Assembly (NCBI GenBank): GCA_965226375.1
Contig: CBDDCX010000006.1
Span: 576,001-640,000, forward strand
Direction: 5' to 3'
DNA from: Longimicrobiales bacterium
GTDB lineage: Bacteria > Gemmatimonadota > Gemmatimonadetes > Longimicrobiales > Gaopeijiaceae
Length of the DNA stretch: 64,000 nucleotides
In this document: positions 1 through 64,000 of the stretch, piece after piece
How positions within the stretch are numbered: position 1 is the stretch's first letter
Layout: each line of letters opens with the position of its first letter
Notes under the pieces: generated by a model
The model's input: only the letters and a program-made list of their open reading frames with translations
What the model was told of the DNA's origin: nothing
The model's database searches: none
Made by a program: the position numbers and the translations under genes

Positions 1-2
1 AC

Positions 3-1238
3 CCCGTCACCGTCACGGTCCATCCATCCGGCCTCGTCCAACAGGGCCTTCGCCGCCTCCTGATCATAGGCCATGGCCTCCGCCCCGACGGACTCGTCGT
101 ACGCCCAGTGGTACGGAGGGAGCGTCCCGTTGGCTACACGGGCATACCCGTGGTAGATCGACTCCACCATCTCTTGGCGGTTCGTCGCCTTGGTAATGGC
201 CTGCCGAACCCTCTTGTCTGCAAGCTTGGGCCGGCGAGTGTTCCACCCAACGAAATTGACCTGGAGGCTCGGAAAAGCCCTCACGTCCAATGCATCGGCA
301 TCCATGATGGCCTGCAGCTGATCCGGAGTGGGAACGCTGTAGAAGTCGACGCTCTCGGTGAGCAACTCCGTAAGGAGGGTCGTCGGATCCACGATCGTCC
401 GAAAAATGTATCGGTCGAGGAAGGGACGACCCCCCAATCCTGCGGGGAATGCGGGATTGGCTTGAAACGTCCAGCTCGCACCCTGACGATGTTGTGTAAA
501 GATGAATGGGCCGTTTCCTACGGGGCAGACCGAGCCGTACGGGTGTTGAGCGAGCTCCGTAGACGGAACGTCTTCCAGCAGGTGCTGAGGCATGATGGTC
601 AGCTGGCGCCACGCGCCCATGAACTCGGCGTGCGGTTGCATGTGGAACGTCACCGTGAAGGAATCGACTACCTCGACGCTTCCCGGTCCCTGCTCGTAGT
701 ACGTGAACCAACCTGCGTTGGGAAACCCCGACTCCGGATCGAGGGAACGGTGATAGGTATAGGCCACGTCATACGCGTCCGTAAGCTCGCCGTCGTGCCA
801 GTAGACGTCGTCGCGGATGTGGAACGTCAGCGACGTGTTGTCGTCCGAGATATCCCAGGATTCGGCCAGGTATGGGACCGGATTCAGCTCGGAGTCGTAC
901 TGCAGCAGAGTCATCTGGTTGATGAAATTCTGATGCTCGGTGGTCTCCTGCTGTTGGGATACGTGGCCGTTCATGCCACCGCTGAGCGGACCCCTCGCAG
1001 CGGCAACTGCCGTTCCACCGTACCGATCGTCAGGTGGAATCTGCCCCTCGAACTGCCCCATGTACTGGGCGACGCAAACCATCGCCGCCTCGCAAAAAGG
1101 GATGCCGTCTCCGAGGTCCACCACGCCGGGATCCAGGCTCCAAGGCACAGCCTCGCCGACGGGGCCACCGTCTCCACCTCCGCACGCTACCGAAAGCGCC
1201 ATCGCGGCGACCAATACCGCCCACATCGACTTTCTCAT
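3..1238 (-). CDS. ABC transporter substrate-binding lipoprotein, family 5 (peptide/nickel); 3' end runs off the window
   Basis: Absent from the ORF track. Manual translation from ATG 1238 (GGAGG RBS): MRKSMWAVLVAAMALSVAC (lipobox) ... PYLAESWDISDDNTSLTFHIRDDVYWHDG ... YDQEAAKALLDEAGW, typical SBP_bac_5 motifs. Confidence 0.9.
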   Translation of the reverse strand, partial: MRKSMWAVLVAAMALSVACGGGDGGPVGEAVPWSLDPGVVDLGDGIPFCEAAMVCVAQYMGQFEGQIPPDDRYGGTAVAAARGPLSGGMNGHVSQQQETTEHQNFINQMTLLQYDSELNPVPYLAESWDISDDNTSLTFHIRDDVYWHDGELTDAYDVAYTYHRSLDPESGFPNAGWFTYYEQGPGSVEVVDSFTVTFHMQPHAEFMGAWRQLTIMPQHLLEDVPSTELAQHPYGSVCPVGNGPFIFTQHRQGASWTFQANPAFPAGLGGRPFLDRYIFRTIVDPTTLLTELLTESVDFYSVPTPDQLQAIMDADALDVRAFPSLQVNFVGWNTRRPKLADKRVRQAITKATNRQEMVESIYHGYARVANGTLPPYHWAYDESVGAEAMAYDQEAAKALLDEAGWMDRDGDG

Positions 1239-1291
1239 GTCACGCCCTCCGCTCCGGCGCCATCCGGCGGATCCCGTAGCCTCCGGGTCCG

Positions 1292-2131
1292 CTATCTGCG
1301 CCAAGTCCACCCGTCGGAAGCATAGTGGACCTCCAGGCGCCGAGTCTCCGCTCGCTCCACGTCGGTGAGGTCCGCCTGATGCCACTCTCCGCTCAATACT
1401 GCACTCAGTCCTGCCGTAACCGCCTCTACAAGAATGTCCCACGGGGGCACCACGTCCAGGATTTCCTCCAGACAAATCGGATCTGAGGCCCCGTCGACCT
1501 CACCCCGCAACACCGCAAGCTGCTCCTGGCCAACCCCCAACAAGAGAGAGCCATGCTGGAGGATCGCGCCCCCTATGCGGGCTTGGGCACTCCCCACGAG
1601 CTTTCTGCCGTCCACTGTGACCTCACCCTCCGACGGGTGCTTGAAACACGGTCCGGCAGCAGGCGAGAGTGTGCGCGCCTCAGCGGGCGCCATCGACGCG
1701 GGAACACCGAGCGTCGCCAGGGCCGTCACAAGCCCCTCATTCACCATGCGGTAGACGGCCCGAAGACTCATGTCCCGGGTGATCGGTAGCACGACACCGT
1801 AGGTGCACTCCCGGTCGTGCAGAACCGCGCGTCCACCGGTCGGCCGACGCACGAACTCGATGCCGGAGCGACGGGCGGCCTCGAGGTCGTAGCGCCCCCG
1901 GGCGGGTTCATTCCTACCGAAGGAAGCGGTCGGCCGCGCCCATCGGTAGAGGCGAAGGACGCCCTCGCCCGGACGGAGACACATTGCCAACGCATGGTCG
2001 ATGGCCATGTTCAGCGCCCCTGACGCAGGCACGTCCTTCAGGACTCGCCAACGCAGCGCACTGGTATCGGGCGCTCGCCGGTCCCGGGTCGCCCGCCGCC
2101 CCGGACCTACGACCTGGGGAACAGGGGCCAT
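1292..2131 (-). CDS. Lipoate-protein ligase / octanoyltransferase (LplA/LipM family)
   Basis: NMAIDHAL, RRPTGGRAVLHD, GRKLVGSAQ, LQHGSL motifs; next to gcvPH; start placed at the ATG following GAGGGG (2137 also possible). Confidence 0.85.
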   Translation of the reverse strand: MAPVPQVVGPGRRATRDRRAPDTSALRWRVLKDVPASGALNMAIDHALAMCLRPGEGVLRLYRWARPTASFGRNEPARGRYDLEAARRSGIEFVRRPTGGRAVLHDRECTYGVVLPITRDMSLRAVYRMVNEGLVTALATLGVPASMAPAEARTLSPAAGPCFKHPSEGEVTVDGRKLVGSAQARIGGAILQHGSLLLGVGQEQLAVLRGEVDGASDPICLEEILDVVPPWDILVEAVTAGLSAVLSGEWHQADLTDVERAETRRLEVHYASDGWTWRR

Positions 2132-2160
2132 GGCCATCCCCTCAGAAGGCGGGACGGCAC

Positions 2161-2301
2161 TCAGAACTCGTACGAGCCCCTGCCCGGCTCGTGGATCTCC
2201 GTCCACGGGTTGTCGTCGAAGAACGGGTCGATGACGACGCGAGTTCCGTCATCGGTCGTGAGTGTGAACGTCGCATGACCGTGATCATCGAGTTTCGCCA
2301 T
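2161..2301 (-). pseudogene. 46-aa remnant of a metallo-beta-lactamase-fold (UPF0173-like) hydrolase
   Basis: MAKLDDHGHATFTLTTDDGTRVVIDPFFDDNPWTEIHEPGRGSYEF*: family N-terminus (GHA-F...IDPF...NP) joined to a C-terminus-like EPG..EF; no HxHxDH core; GGAGG RBS present. Confidence 0.65.
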
Positions 2302-2333
2302 TCCGGGCAAGCCTCCACCGTCGTTGAGAGTCG

Positions 2334-5261
2334 TCAGTCAGTTCCGGTGGCTCCTGTTCCAGCGGCTACTTCAGCATAGGCCTCGATAGGTGGACATGCA
2401 CACACCAGATTCCGGTCACCGTGAACGTTGTTCACCCTCCGGACGGGGGGCCAGAACTTGTAGTCTCGCGTCCATGGCGCGGGATACGCAGCTTTCTCTC
2501 GCGAGTACGAATGGTCCCACTCCGAGGCCGTGAGCATCGCTGCGGTATGGGGGGCGTTCTTGAGAACGTTGTCCTCCCGATCGGCGGCACCCGACTCCAC
2601 CTCCTGGATCTCCGAACGGATGGAGACAAGGGCATCACAGAGTCGGTCGAGCTCCACCTTCGACTCACTCTCGGTGGGCTCCACCATGATGGTGCCCGCC
2701 ACCGGAAAGGACATGGTCGGCGCGTGAAAGCCGTAGTCCATCAAGCGCTTGGCAACGTCTTCGTCGGAAATTCCGGTCGTCTTCTTGAGCGGACGGAGAT
2801 CAAGAATGAACTCATGAGCGACGCGGCCGTTCTCACCGCGGTACAACACGTCGAACTGATCTTGCAACCGGTTTGCCATGTAGTTGGCGTTCAGTATGGC
2901 CACCTCGGTGGCTCGCCGGACGCCCTCTTTTCCGAGGAGCGCGATGTAGGCCCAGGAGATCAGCAGGATCGAGCCACTCCCCCACGCCGCACCGGCGACC
3001 GGCAAGATCGCTCGTGAGCCACCAGTCTCGGTGACGGGATGTCCAGGTAGGAACGGCGACAGCTCCTCAGTCACACAGATCGGTCCCATTCCGGGTCCGC
3101 CTCCTCCGTGAGGAATCGCGAAGGTCTTGTGGAGATTGATGTGACAGACGTCTGCGCCGTAGTCGCCGGGGCGACACAGACCGACCTGAGCATTCAGGTT
3201 TGCACCGTCCAGGTAGACCCGTCCACCCCGCTCGTGCAGGATCTCGCAAATCCTGCGAATCTCCGACTCGAAGACGCCGTGCGTCGACGGATAGGTGATC
3301 ATTATGGCGGCCAGACCCTGCGCATGCTCGTCCGCCTTGGCCGTGAGGTCGTCCAGGTCGATGTTCCCGTTGTCATCGCACTGCACCACGACGACCCGCA
3401 TACCCGCCATGACGGCGCTCGCCGGGTTCGTCCCGTGGGCCGACGAGGGAATGAGGCACACGTCGCGATGTCCCTCGCCCAGACTCTCTTGCAGCGCTCG
3501 AATGACCAAGAGGCCCGTGTACTCTCCGGAGGCGCCGGAGTTAGGCTGGAGCGAGGTGGCGGCAAAACCAGAGATCTCCGCCAGCCAGCTCTCGAGATCC
3601 GAAAGCAATTCCTGATAGCCCAGAGTCTGATCGGTTGGAGCGAACGGGTGGATTCCGCCAAACGCTCTCCACGTGACCGGTACCATCTGAGTAGTGGCGT
3701 TCAGCTTCATCGTGCATGACCCCAGCGAGATCATGCTCGTATTCAAAGAGAGGTCGCGACTCTCCAGCTTGTGAATGTACCGGAGCATCTCGGTCTCGGA
3801 GCGGTAGCTGTGGAAGACCGGGTGCTCCATGAACTTCGATGTCCTCAACAGCCCGTCGGGGATGGATGAAGACGTCTCCTGGGACACAGCAGCGGCGCTC
3901 AGCTTGACTCCTCCTCCTCGAGGACCTCCGTCACTGAAGACCTTGAAGAGGTCGTCTATGTCCTCCGGAAGCGTCGTCTCATCTACCGCCACGCCCACGG
4001 TGCCGTCGCCGTAGTCACGGAGGTTCATCCTCAGCTCGCGCGCACGCCCGAGAATGTCCTCTCCCGAAACACCCGAAGGCACTACCTGGAGCGTGTCGAA
4101 GAAATGCTCGTGGACAACGCTGTGGCCGAGCTCGCGAAGGCCATGCGCCAACGTCGAAGCTAGATGGTGGATACGGCCCGCGATCCGTCGCAGTCCATCG
4201 GGACCGTGATAAACGGTGTACATGCCGGCCATGATGGCCAAGAGCACCTGAGCCGTGCAGATGTTCGAGGTCGCCTTCTCTCGACGGATGTGCTGCTCTC
4301 GGGTCTGGAGGGCCATCCGCAAAGCCGGGTTGCCGTCGGCGTCCACCGAGACGCCGATGATACGCCCCGGCATCTTCCGCTTGAATCGGTCCTGGGCAGC
4401 CAGATAGGCCGCGTGAGGTCCGCCATAGCCCATGGGCACCCCGAAGCGCTGCGTGTTCCCGACGGCAATGTCGGCCCCGAGCTCACCGGGGGGGGTGAGC
4501 ATGGTGAGCGCCATGAGATCGGCGGCCATGACAACGCCGGCTCCATACTCATGGAAGGAGTCGCAGAAAGAGCGGTAATCGTGTATCGCCCCGTCGGTCG
4601 CCGGATACTGAACCAAGCCACCGAAGATTCGGTCTCCGTGGGATTCCAGATCGTAGTTGTCGTGCGCACCGACCACGACTGTGACGCCCATCGGCGCCGC
4701 CCTCCCTTTCACCACTTCGATCGTCTGCGGATGGCAGGCCTCGGAGACGAAGAAGTGATCTCGTTTCTCGTCGCGGGTGTCTCCGAAGAGCATGGCCATG
4801 GCCTCGGCGGCCGCCGTGCTTTCATCTAGCAGTGAGGCGTTTGCGATCTCCAGTCCGGTAAGGTCGATGACCATGGTCTGGTAGTTCAGCAACGCCTCGA
4901 GGCGCCCCTGCGCGATCTCGGCCTGATAGGGTGTGTACTGCGTGTACCAACCGGGGTTCTCGAGCACGTTTCTGAGGATCACGCCCGGGACCACGGTGTC
5001 GTGATATCCCATTCCGATGAACGACCGGAAGACCTGGTTCCTGGAGCCGATCTCTTCGAGCCGGCGGAGAAGCAGATGTTCGGGGGATGCGTCCGGGAGA
5101 TCCAGATCACCTTCCAGGCGAATCGAGTCGGGAACCGTCTGGTCCATCAACTCGCCGAAGGAACCCACCCCCAGCGAAGCCAGCATCGACTTGATCTCAT
5201 GATCACGAGGGCCGATATGCCGGCTGGCGAATCGACCCTCTACATCTATATCAAGGGACAT
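2334..5261 (-). CDS. gcvP: Glycine dehydrogenase (decarboxylating), glycine cleavage P protein, single chain
   Basis: [59 protein letters not shown] (PLP lysine); start MSLDID. Confidence 0.97.
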
Positions 5262-5325
5262 GTTCTTCCTCGGAAATGTCAGGCCGCGAACACCGTCGCC
5301 GCGGTAAGAAACAAGGGTAGGACCC

Positions 5326-5715
5326 CTACTCGCCAACCAGGGCCTGGTATCCGGCCGCATCCAGGAGAGCTCCCAAAGCACCCTCGTCGGCAACGCGGAG
5401 GAGGATCATCCAACCGGCCCCGTACGGATCGGTGTTTACCAGCGACGGGTCGTCGTCCAGTGCCTGGTTGATGGCGACCACATCACCCGTGAGCGGGCAG
5501 TACAGGTCACTGACGGCCTTTACGGCCTCGATGGTCCCAAAGGTAGCCATCTTTTCGAAGCTCGACCCGGCCTCCGGCAGCTCTATGAAGACGACATCCC
5601 CCAACTCCCCCTGCGCGTAATCGGTGATTCCGATCTGATAGACTCCGTCCTCACCGGTGGCCTTGAGGTACTCGTGTTCCTCCGTATATCGAAGTCCCTC
5701 GGGGATCTCGGACAT
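5326..5715 (-). CDS. gcvH: Glycine cleavage system H protein
   Basis: [34 protein letters not shown] (lipoyl lysine), [17 protein letters not shown] before ATG 5715. Confidence 0.96.
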
Positions 5716-5725
5716 CGTTCCTCCG

Positions 5726-5770
5726 TGTTCAGGTGTCACGTCTTCAGGTATCACGTGTTCAGGTGTCACG
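5726..5770. repeat. 3 x 15-bp tandem direct repeat directly upstream of the gcvH RBS
   Basis: TGTTCAGGTGTCACG / TCTTCAGGTATCACG / TGTTCAGGTGTCACG. Confidence 0.9.
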
Positions 5771-5834
5771 TGTTGCGTTGCCAAAGTGACCCGGCCAGTC
5801 GAGGGCACGGTGCATCCACAACACTGCGGCGGTC

Positions 5835-5864
5835 ACAATAGGGAAGGCTTCAGAGAAGCGTCAA
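5835..5864 (-). promoter_or_regulatory. Putative sigma70 promoter of the gcvH-gcvP operon
   Basis: Minus strand TTGACG-N18-TATTGT. Confidence 0.45.
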
Positions 5865-5999
5865 GGTCGAAACGACACGACAGGGTCTACCGCAAGATAC
5901 CGGCGTGTCGTCTTTGCACGCCCGACCCACACGGATAACTTTCGTAGGCTCGGTGTCGGACCAAGAACGATCACTCAGCCCGCGGGAAAGATAGAAGAT

Positions 6000-7169
6000 A
6001 TGCCCACCACGTTTGCCAGTGAAGCTCGCCCCGCCGTCACGTCCTTGACCGAAGAAGAGGGGATGTTCCGTGAGGCGGTCAGGGACTTCGCACAGTCCGC
6101 GATCGCCCCGCTGGTCTCCGAGATGGACGAAGCCCAGGAGATAGATTCTTCACTCCTCCCCATGCTATTCGAGTTGGGTCTCATGGGAATAGAGATCCCT
6201 GAGGAGTTCGGTGGCACAGATGCGAACTTCTTCACGTCCGTTCTGGTGGTGGAGGAGCTCTCCCGGATCGATCCGTCCGTCGGGACGCTGGTCGATGTTC
6301 AGAACACGCTGGTGGTCAACGCGCTCAAGCGCTGGGGTAGTGACGAGATCAGGGCTCACTACTTCCCTTTGCTGGCCACGGACATGATCGGGGCCTACGC
6401 CCTGTCCGAGGCCGGAAGCGGATCCGACGCCTTCGCCCTCACCTGCCGGGCAACCCAGGACGGTGACGATTGGGTTCTCACCGGGCAGAAGCTCTGGATT
6501 ACGAACGGGAGCGAGGCGGGGACCTACATCGTCTTCGCCACCATCGACCCCGAGGCCGGCTACAAGGGCATCACCGCCTTCATGGTCGATCGTGACGTGG
6601 AGGGATTCACGGTAGGCAAGAAGGAGGACAAGCTCGGCATCCGTGCCTCCTCGACCACCGAGATCATCCTCGAGAACGTCCGCGTTCCTGGCAACAGGGT
6701 CCTGGGCGAAATCGGCAAAGGGTACAAGGTGGCCATCGAGACCCTCAACGAGGGCCGCATCGGCATTGGTGCCCAGATGGTGGGTACGGCCCAGGGCGCC
6801 CTGGACCACACTCTTCGGTACGTCCGGGAGCGAGAACAGTTCGGCAGGCCCATCGGCAAGTTCCAGGGCGTGCAGTTCCAGCTGGCCGAAGTGGCCACCG
6901 ACCTTGAGGCTTCTCGTCTGCTGGTCTACAATGCTGCCCGGCTCAGAGACTCCGGCGAGGATTTCGTGGTGCCCGCTGCGATGGCGAAGTTGCATTCATC
7001 CAGGATGGCCCAGCGCGTAACGTCTCTGTGTATCGACCTCCACGGCGGATACGGTTTCACACGCGAGTATCCGGTTGAAAAATTCTTCCGGGACTCCAAG
7101 ATCGGCACGATCTACGAAGGGACTACGAACATGCAGCTCCAGACCATCGCCAAGGCTCTGCTCCAGTGA
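6000..7169 (+). CDS. Acyl-CoA dehydrogenase (short/branched-chain type)
   Basis: YALSEAGSGSDA, GQKLWITNG, KLGIRASST, REQFGRPIGKFQ, HGGYGFTREYPVEK, IYEGT. Confidence 0.95.
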   Translation: MPTTFASEARPAVTSLTEEEGMFREAVRDFAQSAIAPLVSEMDEAQEIDSSLLPMLFELGLMGIEIPEEFGGTDANFFTSVLVVEELSRIDPSVGTLVDVQNTLVVNALKRWGSDEIRAHYFPLLATDMIGAYALSEAGSGSDAFALTCRATQDGDDWVLTGQKLWITNGSEAGTYIVFATIDPEAGYKGITAFMVDRDVEGFTVGKKEDKLGIRASSTTEIILENVRVPGNRVLGEIGKGYKVAIETLNEGRIGIGAQMVGTAQGALDHTLRYVREREQFGRPIGKFQGVQFQLAEVATDLEASRLLVYNAARLRDSGEDFVVPAAMAKLHSSRMAQRVTSLCIDLHGGYGFTREYPVEKFFRDSKIGTIYEGTTNMQLQTIAKALLQ

Positions 7170-7360
7170 TCCCGGGTCTCGGTATCTGGGAGCTGGTCCT
7201 CATCTTCCTTGTCGTGATGGTCTTCTTCGGAGCCAAGCGCATCCCGGTCATAGGGCGTGGCCTGGGTGAGGGGATCCGGAACTTCAAGGGGGCGCTCCGT
7301 AAGGAGGACAAGCCCGACGATCGCACCCTGGAAGAACCCAGGGATAACGACGGCTCATAG
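7166..7360 (+). CDS. tatA: Twin-arginine translocase subunit TatA/E
   Basis: GLGIWELVLIFLVVMVFFGAKRIPVIGRGLGEGIRNFK. Confidence 0.92.
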   Translation: MIPGLGIWELVLIFLVVMVFFGAKRIPVIGRGLGEGIRNFKGALRKEDKPDDRTLEEPRDNDGS

Positions 7361-7366
7361 AGGGCG

Positions 7367-8122
7367 GTGTCACCCCTCGACAACATCGTCGTCGTGCTGG
7401 ACCGACCCAAGGACGTCGTCAACATCGCCGGTGTCATTCGGGTCATGATGAACATGGGTCTGTCACGGCTCCGCCTGGTGGAGCCTGAAGAGTACGATAT
7501 CCATCGGATTACCGGCATCGCCCACCGCGGCGATGAGCTGGCGGAGTCTGCAGAAATATTTCCAACCCTCAGCGAGGCGCTGGCGGGCACGATCTTCACC
7601 GTAGGTACCAGCGCCCGTCCACGCACCGCCCAACGCAACTACCTCCGACCCCGGGCCGTGGCGCCCCGAGTGGCGGCGAGGGCCAGCGAGGGCCTCGTGG
7701 CGGTGGTCTTCGGCAGAGAGGATCGCGGCCTGACAAATGACGGTCTGGACCTCTGTGACGCGATCGCCATCGTACCCACAGCCGAGTACTCGAGTCTGAA
7801 CCTCGCGCAGGCGTGCCTCGTGATCTGCTACGAAATCCACCTCGCCATCGCAGACGATGCTCAGCTTCCGGGATACAAGCGAGACGTGGGGCCGGCCACT
7901 CACGAGGACCTGGAGGAGATGTACGCGGCCTTGGAGAAGGGATTCCACCGCATTGAGTTCTTCAAAGGAGACCGACATCCAGAGGGGGTCCTACGCACCC
8001 TTCGCACGCTCCTCTCACGCGCGGAGCCAGATCTTCGAGAAGCACGTCTCGTGAGGGCCATCGGTTACGAAATGCAACGTTATTTCGATAGGCCCGAGAC
8101 GCCTGAAGAGCCAACCAGCTAG
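7367..8122 (+). CDS. trmJ: SPOUT tRNA/rRNA methyltransferase, TrmJ/LasT family
   Basis: VVVLDRPKDVVNIAGVIRVMMNMG, VFGREDRGLTN, YSSLNLAQA. Confidence 0.85.
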   Translation: MSPLDNIVVVLDRPKDVVNIAGVIRVMMNMGLSRLRLVEPEEYDIHRITGIAHRGDELAESAEIFPTLSEALAGTIFTVGTSARPRTAQRNYLRPRAVAPRVAARASEGLVAVVFGREDRGLTNDGLDLCDAIAIVPTAEYSSLNLAQACLVICYEIHLAIADDAQLPGYKRDVGPATHEDLEEMYAALEKGFHRIEFFKGDRHPEGVLRTLRTLLSRAEPDLREARLVRAIGYEMQRYFDRPETPEEPTS

Positions 8123-8133
8123 CCAGTTTTTTG

Positions 8134-8199
8134 TTGTACGTCCCGGCCATAGCTCATATGTTGGACTAATCGAATCCGCCGCGTATCCCGATACGCGGC
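8134..8199 (+). promoter_or_regulatory. Putative sigma70 promoter plus 10-bp inverted repeat upstream of the diguanylate cyclase
   Basis: TTGTAC-N17-TATGTT (8134-8162); GCCGCGTATC-CC-GATACGCGGC (8178-8199). Confidence 0.4.
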
Positions 8200-8214
8200 T
8201 CTACTGGACGCCGC

Positions 8215-9705
8215 ATGCCATCTGCCGAGACGGGTACACGTACGCCTCTAGCTGAGCGCTATCGCGTTCTGCTGGATATCGGCCGTACCCTTACTGGCAC
8301 TCTCAGTCCCGAGGAGCTCTATCGGAGCATCTACCGGGAGACGGCCAGGGTCCTCGAGGCGGGTGGATTCTACATCTCTCTGTACGATAAAGAGGCTGAT
8401 ATCGCCACCGTGGTCTTCTACGCCGACCGAGGCGAGGAGAGCCGGTGCGACATTACCTACAAGGGCTCGGACAGCGGAGTGATTCGAGCCGGTAAATCGA
8501 CCACCGTCGAAGACCGGTTGAACGCCGAATCCGTCATGCTTCTGGGCGAAGAAGAGACCGATATCACTCGGTCGGCCATCTCGGCTCCCCTCATCTATGA
8601 GGGCGTGGTTAGGGGTGCTCTCAGCGCCCAGAGCTATCGCCCGAACGCATACGGGTCCGAAGACCTCGAACTCTTGGAGGGGATCGCATACCTCGCGGCA
8701 GTGGCCATCGAGAACGCGCGGCACGTTGCGGAGATGAAGCGGCGCTCCAACGAGGCGGAGAAGCTCGAGGAGATCGGACGGGCGCTCACCAGCTCTCTCG
8801 ACTTCGAAGAAGTCCTCAGTCGGGTCTCGGCCGCTGCCATGGATCTGCTCGATGCAGACGGCGCCGGGGTGTGGACCTTCGATCGGACCGTCGCAACGGT
8901 GACCAGCTCTGTGGGCCGCAACCAGGTTCCCTTAGGCTCCAGTTGGGATATGGATGGCCCGATCTACGAGACTCTGATTAAGGAAGGGCAGCCCTTCGCC
9001 ATCGATGACTTGGCGGCCAGCCCGTTGATTCCCGAACATATGAGAGAGTTCTTGAAGGGTGGGAGCGGATTGGCCATCCCTCTCGTGATCGGCGAACGCG
9101 TCGCGGGCGCCCTCGCGGTCGGGTCGAGAGAGACAAGAGGGTTTTCCGACTACGACACGGCTCTGCTCACACGCCTCGCGGGGCAGGCCTCCATTGCCTT
9201 GGACAACGCGGAACTGCACGCCAACATCCAGGCCCTGTCCCTGACCGACGTGTTGACGGGTCTCCCGAACCGAAGGCACCTCCAACTGCATCTGGAGCGA
9301 GAGGTGGCCGCCGCGCGAAGGGGACGGAGACTGGCCCTCGTGCTTTTCGACCTGGACGACTTCAAGCACTACAACGACACCTTGGGTCACCTTGTGGGTG
9401 ACCAGATCCTCCAAGCCTTCGGACGCGTCCTGGCCGATGAGAACCGCGCCATGAACCTCGTGGCTCGTTACGGCGGCGACGAATTCGTCTCGGTCCTCTC
9501 CGAGAGCGACGAGGACGGCGCGAAGGGCTATCTCGACAGGGTGGAGGCCCGGATCAAATCGGACCGCGTGCTTGCCCCGCATGGGGTGACGGTGAGCTCG
9601 GGCATCGCCCACTTCGAGACGAACCAGATGGTCGGAGTCGAGGAGCTCATTCAGTCCGCCGATCGGCACATGTACGAGCACAAAGAGCGCCCAAGGCGCC
9701 GGTAG
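8215..9705 (+). CDS. GAF-GAF-GGDEF diguanylate cyclase
   Basis: Two GAF-like domains (AVAIENAR, ASIALDNA); TDVLTGLPNRR, DLDDFKHYNDTLGHLVGD, ARYGGDEF intact. Confidence 0.93.
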   Translation: MPSAETGTRTPLAERYRVLLDIGRTLTGTLSPEELYRSIYRETARVLEAGGFYISLYDKEADIATVVFYADRGEESRCDITYKGSDSGVIRAGKSTTVEDRLNAESVMLLGEEETDITRSAISAPLIYEGVVRGALSAQSYRPNAYGSEDLELLEGIAYLAAVAIENARHVAEMKRRSNEAEKLEEIGRALTSSLDFEEVLSRVSAAAMDLLDADGAGVWTFDRTVATVTSSVGRNQVPLGSSWDMDGPIYETLIKEGQPFAIDDLAASPLIPEHMREFLKGGSGLAIPLVIGERVAGALAVGSRETRGFSDYDTALLTRLAGQASIALDNAELHANIQALSLTDVLTGLPNRRHLQLHLEREVAAARRGRRLALVLFDLDDFKHYNDTLGHLVGDQILQAFGRVLADENRAMNLVARYGGDEFVSVLSESDEDGAKGYLDRVEARIKSDRVLAPHGVTVSSGIAHFETNQMVGVEELIQSADRHMYEHKERPRRR

Positions 9706-9707
9706 CT

Positions 9708-11015
9708 TCAGCCCACCGAAGCACTCTGTTTCGGGATCTCGACCTCGAACGTCTCCGGATCCACCATGGGCTGCCACACCTGGATGACCGGGAACGTGGA
9801 CAGGAACCACCGCACCGCATAGAGGAAAAGTCCCAGAAACATGAGGGTGACGAGGAATTCGGTCGCCCCGATGGTGGGCGTGTCGTGGTCCCGGATAGAC
9901 GGCGCCACCATGAGATGCTTCTCGAGCCAGAGACCAGCGAAGATCAGGAAGGTGACCGTGCGCAAGAACATGGGGTTCATCTTGGCCTTCCGCCCCATGA
10001 GCAGGGCAAAGGGCAGCACGAAGCACATCACGATCACCATGAGAGACAACTTGCCCCAGGGCTCCTCGGCCCGGTGAATGATCCAGGCTTGCTCCCAGGG
10101 CAGCTTTCCATACCAGATCACCAGATATTGGGCGAAGAACAGATAGGCCCAGAACACGCAGAAGGCGAAGGTCAGCTTACCCAGATCGTGGAGCTGCTGA
10201 CGCCCCATGGACTTGTCGAAATAATCGTCCCGCTTCTTGAGAAGGGTCACTGAACAGGCGGTTGCCGCAATGCCACTCCAGAACGCCCCCATGAAAAACC
10301 AGGGGCCCATCATGGTGGAGAACCAATGAGGCTCCAGTGACATGACCCAATCGTACGCCAGGATACTCATCACCACGGCGTATAGAATTACGAACACGGG
10401 TCCCAGCCGGGTCATGCGCCGATAGGCATGGACTTCCTCGGTCTCCTGGCCTCTCCACCCCTGGGTGAGACGCTCCTGCCAGACCGCCCGCGCGGCATCC
10501 TTGTCATCTTCGTCCTTCGCCAATCCCATATCGGGACGGAGCGCCATGTATGCGAAGTAAAGTGAGGTACCGAACAGGACCAGCACGCCCACAACGTTCC
10601 GAGTCACCAGGAACGGCATGTTGAGATATGCCGCCTTCTTCTGGAGGATAGGGTCGTGTGCCATCTCGGCGACCCAGGGGAAGAACGACTCACCGAGGCC
10701 CAACATGGGCAGAAGCATGACGAAGGAGATGGGAAGGAACGCCACGAAGGACAGGCTCACCCTACGCACCGACCAATTCCACTTCGACTTCGTGATCCAG
10801 GTCGCCACGGTGAGGAGCATCGCACCCATGGCCACGTTGGTGAAGAACAGCCAATTCGAGACATAGGACTGCCAGGCACGGTCCGCATCGTTGCTCAGAG
10901 CGAAGACAAAACCCGCCAGCCCCACCAAGAACATGCCCACGAAGATCATGTTCGCGTTCTTGGAACGAGGCAGATAGCGGATCGGAATCTCGACGGGAAC
11001 GTGAATGTGGCTCAT
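9708..11015 (-). CDS. actF: Alternative complex III membrane subunit ActF
   Basis: Polytopic; YDWVMSLEPHWFSTM, HDLGKLTFAFCVFWAYLFFAQYLVIWYG; last gene of the act operon. Confidence 0.9.
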   Translation of the reverse strand: MSHIHVPVEIPIRYLPRSKNANMIFVGMFLVGLAGFVFALSNDADRAWQSYVSNWLFFTNVAMGAMLLTVATWITKSKWNWSVRRVSLSFVAFLPISFVMLLPMLGLGESFFPWVAEMAHDPILQKKAAYLNMPFLVTRNVVGVLVLFGTSLYFAYMALRPDMGLAKDEDDKDAARAVWQERLTQGWRGQETEEVHAYRRMTRLGPVFVILYAVVMSILAYDWVMSLEPHWFSTMMGPWFFMGAFWSGIAATACSVTLLKKRDDYFDKSMGRQQLHDLGKLTFAFCVFWAYLFFAQYLVIWYGKLPWEQAWIIHRAEEPWGKLSLMVIVMCFVLPFALLMGRKAKMNPMFLRTVTFLIFAGLWLEKHLMVAPSIRDHDTPTIGATEFLVTLMFLGLFLYAVRWFLSTFPVIQVWQPMVDPETFEVEIPKQSASVG

Positions 11016-11629
11016 CGATCCTCCCCCACCGCCGGCTCATTCCCGGCCTGACGCTGCAGCACACGGACATAGTTCACGATGTTCCAACGATCGAAGTGGC
11101 TGACCTGGTGGCCGTACGGCGGCATCAGGCCGCGACCCACTCGCATGATCCCGTATATGTAGCCGTCGCTATACCCTGCAACCACCGGGCCCGACAGGTT
11201 GTACGCGATCAAAAGCGGGTACTTCTCGATGATATTGGCCTGTGCACCCACCCCGGCGGGACCATGGCACACGGCGCACATGCGATTGAATAACACCTCA
11301 CCGCGCGCCAACGAAGCCTCGTCGGCCGCGACCGGATTCGGCAGCGTCTGCACCAGGGGCTGGAAAAGATCCGCCTGGGTGAAGGGAGGTGCGTTGAATC
11401 CCCTCTCGGGCTGTCCCGTGTTCAAACGGCCCGGTCCGGGAGTAATGTTGCCCGCAGCGAACGGCACGCTGTTCGGCGGGGGATCAAGCGTGTTCTCGTA
11501 GGGGTCGAACGACCGCGAGTCACGCATGTGGCGACCGAAGATGCCCGCCATGACGTTGTCGAGGGGCGTGCAGGCGCTCGACGTAATGAGCAGAGCAAGG
11601 ACGGCTCCGAAGCGCGCGTTACGAAGCAT
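11012..11629 (-). CDS. actE: Alternative complex III monoheme cytochrome c lipoprotein ActE
   Basis: Lipobox-like LLITSSAC; CAVCH; MPPYG; RWNIVNYVR. Confidence 0.9.
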   Translation of the reverse strand: MLRNARFGAVLALLITSSACTPLDNVMAGIFGRHMRDSRSFDPYENTLDPPPNSVPFAAGNITPGPGRLNTGQPERGFNAPPFTQADLFQPLVQTLPNPVAADEASLARGEVLFNRMCAVCHGPAGVGAQANIIEKYPLLIAYNLSGPVVAGYSDGYIYGIMRVGRGLMPPYGHQVSHFDRWNIVNYVRVLQRQAGNEPAVGEDR

Positions 11630-12149
11630 GAGCCACTCCCGCGGGATCTTCCCGCAATTCGACAGGATCCTGCCCCTGCAGAATGCCGCGCGCCTCATCC
11701 AGTCGGTCTGGAGGGGCCGTCACGTACACCCCGAAGCGGCCTGCACTGAACTCCGGATCGTAGACCACCATGGGTTTCAAGTACGGAAGACGACTGTTGA
11801 TGAAGAGACCGATCACCGTCGAGAGTACTCCAAACAAGACCATCATCTCGAACGCAATGATCACGTATGCCGGTATGGAAAGGATCGGCTTGCCGCCGGT
11901 GACGAGAGGCCAGTCCATGGAGGTGAATGACGTGAAGGCGAAGCCTCCAGCCGCTCCGCAGAGTCCCCCGGCGAGCGTCCAGACCCTAACGGGGCTCTGG
12001 TCATAGCCCAAGGCGGCCTCGATATGGTGATCCGGATAAGGCATGTAAGCCGTGATCTTCTTGAGCCCCGTGGCCCGCAGTTTCTCGATGGCGTTCACTG
12101 CCGAATCCACGTACTCGTACGACGCCAGGATCCCCGTCGTGGCGCTCAT
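11619..12149 (-). CDS. actD: Alternative complex III subunit ActD (DUF3341)
   Basis: MDWPLVTGGKPILSIPAYVIIAFEMMVLFG, YDPEFS. Confidence 0.9.
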   Translation of the reverse strand: MSATTGILASYEYVDSAVNAIEKLRATGLKKITAYMPYPDHHIEAALGYDQSPVRVWTLAGGLCGAAGGFAFTSFTSMDWPLVTGGKPILSIPAYVIIAFEMMVLFGVLSTVIGLFINSRLPYLKPMVVYDPEFSAGRFGVYVTAPPDRLDEARGILQGQDPVELREDPAGVAHAS

Positions 12150-13537
12150 CCCTCACCTCCTTCCCCACCGGCGTGGGCAAGCGCGGCTGAACGCATTGGC
12201 GTAGGCAGCACCTCTTTCAACTCTGCGATGGCTACCACTGGCAGCAACCGCGTAAAGAGCAGGAACCAGAAGCCGAACCAGGCAAAGCTCCCCACCATGA
12301 TCCCCATCTCTACCACCGAAGGCCGGTACAGGCCCCATGCGAAGGGCTCGTACTCGTGGTGTAGCGAGGTGACGATGATCACGTAGCGTTCGAACCACAT
12401 TCCGATGTTGACGAAAATCGAGATCGTGAACAGGGCGGGTATGGAGTACCTCACCCGCTTGAACCAGAGCATGATCGGGACCAGTCCGTTACAAACCAGC
12501 ATGGTCCAGCTGGCCCACCAGTAGGGACCGAAGAGTCTGGCCCAGAAGGCGGCCCGCTCCACTTCCTCACCGCTGTACCACGCCATGAAGAACTCGGACG
12601 CGTAGGCGTAGAACACGATCATCGACGTCAGCAAGCAGAGCTTGGCCATGGCGTCGTAGTGTTTGGTCGTGAGGTACGCCTCGAGGCCAAACACCTTCCG
12701 GAGAGGGACAGTCAGGGTGATCACCATGGCGACGCCGGAGAAAATAGCGCCGGCCACGAAGTAGGGAGCGAAGATGGTGGTGTGCCACCCAGGCACGATC
12801 GCCACTGCAAAGTCCCACGAAACCACTGAGTGGACGGACAGGACCAGCGGTGTCGCCAAGGCGGCCAGAAAGATGTACGCCTTGCCGAAATGGTGCCATT
12901 CGCGGTCGGTACCACGCCATCCCAAAGAAATGACCTTGTAGAGCTTCTTCCTGAAGCCCGTTGCCGCGTCTCGGGCGGCGGCCAGGTCGGGAATCGTCCC
13001 CAGGTAGAAGAACATCGCCGACACCGTGAAATACGTGGTAACGGCAAAGACATCCCATACCAGGGGTGAACGGAAGTTCGGCCACAGGAACCGGCTGTTC
13101 GGATACGGAATCAGCCAGTAGGCATGCCAGACGCGTCCTACGTGGATGAGCGGAAACAGCCCCGCGGTCATGACCGCGAACACCGTCATGGCCTCGGCTG
13201 CCCGGTATATCGACTGCCGCCAAGGCGCCCGGAACAGGAACAGGATGGCCGAGATCAGAGTGCCCGAGTGGGCGATACCCACCCAAAACACGAAAGTGGT
13301 GATGTAGACTCCCCAGCCCACGGGACTGGTGAGGCCGGTGACGCCAATGCCCTGCACTATCTGAATGCTCCAGGAGACCGCCGCCACACCAATCCCTGTC
13401 ACCGCTATCCCGAGGAGTAGCCACCAGCCGAGACCCGGCTTACCGAGCGATACGAGGATGTCGCGATTGACCTGATCGAGCTTCTGCAGATCCGGGTGGG
13501 GTACCGCGCCCCTAGGCTCGTTGGTCGCGGTAGCCAT
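12146..13537 (-). CDS. actC: Alternative complex III NrfD/PsrC-family subunit ActC
   Basis: FVFWVGIAHSGTLISAIL, HVGRVW, PNFRSPLVWDVFAV, VHSVVSWDFA, GMWFERY. Confidence 0.95.
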   Translation of the reverse strand: MATATNEPRGAVPHPDLQKLDQVNRDILVSLGKPGLGWWLLLGIAVTGIGVAAVSWSIQIVQGIGVTGLTSPVGWGVYITTFVFWVGIAHSGTLISAILFLFRAPWRQSIYRAAEAMTVFAVMTAGLFPLIHVGRVWHAYWLIPYPNSRFLWPNFRSPLVWDVFAVTTYFTVSAMFFYLGTIPDLAAARDAATGFRKKLYKVISLGWRGTDREWHHFGKAYIFLAALATPLVLSVHSVVSWDFAVAIVPGWHTTIFAPYFVAGAIFSGVAMVITLTVPLRKVFGLEAYLTTKHYDAMAKLCLLTSMIVFYAYASEFFMAWYSGEEVERAAFWARLFGPYWWASWTMLVCNGLVPIMLWFKRVRYSIPALFTISIFVNIGMWFERYVIIVTSLHHEYEPFAWGLYRPSVVEMGIMVGSFAWFGFWFLLFTRLLPVVAIAELKEVLPTPMRSAALAHAGGEGGEG

Positions 13538-16500
13538 CAATGCTCCCCCGATTCCACGTCGTGGAACGTCACTTTTTTCAAGTAACTCACCGCTGGTTGC
13601 GTATTGACGAGCTCGTCCAGCACTCGGTAGACCCTCTCACTCCGGACCGACTGGGCCACCCGGGAGCGGGTGTCTCGGATGTTGCCGAAGACGATGGCCT
13701 CCGCCGGACAGCTCTGCTGACAGGCCGGCACGATCTCGCCGTCCTGTATCGTGCTTCCCTCGACGGCGGCGCGGTCCTGAGCGCCACGGATCCGATGGAT
13801 GCAGAACGAGCATTTCTCCATGATCCCGTTCTCGCGCACCGTCACATCGGGGTTGAAAGCCCAGTTCATGGGTTCGGGAGCGTGCCCCAGGCCCTCACGT
13901 ACCGGTTCTTCGTCCGTGAACGTGTACCAGTTGTAGACCCGGACCTTGTAGGGACAGTTGTTCAGGCAGTACCGCGTACCCACGCAGCGATTGTAGACCT
14001 GCGTATTGATCCCGTCCGGTGTGTGATAGGTGGCGAAAACCGGGCAGACGGGCTCGCAGGGCGCGTTGCCGCAGTGCTGGCAGATCATGGGCATGAAGCG
14101 CACGTCGAGCGGGCCGGCATGGCTCGCGTCCACCGCCTCGTAGTAGCGCTCCAGGCGAATCCACCCCATGTCGCGACCCATCGTCACCTGGCTCTCTCCG
14201 ACCCAGGCCACATTGTTCTCCGACTGACAGGCGACAACACACGCGCTGCACCCCGTGCACTTGTCGAGGTCGATGGTCATGGCCCACCGCGGCGTCTCGG
14301 GATCCCCGTACTCGCCGTGCTGGGCGCCTTCGAGCGGGAAGTCCTCGGGGCGGCCCTCCGTCTCGACCGGCACGAAGCCTCCGACGCCCTGAAGCTCACT
14401 CAGGGGCCCATGCGCGTCTTCCTCGTCAGCGCCCTCGGCCTCGCCCGTCAGCCCGGCCAAAGCCACGGCGGGGGTGATGGGACGGTTGCTCTGGACGTCC
14501 GAACCCGCGATGGAGGCCAGCTTCCGACGCTCACCCGTGGGCGTCACAGTGACCTTGGTGGCGAAATGAACCAAACCGCCCGACAGTGCCTCGGATTCGG
14601 CCGGCAGCAGATCGAGGGGATTCACACCGTTTCCGTCCGAGAAACGTCCCGCACCGTCGTGTCCACCACCCATGGGCATGGCGACCACGTTCTCGCGGAT
14701 GCCCGGGTAGGTCCACACCGGCACCTCTACGGCGCCGTGGTCGGTCGACAGAACCACCAAGTCTCCGTTTCGCAGCCCCATCGATTCCGCCCGGTCCGGA
14801 TGCATCTCCACCCATGAATGCCACGCGATCTTGCTGACAGGATCCGGCAACTCGTGCAGCCAGGGCCTGTTGGAATTCAGGGCGCCGTCACCGAAGCGCG
14901 ACGACGGGTACACCATGAGGTGAAGATCGCCACCGCCATCGAAGTCGGGTGGGTCGAAGACCAACGCCCGATCCGGCTGGCGAAGTTGTTCCGACACGCC
15001 CGTTACATTCGCGCTGAGGTCCACCACACCGGTCTTGAGCGCCTCATGCCAAAACGTCTCGAAGTCGGTCGTACCGGTCGAGGCGGCTACCGTTTGCCAG
15101 CGCGAACGGAGTCGGTCGTAGAAGGTCTCAGATCCGAGGTCCTGTCCCATCCGGGACGCGACCGACAAGAGCACATCGCCGGCCTGTTTGGTATCGAAGT
15201 GGGGCACCGGCTGCATGGCGGGCTGCTGTAGGCCCCACAGGCCCGGCCGGACGGCGGAGTCACCCCAAGACTCCAGGAAGTGCCGGTCCGGGAGAATCAG
15301 GTCCGCCAGGGCGGTAGTCTCGTCCGGGGCCAACGCGAAGGAGACCTTGAACGGCACGCTCTCGAAGGCCTCACGGAGCCCTGAAGACGCGGGTACCGAG
15401 TAGATCGGATTGCTGGCATGGACCATCAGGGCTCCGACAGAGCCCTGCCCGATCAGCTGAATCACCCGCTCTACCCCACCATACCCGAATGCGGGAGCGT
15501 TGAGCTGGGGCGAGTGGTAGTGCAGGGTCCGACCCACATTCCCCGCCACCGAGTTCAGGACCGCCACCGCGAGGTTGGCAGCCGTGGCATTCCGGTGCTG
15601 TCCGGCAACGCCGGGACCGACGGCCAGGCTGGGTCCCTCTTCCGAAAAGCGAATGGCCAACTCGCGGATGCTCTCGGCAGAGATGCCGGTGGCGTCCGCC
15701 ACGTTCTCGGGGGTATAGGCGTTGACGATATCCCGGTAGGGGCCAGCTCCCGCGCCGGCGCCCGAGATCACGTTGGTCATGGCGAGAGCAACCAAGGCCT
15801 CGCTGCCCGGTTGGATCGGGAGCCACTCGTCGGCATTCTGCCCCGTTAGCGAAAGGCGTGACCCGACGAACACGAAGCGACCCTTGCCGCCCTGCGTGTC
15901 GACGCCGCTCATGCGTGCGAACCCTCGGGCATCGCGCACCGGCGAGACCCAACTCTCGAGGAAGTCGGCCCCGAACGAGACGAGCAGGCGGGCCTCCTCG
16001 ATGTCGTACCACGGGATCACGTTCCTCCCGAAGGCGATGCGGCCCGCCTCCCGGAGGGGCGCGTCGGCCAGGGGGTCGAAGCGGACCACACCTCCACCCG
16101 TGGACCCGGCGAACTCCTCGAAGAGCGTCATGAGCGACGGTCCGGTGAGGCCCGTCAGCGTGAGGTGCTGCCCGGCCGACCCAAGACCATCGGCCAGCCT
16201 CTGCTCGGCCTCGTCCCACGAGATGGGTTGCAGCTGACCGTTTTGCCGAACCATGGGCCCGGTGAAGCGGTCGGGGTTGTAGAGTCCCTGTATGCTCGAG
16301 TGTCCTCTCGCGCAAAGGGCTCCGCCCGAGACGGGGTGGTCGGGATTCCCCTCGACCTTCACGACTCGGCCCTCTCTGGTGCGGACCCAGATTCCGCAGC
16401 CCGCCTCACATTCGCCACACACCGAAGCGTACCAGGTGGCAACGCCGGGAGTGATCTCCTCTGGCGGCACCACGTACGGAATCAGGCGCTCGACACTCTC

Positions 16501-16584
16501 CGTCGAGCAGCCCACCATACCGGCCCCCGCTCCGCTGACGCTCAGAACCTTGAGGAACTCGCGTCTCTTCAATCCGTCACTCAT
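13537..16584 (-). CDS. actB: Alternative complex III ActB (molybdopterin-oxidoreductase-like domain fused to Fe-S domain), Tat lipoprotein
   Basis: KRREFLK Tat motif followed by VGC; N-terminal CGECEAGC...LCARG; C-terminal CTGCSACVVAC, CQHCGNAPCEPVCP, CVGTRYCLNNCP, CSFC...ACQQSCP. Confidence 0.93.
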   Translation of the reverse strand: MSDGLKRREFLKVLSVSGAGAGMVGCSTESVERLIPYVVPPEEITPGVATWYASVCGECEAGCGIWVRTREGRVVKVEGNPDHPVSGGALCARGHSSIQGLYNPDRFTGPMVRQNGQLQPISWDEAEQRLADGLGSAGQHLTLTGLTGPSLMTLFEEFAGSTGGGVVRFDPLADAPLREAGRIAFGRNVIPWYDIEEARLLVSFGADFLESWVSPVRDARGFARMSGVDTQGGKGRFVFVGSRLSLTGQNADEWLPIQPGSEALVALAMTNVISGAGAGAGPYRDIVNAYTPENVADATGISAESIRELAIRFSEEGPSLAVGPGVAGQHRNATAANLAVAVLNSVAGNVGRTLHYHSPQLNAPAFGYGGVERVIQLIGQGSVGALMVHASNPIYSVPASSGLREAFESVPFKVSFALAPDETTALADLILPDRHFLESWGDSAVRPGLWGLQQPAMQPVPHFDTKQAGDVLLSVASRMGQDLGSETFYDRLRSRWQTVAASTGTTDFETFWHEALKTGVVDLSANVTGVSEQLRQPDRALVFDPPDFDGGGDLHLMVYPSSRFGDGALNSNRPWLHELPDPVSKIAWHSWVEMHPDRAESMGLRNGDLVVLSTDHGAVEVPVWTYPGIRENVVAMPMGGGHDGAGRFSDGNGVNPLDLLPAESEALSGGLVHFATKVTVTPTGERRKLASIAGSDVQSNRPITPAVALAGLTGEAEGADEEDAHGPLSELQGVGGFVPVETEGRPEDFPLEGAQHGEYGDPETPRWAMTIDLDKCTGCSACVVACQSENNVAWVGESQVTMGRDMGWIRLERYYEAVDASHAGPLDVRFMPMICQHCGNAPCEPVCPVFATYHTPDGINTQVYNRCVGTRYCLNNCPYKVRVYNWYTFTDEEPVREGLGHAPEPMNWAFNPDVTVRENGIMEKCSFCIHRIRGAQDRAAVEGSTIQDGEIVPACQQSCPAEAIVFGNIRDTRSRVAQSVRSERVYRVLDELVNTQPAVSYLKKVTFHDVESGEH

Positions 16585-16600
16585 CGACTTGGTCCTGGCA

Positions 16601-17152
16601 TCAGTAGTGGCAAACGGAGCAGTCCCTCGAAACGCCGCGCTCGACGTGGCAGGTCACGCACCATCCCATGGCAAGCGGCTGATTGACCTCCTCTAGGACA
16701 CCCATCTCTTGCACCGGCCCATGGCATTCGGCGCAATCGACTTCAGCGGCGACATGCCTCATGTGCGGGAAGTGGACGTGATCGGCAACCTTATATATGC
16801 GAACCCATGGAATGGGCTCCTGGTTGGTCCAGTATTCGCGAACCTTCGCGATTTCAGCCTGCTGCCGCTCGTCGGTTCCACCGATGATCTGATGACACCC
16901 TATGCAGGTTCTGACGGGCGGAATCCCCGCGTCCACCGATCGTTCCGCCGAGAAGTGGCAATACTGGCAGTCGATCCGGTCTATTCCGGCATGAATGTCA
17001 TGAGGAAAAGCGATCGGCTGAACGACGTCGGCGGTCGCCCCGCTTGTCGCGTCAGACTCCGGCGCCGCACTGCTGTCCTGGGTCTGGACGAACGCCAAAG
17101 TACCCAGGGTTGCGAGCGCGACGATCGATGCAGCGATCCATCGCTTCGTCAT
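16601..17152 (-). CDS. actA: Alternative complex III pentaheme cytochrome c ActA
   Basis: Five CxxCH motifs (CQYCH, CIGCH, CAECH, CVTCH, CSVCH); QPIAFPHDIH; MGWC; ends CHY. Confidence 0.95.
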   Translation of the reverse strand: MTKRWIAASIVALATLGTLAFVQTQDSSAAPESDATSGATADVVQPIAFPHDIHAGIDRIDCQYCHFSAERSVDAGIPPVRTCIGCHQIIGGTDERQQAEIAKVREYWTNQEPIPWVRIYKVADHVHFPHMRHVAAEVDCAECHGPVQEMGVLEEVNQPLAMGWCVTCHVERGVSRDCSVCHY

Positions 17153-17214
17153 AGGCCCTGCCGCCCGGAGAAGGTGGTGGGTGGGAGCAAGAGTTGTCTG
17201 TTTGAAACGGCAGG

Positions 17215-17243
17215 AACCTACCGGAGCCTCAGGGTGGTGTCAA
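17215..17243 (-). promoter_or_regulatory. Putative sigma70 promoter of the act operon
   Basis: Minus strand TTGACA-N17-TAGGTT, about 60 nt upstream of actA. Confidence 0.6.
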
Positions 17244-17340
17244 CGCTGTACCAGCCGCCAAAAAGAACCTTTTTCTCCGCGTGAGTGTTATACTTTTTCC
17301 TTCTAGAAAAGGCCTCGGAGAACCCGGACCGGAGTAGGAT

Positions 17341-18315
17341 TTGACCGATACGACAACCATCACCGACGTGCTACCGACCGTAGAGCTGCTCGAGCGTCTG
17401 ATCAGCGAGGTCGAGAAGGTCTTTCATGGCAAGGAAGAGGTCGTCCGTCTCGCCGTGTCGGCCCTGCTGGCGCGAGGCCACATCCTCTTCGAGGACGTCC
17501 CGGGGGTCGGCAAGACGACGCTAGCCCATGCACTCGCCACGGCGCTCGGTCTCTCCTTTCGCCGTATCCAGTTCACGAGCGATCTTCTGCCTTCGGATGT
17601 GTTGGGTGTCTCGATCTACAATCCGCGCACTTCGGAATTCGAGACGAGACCTGGACCCATCTTTATCAATCTGGTTCTGGCGGACGAGATCAACCGGGCA
17701 CCACCCCGTACCCAGAGTGGCCTCCTTCAGGCCATGGAAGAGGGCCAGGTGAGCTTGGACGACAAGACTCACGAGCTTCCGCTGCCCTTCATGGTGATGG
17801 CCACGCAGAACCCCCTCGAGCATCACGGTACCTATCCGCTCCCCGAGAGCCAGGTCGATCGCTTTCTCATGCGCATCACCATCGGCTACCCGGGAGAGGC
17901 CGCAGAGCGTCGCATTCTCGAAGAATCTGCCGACGAGGGAAGTTGGGAAACCCGCATCAAATCGGTCCTCACACCCGCACAGGTGCTCACGCTCCAGAAC
18001 CAGGTTTCGGATGTTCGGACCGACGAGTCCCTCATGAGCTACCTGATGGAGATCGTTCGTCGCACCCGTGTTGAACCGCGTCTTCGCATGGGCGTCAGCC
18101 CACGAGGGGCAATCGGCCTCTACAGGGCGGCGAGGGCCTACGCGCTGCTCAGTGGCCGGGATTTCCTGGTGCCGAGTGACATCCAACACCTCGCGGGGCC
18201 TTGTCTGGCCCATCGGATCCTTCCCATCGGGGCGGCGGCGGCCACTCACGAAGCTCACGAAGAAGCCGGCGCGATCGTGGACGAGATCCTCGAGGACGTA
18301 GCGGTCCCGGTGTAG
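17341..18315 (+). CDS. moxR: MoxR-family AAA+ ATPase
   Basis: EDVPGVGKTT, RIQFTSDLLPSD, LADEINRAPPRTQS, GTYPLPESQVDRF. Confidence 0.93.
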   Translation: MTDTTTITDVLPTVELLERLISEVEKVFHGKEEVVRLAVSALLARGHILFEDVPGVGKTTLAHALATALGLSFRRIQFTSDLLPSDVLGVSIYNPRTSEFETRPGPIFINLVLADEINRAPPRTQSGLLQAMEEGQVSLDDKTHELPLPFMVMATQNPLEHHGTYPLPESQVDRFLMRITIGYPGEAAERRILEESADEGSWETRIKSVLTPAQVLTLQNQVSDVRTDESLMSYLMEIVRRTRVEPRLRMGVSPRGAIGLYRAARAYALLSGRDFLVPSDIQHLAGPCLAHRILPIGAAAATHEAHEEAGAIVDEILEDVAVPV

Positions 18316-18334
18316 CCCGGCCGAGCCCCGACGG

Positions 18335-19468
18335 ATGAACTTACTCGAGGCTGTGGCCGCCGCTCCCACGATCTTGCGGGACACCTGGCGGCGACTGCGC
18401 TCGTGGCGTCGAATCCGCTTCACTACCGGTGGGGCGGTCTTCACGGCTGGAGCCTTTGCCATCGGCTTTGCGGCGGTCAACACCGGTAACAACCTGCTCT
18501 TCCTTCTCCTCGGAGCCATGCTGGGCTTCATCGCTCTGTCGGGCTGGGTCTCGGAGCAAACGCTCCGCGGCCTGGAGTTGACGAGACGGACGCCGCAGGG
18601 GGTCACGGTAGGGAAGACGATTCGCATCACGTACCACGTGACGAATCGCAAACGCCGGTTCCCCACTCTCGCGGTGTTTCTTCTCGAAGATGGGTTGGCC
18701 GGAGCCGCGTTCATCGGCCGGCTCAACGCCCACGAATCGGTCACCGTCCGGTCCGAGAACCACTTTATCAAGAGAGGGGTCTACCCACTCCACGCGCTGA
18801 CACTTTCCACCGCATTCCCGTTCGGACTCTTCACGAAGGAACGTGACGTTCCGCTGCCCGGCGAATTGGTGATATGGCCCAGGGCGGATCGCCCTGTATC
18901 CCTACCCGCACCCCCGGGAGGGAAAAGCATGCCTCGATATTCAGACGCGAGCGGCATAACGCTCGGCGCCCGTGGGGAGTTTCGGGGCCTGCGGGAGTAC
19001 CGGGCCGGGGACGACCCGCGTGATATCCATTGGCGGTCCACAGCGCGGACGGGCGAGCCGGTGGTGAAGGAGTACGATCAGGACTCGGCTGAGACCGTCT
19101 GGATTTGCCTCGACACCCGCGATGAACCGGGTGACCGTGCAGAAGGGGCGGTGGAGACGGCCGCATCACTGGCGGCTCGTGCCTTCCAGGACGGAAGGCG
19201 ATTCGCCCTGGCCACACCGTCCGGCCACGTGGGACCCGGTACGGGCTCAGGGCAACTCGAGCGTGTACTCGATGTGCTCGCCCGAGTGGATTTTCATCAG
19301 TCCGGCCCCCGACTGTCTCCCCCCACCGATCCCGCTAGTTGTGTTCTCGTGTCCATTTCGGGATCGGGACGCGCCTCATACGGTGCATACGTGCCTTCCG
19401 GCACGTGGTCAGACGATGCCCCGGAGCCGAATGCGGAGCCCACCGGGCGCGGGGTGCGTGCCGGATGA
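18335..19468 (+). CDS. DUF58 domain protein
   Basis: TGNNLLFLL, FPFGLF, LREYRAGDDPRDIHWRSTAR; standard MoxR partner. Confidence 0.9.
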   Translation: MNLLEAVAAAPTILRDTWRRLRSWRRIRFTTGGAVFTAGAFAIGFAAVNTGNNLLFLLLGAMLGFIALSGWVSEQTLRGLELTRRTPQGVTVGKTIRITYHVTNRKRRFPTLAVFLLEDGLAGAAFIGRLNAHESVTVRSENHFIKRGVYPLHALTLSTAFPFGLFTKERDVPLPGELVIWPRADRPVSLPAPPGGKSMPRYSDASGITLGARGEFRGLREYRAGDDPRDIHWRSTARTGEPVVKEYDQDSAETVWICLDTRDEPGDRAEGAVETAASLAARAFQDGRRFALATPSGHVGPGTGSGQLERVLDVLARVDFHQSGPRLSPPTDPASCVLVSISGSGRASYGAYVPSGTWSDDAPEPNAEPTGRGVRAG

Positions 19469-21510
19469 GACTGGAGCTACTTCACAGACGGCTGGTGGTC
19501 GGGATGGGCCTCTTGGCCCTCGTGGCGTTCGCCGGTGGCGCCGGCTTCGAACCCACCAGTGCGATACTTGCGGGCGTTGCTCTTGTGCTCGCTTTGGTCT
19601 GGCAGCCCGACGACGACCTCTCCCTTCGGCTCGAACAGTTCTGGCTGCCGCTGGCGGCGATCTTGGTACTCCGATCCCTCTACCACGTCTTCCTCATCGG
19701 CGACGACGTAGTGATCCCGGTCGTGGACCTTCTCCTGCTCCTGCTCAGCGCCGAGGCCCTGAGATCTCTGGATGCTCCGAATGACGCGCGCTTGTACGCA
19801 CTCACCTTTGCGCTCCTCCTGGCGTCAACCGCGTACCGCCCCGGAATACTCTTCGCCCTGGCCTTCGTCGGCTACGTCACACTCGCCACCGTGGCTTTGA
19901 TGGTCGGGCACCTCCACCGGAAGGCTCCCACCAGGGGAGGGCGAGAGATTACGCTCGACAGGAAGTTCCTCGTGAGCATGGCGAGTCTGTCGGGGATCAC
20001 GCTCATGATGAGCGGGATCGTCTTCGTCGCTTTTCCCCGGTTCTCGAGAGGATGGGCGTCTCGGGGAGAGGTCCTGGCCACGTCCATCGCCGGCTTCGCC
20101 GACGAGGTGTCCATCGGAAGCCACGGCTCGCGGATATTCCCGAATCCCGAGATCGTGTTGCGAGTGGAGTTCCCAGACGGGCAGCCTGCAGACATGGGAG
20201 GACTCCACTGGAGGGGGCGTTCCTACGACCGCTTCGACGGGGTCCGCTGGAGTCGATCCCCTTCACTTCCTCCGTCCCTCGGCACGGCGCGCTGGTACGA
20301 AGCGTGGAATCCGGACCGGATACGCCAAAAAATCTACGCGGCACCGTTGGACGTGCGTGTCCTCTTCGCACTCCATCCCCTCGTGGGAGTGCGCTCCGAT
20401 AATCCTCGCATCCAGCCCCTCTTCGACAACGCCGGAGATCACGTCTACTGGGGATCCGGCAACCCGTCCTACGAAGCCGTGTCGGTGGCGGGCCGCCCAC
20501 AGCCCGAGGGCTTACGCGCCGCGAGATCGGGCTTTGCCCCAGCCCGGAACCACTTCACCCAACTTCCTCGGCTTTCTCAACGAACCCGGGATCTCGCCCG
20601 GTCTCTGACCCAGGGCCTCGACAACAACTACGACCGTACCGTCGCCATCGAGGCGTTCTTCCACAGCGAGTTCGGTTATACACTCGACCTGCCCCGCTCC
20701 GCGCGAGAGGCAACGCTCGAGTACTTCCTGTTCGATCGGCAGGAGGGTCACTGTGAGTACTTCTCGACCGCCATGGTCGTGTTGTTGCGCACCATGGGAA
20801 TCCATGCCAGGGAGGTAAATGGTTTCCTCGGTGGCCAGTGGAACGAGTTCGGGCAGTACCTGGCCGTGACCCAGAACGAGGCCCACTCGTGGGTGGAGGT
20901 GTGGTTTCCCCGCTACGGATGGGTGCCCTTCGACCCGACCCCCGCAGGCGCCGGGACGTCGGAGGCCCTCACCTCCTGGCTGTGGCCCGGCCGGTTCCTC
21001 TTGGACGGGCTCCAGCACCGTTGGAACAAGTGGATTCTCGACTACGATCAGGAGTCCCAGTCGGGCCTGATGCGGCGTGCCTCGGAGATGTTCCGTCGCG
21101 ATGGGCGGACCGAGCAGGCCGTCGACCAGCCCTCTTCGAGGGACCCCGCCGCCATGTTCTGGGGGACCCTCATGGTCCTGGCGCTCGGGCTGAGCGTCTA
21201 CTTGACCAACCGTGGCTCGTCGGGCGGACCGGAGACGCGACTCTATGTGAGGTTGCGTGACAGCTGTCGCGGAGCCGGCCTCGTGCCGCACGATGGCATC
21301 GCACCTCTCGCCCTGGTCGATGAGCTCGCTCGCCTGAAACATCCCGCGTATCGCCCGGCCCAGAGCCTAGTCACCAAATACCTGCGCTCACGATTCGGCG
21401 GCCACACCCTCGACGATTCCGCCCGGGACGAGATGAGAAGCGCCTTGGCGGCAGTACGGCGATCCCTCCGGAGTCGGTCCGGGTCGGCGCCTCCTTCAAC
21501 TCTCTCGTAG
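19465..21510 (+). CDS. Membrane transglutaminase-like protein (DUF3488/TgpA type)
   Basis: N-terminal TM region; GHCEYFSTAM, AHSWVEVW, WVPFDPT (Cys-His-Asp triad); ATGA overlap with DUF58 gene. Confidence 0.9.
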   Translation: MRLELLHRRLVVGMGLLALVAFAGGAGFEPTSAILAGVALVLALVWQPDDDLSLRLEQFWLPLAAILVLRSLYHVFLIGDDVVIPVVDLLLLLLSAEALRSLDAPNDARLYALTFALLLASTAYRPGILFALAFVGYVTLATVALMVGHLHRKAPTRGGREITLDRKFLVSMASLSGITLMMSGIVFVAFPRFSRGWASRGEVLATSIAGFADEVSIGSHGSRIFPNPEIVLRVEFPDGQPADMGGLHWRGRSYDRFDGVRWSRSPSLPPSLGTARWYEAWNPDRIRQKIYAAPLDVRVLFALHPLVGVRSDNPRIQPLFDNAGDHVYWGSGNPSYEAVSVAGRPQPEGLRAARSGFAPARNHFTQLPRLSQRTRDLARSLTQGLDNNYDRTVAIEAFFHSEFGYTLDLPRSAREATLEYFLFDRQEGHCEYFSTAMVVLLRTMGIHAREVNGFLGGQWNEFGQYLAVTQNEAHSWVEVWFPRYGWVPFDPTPAGAGTSEALTSWLWPGRFLLDGLQHRWNKWILDYDQESQSGLMRRASEMFRRDGRTEQAVDQPSSRDPAAMFWGTLMVLALGLSVYLTNRGSSGGPETRLYVRLRDSCRGAGLVPHDGIAPLALVDELARLKHPAYRPAQSLVTKYLRSRFGGHTLDDSARDEMRSALAAVRRSLRSRSGSAPPSTLS

Positions 21511-21542
21511 CGATCCGCCAAGGGCGATGCTAATTTCGTCTC

Positions 21543-21848
21543 ATGACGACCCCGACCGACCCCCCGAGGCCGCCACCCCCATCCAACAGACAGCACCTGG
21601 CGACTATCAGCCATAATGGCCGCTTTTGGGAGGTGTACCTGGAGTTCAGTGACGACCCCCGGCGGCCCTCGAGCTACCGTGGCCTTCTCTGCTTCTCCCC
21701 GGCCGACAACAAAGGTGAAGAACCCGCCCTCCGGACGACCGCGATCATCATCGAGGAGTCCTACGAAGAGGCCGTCCGAAAGGCCCGGGCGTTCGAGGAG
21801 CACCAGCTCCAGGGGCTCCTGCGGTCCGTGCTCCCCGAGGAGGAGTGA
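21543..21848 (+). CDS. Hypothetical protein (101 aa)
   Basis: Clean ORF filling the gap between genes, GC-rich codon use; no recognised motif. Confidence 0.7.
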   Translation: MTTPTDPPRPPPPSNRQHLATISHNGRFWEVYLEFSDDPRRPSSYRGLLCFSPADNKGEEPALRTTAIIIEESYEEAVRKARAFEEHQLQGLLRSVLPEEE

Positions 21849-21876
21849 CCCGGGCGTAACCCAGCGCTGTCGCCTA

Positions 21877-23133
21877 TCAGGAGGACTCGCGGACCCAACG
21901 CATGAGTTCGGGTAGGGTCGGCCTTTTCCCCTGCATGAGGATTCCCACCCGGTAGATACGGCCCGCAACCCACGCCACGGCCGGCACGGTCAGAGCCACA
22001 AGCACCAGGGATAGTCCGACCTGCCAGAGAGGCGCCCCGCCGATGAAGCGAGGGAACATGAGGACCGGTGTAAAGAACGGTACGAACGAAAGCCAAGTGG
22101 CCAGGGGCCCGTTCGGATTTTCCATGACGGGCACCAGAAACATGATGGGTACGACCAAGAGCATGGTCACCGGTATTTGCAACTGCTGGGCCTCTTCCTC
22201 GCTCGAGCACATGGCCGCCACCGCGGCGTAGAGGCTCGAGAAGAGGAAGTAGCCAAGGACGAAGAACGCGATGAAAAGAGCGATGCCTCCCCCTACCGGA
22301 AGTAGGTCGATGAGGGTCTTGACCTCCAGAAGCTCCGGTCGGGCAGCCACGACGTAGGGGAGTCCGAACGTCAAGAGCAGAACGAGGCTCAAAGCCCATA
22401 TGGCCAACTGTGTCAGCCCCACGGCTCCCACCCCGAGGATCTTCCCGAGCATGAGTTGCCACGGCTTTACGGTCGAGATGATGATTTCGACGATCCGGGT
22501 CGTCTTCTCCTCCAGGACGGCCCTCATGACCTGGACGCCATAGAGGAGGATCACCATGTAGAGCATGATGGCGCCCACAAAGCCTGCCAGCATGCCGGCC
22601 TCCCGTTGGCCGTCCTCGAGTCCACCCTCGTCGAGACTCACGTAATCGATGTTGCCACCCGAGAGGAGCGCCTCGAGGCCCCCGGCGTCCGACACGGTAG
22701 GCCCGAGCCGTTGCCGAAGAACAGACTGGACCACCGCCCGCTGAATTCTCATCCTACGGACCGTGCCGGGAGTTGCGTTCCCCCGGAATACGGCGCTGCC
22801 CGCAGACAACGTCTCGTCGGTCAGCAGCAAGAAACCAGCGATCTCCCCGGCCGCGATCCGCTGGTCCAGAGCCTGGACCACATCACCGGTGTAGACGACC
22901 CGTTCAACCTCGAAGGAAGTTCCGAGGTCGGCCACGACATCGTCGTAGAGAACTTCGGTCCGATCGACGATGACGATGACCCGCTCCCGGGCCTCGTTCC
23001 GGGCCTGCATGACAATCGGGATGGCCATGATGGCGATCATGAACACGGGCAGACCGATCGTGCTGAGAATGAACCACTTGTTCCTGACCCTCTGGAGGTA
23101 CTCGCGTCGCACCACGGCGATGACGGTCCTCAT
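21877..23133 (-). CDS. ABC-2 type exporter permease (NatB/YhaP-like)
   Basis: RREYLQRVRNKWF, VLEEKTTRIVEII, MLGKILGVG. Confidence 0.9.
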   Translation of the reverse strand: MRTVIAVVRREYLQRVRNKWFILSTIGLPVFMIAIMAIPIVMQARNEARERVIVIVDRTEVLYDDVVADLGTSFEVERVVYTGDVVQALDQRIAAGEIAGFLLLTDETLSAGSAVFRGNATPGTVRRMRIQRAVVQSVLRQRLGPTVSDAGGLEALLSGGNIDYVSLDEGGLEDGQREAGMLAGFVGAIMLYMVILLYGVQVMRAVLEEKTTRIVEIIISTVKPWQLMLGKILGVGAVGLTQLAIWALSLVLLLTFGLPYVVAARPELLEVKTLIDLLPVGGGIALFIAFFVLGYFLFSSLYAAVAAMCSSEEEAQQLQIPVTMLLVVPIMFLVPVMENPNGPLATWLSFVPFFTPVLMFPRFIGGAPLWQVGLSLVLVALTVPAVAWVAGRIYRVGILMQGKRPTLPELMRWVRESS

Positions 23134-24068
23134 GCGACACCTCCCACCTGTCGAAAGTCCGTGGGCACACCAGCGTCACCGGCAGCGTCGGCGCCCGCAT
23201 GGCGAACAAAGATCTCGTGTAGACTAGGCTCGACGAGCTCGAACCGGTTGATGGTGACGCCCGCATCGACACCGCGGCGAAGAACAGCCTGTGCGTCACC
23301 TCCCTCGACAAGAAGAAGCCGGACTCCTGCGTCCGTAGTCTCCACCATGTCCACCTCCGGCCCTCTCAGCCACCCGTCATCCCCGTCGAAATCCACTGCC
23401 ACCGCTCCGCTCCGCTCTGCACGCTTCAACTCCTTCAGTTCACCGTCTAAGACTTTTTCTGCCTTGGAGATGAGACAGACACGCTCGCACAACCTCTCGG
23501 CCTGCCCCATGAGGTGGGTCGAAAAGAGGATGGTGGTTCCCATCTCGTGGAACTCCCGCACGATGTCCTCCAGTACGTCCTGGTTGATCGGGTCGAGGCC
23601 GCTGAACGGCTCATCGAGGATCAATAGGTCGGGCTCGTGAAGCACCGTTCCGATGAACTGGACCTTTTGTTGCATCCCTTTTGAGAGGTCCTCGATCTTC
23701 TTCTCTGCCCACCCTTCCAGACCCAGTCGCTCCAGCCACACGTTGGAGCGCTCCCTGGCGGTGCGACGAGCCATTCCACGAATCTCCCCGAGAAACTCGA
23801 GCTGCTCGATGACCTTCATCTTCTTGTAAACGCCGCGCTCCTCAGGCAAGTAGCCCACTCGCTGGCGCAGCGGCCCGTCGGACTTGCCCCCGAGCAGGGT
23901 CACAGCTCCTTCGTCCGGGAGCAGAATCCCCATCATCATGCGGATGGTGGTCGTCTTTCCAGAGCCGTTCGGTCCGAGAAGCCCGTAAATCGTACCCCGC
24001 GGAATTTCAAGGCTGAGCCGAGAGATGGCAGTGTGGCTACCGAAGCGTTTGCTGACGCCCTCCAGCAC
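23130..24068 (-). CDS. ABC transporter ATP-binding protein (NatA/YhaQ-like); possible CTG start at 24101
   Basis: GPNGSGKTT, LSKGMQQK, LILDEPFSGLDP. Confidence 0.93.
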   Translation of the reverse strand: MLEGVSKRFGSHTAISRLSLEIPRGTIYGLLGPNGSGKTTTIRMMMGILLPDEGAVTLLGGKSDGPLRQRVGYLPEERGVYKKMKVIEQLEFLGEIRGMARRTARERSNVWLERLGLEGWAEKKIEDLSKGMQQKVQFIGTVLHEPDLLILDEPFSGLDPINQDVLEDIVREFHEMGTTILFSTHLMGQAERLCERVCLISKAEKVLDGELKELKRAERSGAVAVDFDGDDGWLRGPEVDMVETTDAGVRLLLVEGGDAQAVLRRGVDAGVTINRFELVEPSLHEIFVRHAGADAAGDAGVPTDFRQVGGVA

Positions 24069-24281
24069 GACCGCGGGACCAGAGCCGTTCGAGGTGTTCA
24101 GGGATTCCTCCTGGTGACTATGTACTCATGTGCACGCTACCGGATGCGAGCGTTTCCTCTCCCCATACGCGCGGACGACCGGACATCTTCAACACCTTGA
24201 GGCTGATTGGGAAGCCCCGGTTGCCGCCACCCCCAAACTCTATAGATTTCGCCTGCTACTGACTAATCAAGAGGAGGCCGG

Positions 24282-24473
24282 ATGGCCATCTATCGTACGC
24301 TCTTTTACGCGGACGTGACCATCGGAGTCGGAGGACGGGTCACAATTCCTCAGGACCTGCGGGAAACCCTGAGGCTAACCGCAGGAGATGCCTTGACCGT
24401 TCGTGTGGAAGAGACTTCGGACGGACGGCGGCAGATGGTGATGTGGCACGCGGAAGAGCAGCCCGAAGAGTAG
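24282..24473 (+). CDS. AbrB/MazE/SpoVT-family DNA-binding protein
   Basis: GRVTIPQDLRETLRLTAGDAL; GAGGAGG RBS. Confidence 0.8.
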   Translation: MAIYRTLFYADVTIGVGGRVTIPQDLRETLRLTAGDALTVRVEETSDGRRQMVMWHAEEQPEE

Positions 24474-24493
24474 GTTTCACCCCCTCCCCGTTC

Positions 24494-25894
24494 TCAACCG
24501 TCTTCTAGATCGATCCACCGAATCAACCCGTCGAAGACGGACGCCCCGTCATGATGCCACCAGGGCGGGGGCCACGGCGCAGTCTCGAACGACGTGACCC
24601 TGGTTACACCGACTCGACCCAAGGCCATCGCCAGCTCTGCTCGCCGATCCCCGGCCCCCGTGAGCGCTACTGTCTGCAGGTAGCGTCGCAGCTCGTAGAG
24701 CAACTCGGGAACCTCGGCCAAGTCCGACACCGGCTTCACGTGGATCACCCGATTCTGACACGAGAGGGTGAAAGCCGGGCTGACCTGGTAGATCACAGTC
24801 CAGGCTCCGCTGTCTCCTCGGTGGACCCGCGAGCCGTTCCCCGAAGCCTCCTCGAGCTCGGCCGCCCCACGCAGTTGGTGGAGAGATGATGCCTCGTCGG
24901 GCGTCAGGCGCCCCCCAGGAAGTGCACTCTCCACCTCGGCCATCAGCTCGGCGAGGACGCCGGACCAGACCATGGGGTCGGTGACTCCTCCGCGCTCCAC
25001 ATACAGCACGTGAGGTGACACACATCCTCTCTGGTCGAACATGGACACGGCCATAGCAGCGTCCGCGGCCGTCCGCCGCGCCTCTTCAAGGCTCAGCGCA
25101 TCCCGCCCGACCAGGCCGACGCTGACCCTGTGGTGGTAGGCCACGAAACGGGACGTGATCGGCGTGCGAGCCCTCAGCGCCGCCACCGACTCGCTGCTGC
25201 CGTAGGCCACGACCACCTCGGCACTCTCCAGCGCTAGCGCCTCCGCCGGGCCATCTCCCCCCGGCCAGTAGGCCACGGCCAGTCCTGCGGCCAGCTCCGG
25301 GTCCTCCTCAGCCAGCGCTCGCGCGAACAGAACAGGGAGCGCCAGGTCACCCTTGCCGGGCTTCAAGAGCACCGCCGACTTGACCAGGAGTGCACGAATC
25401 AGAGAAGAGACACTCACCCCCGGCACGGTCCCGGCACCCACATGAAAGCTCAGGGCGGGTCCGGAAGCGTGGACCGTGCGGCCCGAATCGAGCCGCTGGA
25501 AGTCGTCGAGAACCTCGGGTACTCCCAACTCCCTTTCCAATAGCTCGGTCAGACGGCCGGCGGTCCAATCGCGAGCCATGCCGGTCAGGACCACACCCGC
25601 CATTTCCACCGAGATACCCGCAGTCGGGACGAGCCACTCCAGCGCCTCGAGCCGTATCGGGTCCTCCAGATCGAGGAACCGCTCGGCGCTCCGCCCGAGG
25701 CTCCGAACCACCTCGCTCACCGGCCGCTCACTCAGTGATCTCCCCGAGGCTCGAAGCCCTTCCAAGAGGCGACTCCAGTCGGCCAGTGCCAACTGCGGAT
25801 AACCCACCTCGATCCCTGGCTCCACCCCGAAACTCTCCCACCTGGCGTCGAAGGAGAATCCGGCGGGAAACGCAAACGCGTCCAGCGTCCTCAT
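24494..25894 (-). CDS. LuxC-like acyl-CoA reductase
   Basis: HVGAGTVPG, ALLVKSAVLLK, VAYGSSESV, FDQRGCVSPH (catalytic Cys), WHHDG. Confidence 0.85.
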   Translation of the reverse strand: MRTLDAFAFPAGFSFDARWESFGVEPGIEVGYPQLALADWSRLLEGLRASGRSLSERPVSEVVRSLGRSAERFLDLEDPIRLEALEWLVPTAGISVEMAGVVLTGMARDWTAGRLTELLERELGVPEVLDDFQRLDSGRTVHASGPALSFHVGAGTVPGVSVSSLIRALLVKSAVLLKPGKGDLALPVLFARALAEEDPELAAGLAVAYWPGGDGPAEALALESAEVVVAYGSSESVAALRARTPITSRFVAYHHRVSVGLVGRDALSLEEARRTAADAAMAVSMFDQRGCVSPHVLYVERGGVTDPMVWSGVLAELMAEVESALPGGRLTPDEASSLHQLRGAAELEEASGNGSRVHRGDSGAWTVIYQVSPAFTLSCQNRVIHVKPVSDLAEVPELLYELRRYLQTVALTGAGDRRAELAMALGRVGVTRVTSFETAPWPPPWWHHDGASVFDGLIRWIDLEDG

Positions 25895-25896
25895 CG

Positions 25897-27000
25897 CTAG
25901 CGTGCCCCCGCGAGAAGCTCGTCCATGGCCAGGGAGCAGCCCCGCGGCTCAGCGCCCTCCACCCTCCCCAGAACACGGAGTCCGCCCTCCGCATCCATGA
26001 TACCCATATCCTCCGTCAGAACCGCCATGACGGATCCGGCGTTGGCCAGATCGTAGTGACACAGCAGTCCTTCCTCACCGCAGGCGAGGGGCTCGAGGGT
26101 CACTGGATGCAACACCCTCGTGCGCATCCACGGCGGAGGGACGTGCACACGATCGTCAAGCGACCCCGCCTCACCGGACAGTACGGGCTCATAGAACTGA
26201 GACAGCAACTCCGTCATTCCGTATTCGTTCACGATCCGTTCGACCGGCACCTCGTGAGCGGTCGAGAGCGCCCCATAAAGCTCCGGTCGAGACAGGGTTC
26301 GGGAGCGTCCCTTGAAACCGCCCGTCTCGAGCAGTCGAGAGCCGACGGGCAGTCGTAAGCGAAGATCTGCCTCGGCGAGGGCATCGAGCCAGTGCACGAA
26401 AGCGAAGGCCGTCCCGGCCAACAACACCGGCTGGTCCTCGGCCGCGGCTTCCTCGATCGCAGCGCGGAGGCCGGCGACATCCAAACCGCGCTCGGGCCGC
26501 ACGAAGAACCCCCCATCGCCCCCGGAAAGCACCGCCAACGCCTCACCCAGCATGAAACTCAGTGAGGAGTCCGGCGCCTCATCGGGCGACGGTACCAAGG
26601 CCAACAGGCGAAGGCGTGTACCGTACAAGCGAGCCTCGAGGTTCGGGATCAACGAAGCCCGATAGAGATCCAAGTCCAGCACGTGATGCGCCCCACGGCC
26701 GTGGGCGCCCCGTGTGGTGCCGCTGGTCCAAAAGACCCGCTCGACGCGCGAGCAGTCGCCGGAGATCAACGGAACGACCTTGAACGCCGACGTCGGGACT
26801 GGCGGAATCGACTGCCAGTCGGCCACGGTCGATGGAGTGACGCCCCGCTTGCGACAGTAGCTCGAATAGATCGGGTTGGCCTCGAGTTGATATTCGAAGA
26901 CGCGCAGGGCCAGCTCGCCGAACCGCTGTTCCGGCCAGGGCTCCCGGACACCGGCCCGAAAGGCCGCCTTCAGTTCACTCGAAAGGCTACTGAAGTCCAC
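25897..27000 (-). CDS. LuxE-like acyl-protein synthetase
   Basis: FWTSGTT, ETGGFKGR, NEYGMTELLSQFY, TEDMG, C-terminal RGCS; GTG start overlaps the upstream gene end. Confidence 0.85.
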   Translation of the reverse strand: MDFSSLSSELKAAFRAGVREPWPEQRFGELALRVFEYQLEANPIYSSYCRKRGVTPSTVADWQSIPPVPTSAFKVVPLISGDCSRVERVFWTSGTTRGAHGRGAHHVLDLDLYRASLIPNLEARLYGTRLRLLALVPSPDEAPDSSLSFMLGEALAVLSGGDGGFFVRPERGLDVAGLRAAIEEAAAEDQPVLLAGTAFAFVHWLDALAEADLRLRLPVGSRLLETGGFKGRSRTLSRPELYGALSTAHEVPVERIVNEYGMTELLSQFYEPVLSGEAGSLDDRVHVPPPWMRTRVLHPVTLEPLACGEEGLLCHYDLANAGSVMAVLTEDMGIMDAEGGLRVLGRVEGAEPRGCSLAMDELLAGAR

Positions 27001-28699
27001 GAACCGCGCGTCCCGCCCGAGCCCCAGTCTGCTCACCCTCCCTGAGGGTGACCTGCCCGTTGACGACCACGAGTGGAATACCGACGGGGTACTGATGCGG
27101 TGCATCGAAGGTTGCTCCGTCCGCGACCTCTGTGGGGTCGAACGCAACGAGGTCCGCAAAGGCACCGATTCGGATGACGCCCCGGCCATCCAGACCGAGC
27201 TTGATAGCGGGCATGGAGGTGATCTTTTTCACCGCGAGCTCGAGCGACAGAGCCCCCACGTCCCGCACATAGTGCCCTATGAGCCGCGGGAACGTCCCGT
27301 AGGCCCTTGGGTGCGGAGAGCTACCGGATAAGGGCCCATACGGCGCATAGTTGCCTCCGTCGGAGCACACCATTCCGAGGGGATGGGCCAGGATCTTCGC
27401 GGTGTTGTCCTCAGACATCCCGAAGCCGATCATGCCGACGCTGTTGTTCTCCTCCGTGATGAGGCGAACGGCCATCGCGAACGGTTCCTCTGAACGCTCC
27501 TCGGCCAGTTCGCCCAAGCGCCGCCCCCGGGCGTAGGCGTTGGCCTCCGTGCGAGTCGACGTGACCTGCACGGCGTCCCAAGATCCCAAGAGCGCGACCT
27601 TCGCACGTGAGAACTCCTCGATCGCGGGAAGCTCGGCCGGATCACGCAGACGCCTCAAGAACGCCGCAGTCCCACCGGCCCTGGCCCAGGTAGGGAAGAG
27701 ACTCGAGAGTCCGGTGCTGTATGCAACGTACGGATAACGATCGAAGTGCACGTCGACGCCGGCGGTCCGAGCCTCTTCGATGGCCCTCAGAGCCGCCTCG
27801 GCCTTCCAGTAGTTCCGCTCACCCTGAGCCTTCAAGTGAGAGACCTGGACAGGCACGCCTGCCATGCGACCGACGTGGATGGTCTCCTCGATGGCTGCGA
27901 GTAGCCGGTCGTCCTCGTTCCGCATATGCGACGCATAGGGGTATCCCGTCCCACTCAGGGCTCCGGCCAACTCCACGAGCTCGGCAGTGTCGGCGAACGA
28001 GCCCGGCGTGTACTCGAGCCCCGTCGAGAAACCCACCGCTCCCTGTTCGAGTGCAGCCTCTACGAGCCCTCGCATACGGCTCACCTCGAGGGCGGTCGCC
28101 GGGCGGTCCTCCGAGCCCACGACCAGCCCGCGCACCGTTCCGTGCCCGACCATGGTAGCCAGGTTGATCGTGGACGGGGTGCGGTCGAGACGATCCATGA
28201 AGCCACCGAGATCGCGAAAGTCGATATCGACGCCGTAACTCTCCCGATACCGCTCTCTCGTGGCCTGGAATCCGGCCTCGGACCATGGGCCTACCGAACT
28301 TCCGTCCTGACCCACGACCTCGAGCGTAACCCCCTGTCGAACGCGGCTCTCCGCCGCGGGGTTGACCAGGAGCGAAAGGTCGGCGTGCGAGTGTATGTCG
28401 ATGAAGCCAGGCGCGAGCGCCATGCCTGCCAGATCGATCTCCTCGGCCCCCGCTTCGGTGATTCGTCCGATCGCCGTGATGCGGTCCCCGGTAACCGCGA
28501 CATCCGCCTCGACGCCGGGCATGCCGGTCCCGTCAAAGACCGTCGCACGGCGTAGCACCAGGTCAGGGGGGCTTCCGCCGGTCGTCGACAGCGCTCCGAC
28601 GGGTCCCAAGCCGTCGACCGCCCCGAGCGCGTCGACAGCCCCGAGCGCACCCACGGCACCCAGCGCCCCGCCCGCCCGGAGAAACGCTCGGCGCCTCAT
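26987..28699 (-). CDS. N-acyl-D-amino-acid deacylase (amidohydrolase), Tat signal
   Basis: RRRAFL Tat motif; PGFIDIHSHAD, SHMRNE, SHLK, CSDG, HPRAYGTFPR. Confidence 0.9.
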   Translation of the reverse strand: MRRRAFLRAGGALGAVGALGAVDALGAVDGLGPVGALSTTGGSPPDLVLRRATVFDGTGMPGVEADVAVTGDRITAIGRITEAGAEEIDLAGMALAPGFIDIHSHADLSLLVNPAAESRVRQGVTLEVVGQDGSSVGPWSEAGFQATRERYRESYGVDIDFRDLGGFMDRLDRTPSTINLATMVGHGTVRGLVVGSEDRPATALEVSRMRGLVEAALEQGAVGFSTGLEYTPGSFADTAELVELAGALSGTGYPYASHMRNEDDRLLAAIEETIHVGRMAGVPVQVSHLKAQGERNYWKAEAALRAIEEARTAGVDVHFDRYPYVAYSTGLSSLFPTWARAGGTAAFLRRLRDPAELPAIEEFSRAKVALLGSWDAVQVTSTRTEANAYARGRRLGELAEERSEEPFAMAVRLITEENNSVGMIGFGMSEDNTAKILAHPLGMVCSDGGNYAPYGPLSGSSPHPRAYGTFPRLIGHYVRDVGALSLELAVKKITSMPAIKLGLDGRGVIRIGAFADLVAFDPTEVADGATFDAPHQYPVGIPLVVVNGQVTLREGEQTGARAGRAVRGLQ

Positions 28700-28962
28700 A
28701 TGGACGATCCGCGACGGACCCGGCCGGGCTCCAAGCCGCCGAACGCGAGGATCTTCTCCTGCAGGCGCGCGGCCTCCCGATCTAAAAAGCTCTCGATTTC
28801 CATCAAGTGGTTCATCGCGTCCTCGTACTCGGCCTCCGGAAAGTCGTCCCCCTCGGCATGACAAAGCGCCCCTCGAAGGGCCTCGACCTCCCTCCGACTC
28901 TTCTCCACCGCACGCCGCAGTCGATTCAGCGCCCTACGGCCCTCGCTCTCGGCCGTGCTCAT
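28696..28962 (-). CDS. Small helical hypothetical protein (88 aa)
   Basis: MSTAESEGRRALNRLRRAVEKS...; stop overlaps the deacylase start (ATGA). Confidence 0.7.
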   Translation of the reverse strand: MSTAESEGRRALNRLRRAVEKSRREVEALRGALCHAEGDDFPEAEYEDAMNHLMEIESFLDREAARLQEKILAFGGLEPGRVRRGSSI

Positions 28963-29125
28963 CGGATGAAGAAAGCCATATTCAAGTACCGGCCTGGCGT
29001 TCGTGCTGCGGAGTGTGAAGCGGTCCACTCACATCGCGTGCGGTAAAAATGCCCGCTGGGCGCCCTTGGGAACAGAGGTCGCCCTCGGTAGGTTGGACGC
29101 TCCCATCGACATCGCATGAGACGAC

Positions 29126-30109
29126 ATGAGCAAGCATACAGACCTGGTCGTAGTCGGCGCCGGCCCATGTGGCATCGCCGTTGGCGCAGCGGCGGTCACG
29201 GGCGGCCTCGACGCTACGCTTTACGACAGGGGGTGCATCACCAATTCATTGGTGGATTACCCCTATTACATGACGTTTTTCAGCACGGCAGAGAAGCTCG
29301 AAGTCGGCGGCGTACCCTTTACCATCGCGGAGATGAAGCCGACTCGGCGCGAGGCGTTGGTCTACTACCGCCGTGTGGTGCAGCACTACGATCTGGATCT
29401 CCACCAGTATGAGGAGGTCACCGCCATCGAGGGTACGCAAGGCGACTTCACGGTACACACGCGAACGCGCACAGGTAAGGAAAGCTCGACCGGCGCCCGG
29501 GCCGTAGTCATCGCCACAGGGGGATTCCACGAGCCGAACTACCTGGGCGTGACCGGTGAGGACCTCCCTAAGGTCAAACACTACTACAAGGAGCCATACC
29601 CGTTCTACGACCAGGACGTGCTGGTGGTGGGTGGAGGCAACTCATCGGTCGAATCGGCACTGGAGACGTATCGGGCCGGCGCCCGTGTGACGATGGTGCA
29701 CTTTCTGGACAAGATCGACCGCGGGGTCAAGCCATGGGTTGTGCCCGACATCCAGAACCGTTTGGCGAACGGTGAGATCACGGTGTACTGGGAGCACCGG
29801 ATCGCGGAGGTCCGCCCTACCTCGGTGGTGCTCAGCCGAGAGGGTTCCGATGAGACCGTTGAGATTCCTAACGACTGGGTACTCGCCATGACCGGATGGC
29901 GTCCGAATCGGGGATTCCTGGCCGAACTGGGTGTGACCATCGACGAAGAAACGGGCATTCCCACGCATGATCTCGACACGATGGAGACCGATGTTCCCGG
30001 GATCTACGTAGCCGGGGTCCTGGCCGCCGGCTACAACGCCAACAAGATCTTCATCGAGAACGGAAAGCTACATGGGGCCAAGATCGTCCAGTCGCTCGGG
30101 AAGACCTGA
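29126..30109 (+). CDS. ypdA: YpdA-family putative bacillithiol disulfide reductase
   Basis: GAGPCG, YPYYMTFFSTAEKLEVG, KPTRREALVYY, HYYKEP, VKPWV, IFIENG. Confidence 0.88.
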   Translation: MSKHTDLVVVGAGPCGIAVGAAAVTGGLDATLYDRGCITNSLVDYPYYMTFFSTAEKLEVGGVPFTIAEMKPTRREALVYYRRVVQHYDLDLHQYEEVTAIEGTQGDFTVHTRTRTGKESSTGARAVVIATGGFHEPNYLGVTGEDLPKVKHYYKEPYPFYDQDVLVVGGGNSSVESALETYRAGARVTMVHFLDKIDRGVKPWVVPDIQNRLANGEITVYWEHRIAEVRPTSVVLSREGSDETVEIPNDWVLAMTGWRPNRGFLAELGVTIDEETGIPTHDLDTMETDVPGIYVAGVLAAGYNANKIFIENGKLHGAKIVQSLGKT

Positions 30110-30152
30110 CCCACCACTTCCGCACCGCTCGGTTGCGGTCCAGCCACTGAGA

Positions 30153-30515
30153 TCAGCCGAAATCGGCCAGGTAGGCCTCGTCCCGCGCTACCGTCAGTAA
30201 CTTTCTCAGTCGCTCGGATTCCGCGGCCGCAACGGCTTTTCCCAAACGGGTGACCCGATAATATCGGCGCCGGTCGTCGTCCTCGTCCACCGGCGGACGC
30301 TCAGTCGTCTCTTCGATGAGACCAGACTTGAGCATCCGCGCAATCGTGTTGTAGAGCGACCCGGGAAGGAGCGCCCCCACCTGCCCCGTCTTGCGCTCGA
30401 ACTCCTGAATGATCGCGTACCCATGGAGAGGTCGATCTCCCAGGGCCAGTAAAATGTTGTAGACAGGTGGGCTGAGAGGAAGCAGCTCCTCGGCACTCGC
30501 GTTTTTCCCACTCAT
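30153..30515 (-). CDS. PadR-family transcriptional regulator
   Basis: ILLALGDRPLHGYAI, PGSLY, RRRYYRVTRLG. Confidence 0.9.
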   Translation of the reverse strand: MSGKNASAEELLPLSPPVYNILLALGDRPLHGYAIIQEFERKTGQVGALLPGSLYNTIARMLKSGLIEETTERPPVDEDDDRRRYYRVTRLGKAVAAAESERLRKLLTVARDEAYLADFG

Positions 30516-30575
30516 ACTGTCATTCTCCCTCTCCGTCGGGGGCCGGTCAACCCATGTCACTTTGGTAGCCTCTAT

Positions 30576-33356
30576 TCACTCGGTCCGTAACGCCACGACC
30601 GGGTCCACCCGAGAGGCTCCAGCGGCCGGTACGTAACAGGCGAGGACGGCCACGATCCCCAGTCCGATCGCAGCCGCGACAAACGTCACCGGGTCCGTGG
30701 GCGCGACACCGAACAGGAGGGCCGAAACCGCACGGGACGCCAGGGCGGCCACCGCCAGCCCGATGCCGATCCCCATGAGCGTCAGGCCCAGGCCCTGTCC
30801 CACCACTAGCCGCAGGATGCCTTTTCTCTCAGCACCCATGGCAATCCGCACGCCGATCTCCCGACTCCTCTGTTGCACCGCCGTGGAGATGATGCCGTAC
30901 AGGCCGACAGCAGCCAACAGTAGCGCCACGATCGCAAAGAAGCTGGGCAAGATCATTGCAAACCTCGTGGGGGCCAACGCGTCGGCCACGTAGTCGTCCA
31001 TACGACGCACGTCGAAGGCCGGCACGCTGGGGTCGATCTCTGCCAAAGCGGCCCGCACCGCGGCGCCCACCCCTGCGGGATCGCCAGTCGTGCGCAAGAC
31101 CAGAGACGACTCGAACCAGGCATTCAGACGATAAGGCAAGTAGATCGTACCGATTCCGTCTTGGGTCAAATCTGTGTGGCGCACGTGCTCCACCACCCCG
31201 ATCACCTCGGCCCCGATACGCTCCGACAGTTGGTTGTCGGAGGGGACGACGATGTGGACACGCCTTCCTACGGGGTCGGCGCCTCCCCAGGCCGCCTGTG
31301 CAAAGACGTGATCCACGATGATGACGGGGGCAGCGTCGGGTTCGTTGCTGGCCCTATCGAACGTGCGGCCTAGAAGTGTGGTCGTCTTCATTGCCTCGAA
31401 GTAACCCGGCATCACGGGCCGGTAGTCGGCCCGGCTGGCCTCCCACTCCGCCTCATCCCCCTCCGAAAGCGCAAAGGGAGTTATCCAGGCCCCTCCCCGT
31501 CCGGAAAGGGGCAGCGCTGCGATGGCCCCAGCCGACTCGACCCCCGGAATGTCCGCAACAGCTTCCCCCAGCAAGGAGTGGAACGAGAGCCGCCGGTCGG
31601 CGTCACGGTACTGGAAGAACGGCAGCGAGACGTTGACCGTAACCACGTTGTCCGCATCGAAGCCCGGATCCACCCGTTGCAGGGTCAGAAAGCTCCGCGC
31701 CAATAACCCGGCGGCCACCACCAACACGACGGACAGCGCCACCTCGGCTACGATGAGGCCCGAGCGGAGGTTGGCGCGCTCCCTGCCACCACCCGACCCT
31801 CCCCTGCCGGAGAGCGCAGGGCGGGCGCGCGAGGTCCGAACCGCCGGAACCAGCCCGAAGACGATGGAAGCCAGCACCGTGACGCCCATGGTGAACATCA
31901 ACACGGTGCGATCGATTCCCACGTCGTCGACCCTCGGTAGATTGCCCGGCGTTAAAGTGAGGAGAGCTCCGATGCCCAGGTCCGCCACGATGAGACCCAA
32001 CAGGCTACCGATGAGAGCTACGACCAAGCTCTCAGTGAGCAACTGACGAACGATCCGGCCCCTACCGCCACCCAGAGCCGCGCGAACCGCGAACTCCTGC
32101 TCGCGAGCCGAAGCCCTCACTAAGAGCAGGCTCGCCACATTCGCACAGGCGATGACCAACACGAGTCCGACCGCACCGAAGAGGATCCACAGAAAGGGAC
32201 GGACCGAGCCGACGACTTCGTCGTGGAGGGACGCAACCTGGACCTCGGTCTGCAGTCGGGCATGAGATGGGTACGTATCACGGAAATGCTGAGCGAACCG
32301 GTCCATCTCTTCTTGGGCCTGCTCGATTCCAGCGCCGGGTGCCAGTCTTCCGAGCACCGTCAGATTGCTTCCGCCCCGGTCGAAGTCCGTCAACGCCACA
32401 GGCATGAGCGTCCACGCGTCGATGTCGGTCGGCATCGGGGCGTCGGGGCCCAGAAGGAGTCTGAACGACGGCGGCATGACGCCGATGACGTTCATTCTTT
32501 GACCATTGATCTCCAGGGTCCGGCCGACGACCGAAGGGTCCTCACCGAAACGACGCTGCCAGAGGCCATGGCTCAGCACCGTCGCCACCGGCGGAGGTAC
32601 GTATCCCGGGCGTGTGATGACGTCCCGGTCGGTGATGATCTGGTCCTCGACGGTAAGAACCCGACCGACTGATGCCTCCGCGCCAAGGAGCTCGAAGAAT
32701 CCCGGTGTCACCCAAGACAGAACGATCTTCTCGGCGGGTCCGTCGCCGGTGAGATTCGTTCCCAGTGCGTTGGCGCTGGCGAAGATCGAAAAACTCTCGG
32801 CCCCGTCCATGTAGTCCTGCAGGTCCGGGCCCGACACCCCTCTGCGGCCCGACTCTCCCGTATGCCAGACCATCACCAGCTCGCTCGGACTATCGTATGG
32901 CAGAGGTCGGAACAGCACCCCGTTCAGGACACTGAAGATGGCAGTGTTCGCCCCGATCCCGAGCGCCAAGGTGAGCACGAGCACACCGGTGAGCCCCGGA
33001 GCCCGCCGCAGCGTTCTGAGCGAAAAACGTATGTCCGACTGCAGATCCTTGAACATCGATCCCTCCCCTCCCGTCATCCTCAGCCGCACACCGTCGGCAC
33101 GTTCATCGTCATTCGACTCTCGTCCAAGGGCCCGTACGAGACGCTCTGCGACTCCGGCAACCACAACGTCGGTCATAGCCCGAAGCACGAACCGCACGCC
33201 CGCGAGATATCCTCTCTGCACACGGATAGAGCGGTACATCTCCTCGAAGGTGTCAGCCATGGAAAGACCGAAACCCTCGCGCACGTCTCCGGGAAAAGCC
33301 CGGAGCAGACCTTCATAAAGCCGCCCCGCAAGAGTCCGACTTCGCTGGGGACTCAC
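30576..33356 (-). CDS. ADOP-type duplicated MacB/FtsX ABC permease
   Basis: LALGIGANTAIFS, IACANVASLLL, QLLTESL, REIGVRIAMGA, RVDPVVALR; start uncertain. Confidence 0.9.
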   Translation of the reverse strand: MSPQRSRTLAGRLYEGLLRAFPGDVREGFGLSMADTFEEMYRSIRVQRGYLAGVRFVLRAMTDVVVAGVAERLVRALGRESNDDERADGVRLRMTGGEGSMFKDLQSDIRFSLRTLRRAPGLTGVLVLTLALGIGANTAIFSVLNGVLFRPLPYDSPSELVMVWHTGESGRRGVSGPDLQDYMDGAESFSIFASANALGTNLTGDGPAEKIVLSWVTPGFFELLGAEASVGRVLTVEDQIITDRDVITRPGYVPPPVATVLSHGLWQRRFGEDPSVVGRTLEINGQRMNVIGVMPPSFRLLLGPDAPMPTDIDAWTLMPVALTDFDRGGSNLTVLGRLAPGAGIEQAQEEMDRFAQHFRDTYPSHARLQTEVQVASLHDEVVGSVRPFLWILFGAVGLVLVIACANVASLLLVRASAREQEFAVRAALGGGRGRIVRQLLTESLVVALIGSLLGLIVADLGIGALLTLTPGNLPRVDDVGIDRTVLMFTMGVTVLASIVFGLVPAVRTSRARPALSGRGGSGGGRERANLRSGLIVAEVALSVVLVVAAGLLARSFLTLQRVDPGFDADNVVTVNVSLPFFQYRDADRRLSFHSLLGEAVADIPGVESAGAIAALPLSGRGGAWITPFALSEGDEAEWEASRADYRPVMPGYFEAMKTTTLLGRTFDRASNEPDAAPVIIVDHVFAQAAWGGADPVGRRVHIVVPSDNQLSERIGAEVIGVVEHVRHTDLTQDGIGTIYLPYRLNAWFESSLVLRTTGDPAGVGAAVRAALAEIDPSVPAFDVRRMDDYVADALAPTRFAMILPSFFAIVALLLAAVGLYGIISTAVQQRSREIGVRIAMGAERKGILRLVVGQGLGLTLMGIGIGLAVAALASRAVSALLFGVAPTDPVTFVAAAIGLGIVAVLACYVPAAGASRVDPVVALRTE

Positions 33357-33552
33357 CCTACTGTCTCCATCCGTGCTGTCCCCACAAAAGGCGGGGTCCT
33401 TGGGTCGAGCCAACTATCATTATATGAATTATAATTCCCGTGAAGAGATAGGTCCAGCCCACCGGGCACGTATTGTCAGATTGCGCGTACGCCCGCTACT
33501 TCAAAATGTACTCGCTCGGACTGACGGCCACGACACCGCAAGGATCGGATAT

Positions 33553-33810
33553 TTGGGCATCTTCGAGTTCGTTCTCGCTCTCGTCATCATCACCACTGCC
33601 GGCAAGATCGTGGAGCGCCGGTTCTCCAGCCCACGACGCGATGAGTCCCTCCAGCTCGGTACCGAGGAACTCCATCGGATTCGAGAGACGATGACCGACC
33701 TGAGCGGACGCCTCGAGCGCCTGGAAGAGGAGCGGGACTTCTACAAAGACCTGCTCGAACCCGGCAAGGGCCGTCCACAGCTTCCGCCGCCGGACTCAAA
33801 GGACTCCTAG
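33553..33810 (+). CDS. Small membrane protein with coiled coil
   Basis: One TM segment (IFEFVLALVIITTAG) followed by RLERLEEERDFYKDLL; TTG start inferred. Confidence 0.65.
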   Translation: MGIFEFVLALVIITTAGKIVERRFSSPRRDESLQLGTEELHRIRETMTDLSGRLERLEEERDFYKDLLEPGKGRPQLPPPDSKDS

Positions 33811-33978
33811 CCAACCCCTCCACGATCCCGCAGGACACCACCCGCCGACCTTCCGGCGCAGGACCGCTTAACGACTGCGGACCCCCCGACATCAAGACAG
33901 ACAATGGCCGGACGAGGTTCTCACCAGAGGCCAGACGCCGACCCAACCATGACCAAATTAGAGTCGGAGGGTATAGAG

Positions 33979-34527
33979 ATGAGGGCACTTACTGGAGTAG
34001 CAACGGTTCTGATGCTGTCCCTAGCCGCGTCCCTACAGGGTCAGACGGGCCGGAACAACCAGCACGGCATGCGGGGACAGGGGCACATGATGGGTGGATC
34101 CCAACAGATGCAGATGGGCATGGGCTCGTGTGATCGAGTCCTGTGGCTCCGGGAGGAGCTAGGCCTCACGGAGGAACAGGTGGAGGGCCTGAAGAACACG
34201 AACGACGCGGCCCGGGAGATTCACGACGGTGCCCAGCTCCAGATGCGAGGTTTGCAGGATCAGCTTCGAGACGGAGACATCACCCGAGGACAGTTCATAG
34301 ACCTGATGGACACGCATCGAGACGCCATGATGCAGCAGCAGGCCGGCTTCCAGGAACAGATCGACGCGATTCTGAGCGACGACCAGAAAGATCAGCTTGA
34401 ATCACGTCGGGAAAGGGGCACTCGGGGGCGAGGCATGAGAGGTGGTCGAGGAGCCTCCGGCCGTAGCTCCGATCAGAGGCCCGGGGGTCACAAGGGGTCC
34501 GGGTCTCGCCTAAACAAGGGAGGCTGA
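33979..34527 (+). CDS. Spy/CpxP-like periplasmic protein
   Basis: Signal peptide, Met/Gly-rich region, LGLTEEQ and ILSDDQK (LTxxQ-like) motifs; GGAGG RBS. Confidence 0.75.
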   Translation: MRALTGVATVLMLSLAASLQGQTGRNNQHGMRGQGHMMGGSQQMQMGMGSCDRVLWLREELGLTEEQVEGLKNTNDAAREIHDGAQLQMRGLQDQLRDGDITRGQFIDLMDTHRDAMMQQQAGFQEQIDAILSDDQKDQLESRRERGTRGRGMRGGRGASGRSSDQRPGGHKGSGSRLNKGG

Positions 34528-34557
34528 ACCGGGAATCGGTCCACCACCAACCAGAAG

Positions 34558-34592
34558 ACGAGGGGGACCGCCGGTTCGGCGATCCCCCTCGT
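34558..34592. terminator. Hairpin between convergent genes (probable bidirectional terminator)
   Basis: ACGAGGGGGA-CCGCCG-GTT-CGGCG-A-TCCCCCTCGT. Confidence 0.6.
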
Positions 34593-34618
34593 TTCGATTA
34601 CCCGACGCGGTCGGCTCC

Positions 34619-35173
34619 TTAAGAAGGATCGGTCGTCGCCGTGTCGAGCCGCTCGATGATCTCGTCGGTAATGTCCATGGATGGATCCACGAACACCAAT
34701 CCACTCTGAATCGAGTTGAAGATGAAGGTGTAACCCTGGTCCGACCCGATGGTCTCGATAATCTGTCCTACCATCTGCGTGATCTCTGCCGTCAGCTCGT
34801 TCTGCCGCGTACCCAACTCCTGTTGCACATCCTGCTGCAGGCGATCCATCTGAACCATTCGGTCCTCGAGCTGCCGCTGGAGCTGAGCAGCCTCCAGACT
34901 GTTAGGATCCGCAGCGAGGCCCTGCTGACGCAGGCCGTTGATCTCCTCCTGCTGGGTCGACAACTCACCGACGCGCTGGTCGCGCAACTGATTGAACAGG
35001 GCGAGGGCCTGCATACCTGCCTGCGACTCGGCCATGATACGGTCGGCATTGAAGACGGCCATCTTATTAACAGCCGGCTCCTGAGCGGCTAGCGACCCAC
35101 TGCCGGTCACCAAAGCCACGGTGGTGGCACCGACCACCAGAAGTCCTCTTCCAAAAGCCACACGGCACAACAT
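34619..35173 (-). CDS. skp: OmpH/Skp periplasmic chaperone
   Basis: Signal peptide, KMAVFNADRIMAES, long coiled coil, GYTFIF...DITDEII; AAGGAG RBS. Confidence 0.85.
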   Translation of the reverse strand: MLCRVAFGRGLLVVGATTVALVTGSGSLAAQEPAVNKMAVFNADRIMAESQAGMQALALFNQLRDQRVGELSTQQEEINGLRQQGLAADPNSLEAAQLQRQLEDRMVQMDRLQQDVQQELGTRQNELTAEITQMVGQIIETIGSDQGYTFIFNSIQSGLVFVDPSMDITDEIIERLDTATTDPS

Positions 35174-35404
35174 GGACAACTCCTTATATACGGAAAACAT
35201 TCAACAAGCAGACCTCTAGAGCAGAAAACAATAGCGGCGCTGGCAGGTCGGATCTACCCGTAAACGCAACGCCAACGGCAACTCCAGGCGCCTCCAGGGT
35301 ATCCCCCGCCTCGCTCGACGGACTGTCATACACCAAATATTCGGCGAGTTGCCCTACAACGCCCTGGTAATACGAGGGGCCGATACAGGTCAGGAGATGA
35401 ACGC

Positions 35405-35800
35405 TTGACGAGTGTCCTCTTCGTCTGCACGGAGAACTCGAACCGAAGCCAGATGGCCGAGGCGTTCGCTCGGATCCACGGGAACGGTGTGCTCCAGCCC
35501 TACTCGGCGGGCTCCCGGCCGTCGGGTACGGTCAACCCTCGCGCCGTGCAGGCGATGAGTGAGGTGGGTTACGACCTCTCCACCCATCGGTCCAAGTCAG
35601 TCTCAGAGGTTCCACCGGGCCCCTACGATTTCGTGATCACGATGGGGTGCGGCGACGACTGCCCCTTCGTGCCCGCGACCGAGCGTGACGACTGGGACCT
35701 CGCAGACCCCAGGGACATGCCGCCGAACGAGTTCAACGGGGTGCGGGACGAGATCGAAGTGCGTGTAAAGAAGCTACTGGAGAGCTTCGGAGCGGCCTGA
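35405..35800 (+). CDS. arsC: Arsenate reductase ArsC / LMW-PTP family
   Basis: LFVCTENSNRSQMAEA, MGCGDDCPFVP, DWDLADP. Confidence 0.85.
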   Translation: MTSVLFVCTENSNRSQMAEAFARIHGNGVLQPYSAGSRPSGTVNPRAVQAMSEVGYDLSTHRSKSVSEVPPGPYDFVITMGCGDDCPFVPATERDDWDLADPRDMPPNEFNGVRDEIEVRVKKLLESFGAA

Positions 35801-35818
35801 GGCCGTCCAAGCACAAGT

Positions 35819-36937
35819 TTAAGAGGCGGCCCAGCCCGGTGCCAACTCCCGCACCGTCCCCTTCGGGCCGTCGGCGGCGCCCACCTCGACCACCCCACCT
35901 GAGGGCACCTCTCGCCTTATGTACCCGAGAGCGATCACTCCGCCGTATCGGGGTGAGTCGACGGCACTGGTCACATGCCCCACCACGCGGCCTTCGTGAA
36001 ACAGCTCGGCATCCGCTCCGGGCGCAGGTACATCACCCAGCTGAAGTCCTCGAAGCATCTTGTTCACGTGACCACGATCGCGAATCCGGACGACGATTTC
36101 CTGGCCCGTGTAGCAACCCTTGGCGTGGTCCACTGCCCGGTCGACGATTCCCGCTTCCGAAAGAAGCGTGGATTCGTCGAGGTCCTGGCCGAAGGCCGGT
36201 CGACCGGCCTCCACTCGGAGCGTATCCCATACCCCAGCTCCGACAGGGGTGACCGCTCGCTCCAGAAGTCGTCCCCACAGCTCTCGAGACCGCTCCCCCG
36301 ACGTGAAGACGTCCCATGCCGGAGTGTCCACGGCCCCGGTCCTGACGACGCGCTCCCCTGCCTCCTGGCTCACCAGATACTCACCTTCCTCCAGGCCCTC
36401 CAGGCCGTTCTCTTCGCCATTCGAGGCGAACAGCGTCTCCCTGAGCACTGATGCCGCGTCGGTCCCCATCACCGTGAGAAGCCCGCAGCCATCGGTCAGG
36501 TCCTCGACGGCAGCGAGCCGGGGCGGCACGTACCGCCGCAGGTGGGCCAGCAGCGGATCTCGAGCCGGAGCAGGTACGTCCAGCCACAGGCTCTCTTCCT
36601 CAGCACTCGGTCCCCACATGACACGTAGATCGGCAACGACTCGCCCCTTGGGAGTGAGCACGGCCGAGTACTCCGCGCGCCCCTTTGTGCCGTCCTCCGC
36701 AGAGCACACCGGCGGGTCGGGCATCCGGCCCGTGAGTACCCCGTTCAGCGTGGTTACAGGCGCTTTTCCCGTCACGACCAGGCGAGTCCTGTGGCTACGA
36801 TCGCGTACGGCCACACCGCTCACGGCCGCGCGGTACTCCGCGGCGGGATCGCCATAATTACGGGGCACGTCAACACCTCGCACCCGGGCGAAGAGAGCGC
36901 CCGCCCCCTCGTGATCCTTTCGGGAAGGGCCAGTCAT
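35819..36937 (-). CDS. GcvT/YgfZ-family folate-binding protein
   Basis: LTPKGRVVAD, LRVEAGRP, KGCYTGQEIV (YgfZ signature), RGHVNK. Confidence 0.85.
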   Translation of the reverse strand: MTGPSRKDHEGAGALFARVRGVDVPRNYGDPAAEYRAAVSGVAVRDRSHRTRLVVTGKAPVTTLNGVLTGRMPDPPVCSAEDGTKGRAEYSAVLTPKGRVVADLRVMWGPSAEEESLWLDVPAPARDPLLAHLRRYVPPRLAAVEDLTDGCGLLTVMGTDAASVLRETLFASNGEENGLEGLEEGEYLVSQEAGERVVRTGAVDTPAWDVFTSGERSRELWGRLLERAVTPVGAGVWDTLRVEAGRPAFGQDLDESTLLSEAGIVDRAVDHAKGCYTGQEIVVRIRDRGHVNKMLRGLQLGDVPAPGADAELFHEGRVVGHVTSAVDSPRYGGVIALGYIRREVPSGGVVEVGAADGPKGTVRELAPGWAAS

Positions 36938-36944
36938 CGATCGC

Positions 36945-37802
36945 TCACTCCTCGAGGTCCGCCGGGTCGGCCTCGCCCTCTCTCTCCAACCGCCTCACCA
37001 GGGACCGGACGCGCGTGGCGTCAGCGGCCTGAGGAGAGAACTCCAGATACTCCTCGAGCTGTGCCATCGCCTCGTTCGCCCGGCCCAGCTTGACCAGGAG
37101 CATTCCCCGGTCACGCCGCTCACCGGGAGAGTCCGGCCGCAAGAGCAAGAGCCGCTCTATCACGGCCAGGGCCCGCTCGTCGTCGTGGACGTTCACATAC
37201 AGTCCCTTGAGGTTGACCAGAAGGCGGTGGATCATATCCCGCTTCGTAGCGGACCTGAGGAACTTGTCCTGCATGCGGACCATACCTCCGTACACTTGAT
37301 CCAACAGCTCCTGCGCCTCGTCCTCGAAGCGGATCCGTCCCTCGTCGAACGGATCGACCAAGAGGTGCTCCGCCGTGCCGCGGTATCGCACCAGGAAGCG
37401 ACCCGGAAAGTTCACCCCCTCCAGCGGTAGTTGCAGCCGCCATCCCACCTCCAACAGCACGATCCCGAGAGTCATCGGAATGCCGAGTCGGCGATCCAGG
37501 ACATCGTTGAGAAACGAGTTCCGTGGATCGTGATAGGCGTCCTTATTACCCCGAAAGCCCTCTCGCTCGTATAGCGTGTGGATCAGCTCACGCAGGACTA
37601 CCGGACCCGCCGTTTCGTCGGAGAGTCTATCCTTCGTGGCCTCGGCAAGGGCATCGAGCCGCATCATGTACCGCTCGACGGGGAGCTGTGGGTACTCCTC
37701 CTGGGCGATGAGGAGGACGGCCCGGCCGAGCTCGAGATCGCGCTCCGACTTCTGAACGGCCTCACCGAGAAGGCCTCTGGCAGATCGGGTTGGGACACTC
37801 AT
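36945..37802 (-). CDS. SirB1-like (Transglut_core2 plus TPR) protein
   Basis: FRGNKDAYHDPRNSFLNDVLDRRLGIP, GVNFPGRFL, ERRDRGML; start at MSVPTR (longer ORF-track call is antisense to selD). Confidence 0.88.
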   Translation of the reverse strand: MSVPTRSARGLLGEAVQKSERDLELGRAVLLIAQEEYPQLPVERYMMRLDALAEATKDRLSDETAGPVVLRELIHTLYEREGFRGNKDAYHDPRNSFLNDVLDRRLGIPMTLGIVLLEVGWRLQLPLEGVNFPGRFLVRYRGTAEHLLVDPFDEGRIRFEDEAQELLDQVYGGMVRMQDKFLRSATKRDMIHRLLVNLKGLYVNVHDDERALAVIERLLLLRPDSPGERRDRGMLLVKLGRANEAMAQLEEYLEFSPQAADATRVRSLVRRLEREGEADPADLEE

Positions 37803-37919
37803 ACAGGAATCTACCGAGTTTCCCGCCCAGGCGCCCCCGTCTACATTGGCCGCATCTTCGAGCCGCGGATCGCTATGAAACCTCCAATCCGCCGCGGCGG
37901 ATGCCACCAGAAGAGGCAG

Positions 37920-38978
37920 ATGTCCGACGACCCCAGGGACGAGAGGCCCAGGATCCGGCTTACTAAGCTCGCTCACGGAGCGGGCTGAGCCAGTAAGCTC
38001 GGCATGTCCGAGTTGGCGCAGGTCCTGCGTCACCTGGTCCCTATCGAGAGCGCCGAAGCGCTGGTGGACTCCTCCACCGGCGACGACGCCGCCGTGTATT
38101 CGCTCGGCGACGGTCGTGCCCTCGTGGTCACGTTGGACTTCTTCGCACCCTTGGTCGACGATCCGTACGACTTCGGCAGGATCGCCGCAGCCAATGCGCT
38201 CTCTGACATCTACGCCATGGGCGCGCGCCCCCTGTTCGCGCTGAACCTCCTCGCGTTCCCGCGAGACCTGCTCGGAGAGGGCATCGTGGACGAGATTATC
38301 CGCGGAGGATCGGATATCGCCCGAGAGGCCGGGATTCCCATCATGGGAGGCCACTCGGTCGACGACCCGGAACCCAAGTACGGCATGGTGGCAGTCGGCG
38401 AAGTCCGGGAAGAAGCCGTGGTGACCAACGCCAGGGCACGGGCAGGCGACGTTCTGGTACTCACCAAGGCCCTCGGCACCGGGATCGTCGCGACCGCCAT
38501 CAAGGCCGAAGCCGCCACACCGGAAGAGGTGGGCACAGCCGTCAAGAGCATGACCACGCTGAACCGGTACGCGGCCGAGGCGATGGCCAGGGCGGGGGTC
38601 ATGGCTGCGACCGACGTCTCCGGCTATGGGCTCCTGGGGCACCTGGCCAACATGTTGTTGCAGTCCGGCGTCGCCGCCGATGTCGAGGGGAACGCCGTGC
38701 CCGTGCTTCCGGGCATCGGCAGGCTCATCGCGGAAGGTCACGTCCCCGGCGGAACACGACGGAACCTCGAGGACCTGGGAGACCGCATCGATTTCGGCGG
38801 CTGTGACCAGTCCCGACGCCTCACCCTTGCAGACGCCCAAACGTCGGGCGGCTTGTTGATCTCGGTACCGCAGGACCGTGTTCAGGATATTCTGGACGAC
38901 CTACGCCAAGAAGCCCCCGCCGCCACGGTCATCGGCCGTGTCACAGCGGGGGCCCCCGGGACCATCAAGATCCTCTGA
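37920..38978 (+). CDS. selD: Selenide, water dikinase; selenoprotein with Sec encoded by TGA at 37986-37988
   Basis: MSDDPRDERPRIRLTKLAHGAG-TGA-ASKLGM is in frame with the downstream SelD body (DDAAVY, DFFAPLVDDPYDFGRIAAANALSDIYAMG, GGHSVDD, DAQTSGGLL). Confidence 0.93.
38014..38032 (+). promoter_or_regulatory. Bacterial SECIS hairpin of selD
   Basis: TGGCGCAG-GTC-CTGCGTCA stem-loop; loop starts with G, 33 nt after the UGA. Confidence 0.75.
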
Positions 38979-41570
38979 CTAGTTGGCGGCCCCCGCCCCG
39001 GGCTGCCGCTTGGTCTTGGCAACCTTCTTGGCAGTCTTCCTGATCGGAGAAGGATCAGCATCGGTGAGGGCGACGGCGATCACCTGGTCGAGATCCTCCA
39101 CCAAATGGATGGTCAGCTTGTCCCTCACCTCGGGCCGGAGATCCTCCAGATCCGCGTCGTTGTCGAACGGCATAATGATTTCGGTGATCCCGGCTCGGAT
39201 GGCGCCCAACAGTTTTTCCTTGACCCCACCGATGGGAAGCACACGCCCGGTCAACGTGAGTTCGCCGGTCATAGCCACGTCTCTGCGGATCTTCTTTCCC
39301 GAGAGCGCCGACACCAAGGCGCACGCCATCGTGATCCCGGCGGACGGCCCGTCCTTGGGAACCGCTCCTGCCGGAACGTGGATGTGCACTTCGCGACCCT
39401 TAAGCATGTCTTCGGGGATGCCAAGATGCTCGAAATTACTCCTGGCAAAACTCCAGGCAGCCCGGCCCGACTCCTTCATCACGTCTCCCAACTGGCCGGT
39501 GAGCACCAACCCTCCTTCGCCGGCCATCACGCTGGCCTCGACGAACATGATGTCGCCACCCATGGGCGTATAGAACATGCCGGTGGCCACACCGACCGTG
39601 TCCTCGGCAGCCATTTGCTCGGGATGTACTCGCGGCCGACCGATGAGCTCACGGATCACGTCCCGGGTCACGTCCAGGCTGTTCACCTCACCGGCGGCGA
39701 TCTTCCGGGCGACCTTGCGTCCCAACTTGCCCAACACCCTCTCGAGCTGCCGCACACCCGCCTCTCGCGTGTACTCCTGGATGACCGCCAGAATCGCCTG
39801 ATCGTCCAGGAGAAACTCGCCTTCTCTGAGGCCGTTCTCCTTCTCCTGACGTGGAAGCAGATAACGCTTGGCAATTTCGAGCTTCTCGGCCTCGGTGTAC
39901 CCGGAGAAGTCCACCTTCTCCATACGATCATAGAGCGGAGCCGGAATCCGGTCGGAGTAGTTCGCCGTAGCGATAAAAAGCACTTCGGACAGGTCGAACG
40001 GAATTCCGAGGTAGTGATCGGTAAAGCTCGAATTCTGGGCCGGATCCAAAACCTCGAGAAGAGCGGAACTCGGATCCCCCTGGAAAGAAACACCAAGCTT
40101 GTCGACCTCGTCGAGCAGGAAGACAGGGTTCTTCGACTTGGCCTGTCGCATGCCTTGAATAATGCGCCCGGGCATGGCCCCCACGTAGGTCCGTCGGTGG
40201 CCTCGAATGTCCGCCTCGTCCCTGGCGCCACCCAGCGATATGCGCACGTACTCACGTCCCAGCGAGCGAGCGATCGACTGGGCAATACTCGTCTTGCCGA
40301 CACCGGGAGGGCCCACGAACAGGAGAATGGGTCCACGGCCGCCCTCCGGTCCACTGGCGGCGACGGGGTCCGCTTCTTCCTCCACGACCTCCGCTGCACC
40401 GTTCGACCCTTCGGCACCCTCGACTTCGGCATCCACCTCAGCTTCGGCCTCCTCGGCCTCTTCCGCCTCCTCGGCCTCTTCCGCCTCCTCGGCCTCTTCT
40501 GCCTCCTTGGCCTCTTCTGCCTCCTTGGCCTCTTCGAAACGCTCGAGCACTAGCTTGCGAACAGCCAGGAACTCCAGGACACGATCCTTGACGTCTTCAA
40601 GGCCGTAGTGGTCTTCTTCAAGAATCTCCTGAGACAGAGTCAGATCGATCTTGTCTTCCGATCGGATATTCCACGGCAGCTCGGTCACCCATTCCAGGAA
40701 CGTCCGGATGACCTGATACTCGGCCGATTGGGGGCTCGTGCGCTCTAGCCTCCTGAGCTCACGCTCTACCTCCGCCAGCTGCTCCTCGTTCAGATCGAGA
40801 GCTTCGACCCGCTCTCGGAGCTCCTCTATTTCGTCCCGTTCGTCCTCGTCACCGAGCTCCCTCTGGATTTGCTTGAGTTGCTCCCTCAACAGCATCTCGC
40901 GCTGCCGCTCGCCCAGCTCTTCCTGGACTCTCTCCTGGATCTCTTCCTGGGCGTCCAGGCGAGCCAGCTCTCGTTCTACAGCGACCAGAGCGGAACGCAT
41001 GCGCTCTTCGTCGTCCAGCGTCTCGAGGAGGGCCTGCTTGTCTGCGGTGGGCAGCTCGAGGTAGAAGGCCACCAGATCCGCGAAGGCACCCGGTTCGTCG
41101 ACCCCTTGGATCAATTGGTTGAGCGCCTCCGCCGGTACTCCTCGCCGGGTCCCGAGCTCGGCGGCACGCTCCCGCAATTCTTGGTTGAGTGCCAGAAACG
41201 CCGGATCCTCAGGGTCGGTGGCCTCCTGTCGATCCATCTCCAGGAGAACCGCCCGTAGCATCTCCTCGCCATCGGGCTGATAGGAGATGGCCTGCGCCCG
41301 CCCCTCACCCTGAACAAGGAGCTGCACGCCTCCACGCACTCTGTGGGTCTGGATGATCCGCACCACCGTGCCGATGGTGTAGAGCACCTCGGGCACGGGG
41401 TCGTCCACATTCTCGCGTTGAGCCACCGCGAACAATCGTCGGTCACCGTCGAGAGCCTCTCGCACCGCCTCGACAGTGCCCGCGCGTCCGGCGGAGATCG
41501 GGACCGCTACTCCGGGATAGACCACCGTGTCGCGTAGCGGCAGGACCGGAAGTGTATATCGCTCACCCAT
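38979..41570 (-). CDS. lon: ATP-dependent Lon protease
   Basis: LPVLPLRDTVVYPG, GPPGVGKTS, RTYVGAMPG, PKDGPSAG, GGVKEK. Confidence 0.97.
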   Translation of the reverse strand: MGERYTLPVLPLRDTVVYPGVAVPISAGRAGTVEAVREALDGDRRLFAVAQRENVDDPVPEVLYTIGTVVRIIQTHRVRGGVQLLVQGEGRAQAISYQPDGEEMLRAVLLEMDRQEATDPEDPAFLALNQELRERAAELGTRRGVPAEALNQLIQGVDEPGAFADLVAFYLELPTADKQALLETLDDEERMRSALVAVERELARLDAQEEIQERVQEELGERQREMLLREQLKQIQRELGDEDERDEIEELRERVEALDLNEEQLAEVERELRRLERTSPQSAEYQVIRTFLEWVTELPWNIRSEDKIDLTLSQEILEEDHYGLEDVKDRVLEFLAVRKLVLERFEEAKEAEEAKEAEEAEEAEEAEEAEEAEEAEAEVDAEVEGAEGSNGAAEVVEEEADPVAASGPEGGRGPILLFVGPPGVGKTSIAQSIARSLGREYVRISLGGARDEADIRGHRRTYVGAMPGRIIQGMRQAKSKNPVFLLDEVDKLGVSFQGDPSSALLEVLDPAQNSSFTDHYLGIPFDLSEVLFIATANYSDRIPAPLYDRMEKVDFSGYTEAEKLEIAKRYLLPRQEKENGLREGEFLLDDQAILAVIQEYTREAGVRQLERVLGKLGRKVARKIAAGEVNSLDVTRDVIRELIGRPRVHPEQMAAEDTVGVATGMFYTPMGGDIMFVEASVMAGEGGLVLTGQLGDVMKESGRAAWSFARSNFEHLGIPEDMLKGREVHIHVPAGAVPKDGPSAGITMACALVSALSGKKIRRDVAMTGELTLTGRVLPIGGVKEKLLGAIRAGITEIIMPFDNDADLEDLRPEVRDKLTIHLVEDLDQVIAVALTDADPSPIRKTAKKVAKTKRQPGAGAAN
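40440..40536 (-). repeat. In-frame 9/18-bp tandem repeat encoding (EEAKEA)2(EEA)n inside lon
   Basis: Repeated CCTCCTCGGCCTCTTCCG / CCTCCTTGGCCTCTTCTG units on the + strand. Confidence 0.9.
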
Positions 41571-41850
41571 GGTTCCTCACTTGAAACGCCCTCGGACTCG
41601 ATGGCCGACCCGAGGTCGTGAGATGGCACATTAGTGAATTCGGCCCCGAGCCTCGCCCAGGGACCTCGGGAGGACTCCAAACCGAACTGACTCCAGAATT
41701 GACCGCCCTTGCATGAATCCTGCCAGACCCTGAGTGCAAAAACATGCCGGAGTTGCAGTCTCCCTGTCATATTGTCGGCCTTTTTTGGCACAACAACAGC
41801 GCTTAGCTTCTCCGGCCCGTCTACTCATCCTCTTCTTCCGGGTCCCGGCA

Positions 41851-42472
41851 ATGCTCGAAGGCATCACTTGGTTCAGGCAATCATCGGTTCGGATGCGCCG
41901 AGGCGGGATCGAGATGCACATAGACCCCTGGGGGGATATCCGAGGATAGCAGTGCGGACTACATCCTCCTTACACATCCCCACTTCGACAACTTCTCCGA
42001 AGACGACATCGCTCGGGTAAGAGGATCCGAAACCATTGTCATTGCGCCCGCGTCGATGCGGAAGCAGCTCGCCGACGTGGACCACCTCATGCGGCCGGGC
42101 GATATGGTCCACCTGGACGGCATCGAGATCCTGGCGGTTCCAGCCTACAACCGTGGCAAGAAGTTTCACCCCGCCGAGAACGCCTGGCTCGGATACGTGT
42201 TCACGCTGGACGGAATCACGTATTACCACTCCGGAGACACGGACTATCTCGACGCTATGAAGCAGATCCGCTGTGACGTGGCGTTCCTGCCCTGTGAAGG
42301 CCACTACACCATGGGCCCGGAGGACGCGGCCCGGGCCGCCCAGGCGTGCAAGGCGGAACTCGTGATTCCGATTCACTGGGGGGGGCCAGTCGGCACCCGA
42401 GAAGATGCGGAGCGCCTCAAGGAGCTCTTCACTGGAGAAGTTGAAATCCTCGAGCCGGGTATGCCGAGCTGA
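41851..42472 (+). pseudogene. MBL-fold metallo-hydrolase with a +1 frameshift in a G6 run (41930-41935); could be an assembly error
   Basis: MLEGITWFRQSSVR...IDPWG continues in the next frame as ISEDSSADYILLTHPHFDN...YHSGDT...IPIHWG. Confidence 0.8.
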
Positions 42473-42518
42473 GCGATCAGACCCTTCTGACCTATGTCAT
42501 GATCAAGGAGAGAATCAT

Positions 42519-44186
42519 ATGTCCCATGCCAGATACGTTTTCGGCTGGGAGCTCATCGCGGCCCTGGTCCTGGCAAGTGCGGCGAGCGCACAAGTGAGCC
42601 CGAGTAGCTTGGCGGGTAGATCCACTGTCTATGCCCCGACTGCGGCCGTCGCCACGAGTCAGCCACTGGCCAGCGGCGCCGGGCTCGAGATTCTCCAGAA
42701 AGGTGGGAACGCCGTCGACGCGGCCGTAGCGGCGGCGGCCGTCCTCAACCTGACCGAGCCCCACATGACCGGAATCGGCGGAGACATGTTCGCCATCCTT
42801 TGGTCCGCGCGGGATCAGGAGCTCGTAGGCCTGGACGCCAGCGGAAGATCCGGCTCGCTGCTCACACCCGAGACCCTCCGCTCCAAGGGGCACGAGGACA
42901 TGCCCGGGAGCGGGGCAGAGGCCGTCACGGTGCCGGGAGCCATCTCAGGATGGGCCGCGCTCCTGGACCGATACGGTACCATGTCCCTGGCCGAGGTGCT
43001 GGCCCCGGCGATTCGGATGGCCGAAGAGGGCTTTCCGGTAACTCCGATCATCGCGGCTCAATGGCGTACACAGTACGAGAAACTCGCACGCGACGAAGGG
43101 GCGAAAGCCACATTCCTCTACGACGGGGAGCGAGGACCGGAGGCCGGTGAGTGGTTCCGTAATCCCGACCTTGCGAACAGCCTTCGCATGCTCGCCGACC
43201 AGGGCCCGGGCGCCTTCTACGGCGGTGAGCTGGGACGCACCGTCGTCGATGGTCTGGCGAACCTCGGTGGCTACCTGACCATCGACGACCTTCGGGACCA
43301 CGAGCCGGTCTGGGTCGATCCCATCTCGGTCGATTTCCGCGGGTACAGGATTTGGGAGCTTCCCCCGGCAGGGCAGGGCGTCGCCGCCCTTCAGATGATG
43401 AAAATGCTGGAGCCCCTCGACCTCGAGGGCATGGGTCACAACTCCGCCGCCTATCTCCACCACCTCATCGAGGCCAAGAAGCTCGCCTTTGCCGATCTGA
43501 GTCGGTATGTAGCGGACCGGGACTTCATGCAGGTCTCGGTCGACCGGCTGCTCGACGAAGACTATCTCGCCGCCCGCGGCGCACTCATTGATCCCGACCG
43601 GGCCGTGGAGCGGGTGCAGCCCGGTGCTGCGGTCACCGACACCGAGACCATCTACCTGTCGGTCGCCGACTCCGACGGAAACATGATCTCGTTCATCAAC
43701 AGCATCTTCGACTACTTCGGCTCGGGGGTCGTCATCCCCGGCACCGGCTTCATTCTTCAAAACCGGGGCGCCGGCTTCACGCTGGAAGATGGGCACCCCA
43801 ACCAGGCCGGTCCCGGCAAGCGCCCCTTCCACACGCTGATTCCTGGTTTCGTTACCAAGGATGGCGCTCCCTGGATGACCTTCGGCCTCATGGGCGGATC
43901 CATGCAGCCACAGGGTCACACCCAGATGTTGCTCAACATCCTGGTGTTCGGGATGGACCTTCAAGACGCGATCGATGCTCCACGCTTCCGCCATCTGTCC
44001 GGGTACTCCGTCGCGATCGAGGACCCGATTCGTGACGATGTCAGGGCCGGACTGGAGGCGCTGGGCCACGAGCTCACGGTGCAGGGCCCCGGGAGCTTCG
44101 GCGGCGCCCAGGCGATCATCAAGCTCGACCGGGGGTGGGCTGCCGCCTCCGATCCGAGAAAGGACGGAATGGCCGTCGGCCGCTGA
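42519..44186 (+). CDS. ggt: Gamma-glutamyltransferase
   Basis: GGNAVDAAVAAA, GIGGDMF, ETIYLSVAD (nucleophile Thr), LQNRG, KRPFHTLIP, MGGSMQPQGH, SDPRKDG. Confidence 0.95.
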   Translation: MSHARYVFGWELIAALVLASAASAQVSPSSLAGRSTVYAPTAAVATSQPLASGAGLEILQKGGNAVDAAVAAAAVLNLTEPHMTGIGGDMFAILWSARDQELVGLDASGRSGSLLTPETLRSKGHEDMPGSGAEAVTVPGAISGWAALLDRYGTMSLAEVLAPAIRMAEEGFPVTPIIAAQWRTQYEKLARDEGAKATFLYDGERGPEAGEWFRNPDLANSLRMLADQGPGAFYGGELGRTVVDGLANLGGYLTIDDLRDHEPVWVDPISVDFRGYRIWELPPAGQGVAALQMMKMLEPLDLEGMGHNSAAYLHHLIEAKKLAFADLSRYVADRDFMQVSVDRLLDEDYLAARGALIDPDRAVERVQPGAAVTDTETIYLSVADSDGNMISFINSIFDYFGSGVVIPGTGFILQNRGAGFTLEDGHPNQAGPGKRPFHTLIPGFVTKDGAPWMTFGLMGGSMQPQGHTQMLLNILVFGMDLQDAIDAPRFRHLSGYSVAIEDPIRDDVRAGLEALGHELTVQGPGSFGGAQAIIKLDRGWAAASDPRKDGMAVGR

Positions 44187-44201
44187 TCGCGAGCCCTCAA
44201 C

Positions 44202-45062
44202 ATGGACGAGTCTGAGTTCATAGTCTCGGAGGATCATCTGCCGAAGGGAATCGCCGAGCGAATCGACGATCCCCCTTCAAGCCCGGCTCTTCCTCGCCCC
44301 GCAGCCACCGTCGTTCTCATGCGAGACGCGGCGGAGGGTGTCCAGGTCTTGCTCTTGAAGCGCGTTCACAGCGCAGGTTTCGTCCCCGGGGCGTATGTCT
44401 TTCCCGGTGGACGGGTCGACAGGGACGATGCGGATCCGGACGTCTTGAGCCGCTCGGTGAGCCTAGACGCGGACGTGGCGGCAGAACGAATGAAGCTCCT
44501 CGACGCGGACCCCCCGGCGGTCGCCTACTACCTGGCAGCGCTGCGAGAGGCGTTCGAGGAGACCGGCATCCTCGTCGGCCGGGGCGCCGACGGCGAGCCC
44601 TTACCCACCGCCGCCGCCGCTTCGAACGTGCTCGAGGTCCGAGACCGGCTCTTGGGTGAGTCCTGCTCGTTCGCTCAGGCGCTCGAAGATCTCGGCGCCC
44701 TTATCGACGACACGGCCATGGAGTACGTCGGCCACTGGATTACACCGATAGCCGAGCCCCGACGTTACGATGCGCGCTTCTTTGCCGCGGTGGTCCCACC
44801 GGAGTCGGAGCCCGCCATCCACACCGCCGAGATGTTGGATGCGATTTGGATTACCCCTGCGGCGGCGCTGGAGAGGACCCGAGAAGGATCACTTCCGATG
44901 GTGTTCCCCACCATCAAGACGCTGGAGTCCATGGTGGACTTCGACACTGCCTCGGAGATCCTGAGGCACCACCGTGAACGCCCGATCCCCAGCGTGCTCC
45001 CACGGCTGATTCGGACGGCGGACGGGATCATCATCAGGCTCCCGGAGATCATTTCGGACTGA
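44202..45062 (+). CDS. NUDIX hydrolase (NUDT19-like)
   Basis: PRPAATVVL, YVFPGGRVD, AALREAFEETG, WITP..EPRRYDARFF. Confidence 0.88.
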   Translation: MDESEFIVSEDHLPKGIAERIDDPPSSPALPRPAATVVLMRDAAEGVQVLLLKRVHSAGFVPGAYVFPGGRVDRDDADPDVLSRSVSLDADVAAERMKLLDADPPAVAYYLAALREAFEETGILVGRGADGEPLPTAAAASNVLEVRDRLLGESCSFAQALEDLGALIDDTAMEYVGHWITPIAEPRRYDARFFAAVVPPESEPAIHTAEMLDAIWITPAAALERTREGSLPMVFPTIKTLESMVDFDTASEILRHHRERPIPSVLPRLIRTADGIIIRLPEIISD

Positions 45063-45119
45063 ACCGGCTTGGAGGTCCTTCGGCCGACAAGATTCCCACG
45101 GGTCGCGCGCTGGCCACTA

Positions 45120-45827
45120 CTATCCGGGTAGATCATCGCTTCTCAAGCCAGACCCTAGATGTTCGAGCGCTTCGGACCAATGTAGCAATTCTCGCCCCCC
45201 TTTTGGTGAAAGCGCATAGTGGCCCCTCTTCACGCGATCAAACCACCCGTAGTGGTTGTCTCGCAGAATCGGTCCGGCCCGGGCCACCCCGGTACGCTCT
45301 CTTAGGATGCTGACCTTGAGAACCCCCTCATCCGCGAGCTGGCCTGCGCATCGCAGCGCGTCTTGGCGGTATGCTGTGAGTCGTCGCCGAGAGGATGAGC
45401 CCCCCTGCTCAGGATCGCCGACCCGTTCCGAGAACTCCCTGAGCAGACGCTCCCGGCGGCCAACCTGTGTTCTGGGCCGATAGGGCGCAGGGTCCAGCAC
45501 AGCAGAGACATGTCCGCGCGCAGAGACCGTAAGGAGGCCCAGACCTAGGCGGCGAAGAAGGCCCGTCACCTGCCTCCTGCGGGTGCGCCAGGAGGCGCTG
45601 TGGCCCTTTCCGACACGAAATGCCACGTAGACCGTGTCAGAAAATGCGAGCCGGTCGACTGCCTGAAGTATGAGCGCCAGACTCAGTCGTTCTTTCAGCT
45701 CGACTACGACCGGCCCTTCATCATCTCGTACCGCCATTACGTCGCACGCCCCGATCTCTCCCTTCACCACATAGCCCTGTGCTTCCAAGAACAACTTGAT
45801 CGGACCGTAGAGCTCGGCTTCAGGCAT
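45120..45827 (-). CDS. DUF2161-family protein (putative PD-(D/E)XK fold)
   Basis: ELYGPIKLFLEAQGYVVKGEI, VVELK, LTAYRQDALRC, DNHYGWF. Confidence 0.8.
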   Translation of the reverse strand: MPEAELYGPIKLFLEAQGYVVKGEIGACDVMAVRDDEGPVVVELKERLSLALILQAVDRLAFSDTVYVAFRVGKGHSASWRTRRRQVTGLLRRLGLGLLTVSARGHVSAVLDPAPYRPRTQVGRRERLLREFSERVGDPEQGGSSSRRRLTAYRQDALRCAGQLADEGVLKVSILRERTGVARAGPILRDNHYGWFDRVKRGHYALSPKGGRELLHWSEALEHLGSGLRSDDLPG

Positions 45828-46168
45828 TCGCGACCATCGGGGGAATTCGCTCCTCTAGCTTCTCCGGCACATCGATCCGCCCGTGCGATCTACAGATAAT
45901 TCTACCTAGACGCTTGTCGTCACCCGACGTAGCAGACCCGAAGCACTCGCCTTGCGGCTCGCCCTTCTGGTCACCATGCTGGCCGCGCAGAAGAATCGCA
46001 ATGCGTAAGTACGCAGCTCGCGATGAGTCGGGGGGCGAACCCACTCGACGCGTTTCGCCATTCCCATGTTCCCGGTCTCTGCGTGTCGATCAACTTGTGC
46101 CCACTCCGCGGGATGGGCGGGCGCGAGGGAATCTCGGACGGAAGGCACTGGATGCTGACCCCAAGCGA

Positions 46169-47857
46169 TTACATCCGTCTGTAGGCCGGGCCACTCCCCC
46201 CCTCGCGCGGCATCCACCGGGGACCGAGTACGTCGGTAGCCTTGCAGTCGACGCAGTTCGGAGCGTCCACACGTAGCTCTTTGCCATCCCGCTCGTAGAC
46301 GCCCGCCGGGCACATGTGCACATACATCTCGGCTACCTCCGGATCGATCGCCGGTCCGACGATCAAGTGGCTGGGCAGGTCGTCGCGGGTCTGGTTTCCC
46401 GCCTTATAGACCGCATCCACCTTGCTGAACGTGAGCTTTCCGTCGGGTGCGACCGACGGACCTCCGTCGCCGAGAACACGGGCTTCCCCGACGTCTTCGG
46501 CAACCTGAATCCGACCACCCAGAAGCGCTCCTCTCGAGACAGTCATGAGGCCGGCCCGGATCGAGCCACCCACAAAACCCTTCTTGAAGGCGAGGCGGAT
46601 ATTCCTCGTCTTGCGCAGGTCCTTCATGATATAGCTGGCGTCGATCGAGTCGGTGTAAGAGCGGAGTCCCCTTTCCGACACGTCCCCCTCTTTGAGCGCC
46701 TTGAAGATGGTCCGGGCGGCCAGAATGCCCGAGTGCATGGCGTAGTGGATTCCCTTCAGGGACGGGACATCGACGAAACCCGCGGAGTCGCCAACGATAC
46801 AAACGCCTGCGCCATGTCGCTGCGACGGCACTGAGAAGTACCCACCTTCGGGAATGGTCTTCGCGCCCCACTCCACCATCTCGCCACCCTCCAGATAGGG
46901 TTTGAAGAGCGGATGAAGCTTCATGCGCTGAAGGACCTGGTGCACGTCGAAGCGGGCGTCTCGATAGTCGAGACCGACGACCAGCCCCAGCGCGATCAGG
47001 TTGTCCTCCAGGGGATACATGAAGCTGCCCCCGAAAGCGTCGCTGGGGAGCGGCCAGCCCATGGTGTGGATCACCCGCTCGAGGGGCTTCTTCGTCTCCC
47101 ACAGCTCCTTTACCCCAAGAGCGTAGATCTGGGGATTCTCGGACCCGATCCCCTGCCACTGAAGAAAGGCCTGGGTCAGGGGCCCCCGAGTGCCCTCCGC
47201 GAGCACCGTGACCTGAGCGGTCAGGTCCATCGGCGGCATGTAATCGCTGCCCCCCGGCTGGCCGTCACGGTCCAAACCAGAGGCGGTGGTGCGCACACCG
47301 ATGACCTGATTACCGTCGCCCTCCACGAGTAACCCGCCCACGGCGAAGCCGGGAAAGACGTTGATCCCCAACCCCTCGGCCTTTTCCCCCAGCCAGCGTA
47401 CGATTTCACAGATCGACGCCATGTAGTTGCCGTGGTTCTTCATCGTCGGGGGGGTCGGTACCCGCACGGACCTGTGCTCCGTGAGAAAGTAGACGGCCTC
47501 GCCGGTGACCGGTCCCCGGAGGGGAAGGTCGGCCACGTCCAACTCGGGGAAGAGCTCCCGGAAGGCGCTCGGGTTGACCACGGCACCCGAGAGCGAGTGC
47601 TCTCCGAGCTGACCCGCCTTCTCCAGAACTCCGATCTCGACATCGCCGAGTGCGCCGCCGTCTTCGTTGTCCTTCGCCACGAGACGGGCCAACTCTATGG
47701 CCCCCGCGAGCCCCGCCGGCCCTCCACCGACGAAGATGACGTCCATGGGCACTGCCTCTTCATCGGGCTGTTCCCGCAGGATCATGTCCTCCATGGGCAG
47801 CGGCGGCTGGTACTTCGCCGGCCTTACCGGCCCCTTGAGCTGGTCTTGATGGGACAT
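46169..47857 (-). CDS. Electron transfer flavoprotein:quinone oxidoreductase
   Basis: VGGGPAGL, LSGAV, YALGVKE, AKTIPEGG, KGIHYAM; Fe-S region CPAGVY...NCVDCKAT (T where a fourth Cys is usual). Confidence 0.9.
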   Translation of the reverse strand: MSHQDQLKGPVRPAKYQPPLPMEDMILREQPDEEAVPMDVIFVGGGPAGLAGAIELARLVAKDNEDGGALGDVEIGVLEKAGQLGEHSLSGAVVNPSAFRELFPELDVADLPLRGPVTGEAVYFLTEHRSVRVPTPPTMKNHGNYMASICEIVRWLGEKAEGLGINVFPGFAVGGLLVEGDGNQVIGVRTTASGLDRDGQPGGSDYMPPMDLTAQVTVLAEGTRGPLTQAFLQWQGIGSENPQIYALGVKELWETKKPLERVIHTMGWPLPSDAFGGSFMYPLEDNLIALGLVVGLDYRDARFDVHQVLQRMKLHPLFKPYLEGGEMVEWGAKTIPEGGYFSVPSQRHGAGVCIVGDSAGFVDVPSLKGIHYAMHSGILAARTIFKALKEGDVSERGLRSYTDSIDASYIMKDLRKTRNIRLAFKKGFVGGSIRAGLMTVSRGALLGGRIQVAEDVGEARVLGDGGPSVAPDGKLTFSKVDAVYKAGNQTRDDLPSHLIVGPAIDPEVAEMYVHMCPAGVYERDGKELRVDAPNCVDCKATDVLGPRWMPREGGSGPAYRRM

Positions 47858-48009
47858 GGTGGCTCCTTCTATCGGTCTGGCCGCCCAGGCTCGAACAACC
47901 GTCGTTGGCTCGGGATCCGTTGAATCGACCCAGTGTATGCTAACCGCTCACGTCGGCGCCTCAACCCGCGTCCTCCGTCGCACAACCTTATCCAGGACGG
48001 GAATCTGGT

Positions 48010-49479
48010 ATGACACCAAGTAGACCCCGCACCGTCGGAGAGCTGAAGGCGACGGGCTACGAGCCCCGGAGCGTGAAGGATGAACTGAGACGTAACCTGA
48101 TCGCGAAGCTCCAGTCGGGAGAGACGCTCTTCCCCGGCATCGTCGGATTCGACGACAGTGTGATCCCCCAGATCGTCAACGCTGTTCTGGCTCGGCACGA
48201 CTTCATTCTCCTGGGACTCAGAGGTCAGGCCAAGAGCCGAATCCTCAGACAGTTGGTGGAGCTCCTCGACGACGAGATGCCCATTCTGGAGGGGAGTGAG
48301 ATCAACGACGATCCCCTGCAACCGATCTCCAAGTACGCTCGCATGCTACTCGAGTCCGAGGGCGACAGCGCGCCGGTCTCGTGGGTCACCCGTGACCACC
48401 GCTTCGTGGAGAAGCTCGCCACTCCCGACGTGACCATCGGTGACATCATCGGAGACGTGGATCCCATCAAGGCCGCCCGGGGCGGTCACATCCTGGCCGA
48501 CGAACTGACCATTCACTACGGGCTGCTACCCAGGGCCAACCGCGGGATCTTCGCGGTGAACGAACTGCCTGATCTGGCCGGAAAAATCCAGGTGGGGCTC
48601 TTCAACATCCTCCAGGAGGGGGACGTGCAGGTGAAGGGCTACCCGATTCGCCTGCCTCTGGACGTATTCCTGGTCTTCACCGCCAACCCGGAAGACTACA
48701 CGGCCCGGGGAAAGATCATCACACCCCTGAAGGACCGCATCGGAGCGGAGATCAGCACGCACTATCCCACCGATGTGTCGGTCGGCATGGACATCACCCG
48801 TCAGGAGGCCTGGGTCGACCGTGATTGCGTCGATATCGAGGTCCCGGACTTTCTCGCCGAGGTCGTGGAGCGTATCGCCTTCCTCGGACGGGGAGACAAG
48901 CGTATCGACCAGCGCTCCGGCGTCAGCCAGCGTATGCCGATTACGGCCCTGGAGAGTGTGGTCTCTTCCGCGGAGCGGCGTGCCCTCACGCTGAAGGAGG
49001 AGAAGGCAGTTCCACGTCTCAGCGACATCTACGGATCCCTTCCGGCCATCACGGGGAAAATCGAACTCGAGTACGAGGGTGAGCTGCACGGCTCGGACCG
49101 TATAGCTCGAGAGCTGATCAGCGCTGCGGCCAACGAAGTTTTCCAGACGCGTGCCGGAGGCGCGGACGTCGACGAGATCGTCGAGTACTTCGAGATGGGC
49201 GGCGCACTCCAGGTGGGTGCCGACAGCTCGGCCGAGGCGTGCGTCAAGGGCTTCGAGGTGGTGCCCGGACTCCTCCACCTGGTGGAGCACGTAGGGCTGG
49301 CGCCCAAGTCGTCGTCTGACGGATGCCGGGTCGGAGCCTGTGAACTCGTCCTCGAAGCGCTGGTCGCGGAGAAGCGGATCAGCCGCTCGACCAGTGGGGG
49401 GTACGCTCGGGCTCGCCAGGATCCCTCTCCCGGAAAGGGCTACAAGGGCTTCGATCCGTTTGGGGGCATCAACGCCTAG
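48010..49479 (+). CDS. AAA+ ATPase of the Mg-chelatase-subunit-like family that pairs with VWA proteins
   Basis: GLRGQAKSR, EKLATPD, RANRGIFAVNELPDL, TANPEDYTARGKIITPLKDR. Confidence 0.85.
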   Translation: MTPSRPRTVGELKATGYEPRSVKDELRRNLIAKLQSGETLFPGIVGFDDSVIPQIVNAVLARHDFILLGLRGQAKSRILRQLVELLDDEMPILEGSEINDDPLQPISKYARMLLESEGDSAPVSWVTRDHRFVEKLATPDVTIGDIIGDVDPIKAARGGHILADELTIHYGLLPRANRGIFAVNELPDLAGKIQVGLFNILQEGDVQVKGYPIRLPLDVFLVFTANPEDYTARGKIITPLKDRIGAEISTHYPTDVSVGMDITRQEAWVDRDCVDIEVPDFLAEVVERIAFLGRGDKRIDQRSGVSQRMPITALESVVSSAERRALTLKEEKAVPRLSDIYGSLPAITGKIELEYEGELHGSDRIARELISAAANEVFQTRAGGADVDEIVEYFEMGGALQVGADSSAEACVKGFEVVPGLLHLVEHVGLAPKSSSDGCRVGACELVLEALVAEKRISRSTSGGYARARQDPSPGKGYKGFDPFGGINA

Positions 49480-49495
49480 CGCGCTTCCTGTGCAG

Positions 49496-50635
49496 CTACC
49501 CCGACAAGGCAAGCTCGGCCGGGGCGGGCTCGCCCAGTTCGGAGAGCGCCTGCGCGAGAATCTTCTGTTGCGCCACTGGTAGCGGTAGGGCCGACAACCG
49601 GTCGGGCGCCCCCCAACGCCAGGGGCAAGCCGTGGCCCCGACGGCTGAGGCTCTCATCTTCCGACCAGCCGGGCCCTTTCCACCGGCCGTCACGAGCAAG
49701 GGTCGGTACTCGGCCCTCAAATGGCTGAAGACATGCATCACAGGCTGCAGCGGTCTCCAGGCCAGTACTCCCTCCGGCAACTCCACGCGCAGAGCCTCGG
49801 CCACCCCGCGACAAGCCTCCTCCAAGTCCTCGCCTGCGGTGACCTCCACTGACGGGAATTCCCAGAGCCCGCCGAGAAGGCCCTTCGACGGCCGCCGCGT
49901 CAGAAGGAGCTCTCCAGAACTTCGTGCCGCTACCAGCACAGCGAAGGAGGCCTCTCTCATTCGAGGTCGTCGTTTCGGCACGGGCCTCAGCTCTTGCGTC
50001 CCGGACGCCCGCGCTCGGCAATGCGCCGCCACCGGGCACTCGCCGCATTGTGGCGAGCGGGGCAGGCAGATCGTCGCGCCCAGCTCCATGATCGCCTGGT
50101 TCCAGTCGCCTGGCCGACGCGTCTCGAGAATCGCGTTGGCCCGTTTTCGAAGCTCGGCCGGCGAGGGCTCGGCGAGATCGAAGAGGCGGGAGATGACACG
50201 CCGGGCGTGACCGTCTACGGCAGGAATCGCCTCACCGTAACAAATGCTGGCGATAGCGCCCGCGCTGTACTCGCCGATGCCCGGCAACTCCCGTAGGCGC
50301 TCGGCATCGCCTGGGATCACTCCATTCAACCGCTCCCTGACGATGCGAGCGGAGCGGTGGAGGTGCCGAGCCCGCGAGTAGTATCCCAGCCCTTCCCACG
50401 TCTTGAGCACGTCCTCCTCGTCCGCTTCGGCCAACTCGGTCACGGACGGGAAACGGTCCATCCAGCGCAGGTAGTAAGGGGCGGCGGTCTCCACGCGCGT
50501 CTGCTGGAGCATGATCTCCGAGACCCACACTCCGTACGGCTCTGTACTGGCCCTCCACGGCAAGGCGCGTCGGTGAGCGTCGAAGTGCTCGAGCAGCTCA
50601 CAGCGCATGGATTCCAGGTCGGGCATCGTGCTCAT
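49496..50635 (-). CDS. mutY: A/G-specific adenine glycosylase
   Basis: VWVSEIMLQQT, WEGLGYYSRAR, LPGIGEY, CLPRSPQCGECPVAAHC, GLWEFP. Confidence 0.93.
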   Translation of the reverse strand: MSTMPDLESMRCELLEHFDAHRRALPWRASTEPYGVWVSEIMLQQTRVETAAPYYLRWMDRFPSVTELAEADEEDVLKTWEGLGYYSRARHLHRSARIVRERLNGVIPGDAERLRELPGIGEYSAGAIASICYGEAIPAVDGHARRVISRLFDLAEPSPAELRKRANAILETRRPGDWNQAIMELGATICLPRSPQCGECPVAAHCRARASGTQELRPVPKRRPRMREASFAVLVAARSSGELLLTRRPSKGLLGGLWEFPSVEVTAGEDLEEACRGVAEALRVELPEGVLAWRPLQPVMHVFSHLRAEYRPLLVTAGGKGPAGRKMRASAVGATACPWRWGAPDRLSALPLPVAQQKILAQALSELGEPAPAELALSG

Positions 50636-50842
50636 GACGGGTAACGTAGGCGGGCCTTGGCGGGCCAGCTACGGTGATGGCCCATCCAGACGACGACTTC
50701 AGCCGAAAGGAGCCCTCCAGGAACCGACGCTCCCACCCTCCGGTATTGGATGGGTCAAACCGTCAGTCCGGTCCATTGGCCGCCTGAACCCGCCTTCACT
50801 ACTCTTGGTGTGGGTGGACAGTCTCTCTCGCCGTTGGTGATC

Positions 50843-52135
50843 ATGCGTTTCACGACCTACGCCAAGTATCGGGGCCGCTGGTTCGACGCCCTGAACCTCG
50901 AGAACCTGATGGAGTTCCTCTCGGACTTCTTGATGGACGGAGGATTCGCGGGTGGCCCCAATTACCACCCGTATTGGGGATGGTCGGGCCTCGAGGAAAC
51001 CGACTCGACGGACTCGCTCAAGAACGCGCTGCTCAAGGCGCTCATCGAGAGTGGCCAGCTCACTCCCGAGATGATCGACGAGCTCCGGGGAGAGGGCCAG
51101 GGAGACGAGGCTATCCAACAGCAGATCGCCGATCTTCTGGACGACCTCATCCAACGCATGGTGGACGAGGGATACATCACGCTGGAAAACGGAACCCCGT
51201 CCATGCCGGGGGCGGTGCAGGACGTCACCGGCTTAGGGGAGATCGACGAAGCGAAGGAGGCCGCCCAGCAGGTACAGTTCAACGTCACTCAAAAGGGGAT
51301 GGACTTCCTCGGGTACCGGGCGCTCCGCAACCTCCTTTCCGCAGTGGGTCAATCGAGCCTCGGGTCTCACGAGACTCCCCACCTAGCCACCGGCGTCGAG
51401 GCGGACGCCACGAGCAAGCCCTACGAGTTCGGCGATACGCTCAATCTCGATGTACCGGCCACGTTGAAGAACGCAATCGAGAGGGAGGGAATCGGGGTTC
51501 CGCTGAACCTCGACTATAAGGACCTCATGGTGCACCAGACCGAGTATCGCTCGTCATGCGCCACGGTGCTCATGCTGGACATCTCCCACTCGATGATTCT
51601 GTACGGCGAGGATCGCTTCACCCCTGCAAAGCGGGTGGCCTTGGCACTCTCCCACCTCATCCGAACCCAGTTCCCGGGTGACTCCTTGAACGTGGTCACC
51701 TTCGGGGACGTGGCCGAGGAGATTCCGCTCAGTCAGTTGGGCAAGGCCCAGGTGGGGCCTTTCCACACCAACACCGCCGGTGGGCTACTCTTGGCTCGCA
51801 ACATCTTGAAGGCGCAGAAGAAAGACATGCGCCAGATCATCATGATCACCGACGGAAAGCCTAGCGCCATCACCATGCCCGACGGGCAGATCTACATGAA
51901 CTCGGGTGGAATGGACCAGCACATCCTGAGGGAGACGTTCAGAGAGGTCTCCGCGTGCCGCCGATCAGGGATCCTGATCAACACGTTCATGCTAGCTCAG
52001 GATCCCTACCTGGTGCAGTTCATCCAGAAGGTGTCGGAGATCGCCCGGGGCAAGGCGTACTTCACGTCAACCCAGACGCTCGGGCAGTACATCATGATGG
52101 ACTTCCTACGGAAGAAGCGGCGCAATATCGGGTAG
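50843..52135 (+). CDS. VWA domain protein
   Basis: MIDAS DISHSM, TNTAGGL, ITDGKPS. Confidence 0.88.
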   Translation: MRFTTYAKYRGRWFDALNLENLMEFLSDFLMDGGFAGGPNYHPYWGWSGLEETDSTDSLKNALLKALIESGQLTPEMIDELRGEGQGDEAIQQQIADLLDDLIQRMVDEGYITLENGTPSMPGAVQDVTGLGEIDEAKEAAQQVQFNVTQKGMDFLGYRALRNLLSAVGQSSLGSHETPHLATGVEADATSKPYEFGDTLNLDVPATLKNAIEREGIGVPLNLDYKDLMVHQTEYRSSCATVLMLDISHSMILYGEDRFTPAKRVALALSHLIRTQFPGDSLNVVTFGDVAEEIPLSQLGKAQVGPFHTNTAGGLLLARNILKAQKKDMRQIIMITDGKPSAITMPDGQIYMNSGGMDQHILRETFREVSACRRSGILINTFMLAQDPYLVQFIQKVSEIARGKAYFTSTQTLGQYIMMDFLRKKRRNIG

Positions 52136-52262
52136 CTGGTTGTGCCGAACTCTCGTTTTCGGCACCAAGCACCCCTACGCGCTCGGCCACTTGCCTTGCG
52201 ATCGGACCTGTGCGGCCTGTTAGCTCAGGACAATTTGTGCGGTTCGACTAGAAAGCACCCAA

Positions 52263-53123
52263 ATGACCGAAGAGCAAAGACTCACATACCACCAGGTCGA
52301 CGCATTCACCGAGACGCCTTATCAGGGTAACCCCGCCGCGGTCTGCGTGGTCGAGCAACCGTTGAGCGCTCAGGCGATGCAAGCGGTAGCCTCCGAGATG
52401 AACCTGTCCGAGACGGCCTTCGTGGAGGCGCCCGACCCGTCGGGCGCACGCAGACTACGGTGGTTCACACCCACGACCGAAGTGCCTCTGTGTGGTCATG
52501 CCACTCTGGCCAACTCGCACGTGCTCAGGTCACTGGGTCACGTCCCTCCGTACCACTTCAACTCGGCAAGCGGCTCCCTCTTCGTCCATGCCGAACCAGA
52601 TGGGGCACTCCGGCTCGACTTCCCCGCGGACGAGTGCACGGTGGTCGAGCCGCACGACAAAGTGCTGGCGGCCTTGGGTCTCACGGAGACGGCGACCTGC
52701 CTGTCGGGCACCTTCAATTACATCGTCCGGGTCGAGAGCCCGGACATCGTAGACGCACTCACGCCGAACTTCACCGCATTGGGCGCGATCGACCTTGGTG
52801 ACGACGTAATGGTCCTGTCCGTCACGGCACCGGGTGGGACCGGATCGGACGTGCCTAGCGAGGACTCTGACCACCCGGATGTCGTTTCACGCGTGTTCGC
52901 AGTGTGGGCCGGCATCGACGAAGACCCCGTGACCGGCGTGGCCCATACGGCGCTGGGACCTTACTGGACCGGCGTGCTCGAACGATCCGAGTTCACGGCC
53001 CGACAGGGCCGCGCTCGCCGGGGCCACCTACGCGTCCGCGTCGCGGGTGATCGGGTCCACCTCATCGGACACGCCGTGACTGTGGCCGAGGCACTCTCTT
53101 GCTGCCACCCGGCGAGGCCCTAA
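52263..53123 (+). CDS. PhzF-family isomerase/epimerase-like protein
   Basis: VDAFT...GNPAAV, EMNLSETAF, EVPLCGHATL, EDPVTG; C-terminal tail possibly frameshifted. Confidence 0.9.
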   Translation: MTEEQRLTYHQVDAFTETPYQGNPAAVCVVEQPLSAQAMQAVASEMNLSETAFVEAPDPSGARRLRWFTPTTEVPLCGHATLANSHVLRSLGHVPPYHFNSASGSLFVHAEPDGALRLDFPADECTVVEPHDKVLAALGLTETATCLSGTFNYIVRVESPDIVDALTPNFTALGAIDLGDDVMVLSVTAPGGTGSDVPSEDSDHPDVVSRVFAVWAGIDEDPVTGVAHTALGPYWTGVLERSEFTARQGRARRGHLRVRVAGDRVHLIGHAVTVAEALSCCHPARP

Positions 53124-53145
53124 GGCCCTGACGCTTCCGAGCCCG

Positions 53146-53892
53146 TCAGAACGTACCGACAAGGCTGAAGAACAGTTGCCCGTCGTTGTTGGAGCGAGCC
53201 CCGCGAGCCACCGCCTCACTGTCGTATGCGTCAACGAAAGAGAGCTGCAACGCGATCGTCTGGTTGAGCCGGAAAGCGAGGCTGTTACGCGACGTGAGGG
53301 TGTAGGTGGAGAGATCCGTCACTTCAGGTTCGTACGTGGTGTCACTCTCCCAGCGTATGGGACCCCCATCCGCCCCCCAGGTGATCTTGAGCCGGGCAGA
53401 GCCCTTCCCGACGACGCCCTCTTCTTCGCCGGCGCCCTCTCGGGGAATGGTCTTCTCAGCAACCACTGCAAGGCTCATCTCGGCCTGAGCACCATCCTCG
53501 GACCCGAACTGATACCGCCCGCCGGCCCCGGCGTTGTAGCGAAGATCGATCTTCTTTTCGAAAACCGACTCCATCTTTCCTCGCACGAAGCCGTTCAGCG
53601 CGCTGCCCGAGGCCAGATTCGCCTCCAGCTCCCCATCCCAGGCCCGCTTGTTCACACGGTTGTCCCCGTCCTCGTTGCTGGACTCTCCGTACGCGAAGCC
53701 CAACCTGCCGGCCCAGTCGAGCACACCTTGGTCGAACGTTCCGGAGAGGGCGGTGGTCACGGCCGACTGGCTGGTGTTGCCAAAGAAGATGCTCGCCCCG
53801 ACCTCGGTCTTCGCGGACCACCTCTTCTCCTGTCCGTAAGCCGGACCCGCAACAAGGATCAGGCCTGCGAGGACCACGATCATACCTCTCAT
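53146..53892 (-). CDS. DUF481-type outer-membrane beta-barrel
   Basis: Signal peptide (AYG/QE), FFGNT, amphipathic strands, terminal Phe (LFFSLVGTF). Confidence 0.8.
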   Translation of the reverse strand: MRGMIVVLAGLILVAGPAYGQEKRWSAKTEVGASIFFGNTSQSAVTTALSGTFDQGVLDWAGRLGFAYGESSNEDGDNRVNKRAWDGELEANLASGSALNGFVRGKMESVFEKKIDLRYNAGAGGRYQFGSEDGAQAEMSLAVVAEKTIPREGAGEEEGVVGKGSARLKITWGADGGPIRWESDTTYEPEVTDLSTYTLTSRNSLAFRLNQTIALQLSFVDAYDSEAVARGARSNNDGQLFFSLVGTF

Positions 53893-54134
53893 ATTGACGA
53901 CTTTCCGTTACGGACCGGAGTCCACCCACTCGCGGACCTGTACCACCGGCCATTGCGCGCTCACTGGCGATCGGCCGAGCGCAGTGAAGTATTCTGCGAC
54001 GGGCGGAAGCTACCCCGTGAGGTCACGCGGGTTCACGCATGGGGCCCCTTGCCCGTTCCGTCCGCCCTGAACACGTTTACGTCCCGCCGGCACCCACTCG
54101 GGCGGACCTCACCTCATCTCTGGCTGAAGCTGCA

Positions 54135-54380
54135 TTGAGCAATATTTCCGAGCGCCCCCTGGCCGGTCTCACGATCCGGATCGATCGAGACCTGTGCGTA
54201 GGATTCGGTGACTGTATCGATGCCGGCCCTGACGTGTTCGAGTTCGACGAAGAGAGCATTGCCGTCTTCAAGGAGGGCAACCCCGACATCGACCGAGAGG
54301 CGCTCCTAGATGCCTGTTCGTCGTGTCCGGTCGACGCTCTCACGGCCCTGGATGAGGAGGGGACCCAGCTCGTCCCGTAG
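54135..54380 (+). CDS. Single-cluster ferredoxin (likely [3Fe-4S])
   Basis: IDRDLCVGFGDC...ACSSCPVDAL; second Cys position of CxxCxxC is F. Confidence 0.85.
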   Translation: MSNISERPLAGLTIRIDRDLCVGFGDCIDAGPDVFEFDEESIAVFKEGNPDIDREALLDACSSCPVDALTALDEEGTQLVP

Positions 54381-54402
54381 CGGAGGACTACTGCCGAATC
54401 CG

Positions 54403-55302
54403 ATGCGCAAGATCAGAAGCTACCGAGAGGTCACCCACGAGACCGGGTCCCAGCTCCTCGAGCAGGTAGTCGAGCAACAGGAGCGACTCGCGGCGCGGCT
54501 CGCTCCCGTGGGATCGGTGGTGGCCGTGGCCAGCGGAAAAGGCGGTGTGGGCAAGAGCGCCATTACAGCGAATCTGGCCGTCGCTCTCGCCGAGCGCGGA
54601 TTGTCGGTCGGAGCCGCCGACGCGGATCTCAACGGGCCTTCTCTGGGCCGTATGCTGGGGGTGTCTGGCGCGCGCCTGGTCGATCGAGCGGAGGGAGTGG
54701 AGCCGGCCGTGAGCCCCACGGGAGTACGAGTCATGTCCATGGAGTTGCTCCAACAGGACGAGGACACGCCACTTCGGTGGCGAGAGCCGTCTACCGGAGG
54801 ATTCATTTGGCAGAGCACATTGGAGACCGGCGTGCTAAGAGAGTTTCTGGGTGACGTTGCGTGGGGCAACCTCGACGTTCTACTGGTCGACGTTCCCCCC
54901 GGAACGGACAAGATCGCCCGCCTCATGGAGTTGGTGCCGGATCTCGATCAGATGCTCCTCGTGACCACTCCGTCGGAGACCTCCCGCTTCGTCGTCTCGA
55001 AATCGGTGAGGATGGCGCGCGAGGCGGGCGTCCCGATCGTGGCCCTGGTGGCGAACATGACGGAGCACGTCTGCCCTTCCTGCGGGCACACGTCCCAGCT
55101 GTTCCACGGCGACGGGGCCCGGCGTCTGGCCGAGGAGTCGGGCGTACCGCTCTGGGGCGACATCCCCTTCGACGCGCGGCTCGGCGCTTCCACCGACCTG
55201 GGATCGCCGCTGGTGCAGGAAGACCCGGAAGCGGCCTCCAGCCGCGCGCTCTCGGCTCTAGCCGACCGAGTCGCCGCCGCCATCGAGGGGAATACGGAAT
55301 GA
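54403..55302 (+). CDS. Mrp/ApbC/NBP35 Fe-S carrier ATPase
   Basis: ASGKGGVGKS, DADLNGPS, DVPPGT, NM...CPSC. Confidence 0.9.
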   Translation: MRKIRSYREVTHETGSQLLEQVVEQQERLAARLAPVGSVVAVASGKGGVGKSAITANLAVALAERGLSVGAADADLNGPSLGRMLGVSGARLVDRAEGVEPAVSPTGVRVMSMELLQQDEDTPLRWREPSTGGFIWQSTLETGVLREFLGDVAWGNLDVLLVDVPPGTDKIARLMELVPDLDQMLLVTTPSETSRFVVSKSVRMAREAGVPIVALVANMTEHVCPSCGHTSQLFHGDGARRLAEESGVPLWGDIPFDARLGASTDLGSPLVQEDPEAASSRALSALADRVAAAIEGNTE

Positions 55303-55772
55303 AGTTTCTCTGCCTCGAGTGCGACGACGTGATGGACTTCGCCGAGCGGCAGCTTCCCGGCGACGGAACGCTGACCGCCGTGTTCAGATGCGGCTCCTGC
55401 GGACGAGAGGTCGCAATGCTCACGAACCCCATGGAGACGCAGCTCGTGTCGAGCTTGGGAGTGAAGATCGGGGGTCGCGAGGTACCCTCGCAGCCCCTCG
55501 AGATGGTCCGCACCTCTCTCGAGGGGGGCAGAGAAGAGGCCTTCGACATCTCGGGGGACATTCCGAGACAGCCGCCCGAGCAGCCCACACCCACTGGGCA
55601 GCCGGTCGGATGGAGCCCTGAGGCCACGGAGCGCTTAGCCAAGGTCCCCAGCTTTGTGCGAGGCATGGTGAAGCGTATCTACGTCGACTGGGCCAAGGAA
55701 AACGGGGTGGCCGAGATGACGCCAGATGTCATGGACCGGGCCCGGACCGATCTGGGCTTGGAGGATATGTAG
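55299..55772 (+). CDS. Cys4 (CxxC...CxxC) protein with C-terminal PCP_red-like domain
   Basis: MKFLCLEC...FRCGSC...LTNPMETQLV; WSPEATERLAKVPSFVRGMVKRIYVDWAKE; ATGA overlap with Mrp gene. Confidence 0.8.
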   Translation: MKFLCLECDDVMDFAERQLPGDGTLTAVFRCGSCGREVAMLTNPMETQLVSSLGVKIGGREVPSQPLEMVRTSLEGGREEAFDISGDIPRQPPEQPTPTGQPVGWSPEATERLAKVPSFVRGMVKRIYVDWAKENGVAEMTPDVMDRARTDLGLEDM

Positions 55773-55869
55773 GCTTGTTCCCGGCCAGGGTGGACGGTAC
55801 ATACTCGGACCTGATTGCCGTCTTTAATATGGGCGATTCCGGTAGGGAGTAGGTGTCCGTTCGGGTTTG

Positions 55870-55899
55870 TTGACAGGTCTCAGAAGGGCCGGGTATACT
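55870..55899 (+). promoter_or_regulatory. Near-consensus sigma70 promoter upstream of the usp-rSAM-cydA-like operon
   Basis: TTGACA-N18-TATACT. Confidence 0.65.
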
Positions 55900-56226
55900 G
55901 GCCCCCGGGTACGACCCCCTCGCAGCCTCGGAGGGGCAGGACAAGGGCTCGCGAGACACTCGGTACAAGGGCATAATACGAGGTTCACGAGGACTGAAAT
56001 CCTCGTCTTCGGGGCTCGGCGTAGCCGGCCCCCTATATGTATTAATTGTTGCAGCGATAATCGTTGCCGGGCGCCTGACGTCTAGCTGGAGAAGTGCAAG
56101 CTCGATCGATGATCCGTCTTCCCTTCTTGGGGGAAGAGCGGACCGCTCCGAAGGACTCGGAGAGAGGAGGCTCTGTGCTGCCGGAAGACGAAGGTGCTAG
56201 GCTAATCGACTATGCCCGAGGTGTTT

Positions 56227-58353
56227 ATGTACCGTGAAGTCTTCGTACCGGTCGACAATTCCCCACATTCGCACTGGGCCGTCGATCGGGCCATTGAAGT
56301 CTGTGCCCGTTCGGACGGACAGATCACCGGCAACCACGTCTATGCGGCACGTCTACACGACGTTCGCTTTAGGCAACTCGAAACCGGTCTTCCCGCTCAA
56401 TTCCAGAGTGCCGCAGAGATCAAACGGCAACGGAAGATTCACGACAAGCTGATCGAGAAGGGTCTTCAGCTCATCTCCGATTCGTTCCTCGACCAGACGT
56501 CCAAGGCATGTGACGCGGCTGGGGTCACCTTGACCAGGCAACTGCTCGAGGGCATCCACTACGAGGAGGTCATCCGCGAGGCCAACGCCGGCCATGGACG
56601 GCTGCCCAGCCTCATCGGCTTCGACCCGAACATCGCCGATAAGTACGACGGGGGTGACACGGTCCGGAGCGACGTGGCCATCGACGACGATGGACGCATC
56701 ATCGCCGAGGACGAGGAGCAAGACGAAAAACTCGCCGGCTCGAGCGGTCGCAAATACGACCTGATGGTCATCGGAGCCCACGGCATCGGCAAGCAGCCGT
56801 ACTCCCAACTCGGCGGCATGGTCTCCCGCGTAATCCGGGGGGTCGAAAAGGATACGCTGATCGTCCGGGACGACAAGGCGTTGGCGAACGGCGATTGGGT
56901 TATTTGTGTCGACGGCTCCTCGTACTCCTACAAGGCGATGCGGCTGGCTCTCGAGATGGCGAGGGACTTCGGGGCAAAGCTCCATGTATGCTCGGCCTTC
57001 GACGTGGAATACCACCACGCCGTGTTCGGCAACATCAAGGACATCCTCTCGGTCCAGGCCTCGAAAGTGTTCAAGTTCGAGGAGCAGGAAGAGCTCCACA
57101 ACAACATCATCGACAAGGGTCTGCTGAAGCTCGCCCAGGCGAACCTCAAGCGAGCTCAGGTGATGGCTGACCAGTTCCCTGACGTAGAGGTCGAGACACA
57201 GATCCTGATCGGCAAGCCATTTCAGTGCATTCTTCAGTGGATTGAAGAACTCGAACCGAGCCTCGTGGTCATCGCACGTCACGGCGGACACCGGGTCGAG
57301 GGCACTGACATGGGCTCACAAGCGGACAACCTTTGTCGACTCGCCCACAGCAACATCCTTCTGGTCGGGACCTTGGACGTCCGTCCCGACGACATCCCTT
57401 GGATCGAGGAGGACGGTGAGACGGGCCTCGAATGGTCGCCCGACGCCGAGGTCCGCATCCTGCGCGTGCCTTCCTTTGCTCTCGGGATTGCCCGTAAGGC
57501 GGTAGAGGAATACGTGCTGGACAACTACGGAAGTGGGGCCAACGGCACGTACCGAGAGGATCCGCTCCCGTCGACAAACGGTTCCGCCACCAGCGGGATC
57601 GCCGCATCGAATGGTGCCGCCTCGCCCGACGCAGTGGAGCAGGAGTGCACGGCAGTACCTCCCCTAGGGGCCGGCGGCCTACCCATGGTTACCAGCCCAC
57701 GGCTGGACGAGGCCATTCAAAAGCTCCTTCCCACCCACATGCAGTTGATTATGGGAATCGGCACGGCGGAGGAACTCGCCCTGGCCGAAGTGAAGGCCGA
57801 CGAGGCCATGAAACGCACCGTTGTGGAGGGCCTGGACGCCGACCCGATTCCGGATGTGCCCATGGTCTCGGGCACGTGCCCCCACTCGGGACACATACTG
57901 AACCGCGAACGAACGGCCCAGGATCCAGTCCAATGGACCCAAGAGGCCTTCGAGCGACTCAAGGCCGTTCCGCTCATCGCCAGACCTTTGGCTCGGAACA
58001 CAGTGGAGCGCTTTGCCCGTGAGCAGGACATCTGGCGCGTGACGACACCGGTCATGGACGAGAACAAGCAGGCCATGATCGAGGCGGACGAGTTCGATAT
58101 GGACACCATGCTGGTCATGTTCCGTGAGCTCCAGACCAAACAGATCAGGGCGGAGGCCGAGGGAGTCGACGGGCTCACACCCGAAATGCGGAAGTTTATC
58201 GAAGAGGCCAAGGCCAGCGGCGTCACTCGCTGCCCCATCCGCGACGTGGCGGAAGCGGCCGACCAGTGCCCGGTCGACATAAAGACCGTTTCGCCCGAAG
58301 ACGCCAAGGCGGCCGTCGAGCAGTTCATGAACAAAGAGGCCAACAAGGCGTGA
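56227..58353 (+). CDS. Tandem Usp-domain protein with two PCP_red-like modules and three C-terminal Cys-Pro motifs
   Basis: VFVPVDNSPHS...VIGAHGIG; ICVDGSSYS...ARHGGH; WSPDAEVRILRVPSF and WTQEAFERLKAVPLIARP; TCPH, RCPI, QCPV; GAGGTG RBS. Confidence 0.82.
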   Translation: MYREVFVPVDNSPHSHWAVDRAIEVCARSDGQITGNHVYAARLHDVRFRQLETGLPAQFQSAAEIKRQRKIHDKLIEKGLQLISDSFLDQTSKACDAAGVTLTRQLLEGIHYEEVIREANAGHGRLPSLIGFDPNIADKYDGGDTVRSDVAIDDDGRIIAEDEEQDEKLAGSSGRKYDLMVIGAHGIGKQPYSQLGGMVSRVIRGVEKDTLIVRDDKALANGDWVICVDGSSYSYKAMRLALEMARDFGAKLHVCSAFDVEYHHAVFGNIKDILSVQASKVFKFEEQEELHNNIIDKGLLKLAQANLKRAQVMADQFPDVEVETQILIGKPFQCILQWIEELEPSLVVIARHGGHRVEGTDMGSQADNLCRLAHSNILLVGTLDVRPDDIPWIEEDGETGLEWSPDAEVRILRVPSFALGIARKAVEEYVLDNYGSGANGTYREDPLPSTNGSATSGIAASNGAASPDAVEQECTAVPPLGAGGLPMVTSPRLDEAIQKLLPTHMQLIMGIGTAEELALAEVKADEAMKRTVVEGLDADPIPDVPMVSGTCPHSGHILNRERTAQDPVQWTQEAFERLKAVPLIARPLARNTVERFAREQDIWRVTTPVMDENKQAMIEADEFDMDTMLVMFRELQTKQIRAEAEGVDGLTPEMRKFIEEAKASGVTRCPIRDVAEAADQCPVDIKTVSPEDAKAAVEQFMNKEANKA

Positions 58354-59729
58354 TCCGCAGCGTCGACCGCACCTCCTCCTCTGCTGCGACGCTGTCGCCG
58401 CCGGCTCCGGCCGAACGGCGAGACGCCCCAGGTCAGCGCTCCGGCAACGGCTACGTGCCGCACGTCGTCGCGTGGAACCTGACCAAACGGTGCAACCTCG
58501 AGTGCGCACACTGCTACATATCCGCCGGATCGTGGCATCTGGCCTCAGAGGAGCTCTCCACCGAGGAGTGCTTCCGTGTCCTCGACGAGATCCTCGAGGT
58601 CAACCCCCACCCGATGCTCATCCTGACGGGCGGAGAGCCGCTGGTACGGGATGATCTGGAGGCCATCGCCGAGAGGGCGTCCTCTCGAGGAGCCACGGTA
58701 GTCGTCGGAACCAACGGCACCAGGCTGACCGGAGAGCGCATCGACTCGTTGATGGCGGCGGGGATCAAGGGTGTTGCCGTAAGCATCGACTCGCTTCGAT
58801 CCGAATACCATGATCGCTTCCGGCATGGCGGCGGTGCCCTCACCGACACGATGGCCGCCGTCGAACGATGTGCCGAACGCAAGCTGGACTTCGTCATCCA
58901 GACAACCGTAACTACGGGAAATCGGCATGAGATTGCCGATTTGGCGAATTGGTCGGCCACGGCCGGAGCTGTTTCCTTTAATGTGTATTTCGTGGTCCCG
59001 ACGGGTCGGGCCGAGCTGATGGGCGGTATGACGCCTGCCGAGAACGATGAGGTCCTCCAGGAATTGGTCGCGCTCGAGCAGACGTACCGGGGGCGAATGA
59101 TGATTCGCTCCAAGTGCCAACCGCAGCTCATGCGCCACGTCATCGACGGCGATCCGGACTCGCCTTTGCTCAACTACGAGACGCGCTGCCCCTGCGGCGT
59201 GCACTACGTGCGAATCACTCCCGAGGGCAAGGTCACGCCCTGCCCCTATATGCCCGTTGTCGCCGGCGACCTGATGAAGGACAGCTTCCGAACCATCTGG
59301 CAGACCTCGGAGGTCTTCAGTGATCTTCGGTCGGGCCAGCTCTCGGGACGCTGTGGGCGCTGCGAATACCGCGAGGTATGCGGTGGCTGTAGAGCCCGGG
59401 CTTACGCGGAGACGGGCGATTTTCTGGGCCCGGACGACTCGTGCGTCTACGAGCCCACGGGTGAGGTACCCCTGATTGCTCGGGTACAGGCCGTAGCCTA
59501 CGGTCAGGCGGCCGCGTCCGAGATGGCTTGGTCCCCAGAGGCCCGGGCTCGTCTGGACAAGGTTCCGAGTTTCGTGAGGGGGGTCGTGACGGCCCGCGTC
59601 GAGAAATTCGCCCTTGAAAGGGGCTATTCCAGCGTAGATATCGAGGTCACGGAAGAAGTGCGTAAGAGCCTTCCCGTAGATTTCTCGAAAAAGCTTCCGT
59701 TCTTTCTCGGTAGAGGAGGTACGGCATGA
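58350..59729 (+). CDS. Radical SAM/SPASM protein, AhbD/NirJ-like, with C-terminal PCP_red-like module
   Basis: WNLTKRCNLECAHC, LTGGEPL, PCPY, CGRCEYREVCGGCRARA; WSPEARARLDKVPSFVRGVV; GTGA overlap with usp. Confidence 0.85.
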   Translation: MIRSVDRTSSSAATLSPPAPAERRDAPGQRSGNGYVPHVVAWNLTKRCNLECAHCYISAGSWHLASEELSTEECFRVLDEILEVNPHPMLILTGGEPLVRDDLEAIAERASSRGATVVVGTNGTRLTGERIDSLMAAGIKGVAVSIDSLRSEYHDRFRHGGGALTDTMAAVERCAERKLDFVIQTTVTTGNRHEIADLANWSATAGAVSFNVYFVVPTGRAELMGGMTPAENDEVLQELVALEQTYRGRMMIRSKCQPQLMRHVIDGDPDSPLLNYETRCPCGVHYVRITPEGKVTPCPYMPVVAGDLMKDSFRTIWQTSEVFSDLRSGQLSGRCGRCEYREVCGGCRARAYAETGDFLGPDDSCVYEPTGEVPLIARVQAVAYGQAAASEMAWSPEARARLDKVPSFVRGVVTARVEKFALERGYSSVDIEVTEEVRKSLPVDFSKKLPFFLGRGGTA

Positions 59730-59810
59730 ACCGGCGCGCTAGAAGGCTGTTGACAAGAAAGGAAACGTGATGAGTCGAGGGAGCCGACGACTCGGCGTGG
59801 CAGTGCGGCA

Positions 59811-61571
59811 TTGAAGTTCCTGGGGGCCTTGGGCCTGGTGGGCCTGGTCTTCCAGGTCTTCCCAGACGCCGCGTGGGCGCAGGACGTTGCGGTACGGCAG
59901 TACGGCGACTTTCCCATGGTGGGGAGTCGGGTCGCGGTGTGGGTGGCCGCGCAGGTGCACCTCCTCTTCGCAGCGTTCGTTCTCGGGGTACCGATGTTTG
60001 CGGTCGTAGCAGAGGCCATCGGCATCTTCGCGGGTCACGAGAAGTACGATAAGCTCGCCAAGGAATTCACCCGACTCCTCCTGGTGGCCTACTCAGCCAC
60101 GGCGATCTGGGGAGCGATCCTATCCTTCCTGCTCGTCACCCTGTATCCGAGACTTTGGATCTATCTGGCGGAGATCTTCGAATTCTCCATGTGGATCTAT
60201 GTAGGCCTCTTCTTTCTCGAGTCGTTCACGCTGTACCTCTACTACTACGGCTGGGATCGCTGGAAGAAGGGGCGTGCCAAGCTGGCTCACTGGGGTCTGG
60301 GCATCATGCTCAACGTGTGGGGCACCACCGTCATGTTCATCGCCAACTCCTGGTTGACGTACATGATGAGCCCGCCCGCCGATGTCGGCCCCGACACGTC
60401 ACCGGCCATGGTCCAATTCTGGAGCGCCTTCGCCAACGCGACCTGGATGCCGATCAACATCCACCGGATTATCGCGAACGTGGTCTTCGGTGGTGCTATC
60501 GTGGGCGCCTACGCCGCCTACCGCTTCCTAATGGCAAAGACGGATGAGGAACGCGCCCACTACGACTGGATGGGCTACGTCGGCAACCTGATCGCCATCG
60601 GTGCGCTCATCGTCCTTCCGTTCGCCGGTTACTACCTGGGCCGCGAGGTCTACGAGTTCAACCAGCAAATGGGCATCACCATGATGGGCGGGTTCATGAG
60701 CTGGCTTTGGATTATCCAGGCCTTCCTCATCGGTGTGTTGTTCCTGACCGGCAACTACTACCTCTGGGTGGGAATGGGCCGGATTCCCGGGGCCGAACGT
60801 TTCACTCCCTACACGAAATACATGCTGGTGGTACTCGTGATCGGGGTGATGGTATGGGCCACGCCGCACACCATGATCGCCAACAGAGAAGAAATCGCCG
60901 CGATGGGAGGCACCAACCACCCCTTCCTGGGTGTCCTCGGGGTCATGAGCGCCAAGAACACGGCTGTGAACATCATGATCCTGACCACGTTCCTGTCCTT
61001 CCTGCTCTATCGTCGCGCAAACATTCGGCCGACGGTCAGTTGGGCGAGGACCGGAACCCTGATTCAGGCGGCTCTGTTCATCATCGCCGCGGGCATCGTG
61101 ATCTTCTACGGGATCTACGGATACTTCGTCAGCGCAATCGTCCGGATTGGATTCTCGGTCTATCAGGTGCTGGCGGTGCTCTTCACGATCTTCGCGGTCG
61201 TCGGGATCGATATTGTTCTCGCGCGGGGCGCGGAGTCCAGGGGCGAGATCCGCTGGGGACAGATGCCTCCGAGGTCTCAGTACGCCCTCTTCATTCTCGC
61301 CGTCACGTTCACCTGGCTCATGGGCCTCATGGGCTTCGCTCGCAGTGGAATCCGACAGCACTGGCACGTCTGGGAGGTCATGCGTGACACCAGCGAGTGG
61401 GCGGCGACGCCGGCCCTGGGCTACGCGTCCGTGGTGATCTCGGTGTGTGTGCTGATCTTCCTCACGTTGGTTGCCTTCATCTTCTGGCTCGGCGGACTCG
61501 CGGAGAAGCCTGTGATATCGGGCGCCGGTGCCTCGTCCTCGCCTGAGCTCGCTCCTGCGGCAGGCGATTGA
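59811..61571 (+). CDS. Cytochrome bd-like oxidase subunit I (CydA superfamily, divergent, OR-N-like)
   Basis: VHLLFAAFVLG (His19-like), FFLES, ANSWLTYMMSP, IHRIIAN (His186-like), IRQHWHV in place of GRQPW; no Q-loop motif; 5' end uncertain. Confidence 0.82.
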   Translation: MKFLGALGLVGLVFQVFPDAAWAQDVAVRQYGDFPMVGSRVAVWVAAQVHLLFAAFVLGVPMFAVVAEAIGIFAGHEKYDKLAKEFTRLLLVAYSATAIWGAILSFLLVTLYPRLWIYLAEIFEFSMWIYVGLFFLESFTLYLYYYGWDRWKKGRAKLAHWGLGIMLNVWGTTVMFIANSWLTYMMSPPADVGPDTSPAMVQFWSAFANATWMPINIHRIIANVVFGGAIVGAYAAYRFLMAKTDEERAHYDWMGYVGNLIAIGALIVLPFAGYYLGREVYEFNQQMGITMMGGFMSWLWIIQAFLIGVLFLTGNYYLWVGMGRIPGAERFTPYTKYMLVVLVIGVMVWATPHTMIANREEIAAMGGTNHPFLGVLGVMSAKNTAVNIMILTTFLSFLLYRRANIRPTVSWARTGTLIQAALFIIAAGIVIFYGIYGYFVSAIVRIGFSVYQVLAVLFTIFAVVGIDIVLARGAESRGEIRWGQMPPRSQYALFILAVTFTWLMGLMGFARSGIRQHWHVWEVMRDTSEWAATPALGYASVVISVCVLIFLTLVAFIFWLGGLAEKPVISGAGASSSPELAPAAGD

Positions 61572-61632
61572 ATGAAAGGCCCGGCTGTCTAGACATGAAT
61601 ACGACTTCTGACTCGAGAGACTGAGACGCGCG

Positions 61633-62430
61633 ATGCTTGCAGAGAATCTGAGGATCTTGGCGGTCGTTCTCGGGACCCTTGGGATCTTCACCCTGGTGGC
61701 GAACTCCATTCCCCAAGTCCAGTCCGAGGTGCCACAGGAGCTGACCTTTGGAGCCAACGTCACGGCGGCCGAATTGGTCTCGTCGGGAGGGACCCTTTAC
61801 AACGGGGCGGGCGGTTGTGTGGCCTGCCACGGGCTGGGGACTCGCGCCCCCAACCTCTTGACGGACGCAGGCGGCACGGGCTCCATCGGGCAACGTTGTG
61901 GCGACCGCGTGAGTGGGCAGGACTGCAAGACCTACTTGTACAACTCCATGACGGACCCGGCCGGCTTCCTGGTCGAAGGCTATAATCCGATCATGCCCGA
62001 CATGCGCCGCTCCCTTTCGGACGCACAAATCTGGTCGGTCGTCGCCTTCCTGCAGGATCAGGGTGGCGAAGTAACGGTCACCGGAGCTGACCTCACCGCA
62101 GAGGACGGAGGGGCGGAGCCGGCCGCTGCTGCTGCGCCCACGGCCGCTGCTCCGGCGACTGCATCCCTCGATCCCGTCGAAATCATGCGGGCCAATACCT
62201 GCCTGGTATGTCATCAGTTCAACGGTGAAGGCGCGCCCATGGGACCGCCCTTCGACGGGATGGGGGGACGGGTAGACGCGGACTACATCCGCCAATCGAT
62301 CCTGGACCCGTCGGCGGGCGCATCGGCGGGCTTCGAAGCGTTCATCGGCGTCATGCCGGCGATCTTCGGTAGCCAGCTTACGGCCGCGCAGCTCGAGGCC
62401 GTGGTTCAGTTCCTGGCCAGCCAACAGTAA
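61633..62430 (+). CDS. Membrane-anchored diheme cytochrome c
   Basis: N-terminal TM segment; CVACH...IMP; CLVCH...VMP. Confidence 0.88.
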   Translation: MLAENLRILAVVLGTLGIFTLVANSIPQVQSEVPQELTFGANVTAAELVSSGGTLYNGAGGCVACHGLGTRAPNLLTDAGGTGSIGQRCGDRVSGQDCKTYLYNSMTDPAGFLVEGYNPIMPDMRRSLSDAQIWSVVAFLQDQGGEVTVTGADLTAEDGGAEPAAAAAPTAAAPATASLDPVEIMRANTCLVCHQFNGEGAPMGPPFDGMGGRVDADYIRQSILDPSAGASAGFEAFIGVMPAIFGSQLTAAQLEAVVQFLASQQ

Positions 62431-62447
62431 GGGGAGGCGGAACGCGA

Positions 62448-63245
62448 ATGGGCAAACACTTCAAGCATCCCTTCGGCCAAGCGGTTCTGGTCTTGGCGCT
62501 GTCGTACATCGTGCTGGACTATGGCATCGTATATCTCCCACCCCTGGTCGGGATCGCCAGCGCCCCCATCCCGAACTCCGTCCTCTTCCAGTTCATGCTG
62601 ACGGCCGCCGTCGGCGTATTGCTCTGGGTGAGTGACAACGAGGAGCGTTGGACGGAGTTCAAGGCCCCGATACACCGGACAATGGTGGATCCGCAGAAGA
62701 AAACGGTACGGGGACTCTTCATGGTGGCCATCCCCCTTCTGGTGGCTTTCGGCACGTTCAACCGGGTCCGGCCGTCCGTGGCCGCGCCCATCAGCCTCAG
62801 GTCGGTCCATCCGGCTCCTCCCGGCCGGATCGACTTTCAGGGCACGGACATGGAGCTTGCCGGACTCGAGAACCCTTTGAGGTCGACGGGCTCTATGGAG
62901 GACCACTATGAAGAGGGCAAGAGGATCTACTATGAGAACTGCCTCGCTTGCCACGGCGACGGGCTGAACGGGCAGGGCCACTACGCGGCCGCGTTCACCC
63001 CGGCCCCCGCCAACTTCGAAGACATCGGCACCATCGCCCAGCTGACGGAAAGTTTCGTCTTCTGGAGGATCGCCAAGGGCGGCCCCGGCCTCCCGAATGA
63101 AGGCGCCCCCTGGAATTCGGCGATGCCGGCCTGGGAAGATTTTCTGACCGAGGACGAGATCTGGTCGGTGATCATCTTTTTGTATGAGCAGACGGGGCAT
63201 GAGCCTAGGACTTGGGAGGAAGCTGAAGAGGGGGAGGAGCACTGA
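62448..63245 (+). CDS. Membrane-bound monoheme cytochrome c (about 3 TM segments plus cyt c)
   Basis: Hydrophobic N-half; CLACHG, FWRIAKGGPGLP, SAMPAW. Confidence 0.85.
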   Translation: MGKHFKHPFGQAVLVLALSYIVLDYGIVYLPPLVGIASAPIPNSVLFQFMLTAAVGVLLWVSDNEERWTEFKAPIHRTMVDPQKKTVRGLFMVAIPLLVAFGTFNRVRPSVAAPISLRSVHPAPPGRIDFQGTDMELAGLENPLRSTGSMEDHYEEGKRIYYENCLACHGDGLNGQGHYAAAFTPAPANFEDIGTIAQLTESFVFWRIAKGGPGLPNEGAPWNSAMPAWEDFLTEDEIWSVIIFLYEQTGHEPRTWEEAEEGEEH

Positions 63246-63307
63246 TGCGGGGCTTCGCGAAGGACATGGCAAGGAGCGTTTGTGTCGGATCCTCTTGCTT
63301 TGTGGGT

Positions 63308-63388
63308 AGGGGCCTTCGCGGGTTTCCCTCTCCACTCAAGCAATCTTCGATTGAACTTCGTTCCGAGGGAAACCTCGCGGCGGCCCCT
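63308..63388. repeat. Imperfect long inverted repeat (REP/MITE-like)
   Basis: AGGGGCCTTCGCGGGTTTCCCTC ... GAGGGAAACCTCGCGGCGGCCCCT with inner CAATC-TTC-GATTG hairpin. Confidence 0.6.
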
Positions 63389-63400
63389 GGAGCACGGCGG

Positions 63401-64000
63401 ATGACGGATCCGCTGAACATGCGGATCACCAAGGTGGTCGCGGGGGCATTCGCTCTCATCCTGGTTTTCTGGCTTGGGGCGGGAGGGTTGGAGGGACAGG
63501 AGGGCGGCGACCTCGGACAGGTCACTTATGAACAGTGGTGTGCGGGTTGCCACGGGTTGGACGGGACGGGGACGGGGGATGGGGCTTCGATCATGTTGCC
63601 TCGGCCTCGGGATTTCAGTCAGGCGCTGTACCAGATCCGGACTACGGCCAGTGGGGAGCTTCCGACGGACGATGACATTCTGAACGTTATCGATGTGGGA
63701 ATGCCGGGGACGACGATGCCGGGGTGGGAAGACCTGTTGTCGCGGGATGAGCGCGAGGCGCTGGTTCAATACCTCAAGACGTTTTCGCGGTTTTTCTCGC
63801 CCGACGAGGTGCCCGAGGCTCTCGACTTCGGCAGGCCGACCAGGGTGTCGGAGGAAGTGCTCGTGGAGGGAAGGGCCCAATACGACGCGATCGAGTGCTG
63901 GAAGTGTCATGGCGACCAGGGGCGCGGTGAGGGACAGTCCTCGCCCACGCTGGGTGACGACAACGGCTTCCCGGTCCGGGCGGCGGACCTGACCGAGAAC
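63401..64000 (+). CDS. Exported cytochrome c with at least 2 hemes; 3' end runs off the window
   Basis: Absent from the ORF track. Manual translation: signal peptide, CAGCHG...PRPRDF...GMPGTTMPGW...CWKCHG; frame is open back to ATG 63245. Confidence 0.88.
   Translation, partial: MTDPLNMRITKVVAGAFALILVFWLGAGGLEGQEGGDLGQVTYEQWCAGCHGLDGTGTGDGASIMLPRPRDFSQALYQIRTTASGELPTDDDILNVIDVGMPGTTMPGWEDLLSRDEREALVQYLKTFSRFFSPDEVPEALDFGRPTRVSEEVLVEGRAQYDAIECWKCHGDQGRGEGQSSPTLGDDNGFPVRAADLTEN

Follow-up and report, generated by a model that had tools for sequence, protein, structure and literature searches.

Gene content and boundaries of the cluster

At the right-hand end of the window, which is the whole 64,000-nucleotide stretch of DNA that was analysed, lies a run of nine co-oriented genes on the forward strand, from 54135 to past the window end. 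The first three encode a single-cluster ferredoxin (Fer4_13/Fer4_15, 54135..54380, TTG start, Pfam E 2e-10), a P-loop iron-sulfur carrier of the Mrp/ApbC/NBP35 type (54403..55302, PF10609 E 7e-71), and a protein joining a Cys4 motif (CxxC-x22-CxxC) to a PCP_red domain (55299..55772, PF08369 E 6e-12). They are followed by genes with Pfam matches for a tandem Usp protein with two PCP_red domains (Usp2-PCP_red2, 56227..58353), an AhbD-like radical SAM/SPASM enzyme with a C-terminal PCP_red domain (58350..59729), and a CydA-like protein (59811..61571, E 6e-21). The last three encode a membrane-anchored dihaem cytochrome c with two CxxCH motifs and conserved Met ligands M121 and M241 (61633..62430), a monohaem cytochrome c predicted to span the membrane with three helices (62448..63245), and a dihaem cytochrome c fused to EB_dh (alt-NxrC, Pfam, 63245..64999), which runs past the window end at 64000. 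ORF and Pfam analysis confirmed all nine genes with the domains given in the original prediction. The translational coupling that it described was borne out by stop/start overlaps between Mrp and Cys4-PCP_red (ATGA), between Usp and the radical SAM enzyme (GTGA), and between the last two cytochromes (TGATG).

Rightward extension of the contig revealed that the cluster continues with a cupredoxin lipoprotein (65038-65889) and Cox2, Cox1, Cox3 and Cox4 (65915-69394), both counted on from the window. These cupredoxin and aa3 oxidase genes form part of the respiratory cluster and lie outside the 64-kb window. A cydB gene was absent from the window, as initially noted, and from the contig further right. 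The possibility of a cydB just beyond the window was rejected: the cupredoxin and aa3 genes are found there, and PF02322 (cydB) was detected in 0/5 genomes (the host and four single-contig relatives), compared to 9/14 control genomes.

The Usp gene is preceded by a 440-bp gap containing TTGACA (55870-75) and TATACT (55894-99), a predicted near-consensus sigma-70 promoter on the forward strand (TTGACA-N18-TATACT, 55870..55899). A similar promoter was found upstream of Usp in 32/61 related loci, compared to none in any of 20 shuffles and 0/79 control regions. Because this gap holds conserved promoter-like elements, a single transcript for the nine genes is doubtful, and they probably do not share a single promoter. 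FNR sites were not enriched upstream. Upstream of Usp, matches resembling CRP and Rex sites were in weak excess (Rex 15/62 at three mismatches, compared to 1-4 in shuffles), which may come from the TTGACA element itself. In one family (f4), the operon extends into ctaB, chdC, hemE, and hemH.

The CydA-like protein and its electron-transfer partners

The CydA-like protein was characterized by alignments, a structural model, and a tree. The model (residues 23-571, pLDDT 92) has 13 membrane-length helices and an N-terminal hydrophobic stretch, in agreement with the approximately 14 helices of OR-N proteins. The equivalents of His19, Glu107, His126, and His186 are kept (H50, E137, H160, and H218), with H50 present in 79/79 homologues. 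The protein shares the fold of canonical cytochrome bd (CydAB, qOR), with an rmsd of ~3.5 A over ~350 residues and the first four/five helices aligned. In contrast to CydAB, it has added helices and lacks the CydB partner, the Q-loop residues, Glu99, and two of the four canonical haem ligands, Met393 and Glu445. Tyr130 stands in place of the proton-channel Glu99 in 80/80 close homologues. The Lys252/Glu257 columns hold Met287/Tyr316, with Lys and Glu in two qOR rows only. Candidate new conserved residues are Y130, H370, M504, M507, R511, and H519, and the subunit sequence contains no CxxCH.

A FastTree phylogeny of 74 proteins, which has three long branches and leaves out OR-C references, put 14 canonical CydA proteins on one side of a branch with support 100, and the query among named Nitrospinae, Manganitrophaceae, Nitrospirota, and Chloroflexota proteins. 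The suspected OR-N placement was upheld by this tree, outside the canonical quinol oxidases and with bd-like proteins of Nitrospirota and Nitrospinae. We infer OR-N2 rather than OR-N1, since the single gene, the kept Glu107, and the gene context fit N2. The same genome carries a second OR-N module with no adjoining helper genes. An OR-N gene was found neither in plasmids, which gave weak canonical matches only, nor in viral contigs (one Chloroflexota query).

The partners of the CydA-like protein are conserved across related loci: the dihaem cytochrome c in 71/71, the monohaem cytochrome c in 70/70, and alt-NxrC in 64/64. In the alt-NxrC domain, the positions that we take to ligate haem b are not conserved here. 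The cupredoxin was found in 61/62 loci, with H152, C189, H192, and M195 in 62/62; a search of solved structures with this protein returned nothing below E 0.001. Cox2 was present in 62/62 loci, with the CuA ligands H176, C211, C215, H219, and M222 in 62/62, and Cox1 in 57/57. Cox1 carries GHPEVY, presumably the A1-type motif, with PF00115 at E 1e-146, and the CoxB model was over its cut-off, indicating an A1-type haem-copper oxidase. An alternative complex III operon in ActA-F order lies 37 kb upstream of the cluster on the reverse strand (9708..17152). Its ActD was identified by PF11821 (E 4e-42, 11655-12134), and the other Act genes were labelled by gene order, size, and haem motifs.

To our knowledge, the OR-N relative of cytochrome bd is known and has never been purified. 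No member has been assayed, according to PMC10839748. The OR-N family was described within the cytochrome bd superfamily by Murali, Gennis, and Hemp (10.1101/2021.01.16.426971). The core of our cluster, made up of the CydA-like protein, two cytochromes c, and alt-NxrC, has been published before as the TO_1/bd-like_3 module: it was described as TO_1 in Ca. Manganitrophus (10.1101/2021.11.15.468770) and as bd-like_3 with two cytochromes c and alt_NxrC_2 in Nitrospira moscoviensis (PMC6606698), with a matching cluster in Nitrospina and Kuenenia (PMC3578206). In the available portions of these papers, the modules likewise lack CydB and the quinol residues, have 13-14 helices, keep His19/His186, and adjoin monohaem and dihaem cytochromes c, a dihaem alt-NxrC, and a cupredoxin. 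Here, by contrast, the host belongs to Gemmatimonadota, the module is co-transcribed with an A1-type aa3 oxidase, and a five-gene helper block stands in front, which those portions do not mention. Our literature search found no paper describing this helper block.

The helper genes and their association with the OR-N gene

To describe the helper proteins, we examined their conserved residues. Ferredoxin residues Cys21, 27, and 64 are present in 57/57 aligned homologues and Cys61 in 54/57, and this protein is likely the electron donor of the radical SAM enzyme. The Mrp protein scored below the cut-offs of the MrpORP/ApbC family models; a second Mrp-like gene, 39% identical, is located elsewhere in the genome (contig C8). 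The four Cys of Cys4-PCP_red are invariant across 60-61 homologues. The PCP_red matches exceed curated cut-offs, and the domain is that of BchB/ChlB (PF08369), whereas here four copies are carried by three non-photosynthetic proteins. The Usp domains match those of tandem Usp proteins (Rv2623 type), with the difference that each carries a long helical insert with conserved His (H44, H72, H263, H291). These His are conserved across two Usp clades that are ~35% identical. An AlphaFold2 model of residues 1-440 had a pLDDT of 82, and a sequence search of solved structures returned ordinary Usp proteins only (E 1e-10 to 1e-8). The Usp protein is likely a nucleotide-binding chaperone.

The radical SAM enzyme is predicted to carry three [4Fe-4S] clusters. 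Its CX3CX2C motif (C20/24/27) and SPASM cysteines (C228/252/270/307/310/316/319/337) are invariant in 77 aligned sequences. The spacing C228-x23-C-x17-C-x36-C-x2-C-x5-C-x2-C-x17-C fully fits the AhbD motif, CX3CX2C + CX20-33CX17CX36-37CX2CX5CX2CX17-35C (PMC10452713); the eight-Cys SPASM motif is also present in non-haem SPASM enzymes. The best family matches were NirJ2 (TIGR04055, 283 bits) and AhbD (ChdA, TIGR04545, 274 bits), both at about half the cut-offs of 500, and NirJ (TIGR04051) gave 175 against 515 bits. The enzyme is 35% identical to a plasmid AhbD/NirJ2-type protein, with which it grouped at support 56, and it forms its own clade with support 99. Unlike AhbD/NirJ2, it has an added PCP_red domain, and Usp-PCP_red and Cys4-PCP_red are its constant partners. 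Some SPASM enzymes are maturases of proteins or peptides, and among solved structures SkfB and PqqE are nearest to this enzyme in sequence. The enzyme might thus modify the OR-N protein itself, through a residue cross-link or a metal site, rather than act on haem, and the Tyr130 shared by the close homologues would fit such a target. We regard this as very improbable, as the top three family models are haem enzymes or their relatives (283, 274, 257 bits), while peptide maturases reach <=130.

To evaluate how closely the helper genes follow the bd-like gene, we profiled the same 151 Gemmatimonadota genomes throughout. An OR-N orthologue was found in 43/151. Usp-PCP_red, Cys4-PCP_red, and the radical SAM enzyme were each present in 43/43 carriers, compared to 1/108 other genomes; the Usp count includes one contig-edge fragment, and 43/43 does not stand for 43 independent events, as the genes of one block move together. 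Carriers and non-carriers are mixed within three families (f1, f4, f5) and two genera (g17, g58). Among loci with enough flank, the ferredoxin was present in 52/53, and Mrp was found in 53/53 loci. Two genomes with the same aa3 oxidase and no OR-N module were also without the cupredoxin and the helpers, indicating that the helpers follow OR-N and not aa3.

The second Usp clade lies directly behind the same module in a different gene order, with alt-NxrC upstream in 52/52 loci and CydA-like in 22/22 loci with enough flank. Two listed names are acidobacterial, and this second lineage is probably acidobacterial. In the fetched flank, Mrp was found in 14/27, Cys4-PCP_red in 9/22, and the radical SAM enzyme in 8/20 loci. 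One locus (L011) has a radical SAM enzyme of the other clade, yet it adjoins a 77%-identical CydA-like gene. The co-occurrence of the accessory genes with the bd-like gene, on which the proposal of a dedicated pathway depended, proved tight in Gemmatimonadota, with recurrent adjacency in a second lineage. This indicates that the five helper genes are inherited with the OR-N bd-like protein.

Proposed functions of the module and of the helper genes

The alternative complex III is likely the quinol-oxidising electron source for the cluster. It would take electrons from quinol, with the cupredoxin and the three c-type cytochromes as their carriers; the bd-like module and the aa3 oxidase may be two branches under one promoter. 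Judged by its sequence, the CydA-like protein is an uncertain O2 reductase, because it lacks the Glu445 and Met393 ligands and reverse electron flow has been proposed for its Nitrospira counterpart.

A separate question is whether the module is a quinone-linked or electron-routing complex acting with the cupredoxin and aa3 and not reducing O2, which we consider possible, if only tentatively. Work on Nitrospira proposes reverse electron flow for a module of the same composition and assigns the oxidase role to a different paralogue (PMC6606698), and that on anammox bacteria, where the module is conserved, suggests a role like that of alternative complex III (PMC3578206). The loss of Glu99 and Glu445 is consistent with this; against it, His19 and Glu107 are kept, while Lys252/Glu257 of the quinol site are lost. 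ActF is a further fold match (Z 21.5-23), weaker than CydA (Z 32-34). In 16/16 second-clade loci, ActA, ActB, and a monohaem cytochrome lead straight into the CydA-like gene, with no ActC/D/F between. A reading in which the bd-like protein replaces ActC/D/F there is weakened by one locus (L159) with an ActF-like gene before the cupredoxin-Cox operon on the opposite strand, which fits a split complex III. Within Gemmatimonadota, we rejected the module as a stand-in for a missing complex III: ActD is present in 144/151 genomes and all 43 carriers, leaving no missing complex to replace. Cytochrome b matches were found in 76/151 genomes, carriers and non-carriers alike.

For the helper genes, the best explanation, to which we assign a probability of about one half, is a dedicated kit that finishes coprohaem and loads it into the OR-N bd-like protein. 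The AhbD-like enzyme would decarboxylate coprohaem without oxygen, most likely to haem b, and the product would be loaded into the OR-N protein. Mrp may load the three [4Fe-4S] clusters of the radical SAM enzyme, whose electrons the ferredoxin and the Cys4 protein could handle. The Usp protein would bind a nucleotide and carry haem on its His-bearing inserts, with the four PCP_red domains as putative docking tags. The substrate is available, since HemE, HemH, and HemY, the coprohaem-making pathway, were found in 5/5 genomes tested. Counting against the kit are the half-cut-off scores, the 35% identity to the AhbD/NirJ2-type protein and the support of 56 for grouping with it, the sharing of the eight-Cys motif with non-haem SPASM enzymes, the ChdC of most carriers, the incomplete recovery of Mrp, Cys4-PCP_red, and the radical SAM enzyme in second-clade flanks, and the second OR-N module without adjoining helpers.

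Other haem routes were examined and rejected. The sirohaem decarboxylase AhbA/B (PF17805) was over cut-off in 0/5 genomes (control 3/14), excluding the Ahb pathway. For the haem d1 pathway, searches for cytochrome cd1 nitrite reductase gave just short, weak PF02239 matches (25-32 bits) in 3/5 genomes, with NirJ below its cut-off. ChdC, with its Tyr-Met-Lys motif, is present in 38/43 OR-N carriers. The radical SAM enzyme was therefore rejected as a general gap-filler in haem b synthesis.

The enzyme could instead be a general low-oxygen back-up for ChdC, tied to the oxidases by shared regulation alone. AhbD occurs in hosts that use the coproporphyrin pathway and have no further Ahb genes, and such a role has been described there (PMC13564367); the extension of the f4 operon into ctaB, chdC, hemE, and hemH agrees with it. 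This is improbable, as the kit is missing from 107/108 genomes without OR-N, among them 25 that have ChdC and two that share this aa3 oxidase, and a back-up leaves the Usp partner and the shared PCP_red domains unexplained.

ChdC performs the same step in 38/43 carriers, which would seem to make another route to plain haem b superfluous; nevertheless, the kit stays with OR-N and is hardly ever found in genomes lacking it. It may then make, as the original prediction had it, a non-standard tetrapyrrole that serves the active site of OR-N, such as a partly decarboxylated or otherwise modified coprohaem. The loss of Glu445 and Met393 beside new candidate residues, the radical SAM clade of its own, and a housekeeping sigma-70-like promoter without FNR enrichment would fit. 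We judge this rather unlikely, since the cysteines are spaced exactly as in AhbD, our data point to no other product, and a bd-family enzyme with b haems alone is active (10.1101/2021.01.16.426971), so that this fold does not require an unusual haem. The exact AhbD cysteine motif makes ordinary haem b at least as likely a product of the coprohaem-finishing kit as a non-standard haem.

In Nitrospira, Nitrospina, and manganese oxidisers, respiration is proposed to end at OR-N bd-like proteins. A helper block inherited with the OR-N gene gives a concrete co-expression list and one enzyme to assay, and heterotroph-type hosts with a one-operon module make its function separable from nitrite oxidation. 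For annotation, 43/80 Gemmatimonadota genomes with a CydA-like match have the OR-N type, 35 of those without a canonical CydA match. A bolder proposal, which we hold to be doubtful, is that the OR-N cofactor is made by no known pathway and is instead built and inserted by the Usp/PCP_red/radical SAM block, which would be common to Gemmatimonadota, Acidobacteriota, Nitrospinota, and probably Nitrospira. If true, this would open a new branch of haem chemistry and supply what has been missing for laboratory production of the long-sought respiratory enzyme of nitrite oxidisers.

Gene content and rightward extension of the cluster

ORF calling with domain and profile searches recovered all nine predicted co-oriented genes with their domains. 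These comprise a helper block (ferredoxin, Mrp, Cys4-PCP_red, Usp and radical SAM/SPASM-PCP_red; 54135-59729, + strand), a CydA-like gene (59811-61571, + strand) and three cytochrome genes. Stop/start overlaps occur at three junctions. The genome is 4.2 Mb in size and 90% complete, and its closest named relatives belong to Longimicrobiales (Gemmatimonadota). Extending the contig rightwards, we found that the third cytochrome gene ends at 64999. It is followed by genes for a lipoprotein with His/Cys/His/Met copper-type ligands, Cox2 (with CuA ligands), Cox1, Cox3 and Cox4. Thus, aa3 oxidase genes occupy this region and the absence of cydB holds beyond the window; PF02322 (CydB) was detected in 0 of 5 genomes tested.

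A near-consensus sigma-70 promoter precedes the Usp gene, and a similar one was found in 32/61 related loci versus 0 in 20 shuffles. Accordingly, the Usp, radical SAM, bd-like module and aa3 oxidase genes are probably on one transcript. At locus L002, Cox4 is followed by genes for two membrane polypeptides of 52 and 321 aa (6455-7575), which lack a Pfam match and recur in many related loci, and by a CtaG-like gene (11342-12262, identified by eye) on the opposite strand.

Placement of the CydA-like protein and its electron path

To place the CydA-like protein, a FastTree phylogeny of 74 proteins was built, containing no OR-C reference. All 14 canonical CydA proteins fell on one side of a branch with support 100, and the window's protein grouped with proteins named Nitrospinae, Manganitrophaceae, Nitrospirota and Chloroflexota. 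This agrees with the earlier assignment to the OR-N type. Murali et al. (10.1101/2021.01.16.426971) use the lost quinol site to define this type and give 14 helices for N1 and N2. The AlphaFold2 model (147-sequence alignment, pLDDT 92) contains 13 long helices. Its structural matches are CydA (Z 32-34), CydB (23-25), ActF (21.5-23) and, lowest, the anchor of polysulfide reductase (13.8). Aligned to E. coli CydA, it keeps His19, Glu107, His126 and His186; Glu99 is replaced by Tyr, and Lys252, Glu257 and Met393 are absent. The counterpart of Glu445 is Leu506 in one register and Ser512 in the other, in neither case Glu.

The same four-gene core occurs as TO_1 of Ca. Manganitrophus, as the bd-like_3 module of N. 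moscoviensis (PMC6606698) and as a cluster common to Nitrospina, Nitrospira and Kuenenia, where cupredoxins are also found (PMC3578206). PMC10839748 and PMC12342949 describe the function of bd-like proteins as unconfirmed, and the N. moscoviensis paper proposes reverse electron flow for bd-like_3 and a different paralogue as the oxidase. The core module is therefore already known, and calling the CydA-like protein an "oxidase" is a hypothesis.

In one sample of 151 Gemmatimonadota genomes, 80 (53%) had a CydA-like match, the same share that PMC9426454 reports for cytochrome bd. OR-N orthologues (CydA-like identity at least 72%) accounted for 43 of these 80, and only 8 of the 43 carriers also had a canonical-type match. 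The window contains a complete-looking alternative complex III (ACIII) operon (9708-17152, - strand), and ActD was found in 144/151 genomes, including 43/43 carriers. Quinol oxidation is thus covered. PMC9426454, by contrast, places ACIII in <10% of Gemmatimonadota and suspects annotation failure. In the simplest wiring, the cytochromes and cupredoxin would take electrons from ACIII and pass them both to the aa3 oxidase and, tentatively in this direction, to the bd-like module. An ETF:quinone oxidoreductase-like gene (46169-47857, - strand; by eye) near the cluster would mark a further entry to the quinone pool.

Association of the helper genes with the OR-N module

The dedicated pathway proposed earlier implied that the helpers accompany OR-N genes, and this was borne out in the Gemmatimonadota genomes sampled. 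Usp, radical SAM and Cys4-PCP_red were present in all 43 carriers and in 1/108 non-carriers, counts in which related genomes are not independent and the gene block moves as a unit. The Usp of carrier G116 is a contig-edge fragment. The sole exception, G048, has a divergent second-clade helper copy on a 9.6-kb contig (C4, locus L087) and no OR-N gene was found in this genome; transfer or mis-binning could explain it. The top 80 genome loci out of 584 were all from Gemmatimonadota; counting only those with sufficient flanks, we found radical SAM in 76/77, Usp in 61/61, Cys4-PCP_red in 54/54, Mrp in 53/53 and ferredoxin in 52/53, with cupredoxin in 61/62 and Cox1 in 57/57. A Cox2 orthologue, split into two pieces in one genome, was found in 42/43 carriers; in the remaining carrier the locus stops where the contig ends. 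It also occurs in two genomes lacking OR-N, cupredoxin and helpers. Eight genomes (family f10) hold a radical SAM relative, 33-36% identical, that has no PCP_red tail.

The window's genome and three others carry a second OR-N module with no helpers alongside, and all four carry helpers at the main locus. In the window's genome this module (L083 4938-11191, - strand, contig C4) comprises a cupredoxin, a CydA-like protein (51%) and three cytochromes. Similar modules occur in G056, G082 and G123, of which two have a second cupredoxin gene.

A second clade, sampled as 80 metagenome loci whose Usp is ~35% identical to the window's, provides more independent evidence for the link than the Gemmatimonadota counts. 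Here Usp ends the series ActA-ActB-cytochrome-CydA-like-three cytochromes-Usp, and an extra gene separates it from the Mrp, Cys4-PCP_red and radical SAM genes that follow. Upstream of Usp, alt-NxrC was found in 52/52 and CydA-like in 22/22 loci; in the flanks, Mrp was found in only 14/27, Cys4-PCP_red in 9/22 and radical SAM in 8/20. The ActA-ActB-cytochrome arm lies immediately upstream of the bd-like gene in 16/16 loci.

In L106 (510-6760), L138 (346-6659) and another 14 metagenome loci, genes for ActA, ActB and a monohaem lipoprotein immediately precede the bd-like gene, without intervening ActC/D/F, and in L159 an ActF-like gene heads a cupredoxin-Cox operon on the opposite strand. The extra gene (280-300 aa, acetyltransferase-like by eye only) directly follows Usp in 53 second-clade loci (L096-L175); no counterpart was found in the cluster of the window.

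Some atlas clusters of Usp and of the radical SAM fusion are commonest in Nitrospinota, which we treat as leads only. For N. moscoviensis, Table 1 of the PMC6606698 supplement lists NITMOv2_0498, a "modular" Usp gene (2106 nt), with the radical SAM gene NITMOv2_0497 (1383 nt) next after it. These two genes are expressed 9-fold and 3-fold above median, respectively, and are sited far from the bd-like genes. This pair resembles the window's in size and order, the two features compared.

Haem supply and the role of the helper block

The top family models for the radical SAM enzyme were NirJ2 (283 bits), AhbD (274) and TIGR04053 (257), all below cut-off. Its C-terminal cysteines fit the full motif of the haem synthase AhbD, as given by Fix et al. 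(PMC10452713), as do those of f10 proteins and of a plasmid protein adjoining AhbC- and AhbAB-like genes; TIGR04053-type proteins lack four of these cysteines. The enzymes that carry PCP_red group together as a single clade (support 99), weakly tied to the AhbD-type plasmid protein (56). A protein maturase is the least probable role we considered.

HemE, HemY and HemH were present in the five carriers tested, and AhbA/B and NirS in none of them. ChdC, the coprohaem decarboxylase, was found in 38/43 carriers versus 25/108 other genomes; that of the window's genome adjoins a ctaB-like gene and carries YPMAK, which we take to be the ChdC motif. With these enzymes the host has a supply of coprohaem and a route to haem b that does not need the radical SAM enzyme. 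In family f4 (L084 16370-20000, L085 16788-20000), the operon runs on into ctaB, chdC and hemE/hemH-like genes, and its chdC has a C-terminal Rieske-like Cys/His domain.

AhbD is an oxygen-independent alternative to ChdC in coproporphyrin-pathway hosts (PMC13564367), so the enzyme might be a general low-oxygen back-up for ChdC. Such a back-up would not be restricted to OR-N carriers, and we consider this unlikely. The non-standard haem of the original prediction appears doubtful, although less so.

The Usp model (AlphaFold2, residues 1-440, pLDDT 82) shows two Usp domains with one helical insert each. The domains keep glycine motifs, presumably of the nucleotide-binding type, and the inserts carry His44, 72, 263 and 291, conserved in both clades, which may bind haem. 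PCP_red, occurring on three neighbouring proteins, could act as a docking tag.

A description of the helper block was not found in the literature searched, which excluded most subscription papers; the supplement of Murali et al. could mention these genes. The block is apparently undescribed, beside a known OR-N core of unconfirmed function. We give about even odds (0.5) that it is a dedicated kit for finishing coprohaem and loading it into the OR-N protein. Taken together, the cluster is a real, strongly conserved unit made up of an OR-N core, an ordinary aa3 oxidase and a helper block tied to the core.
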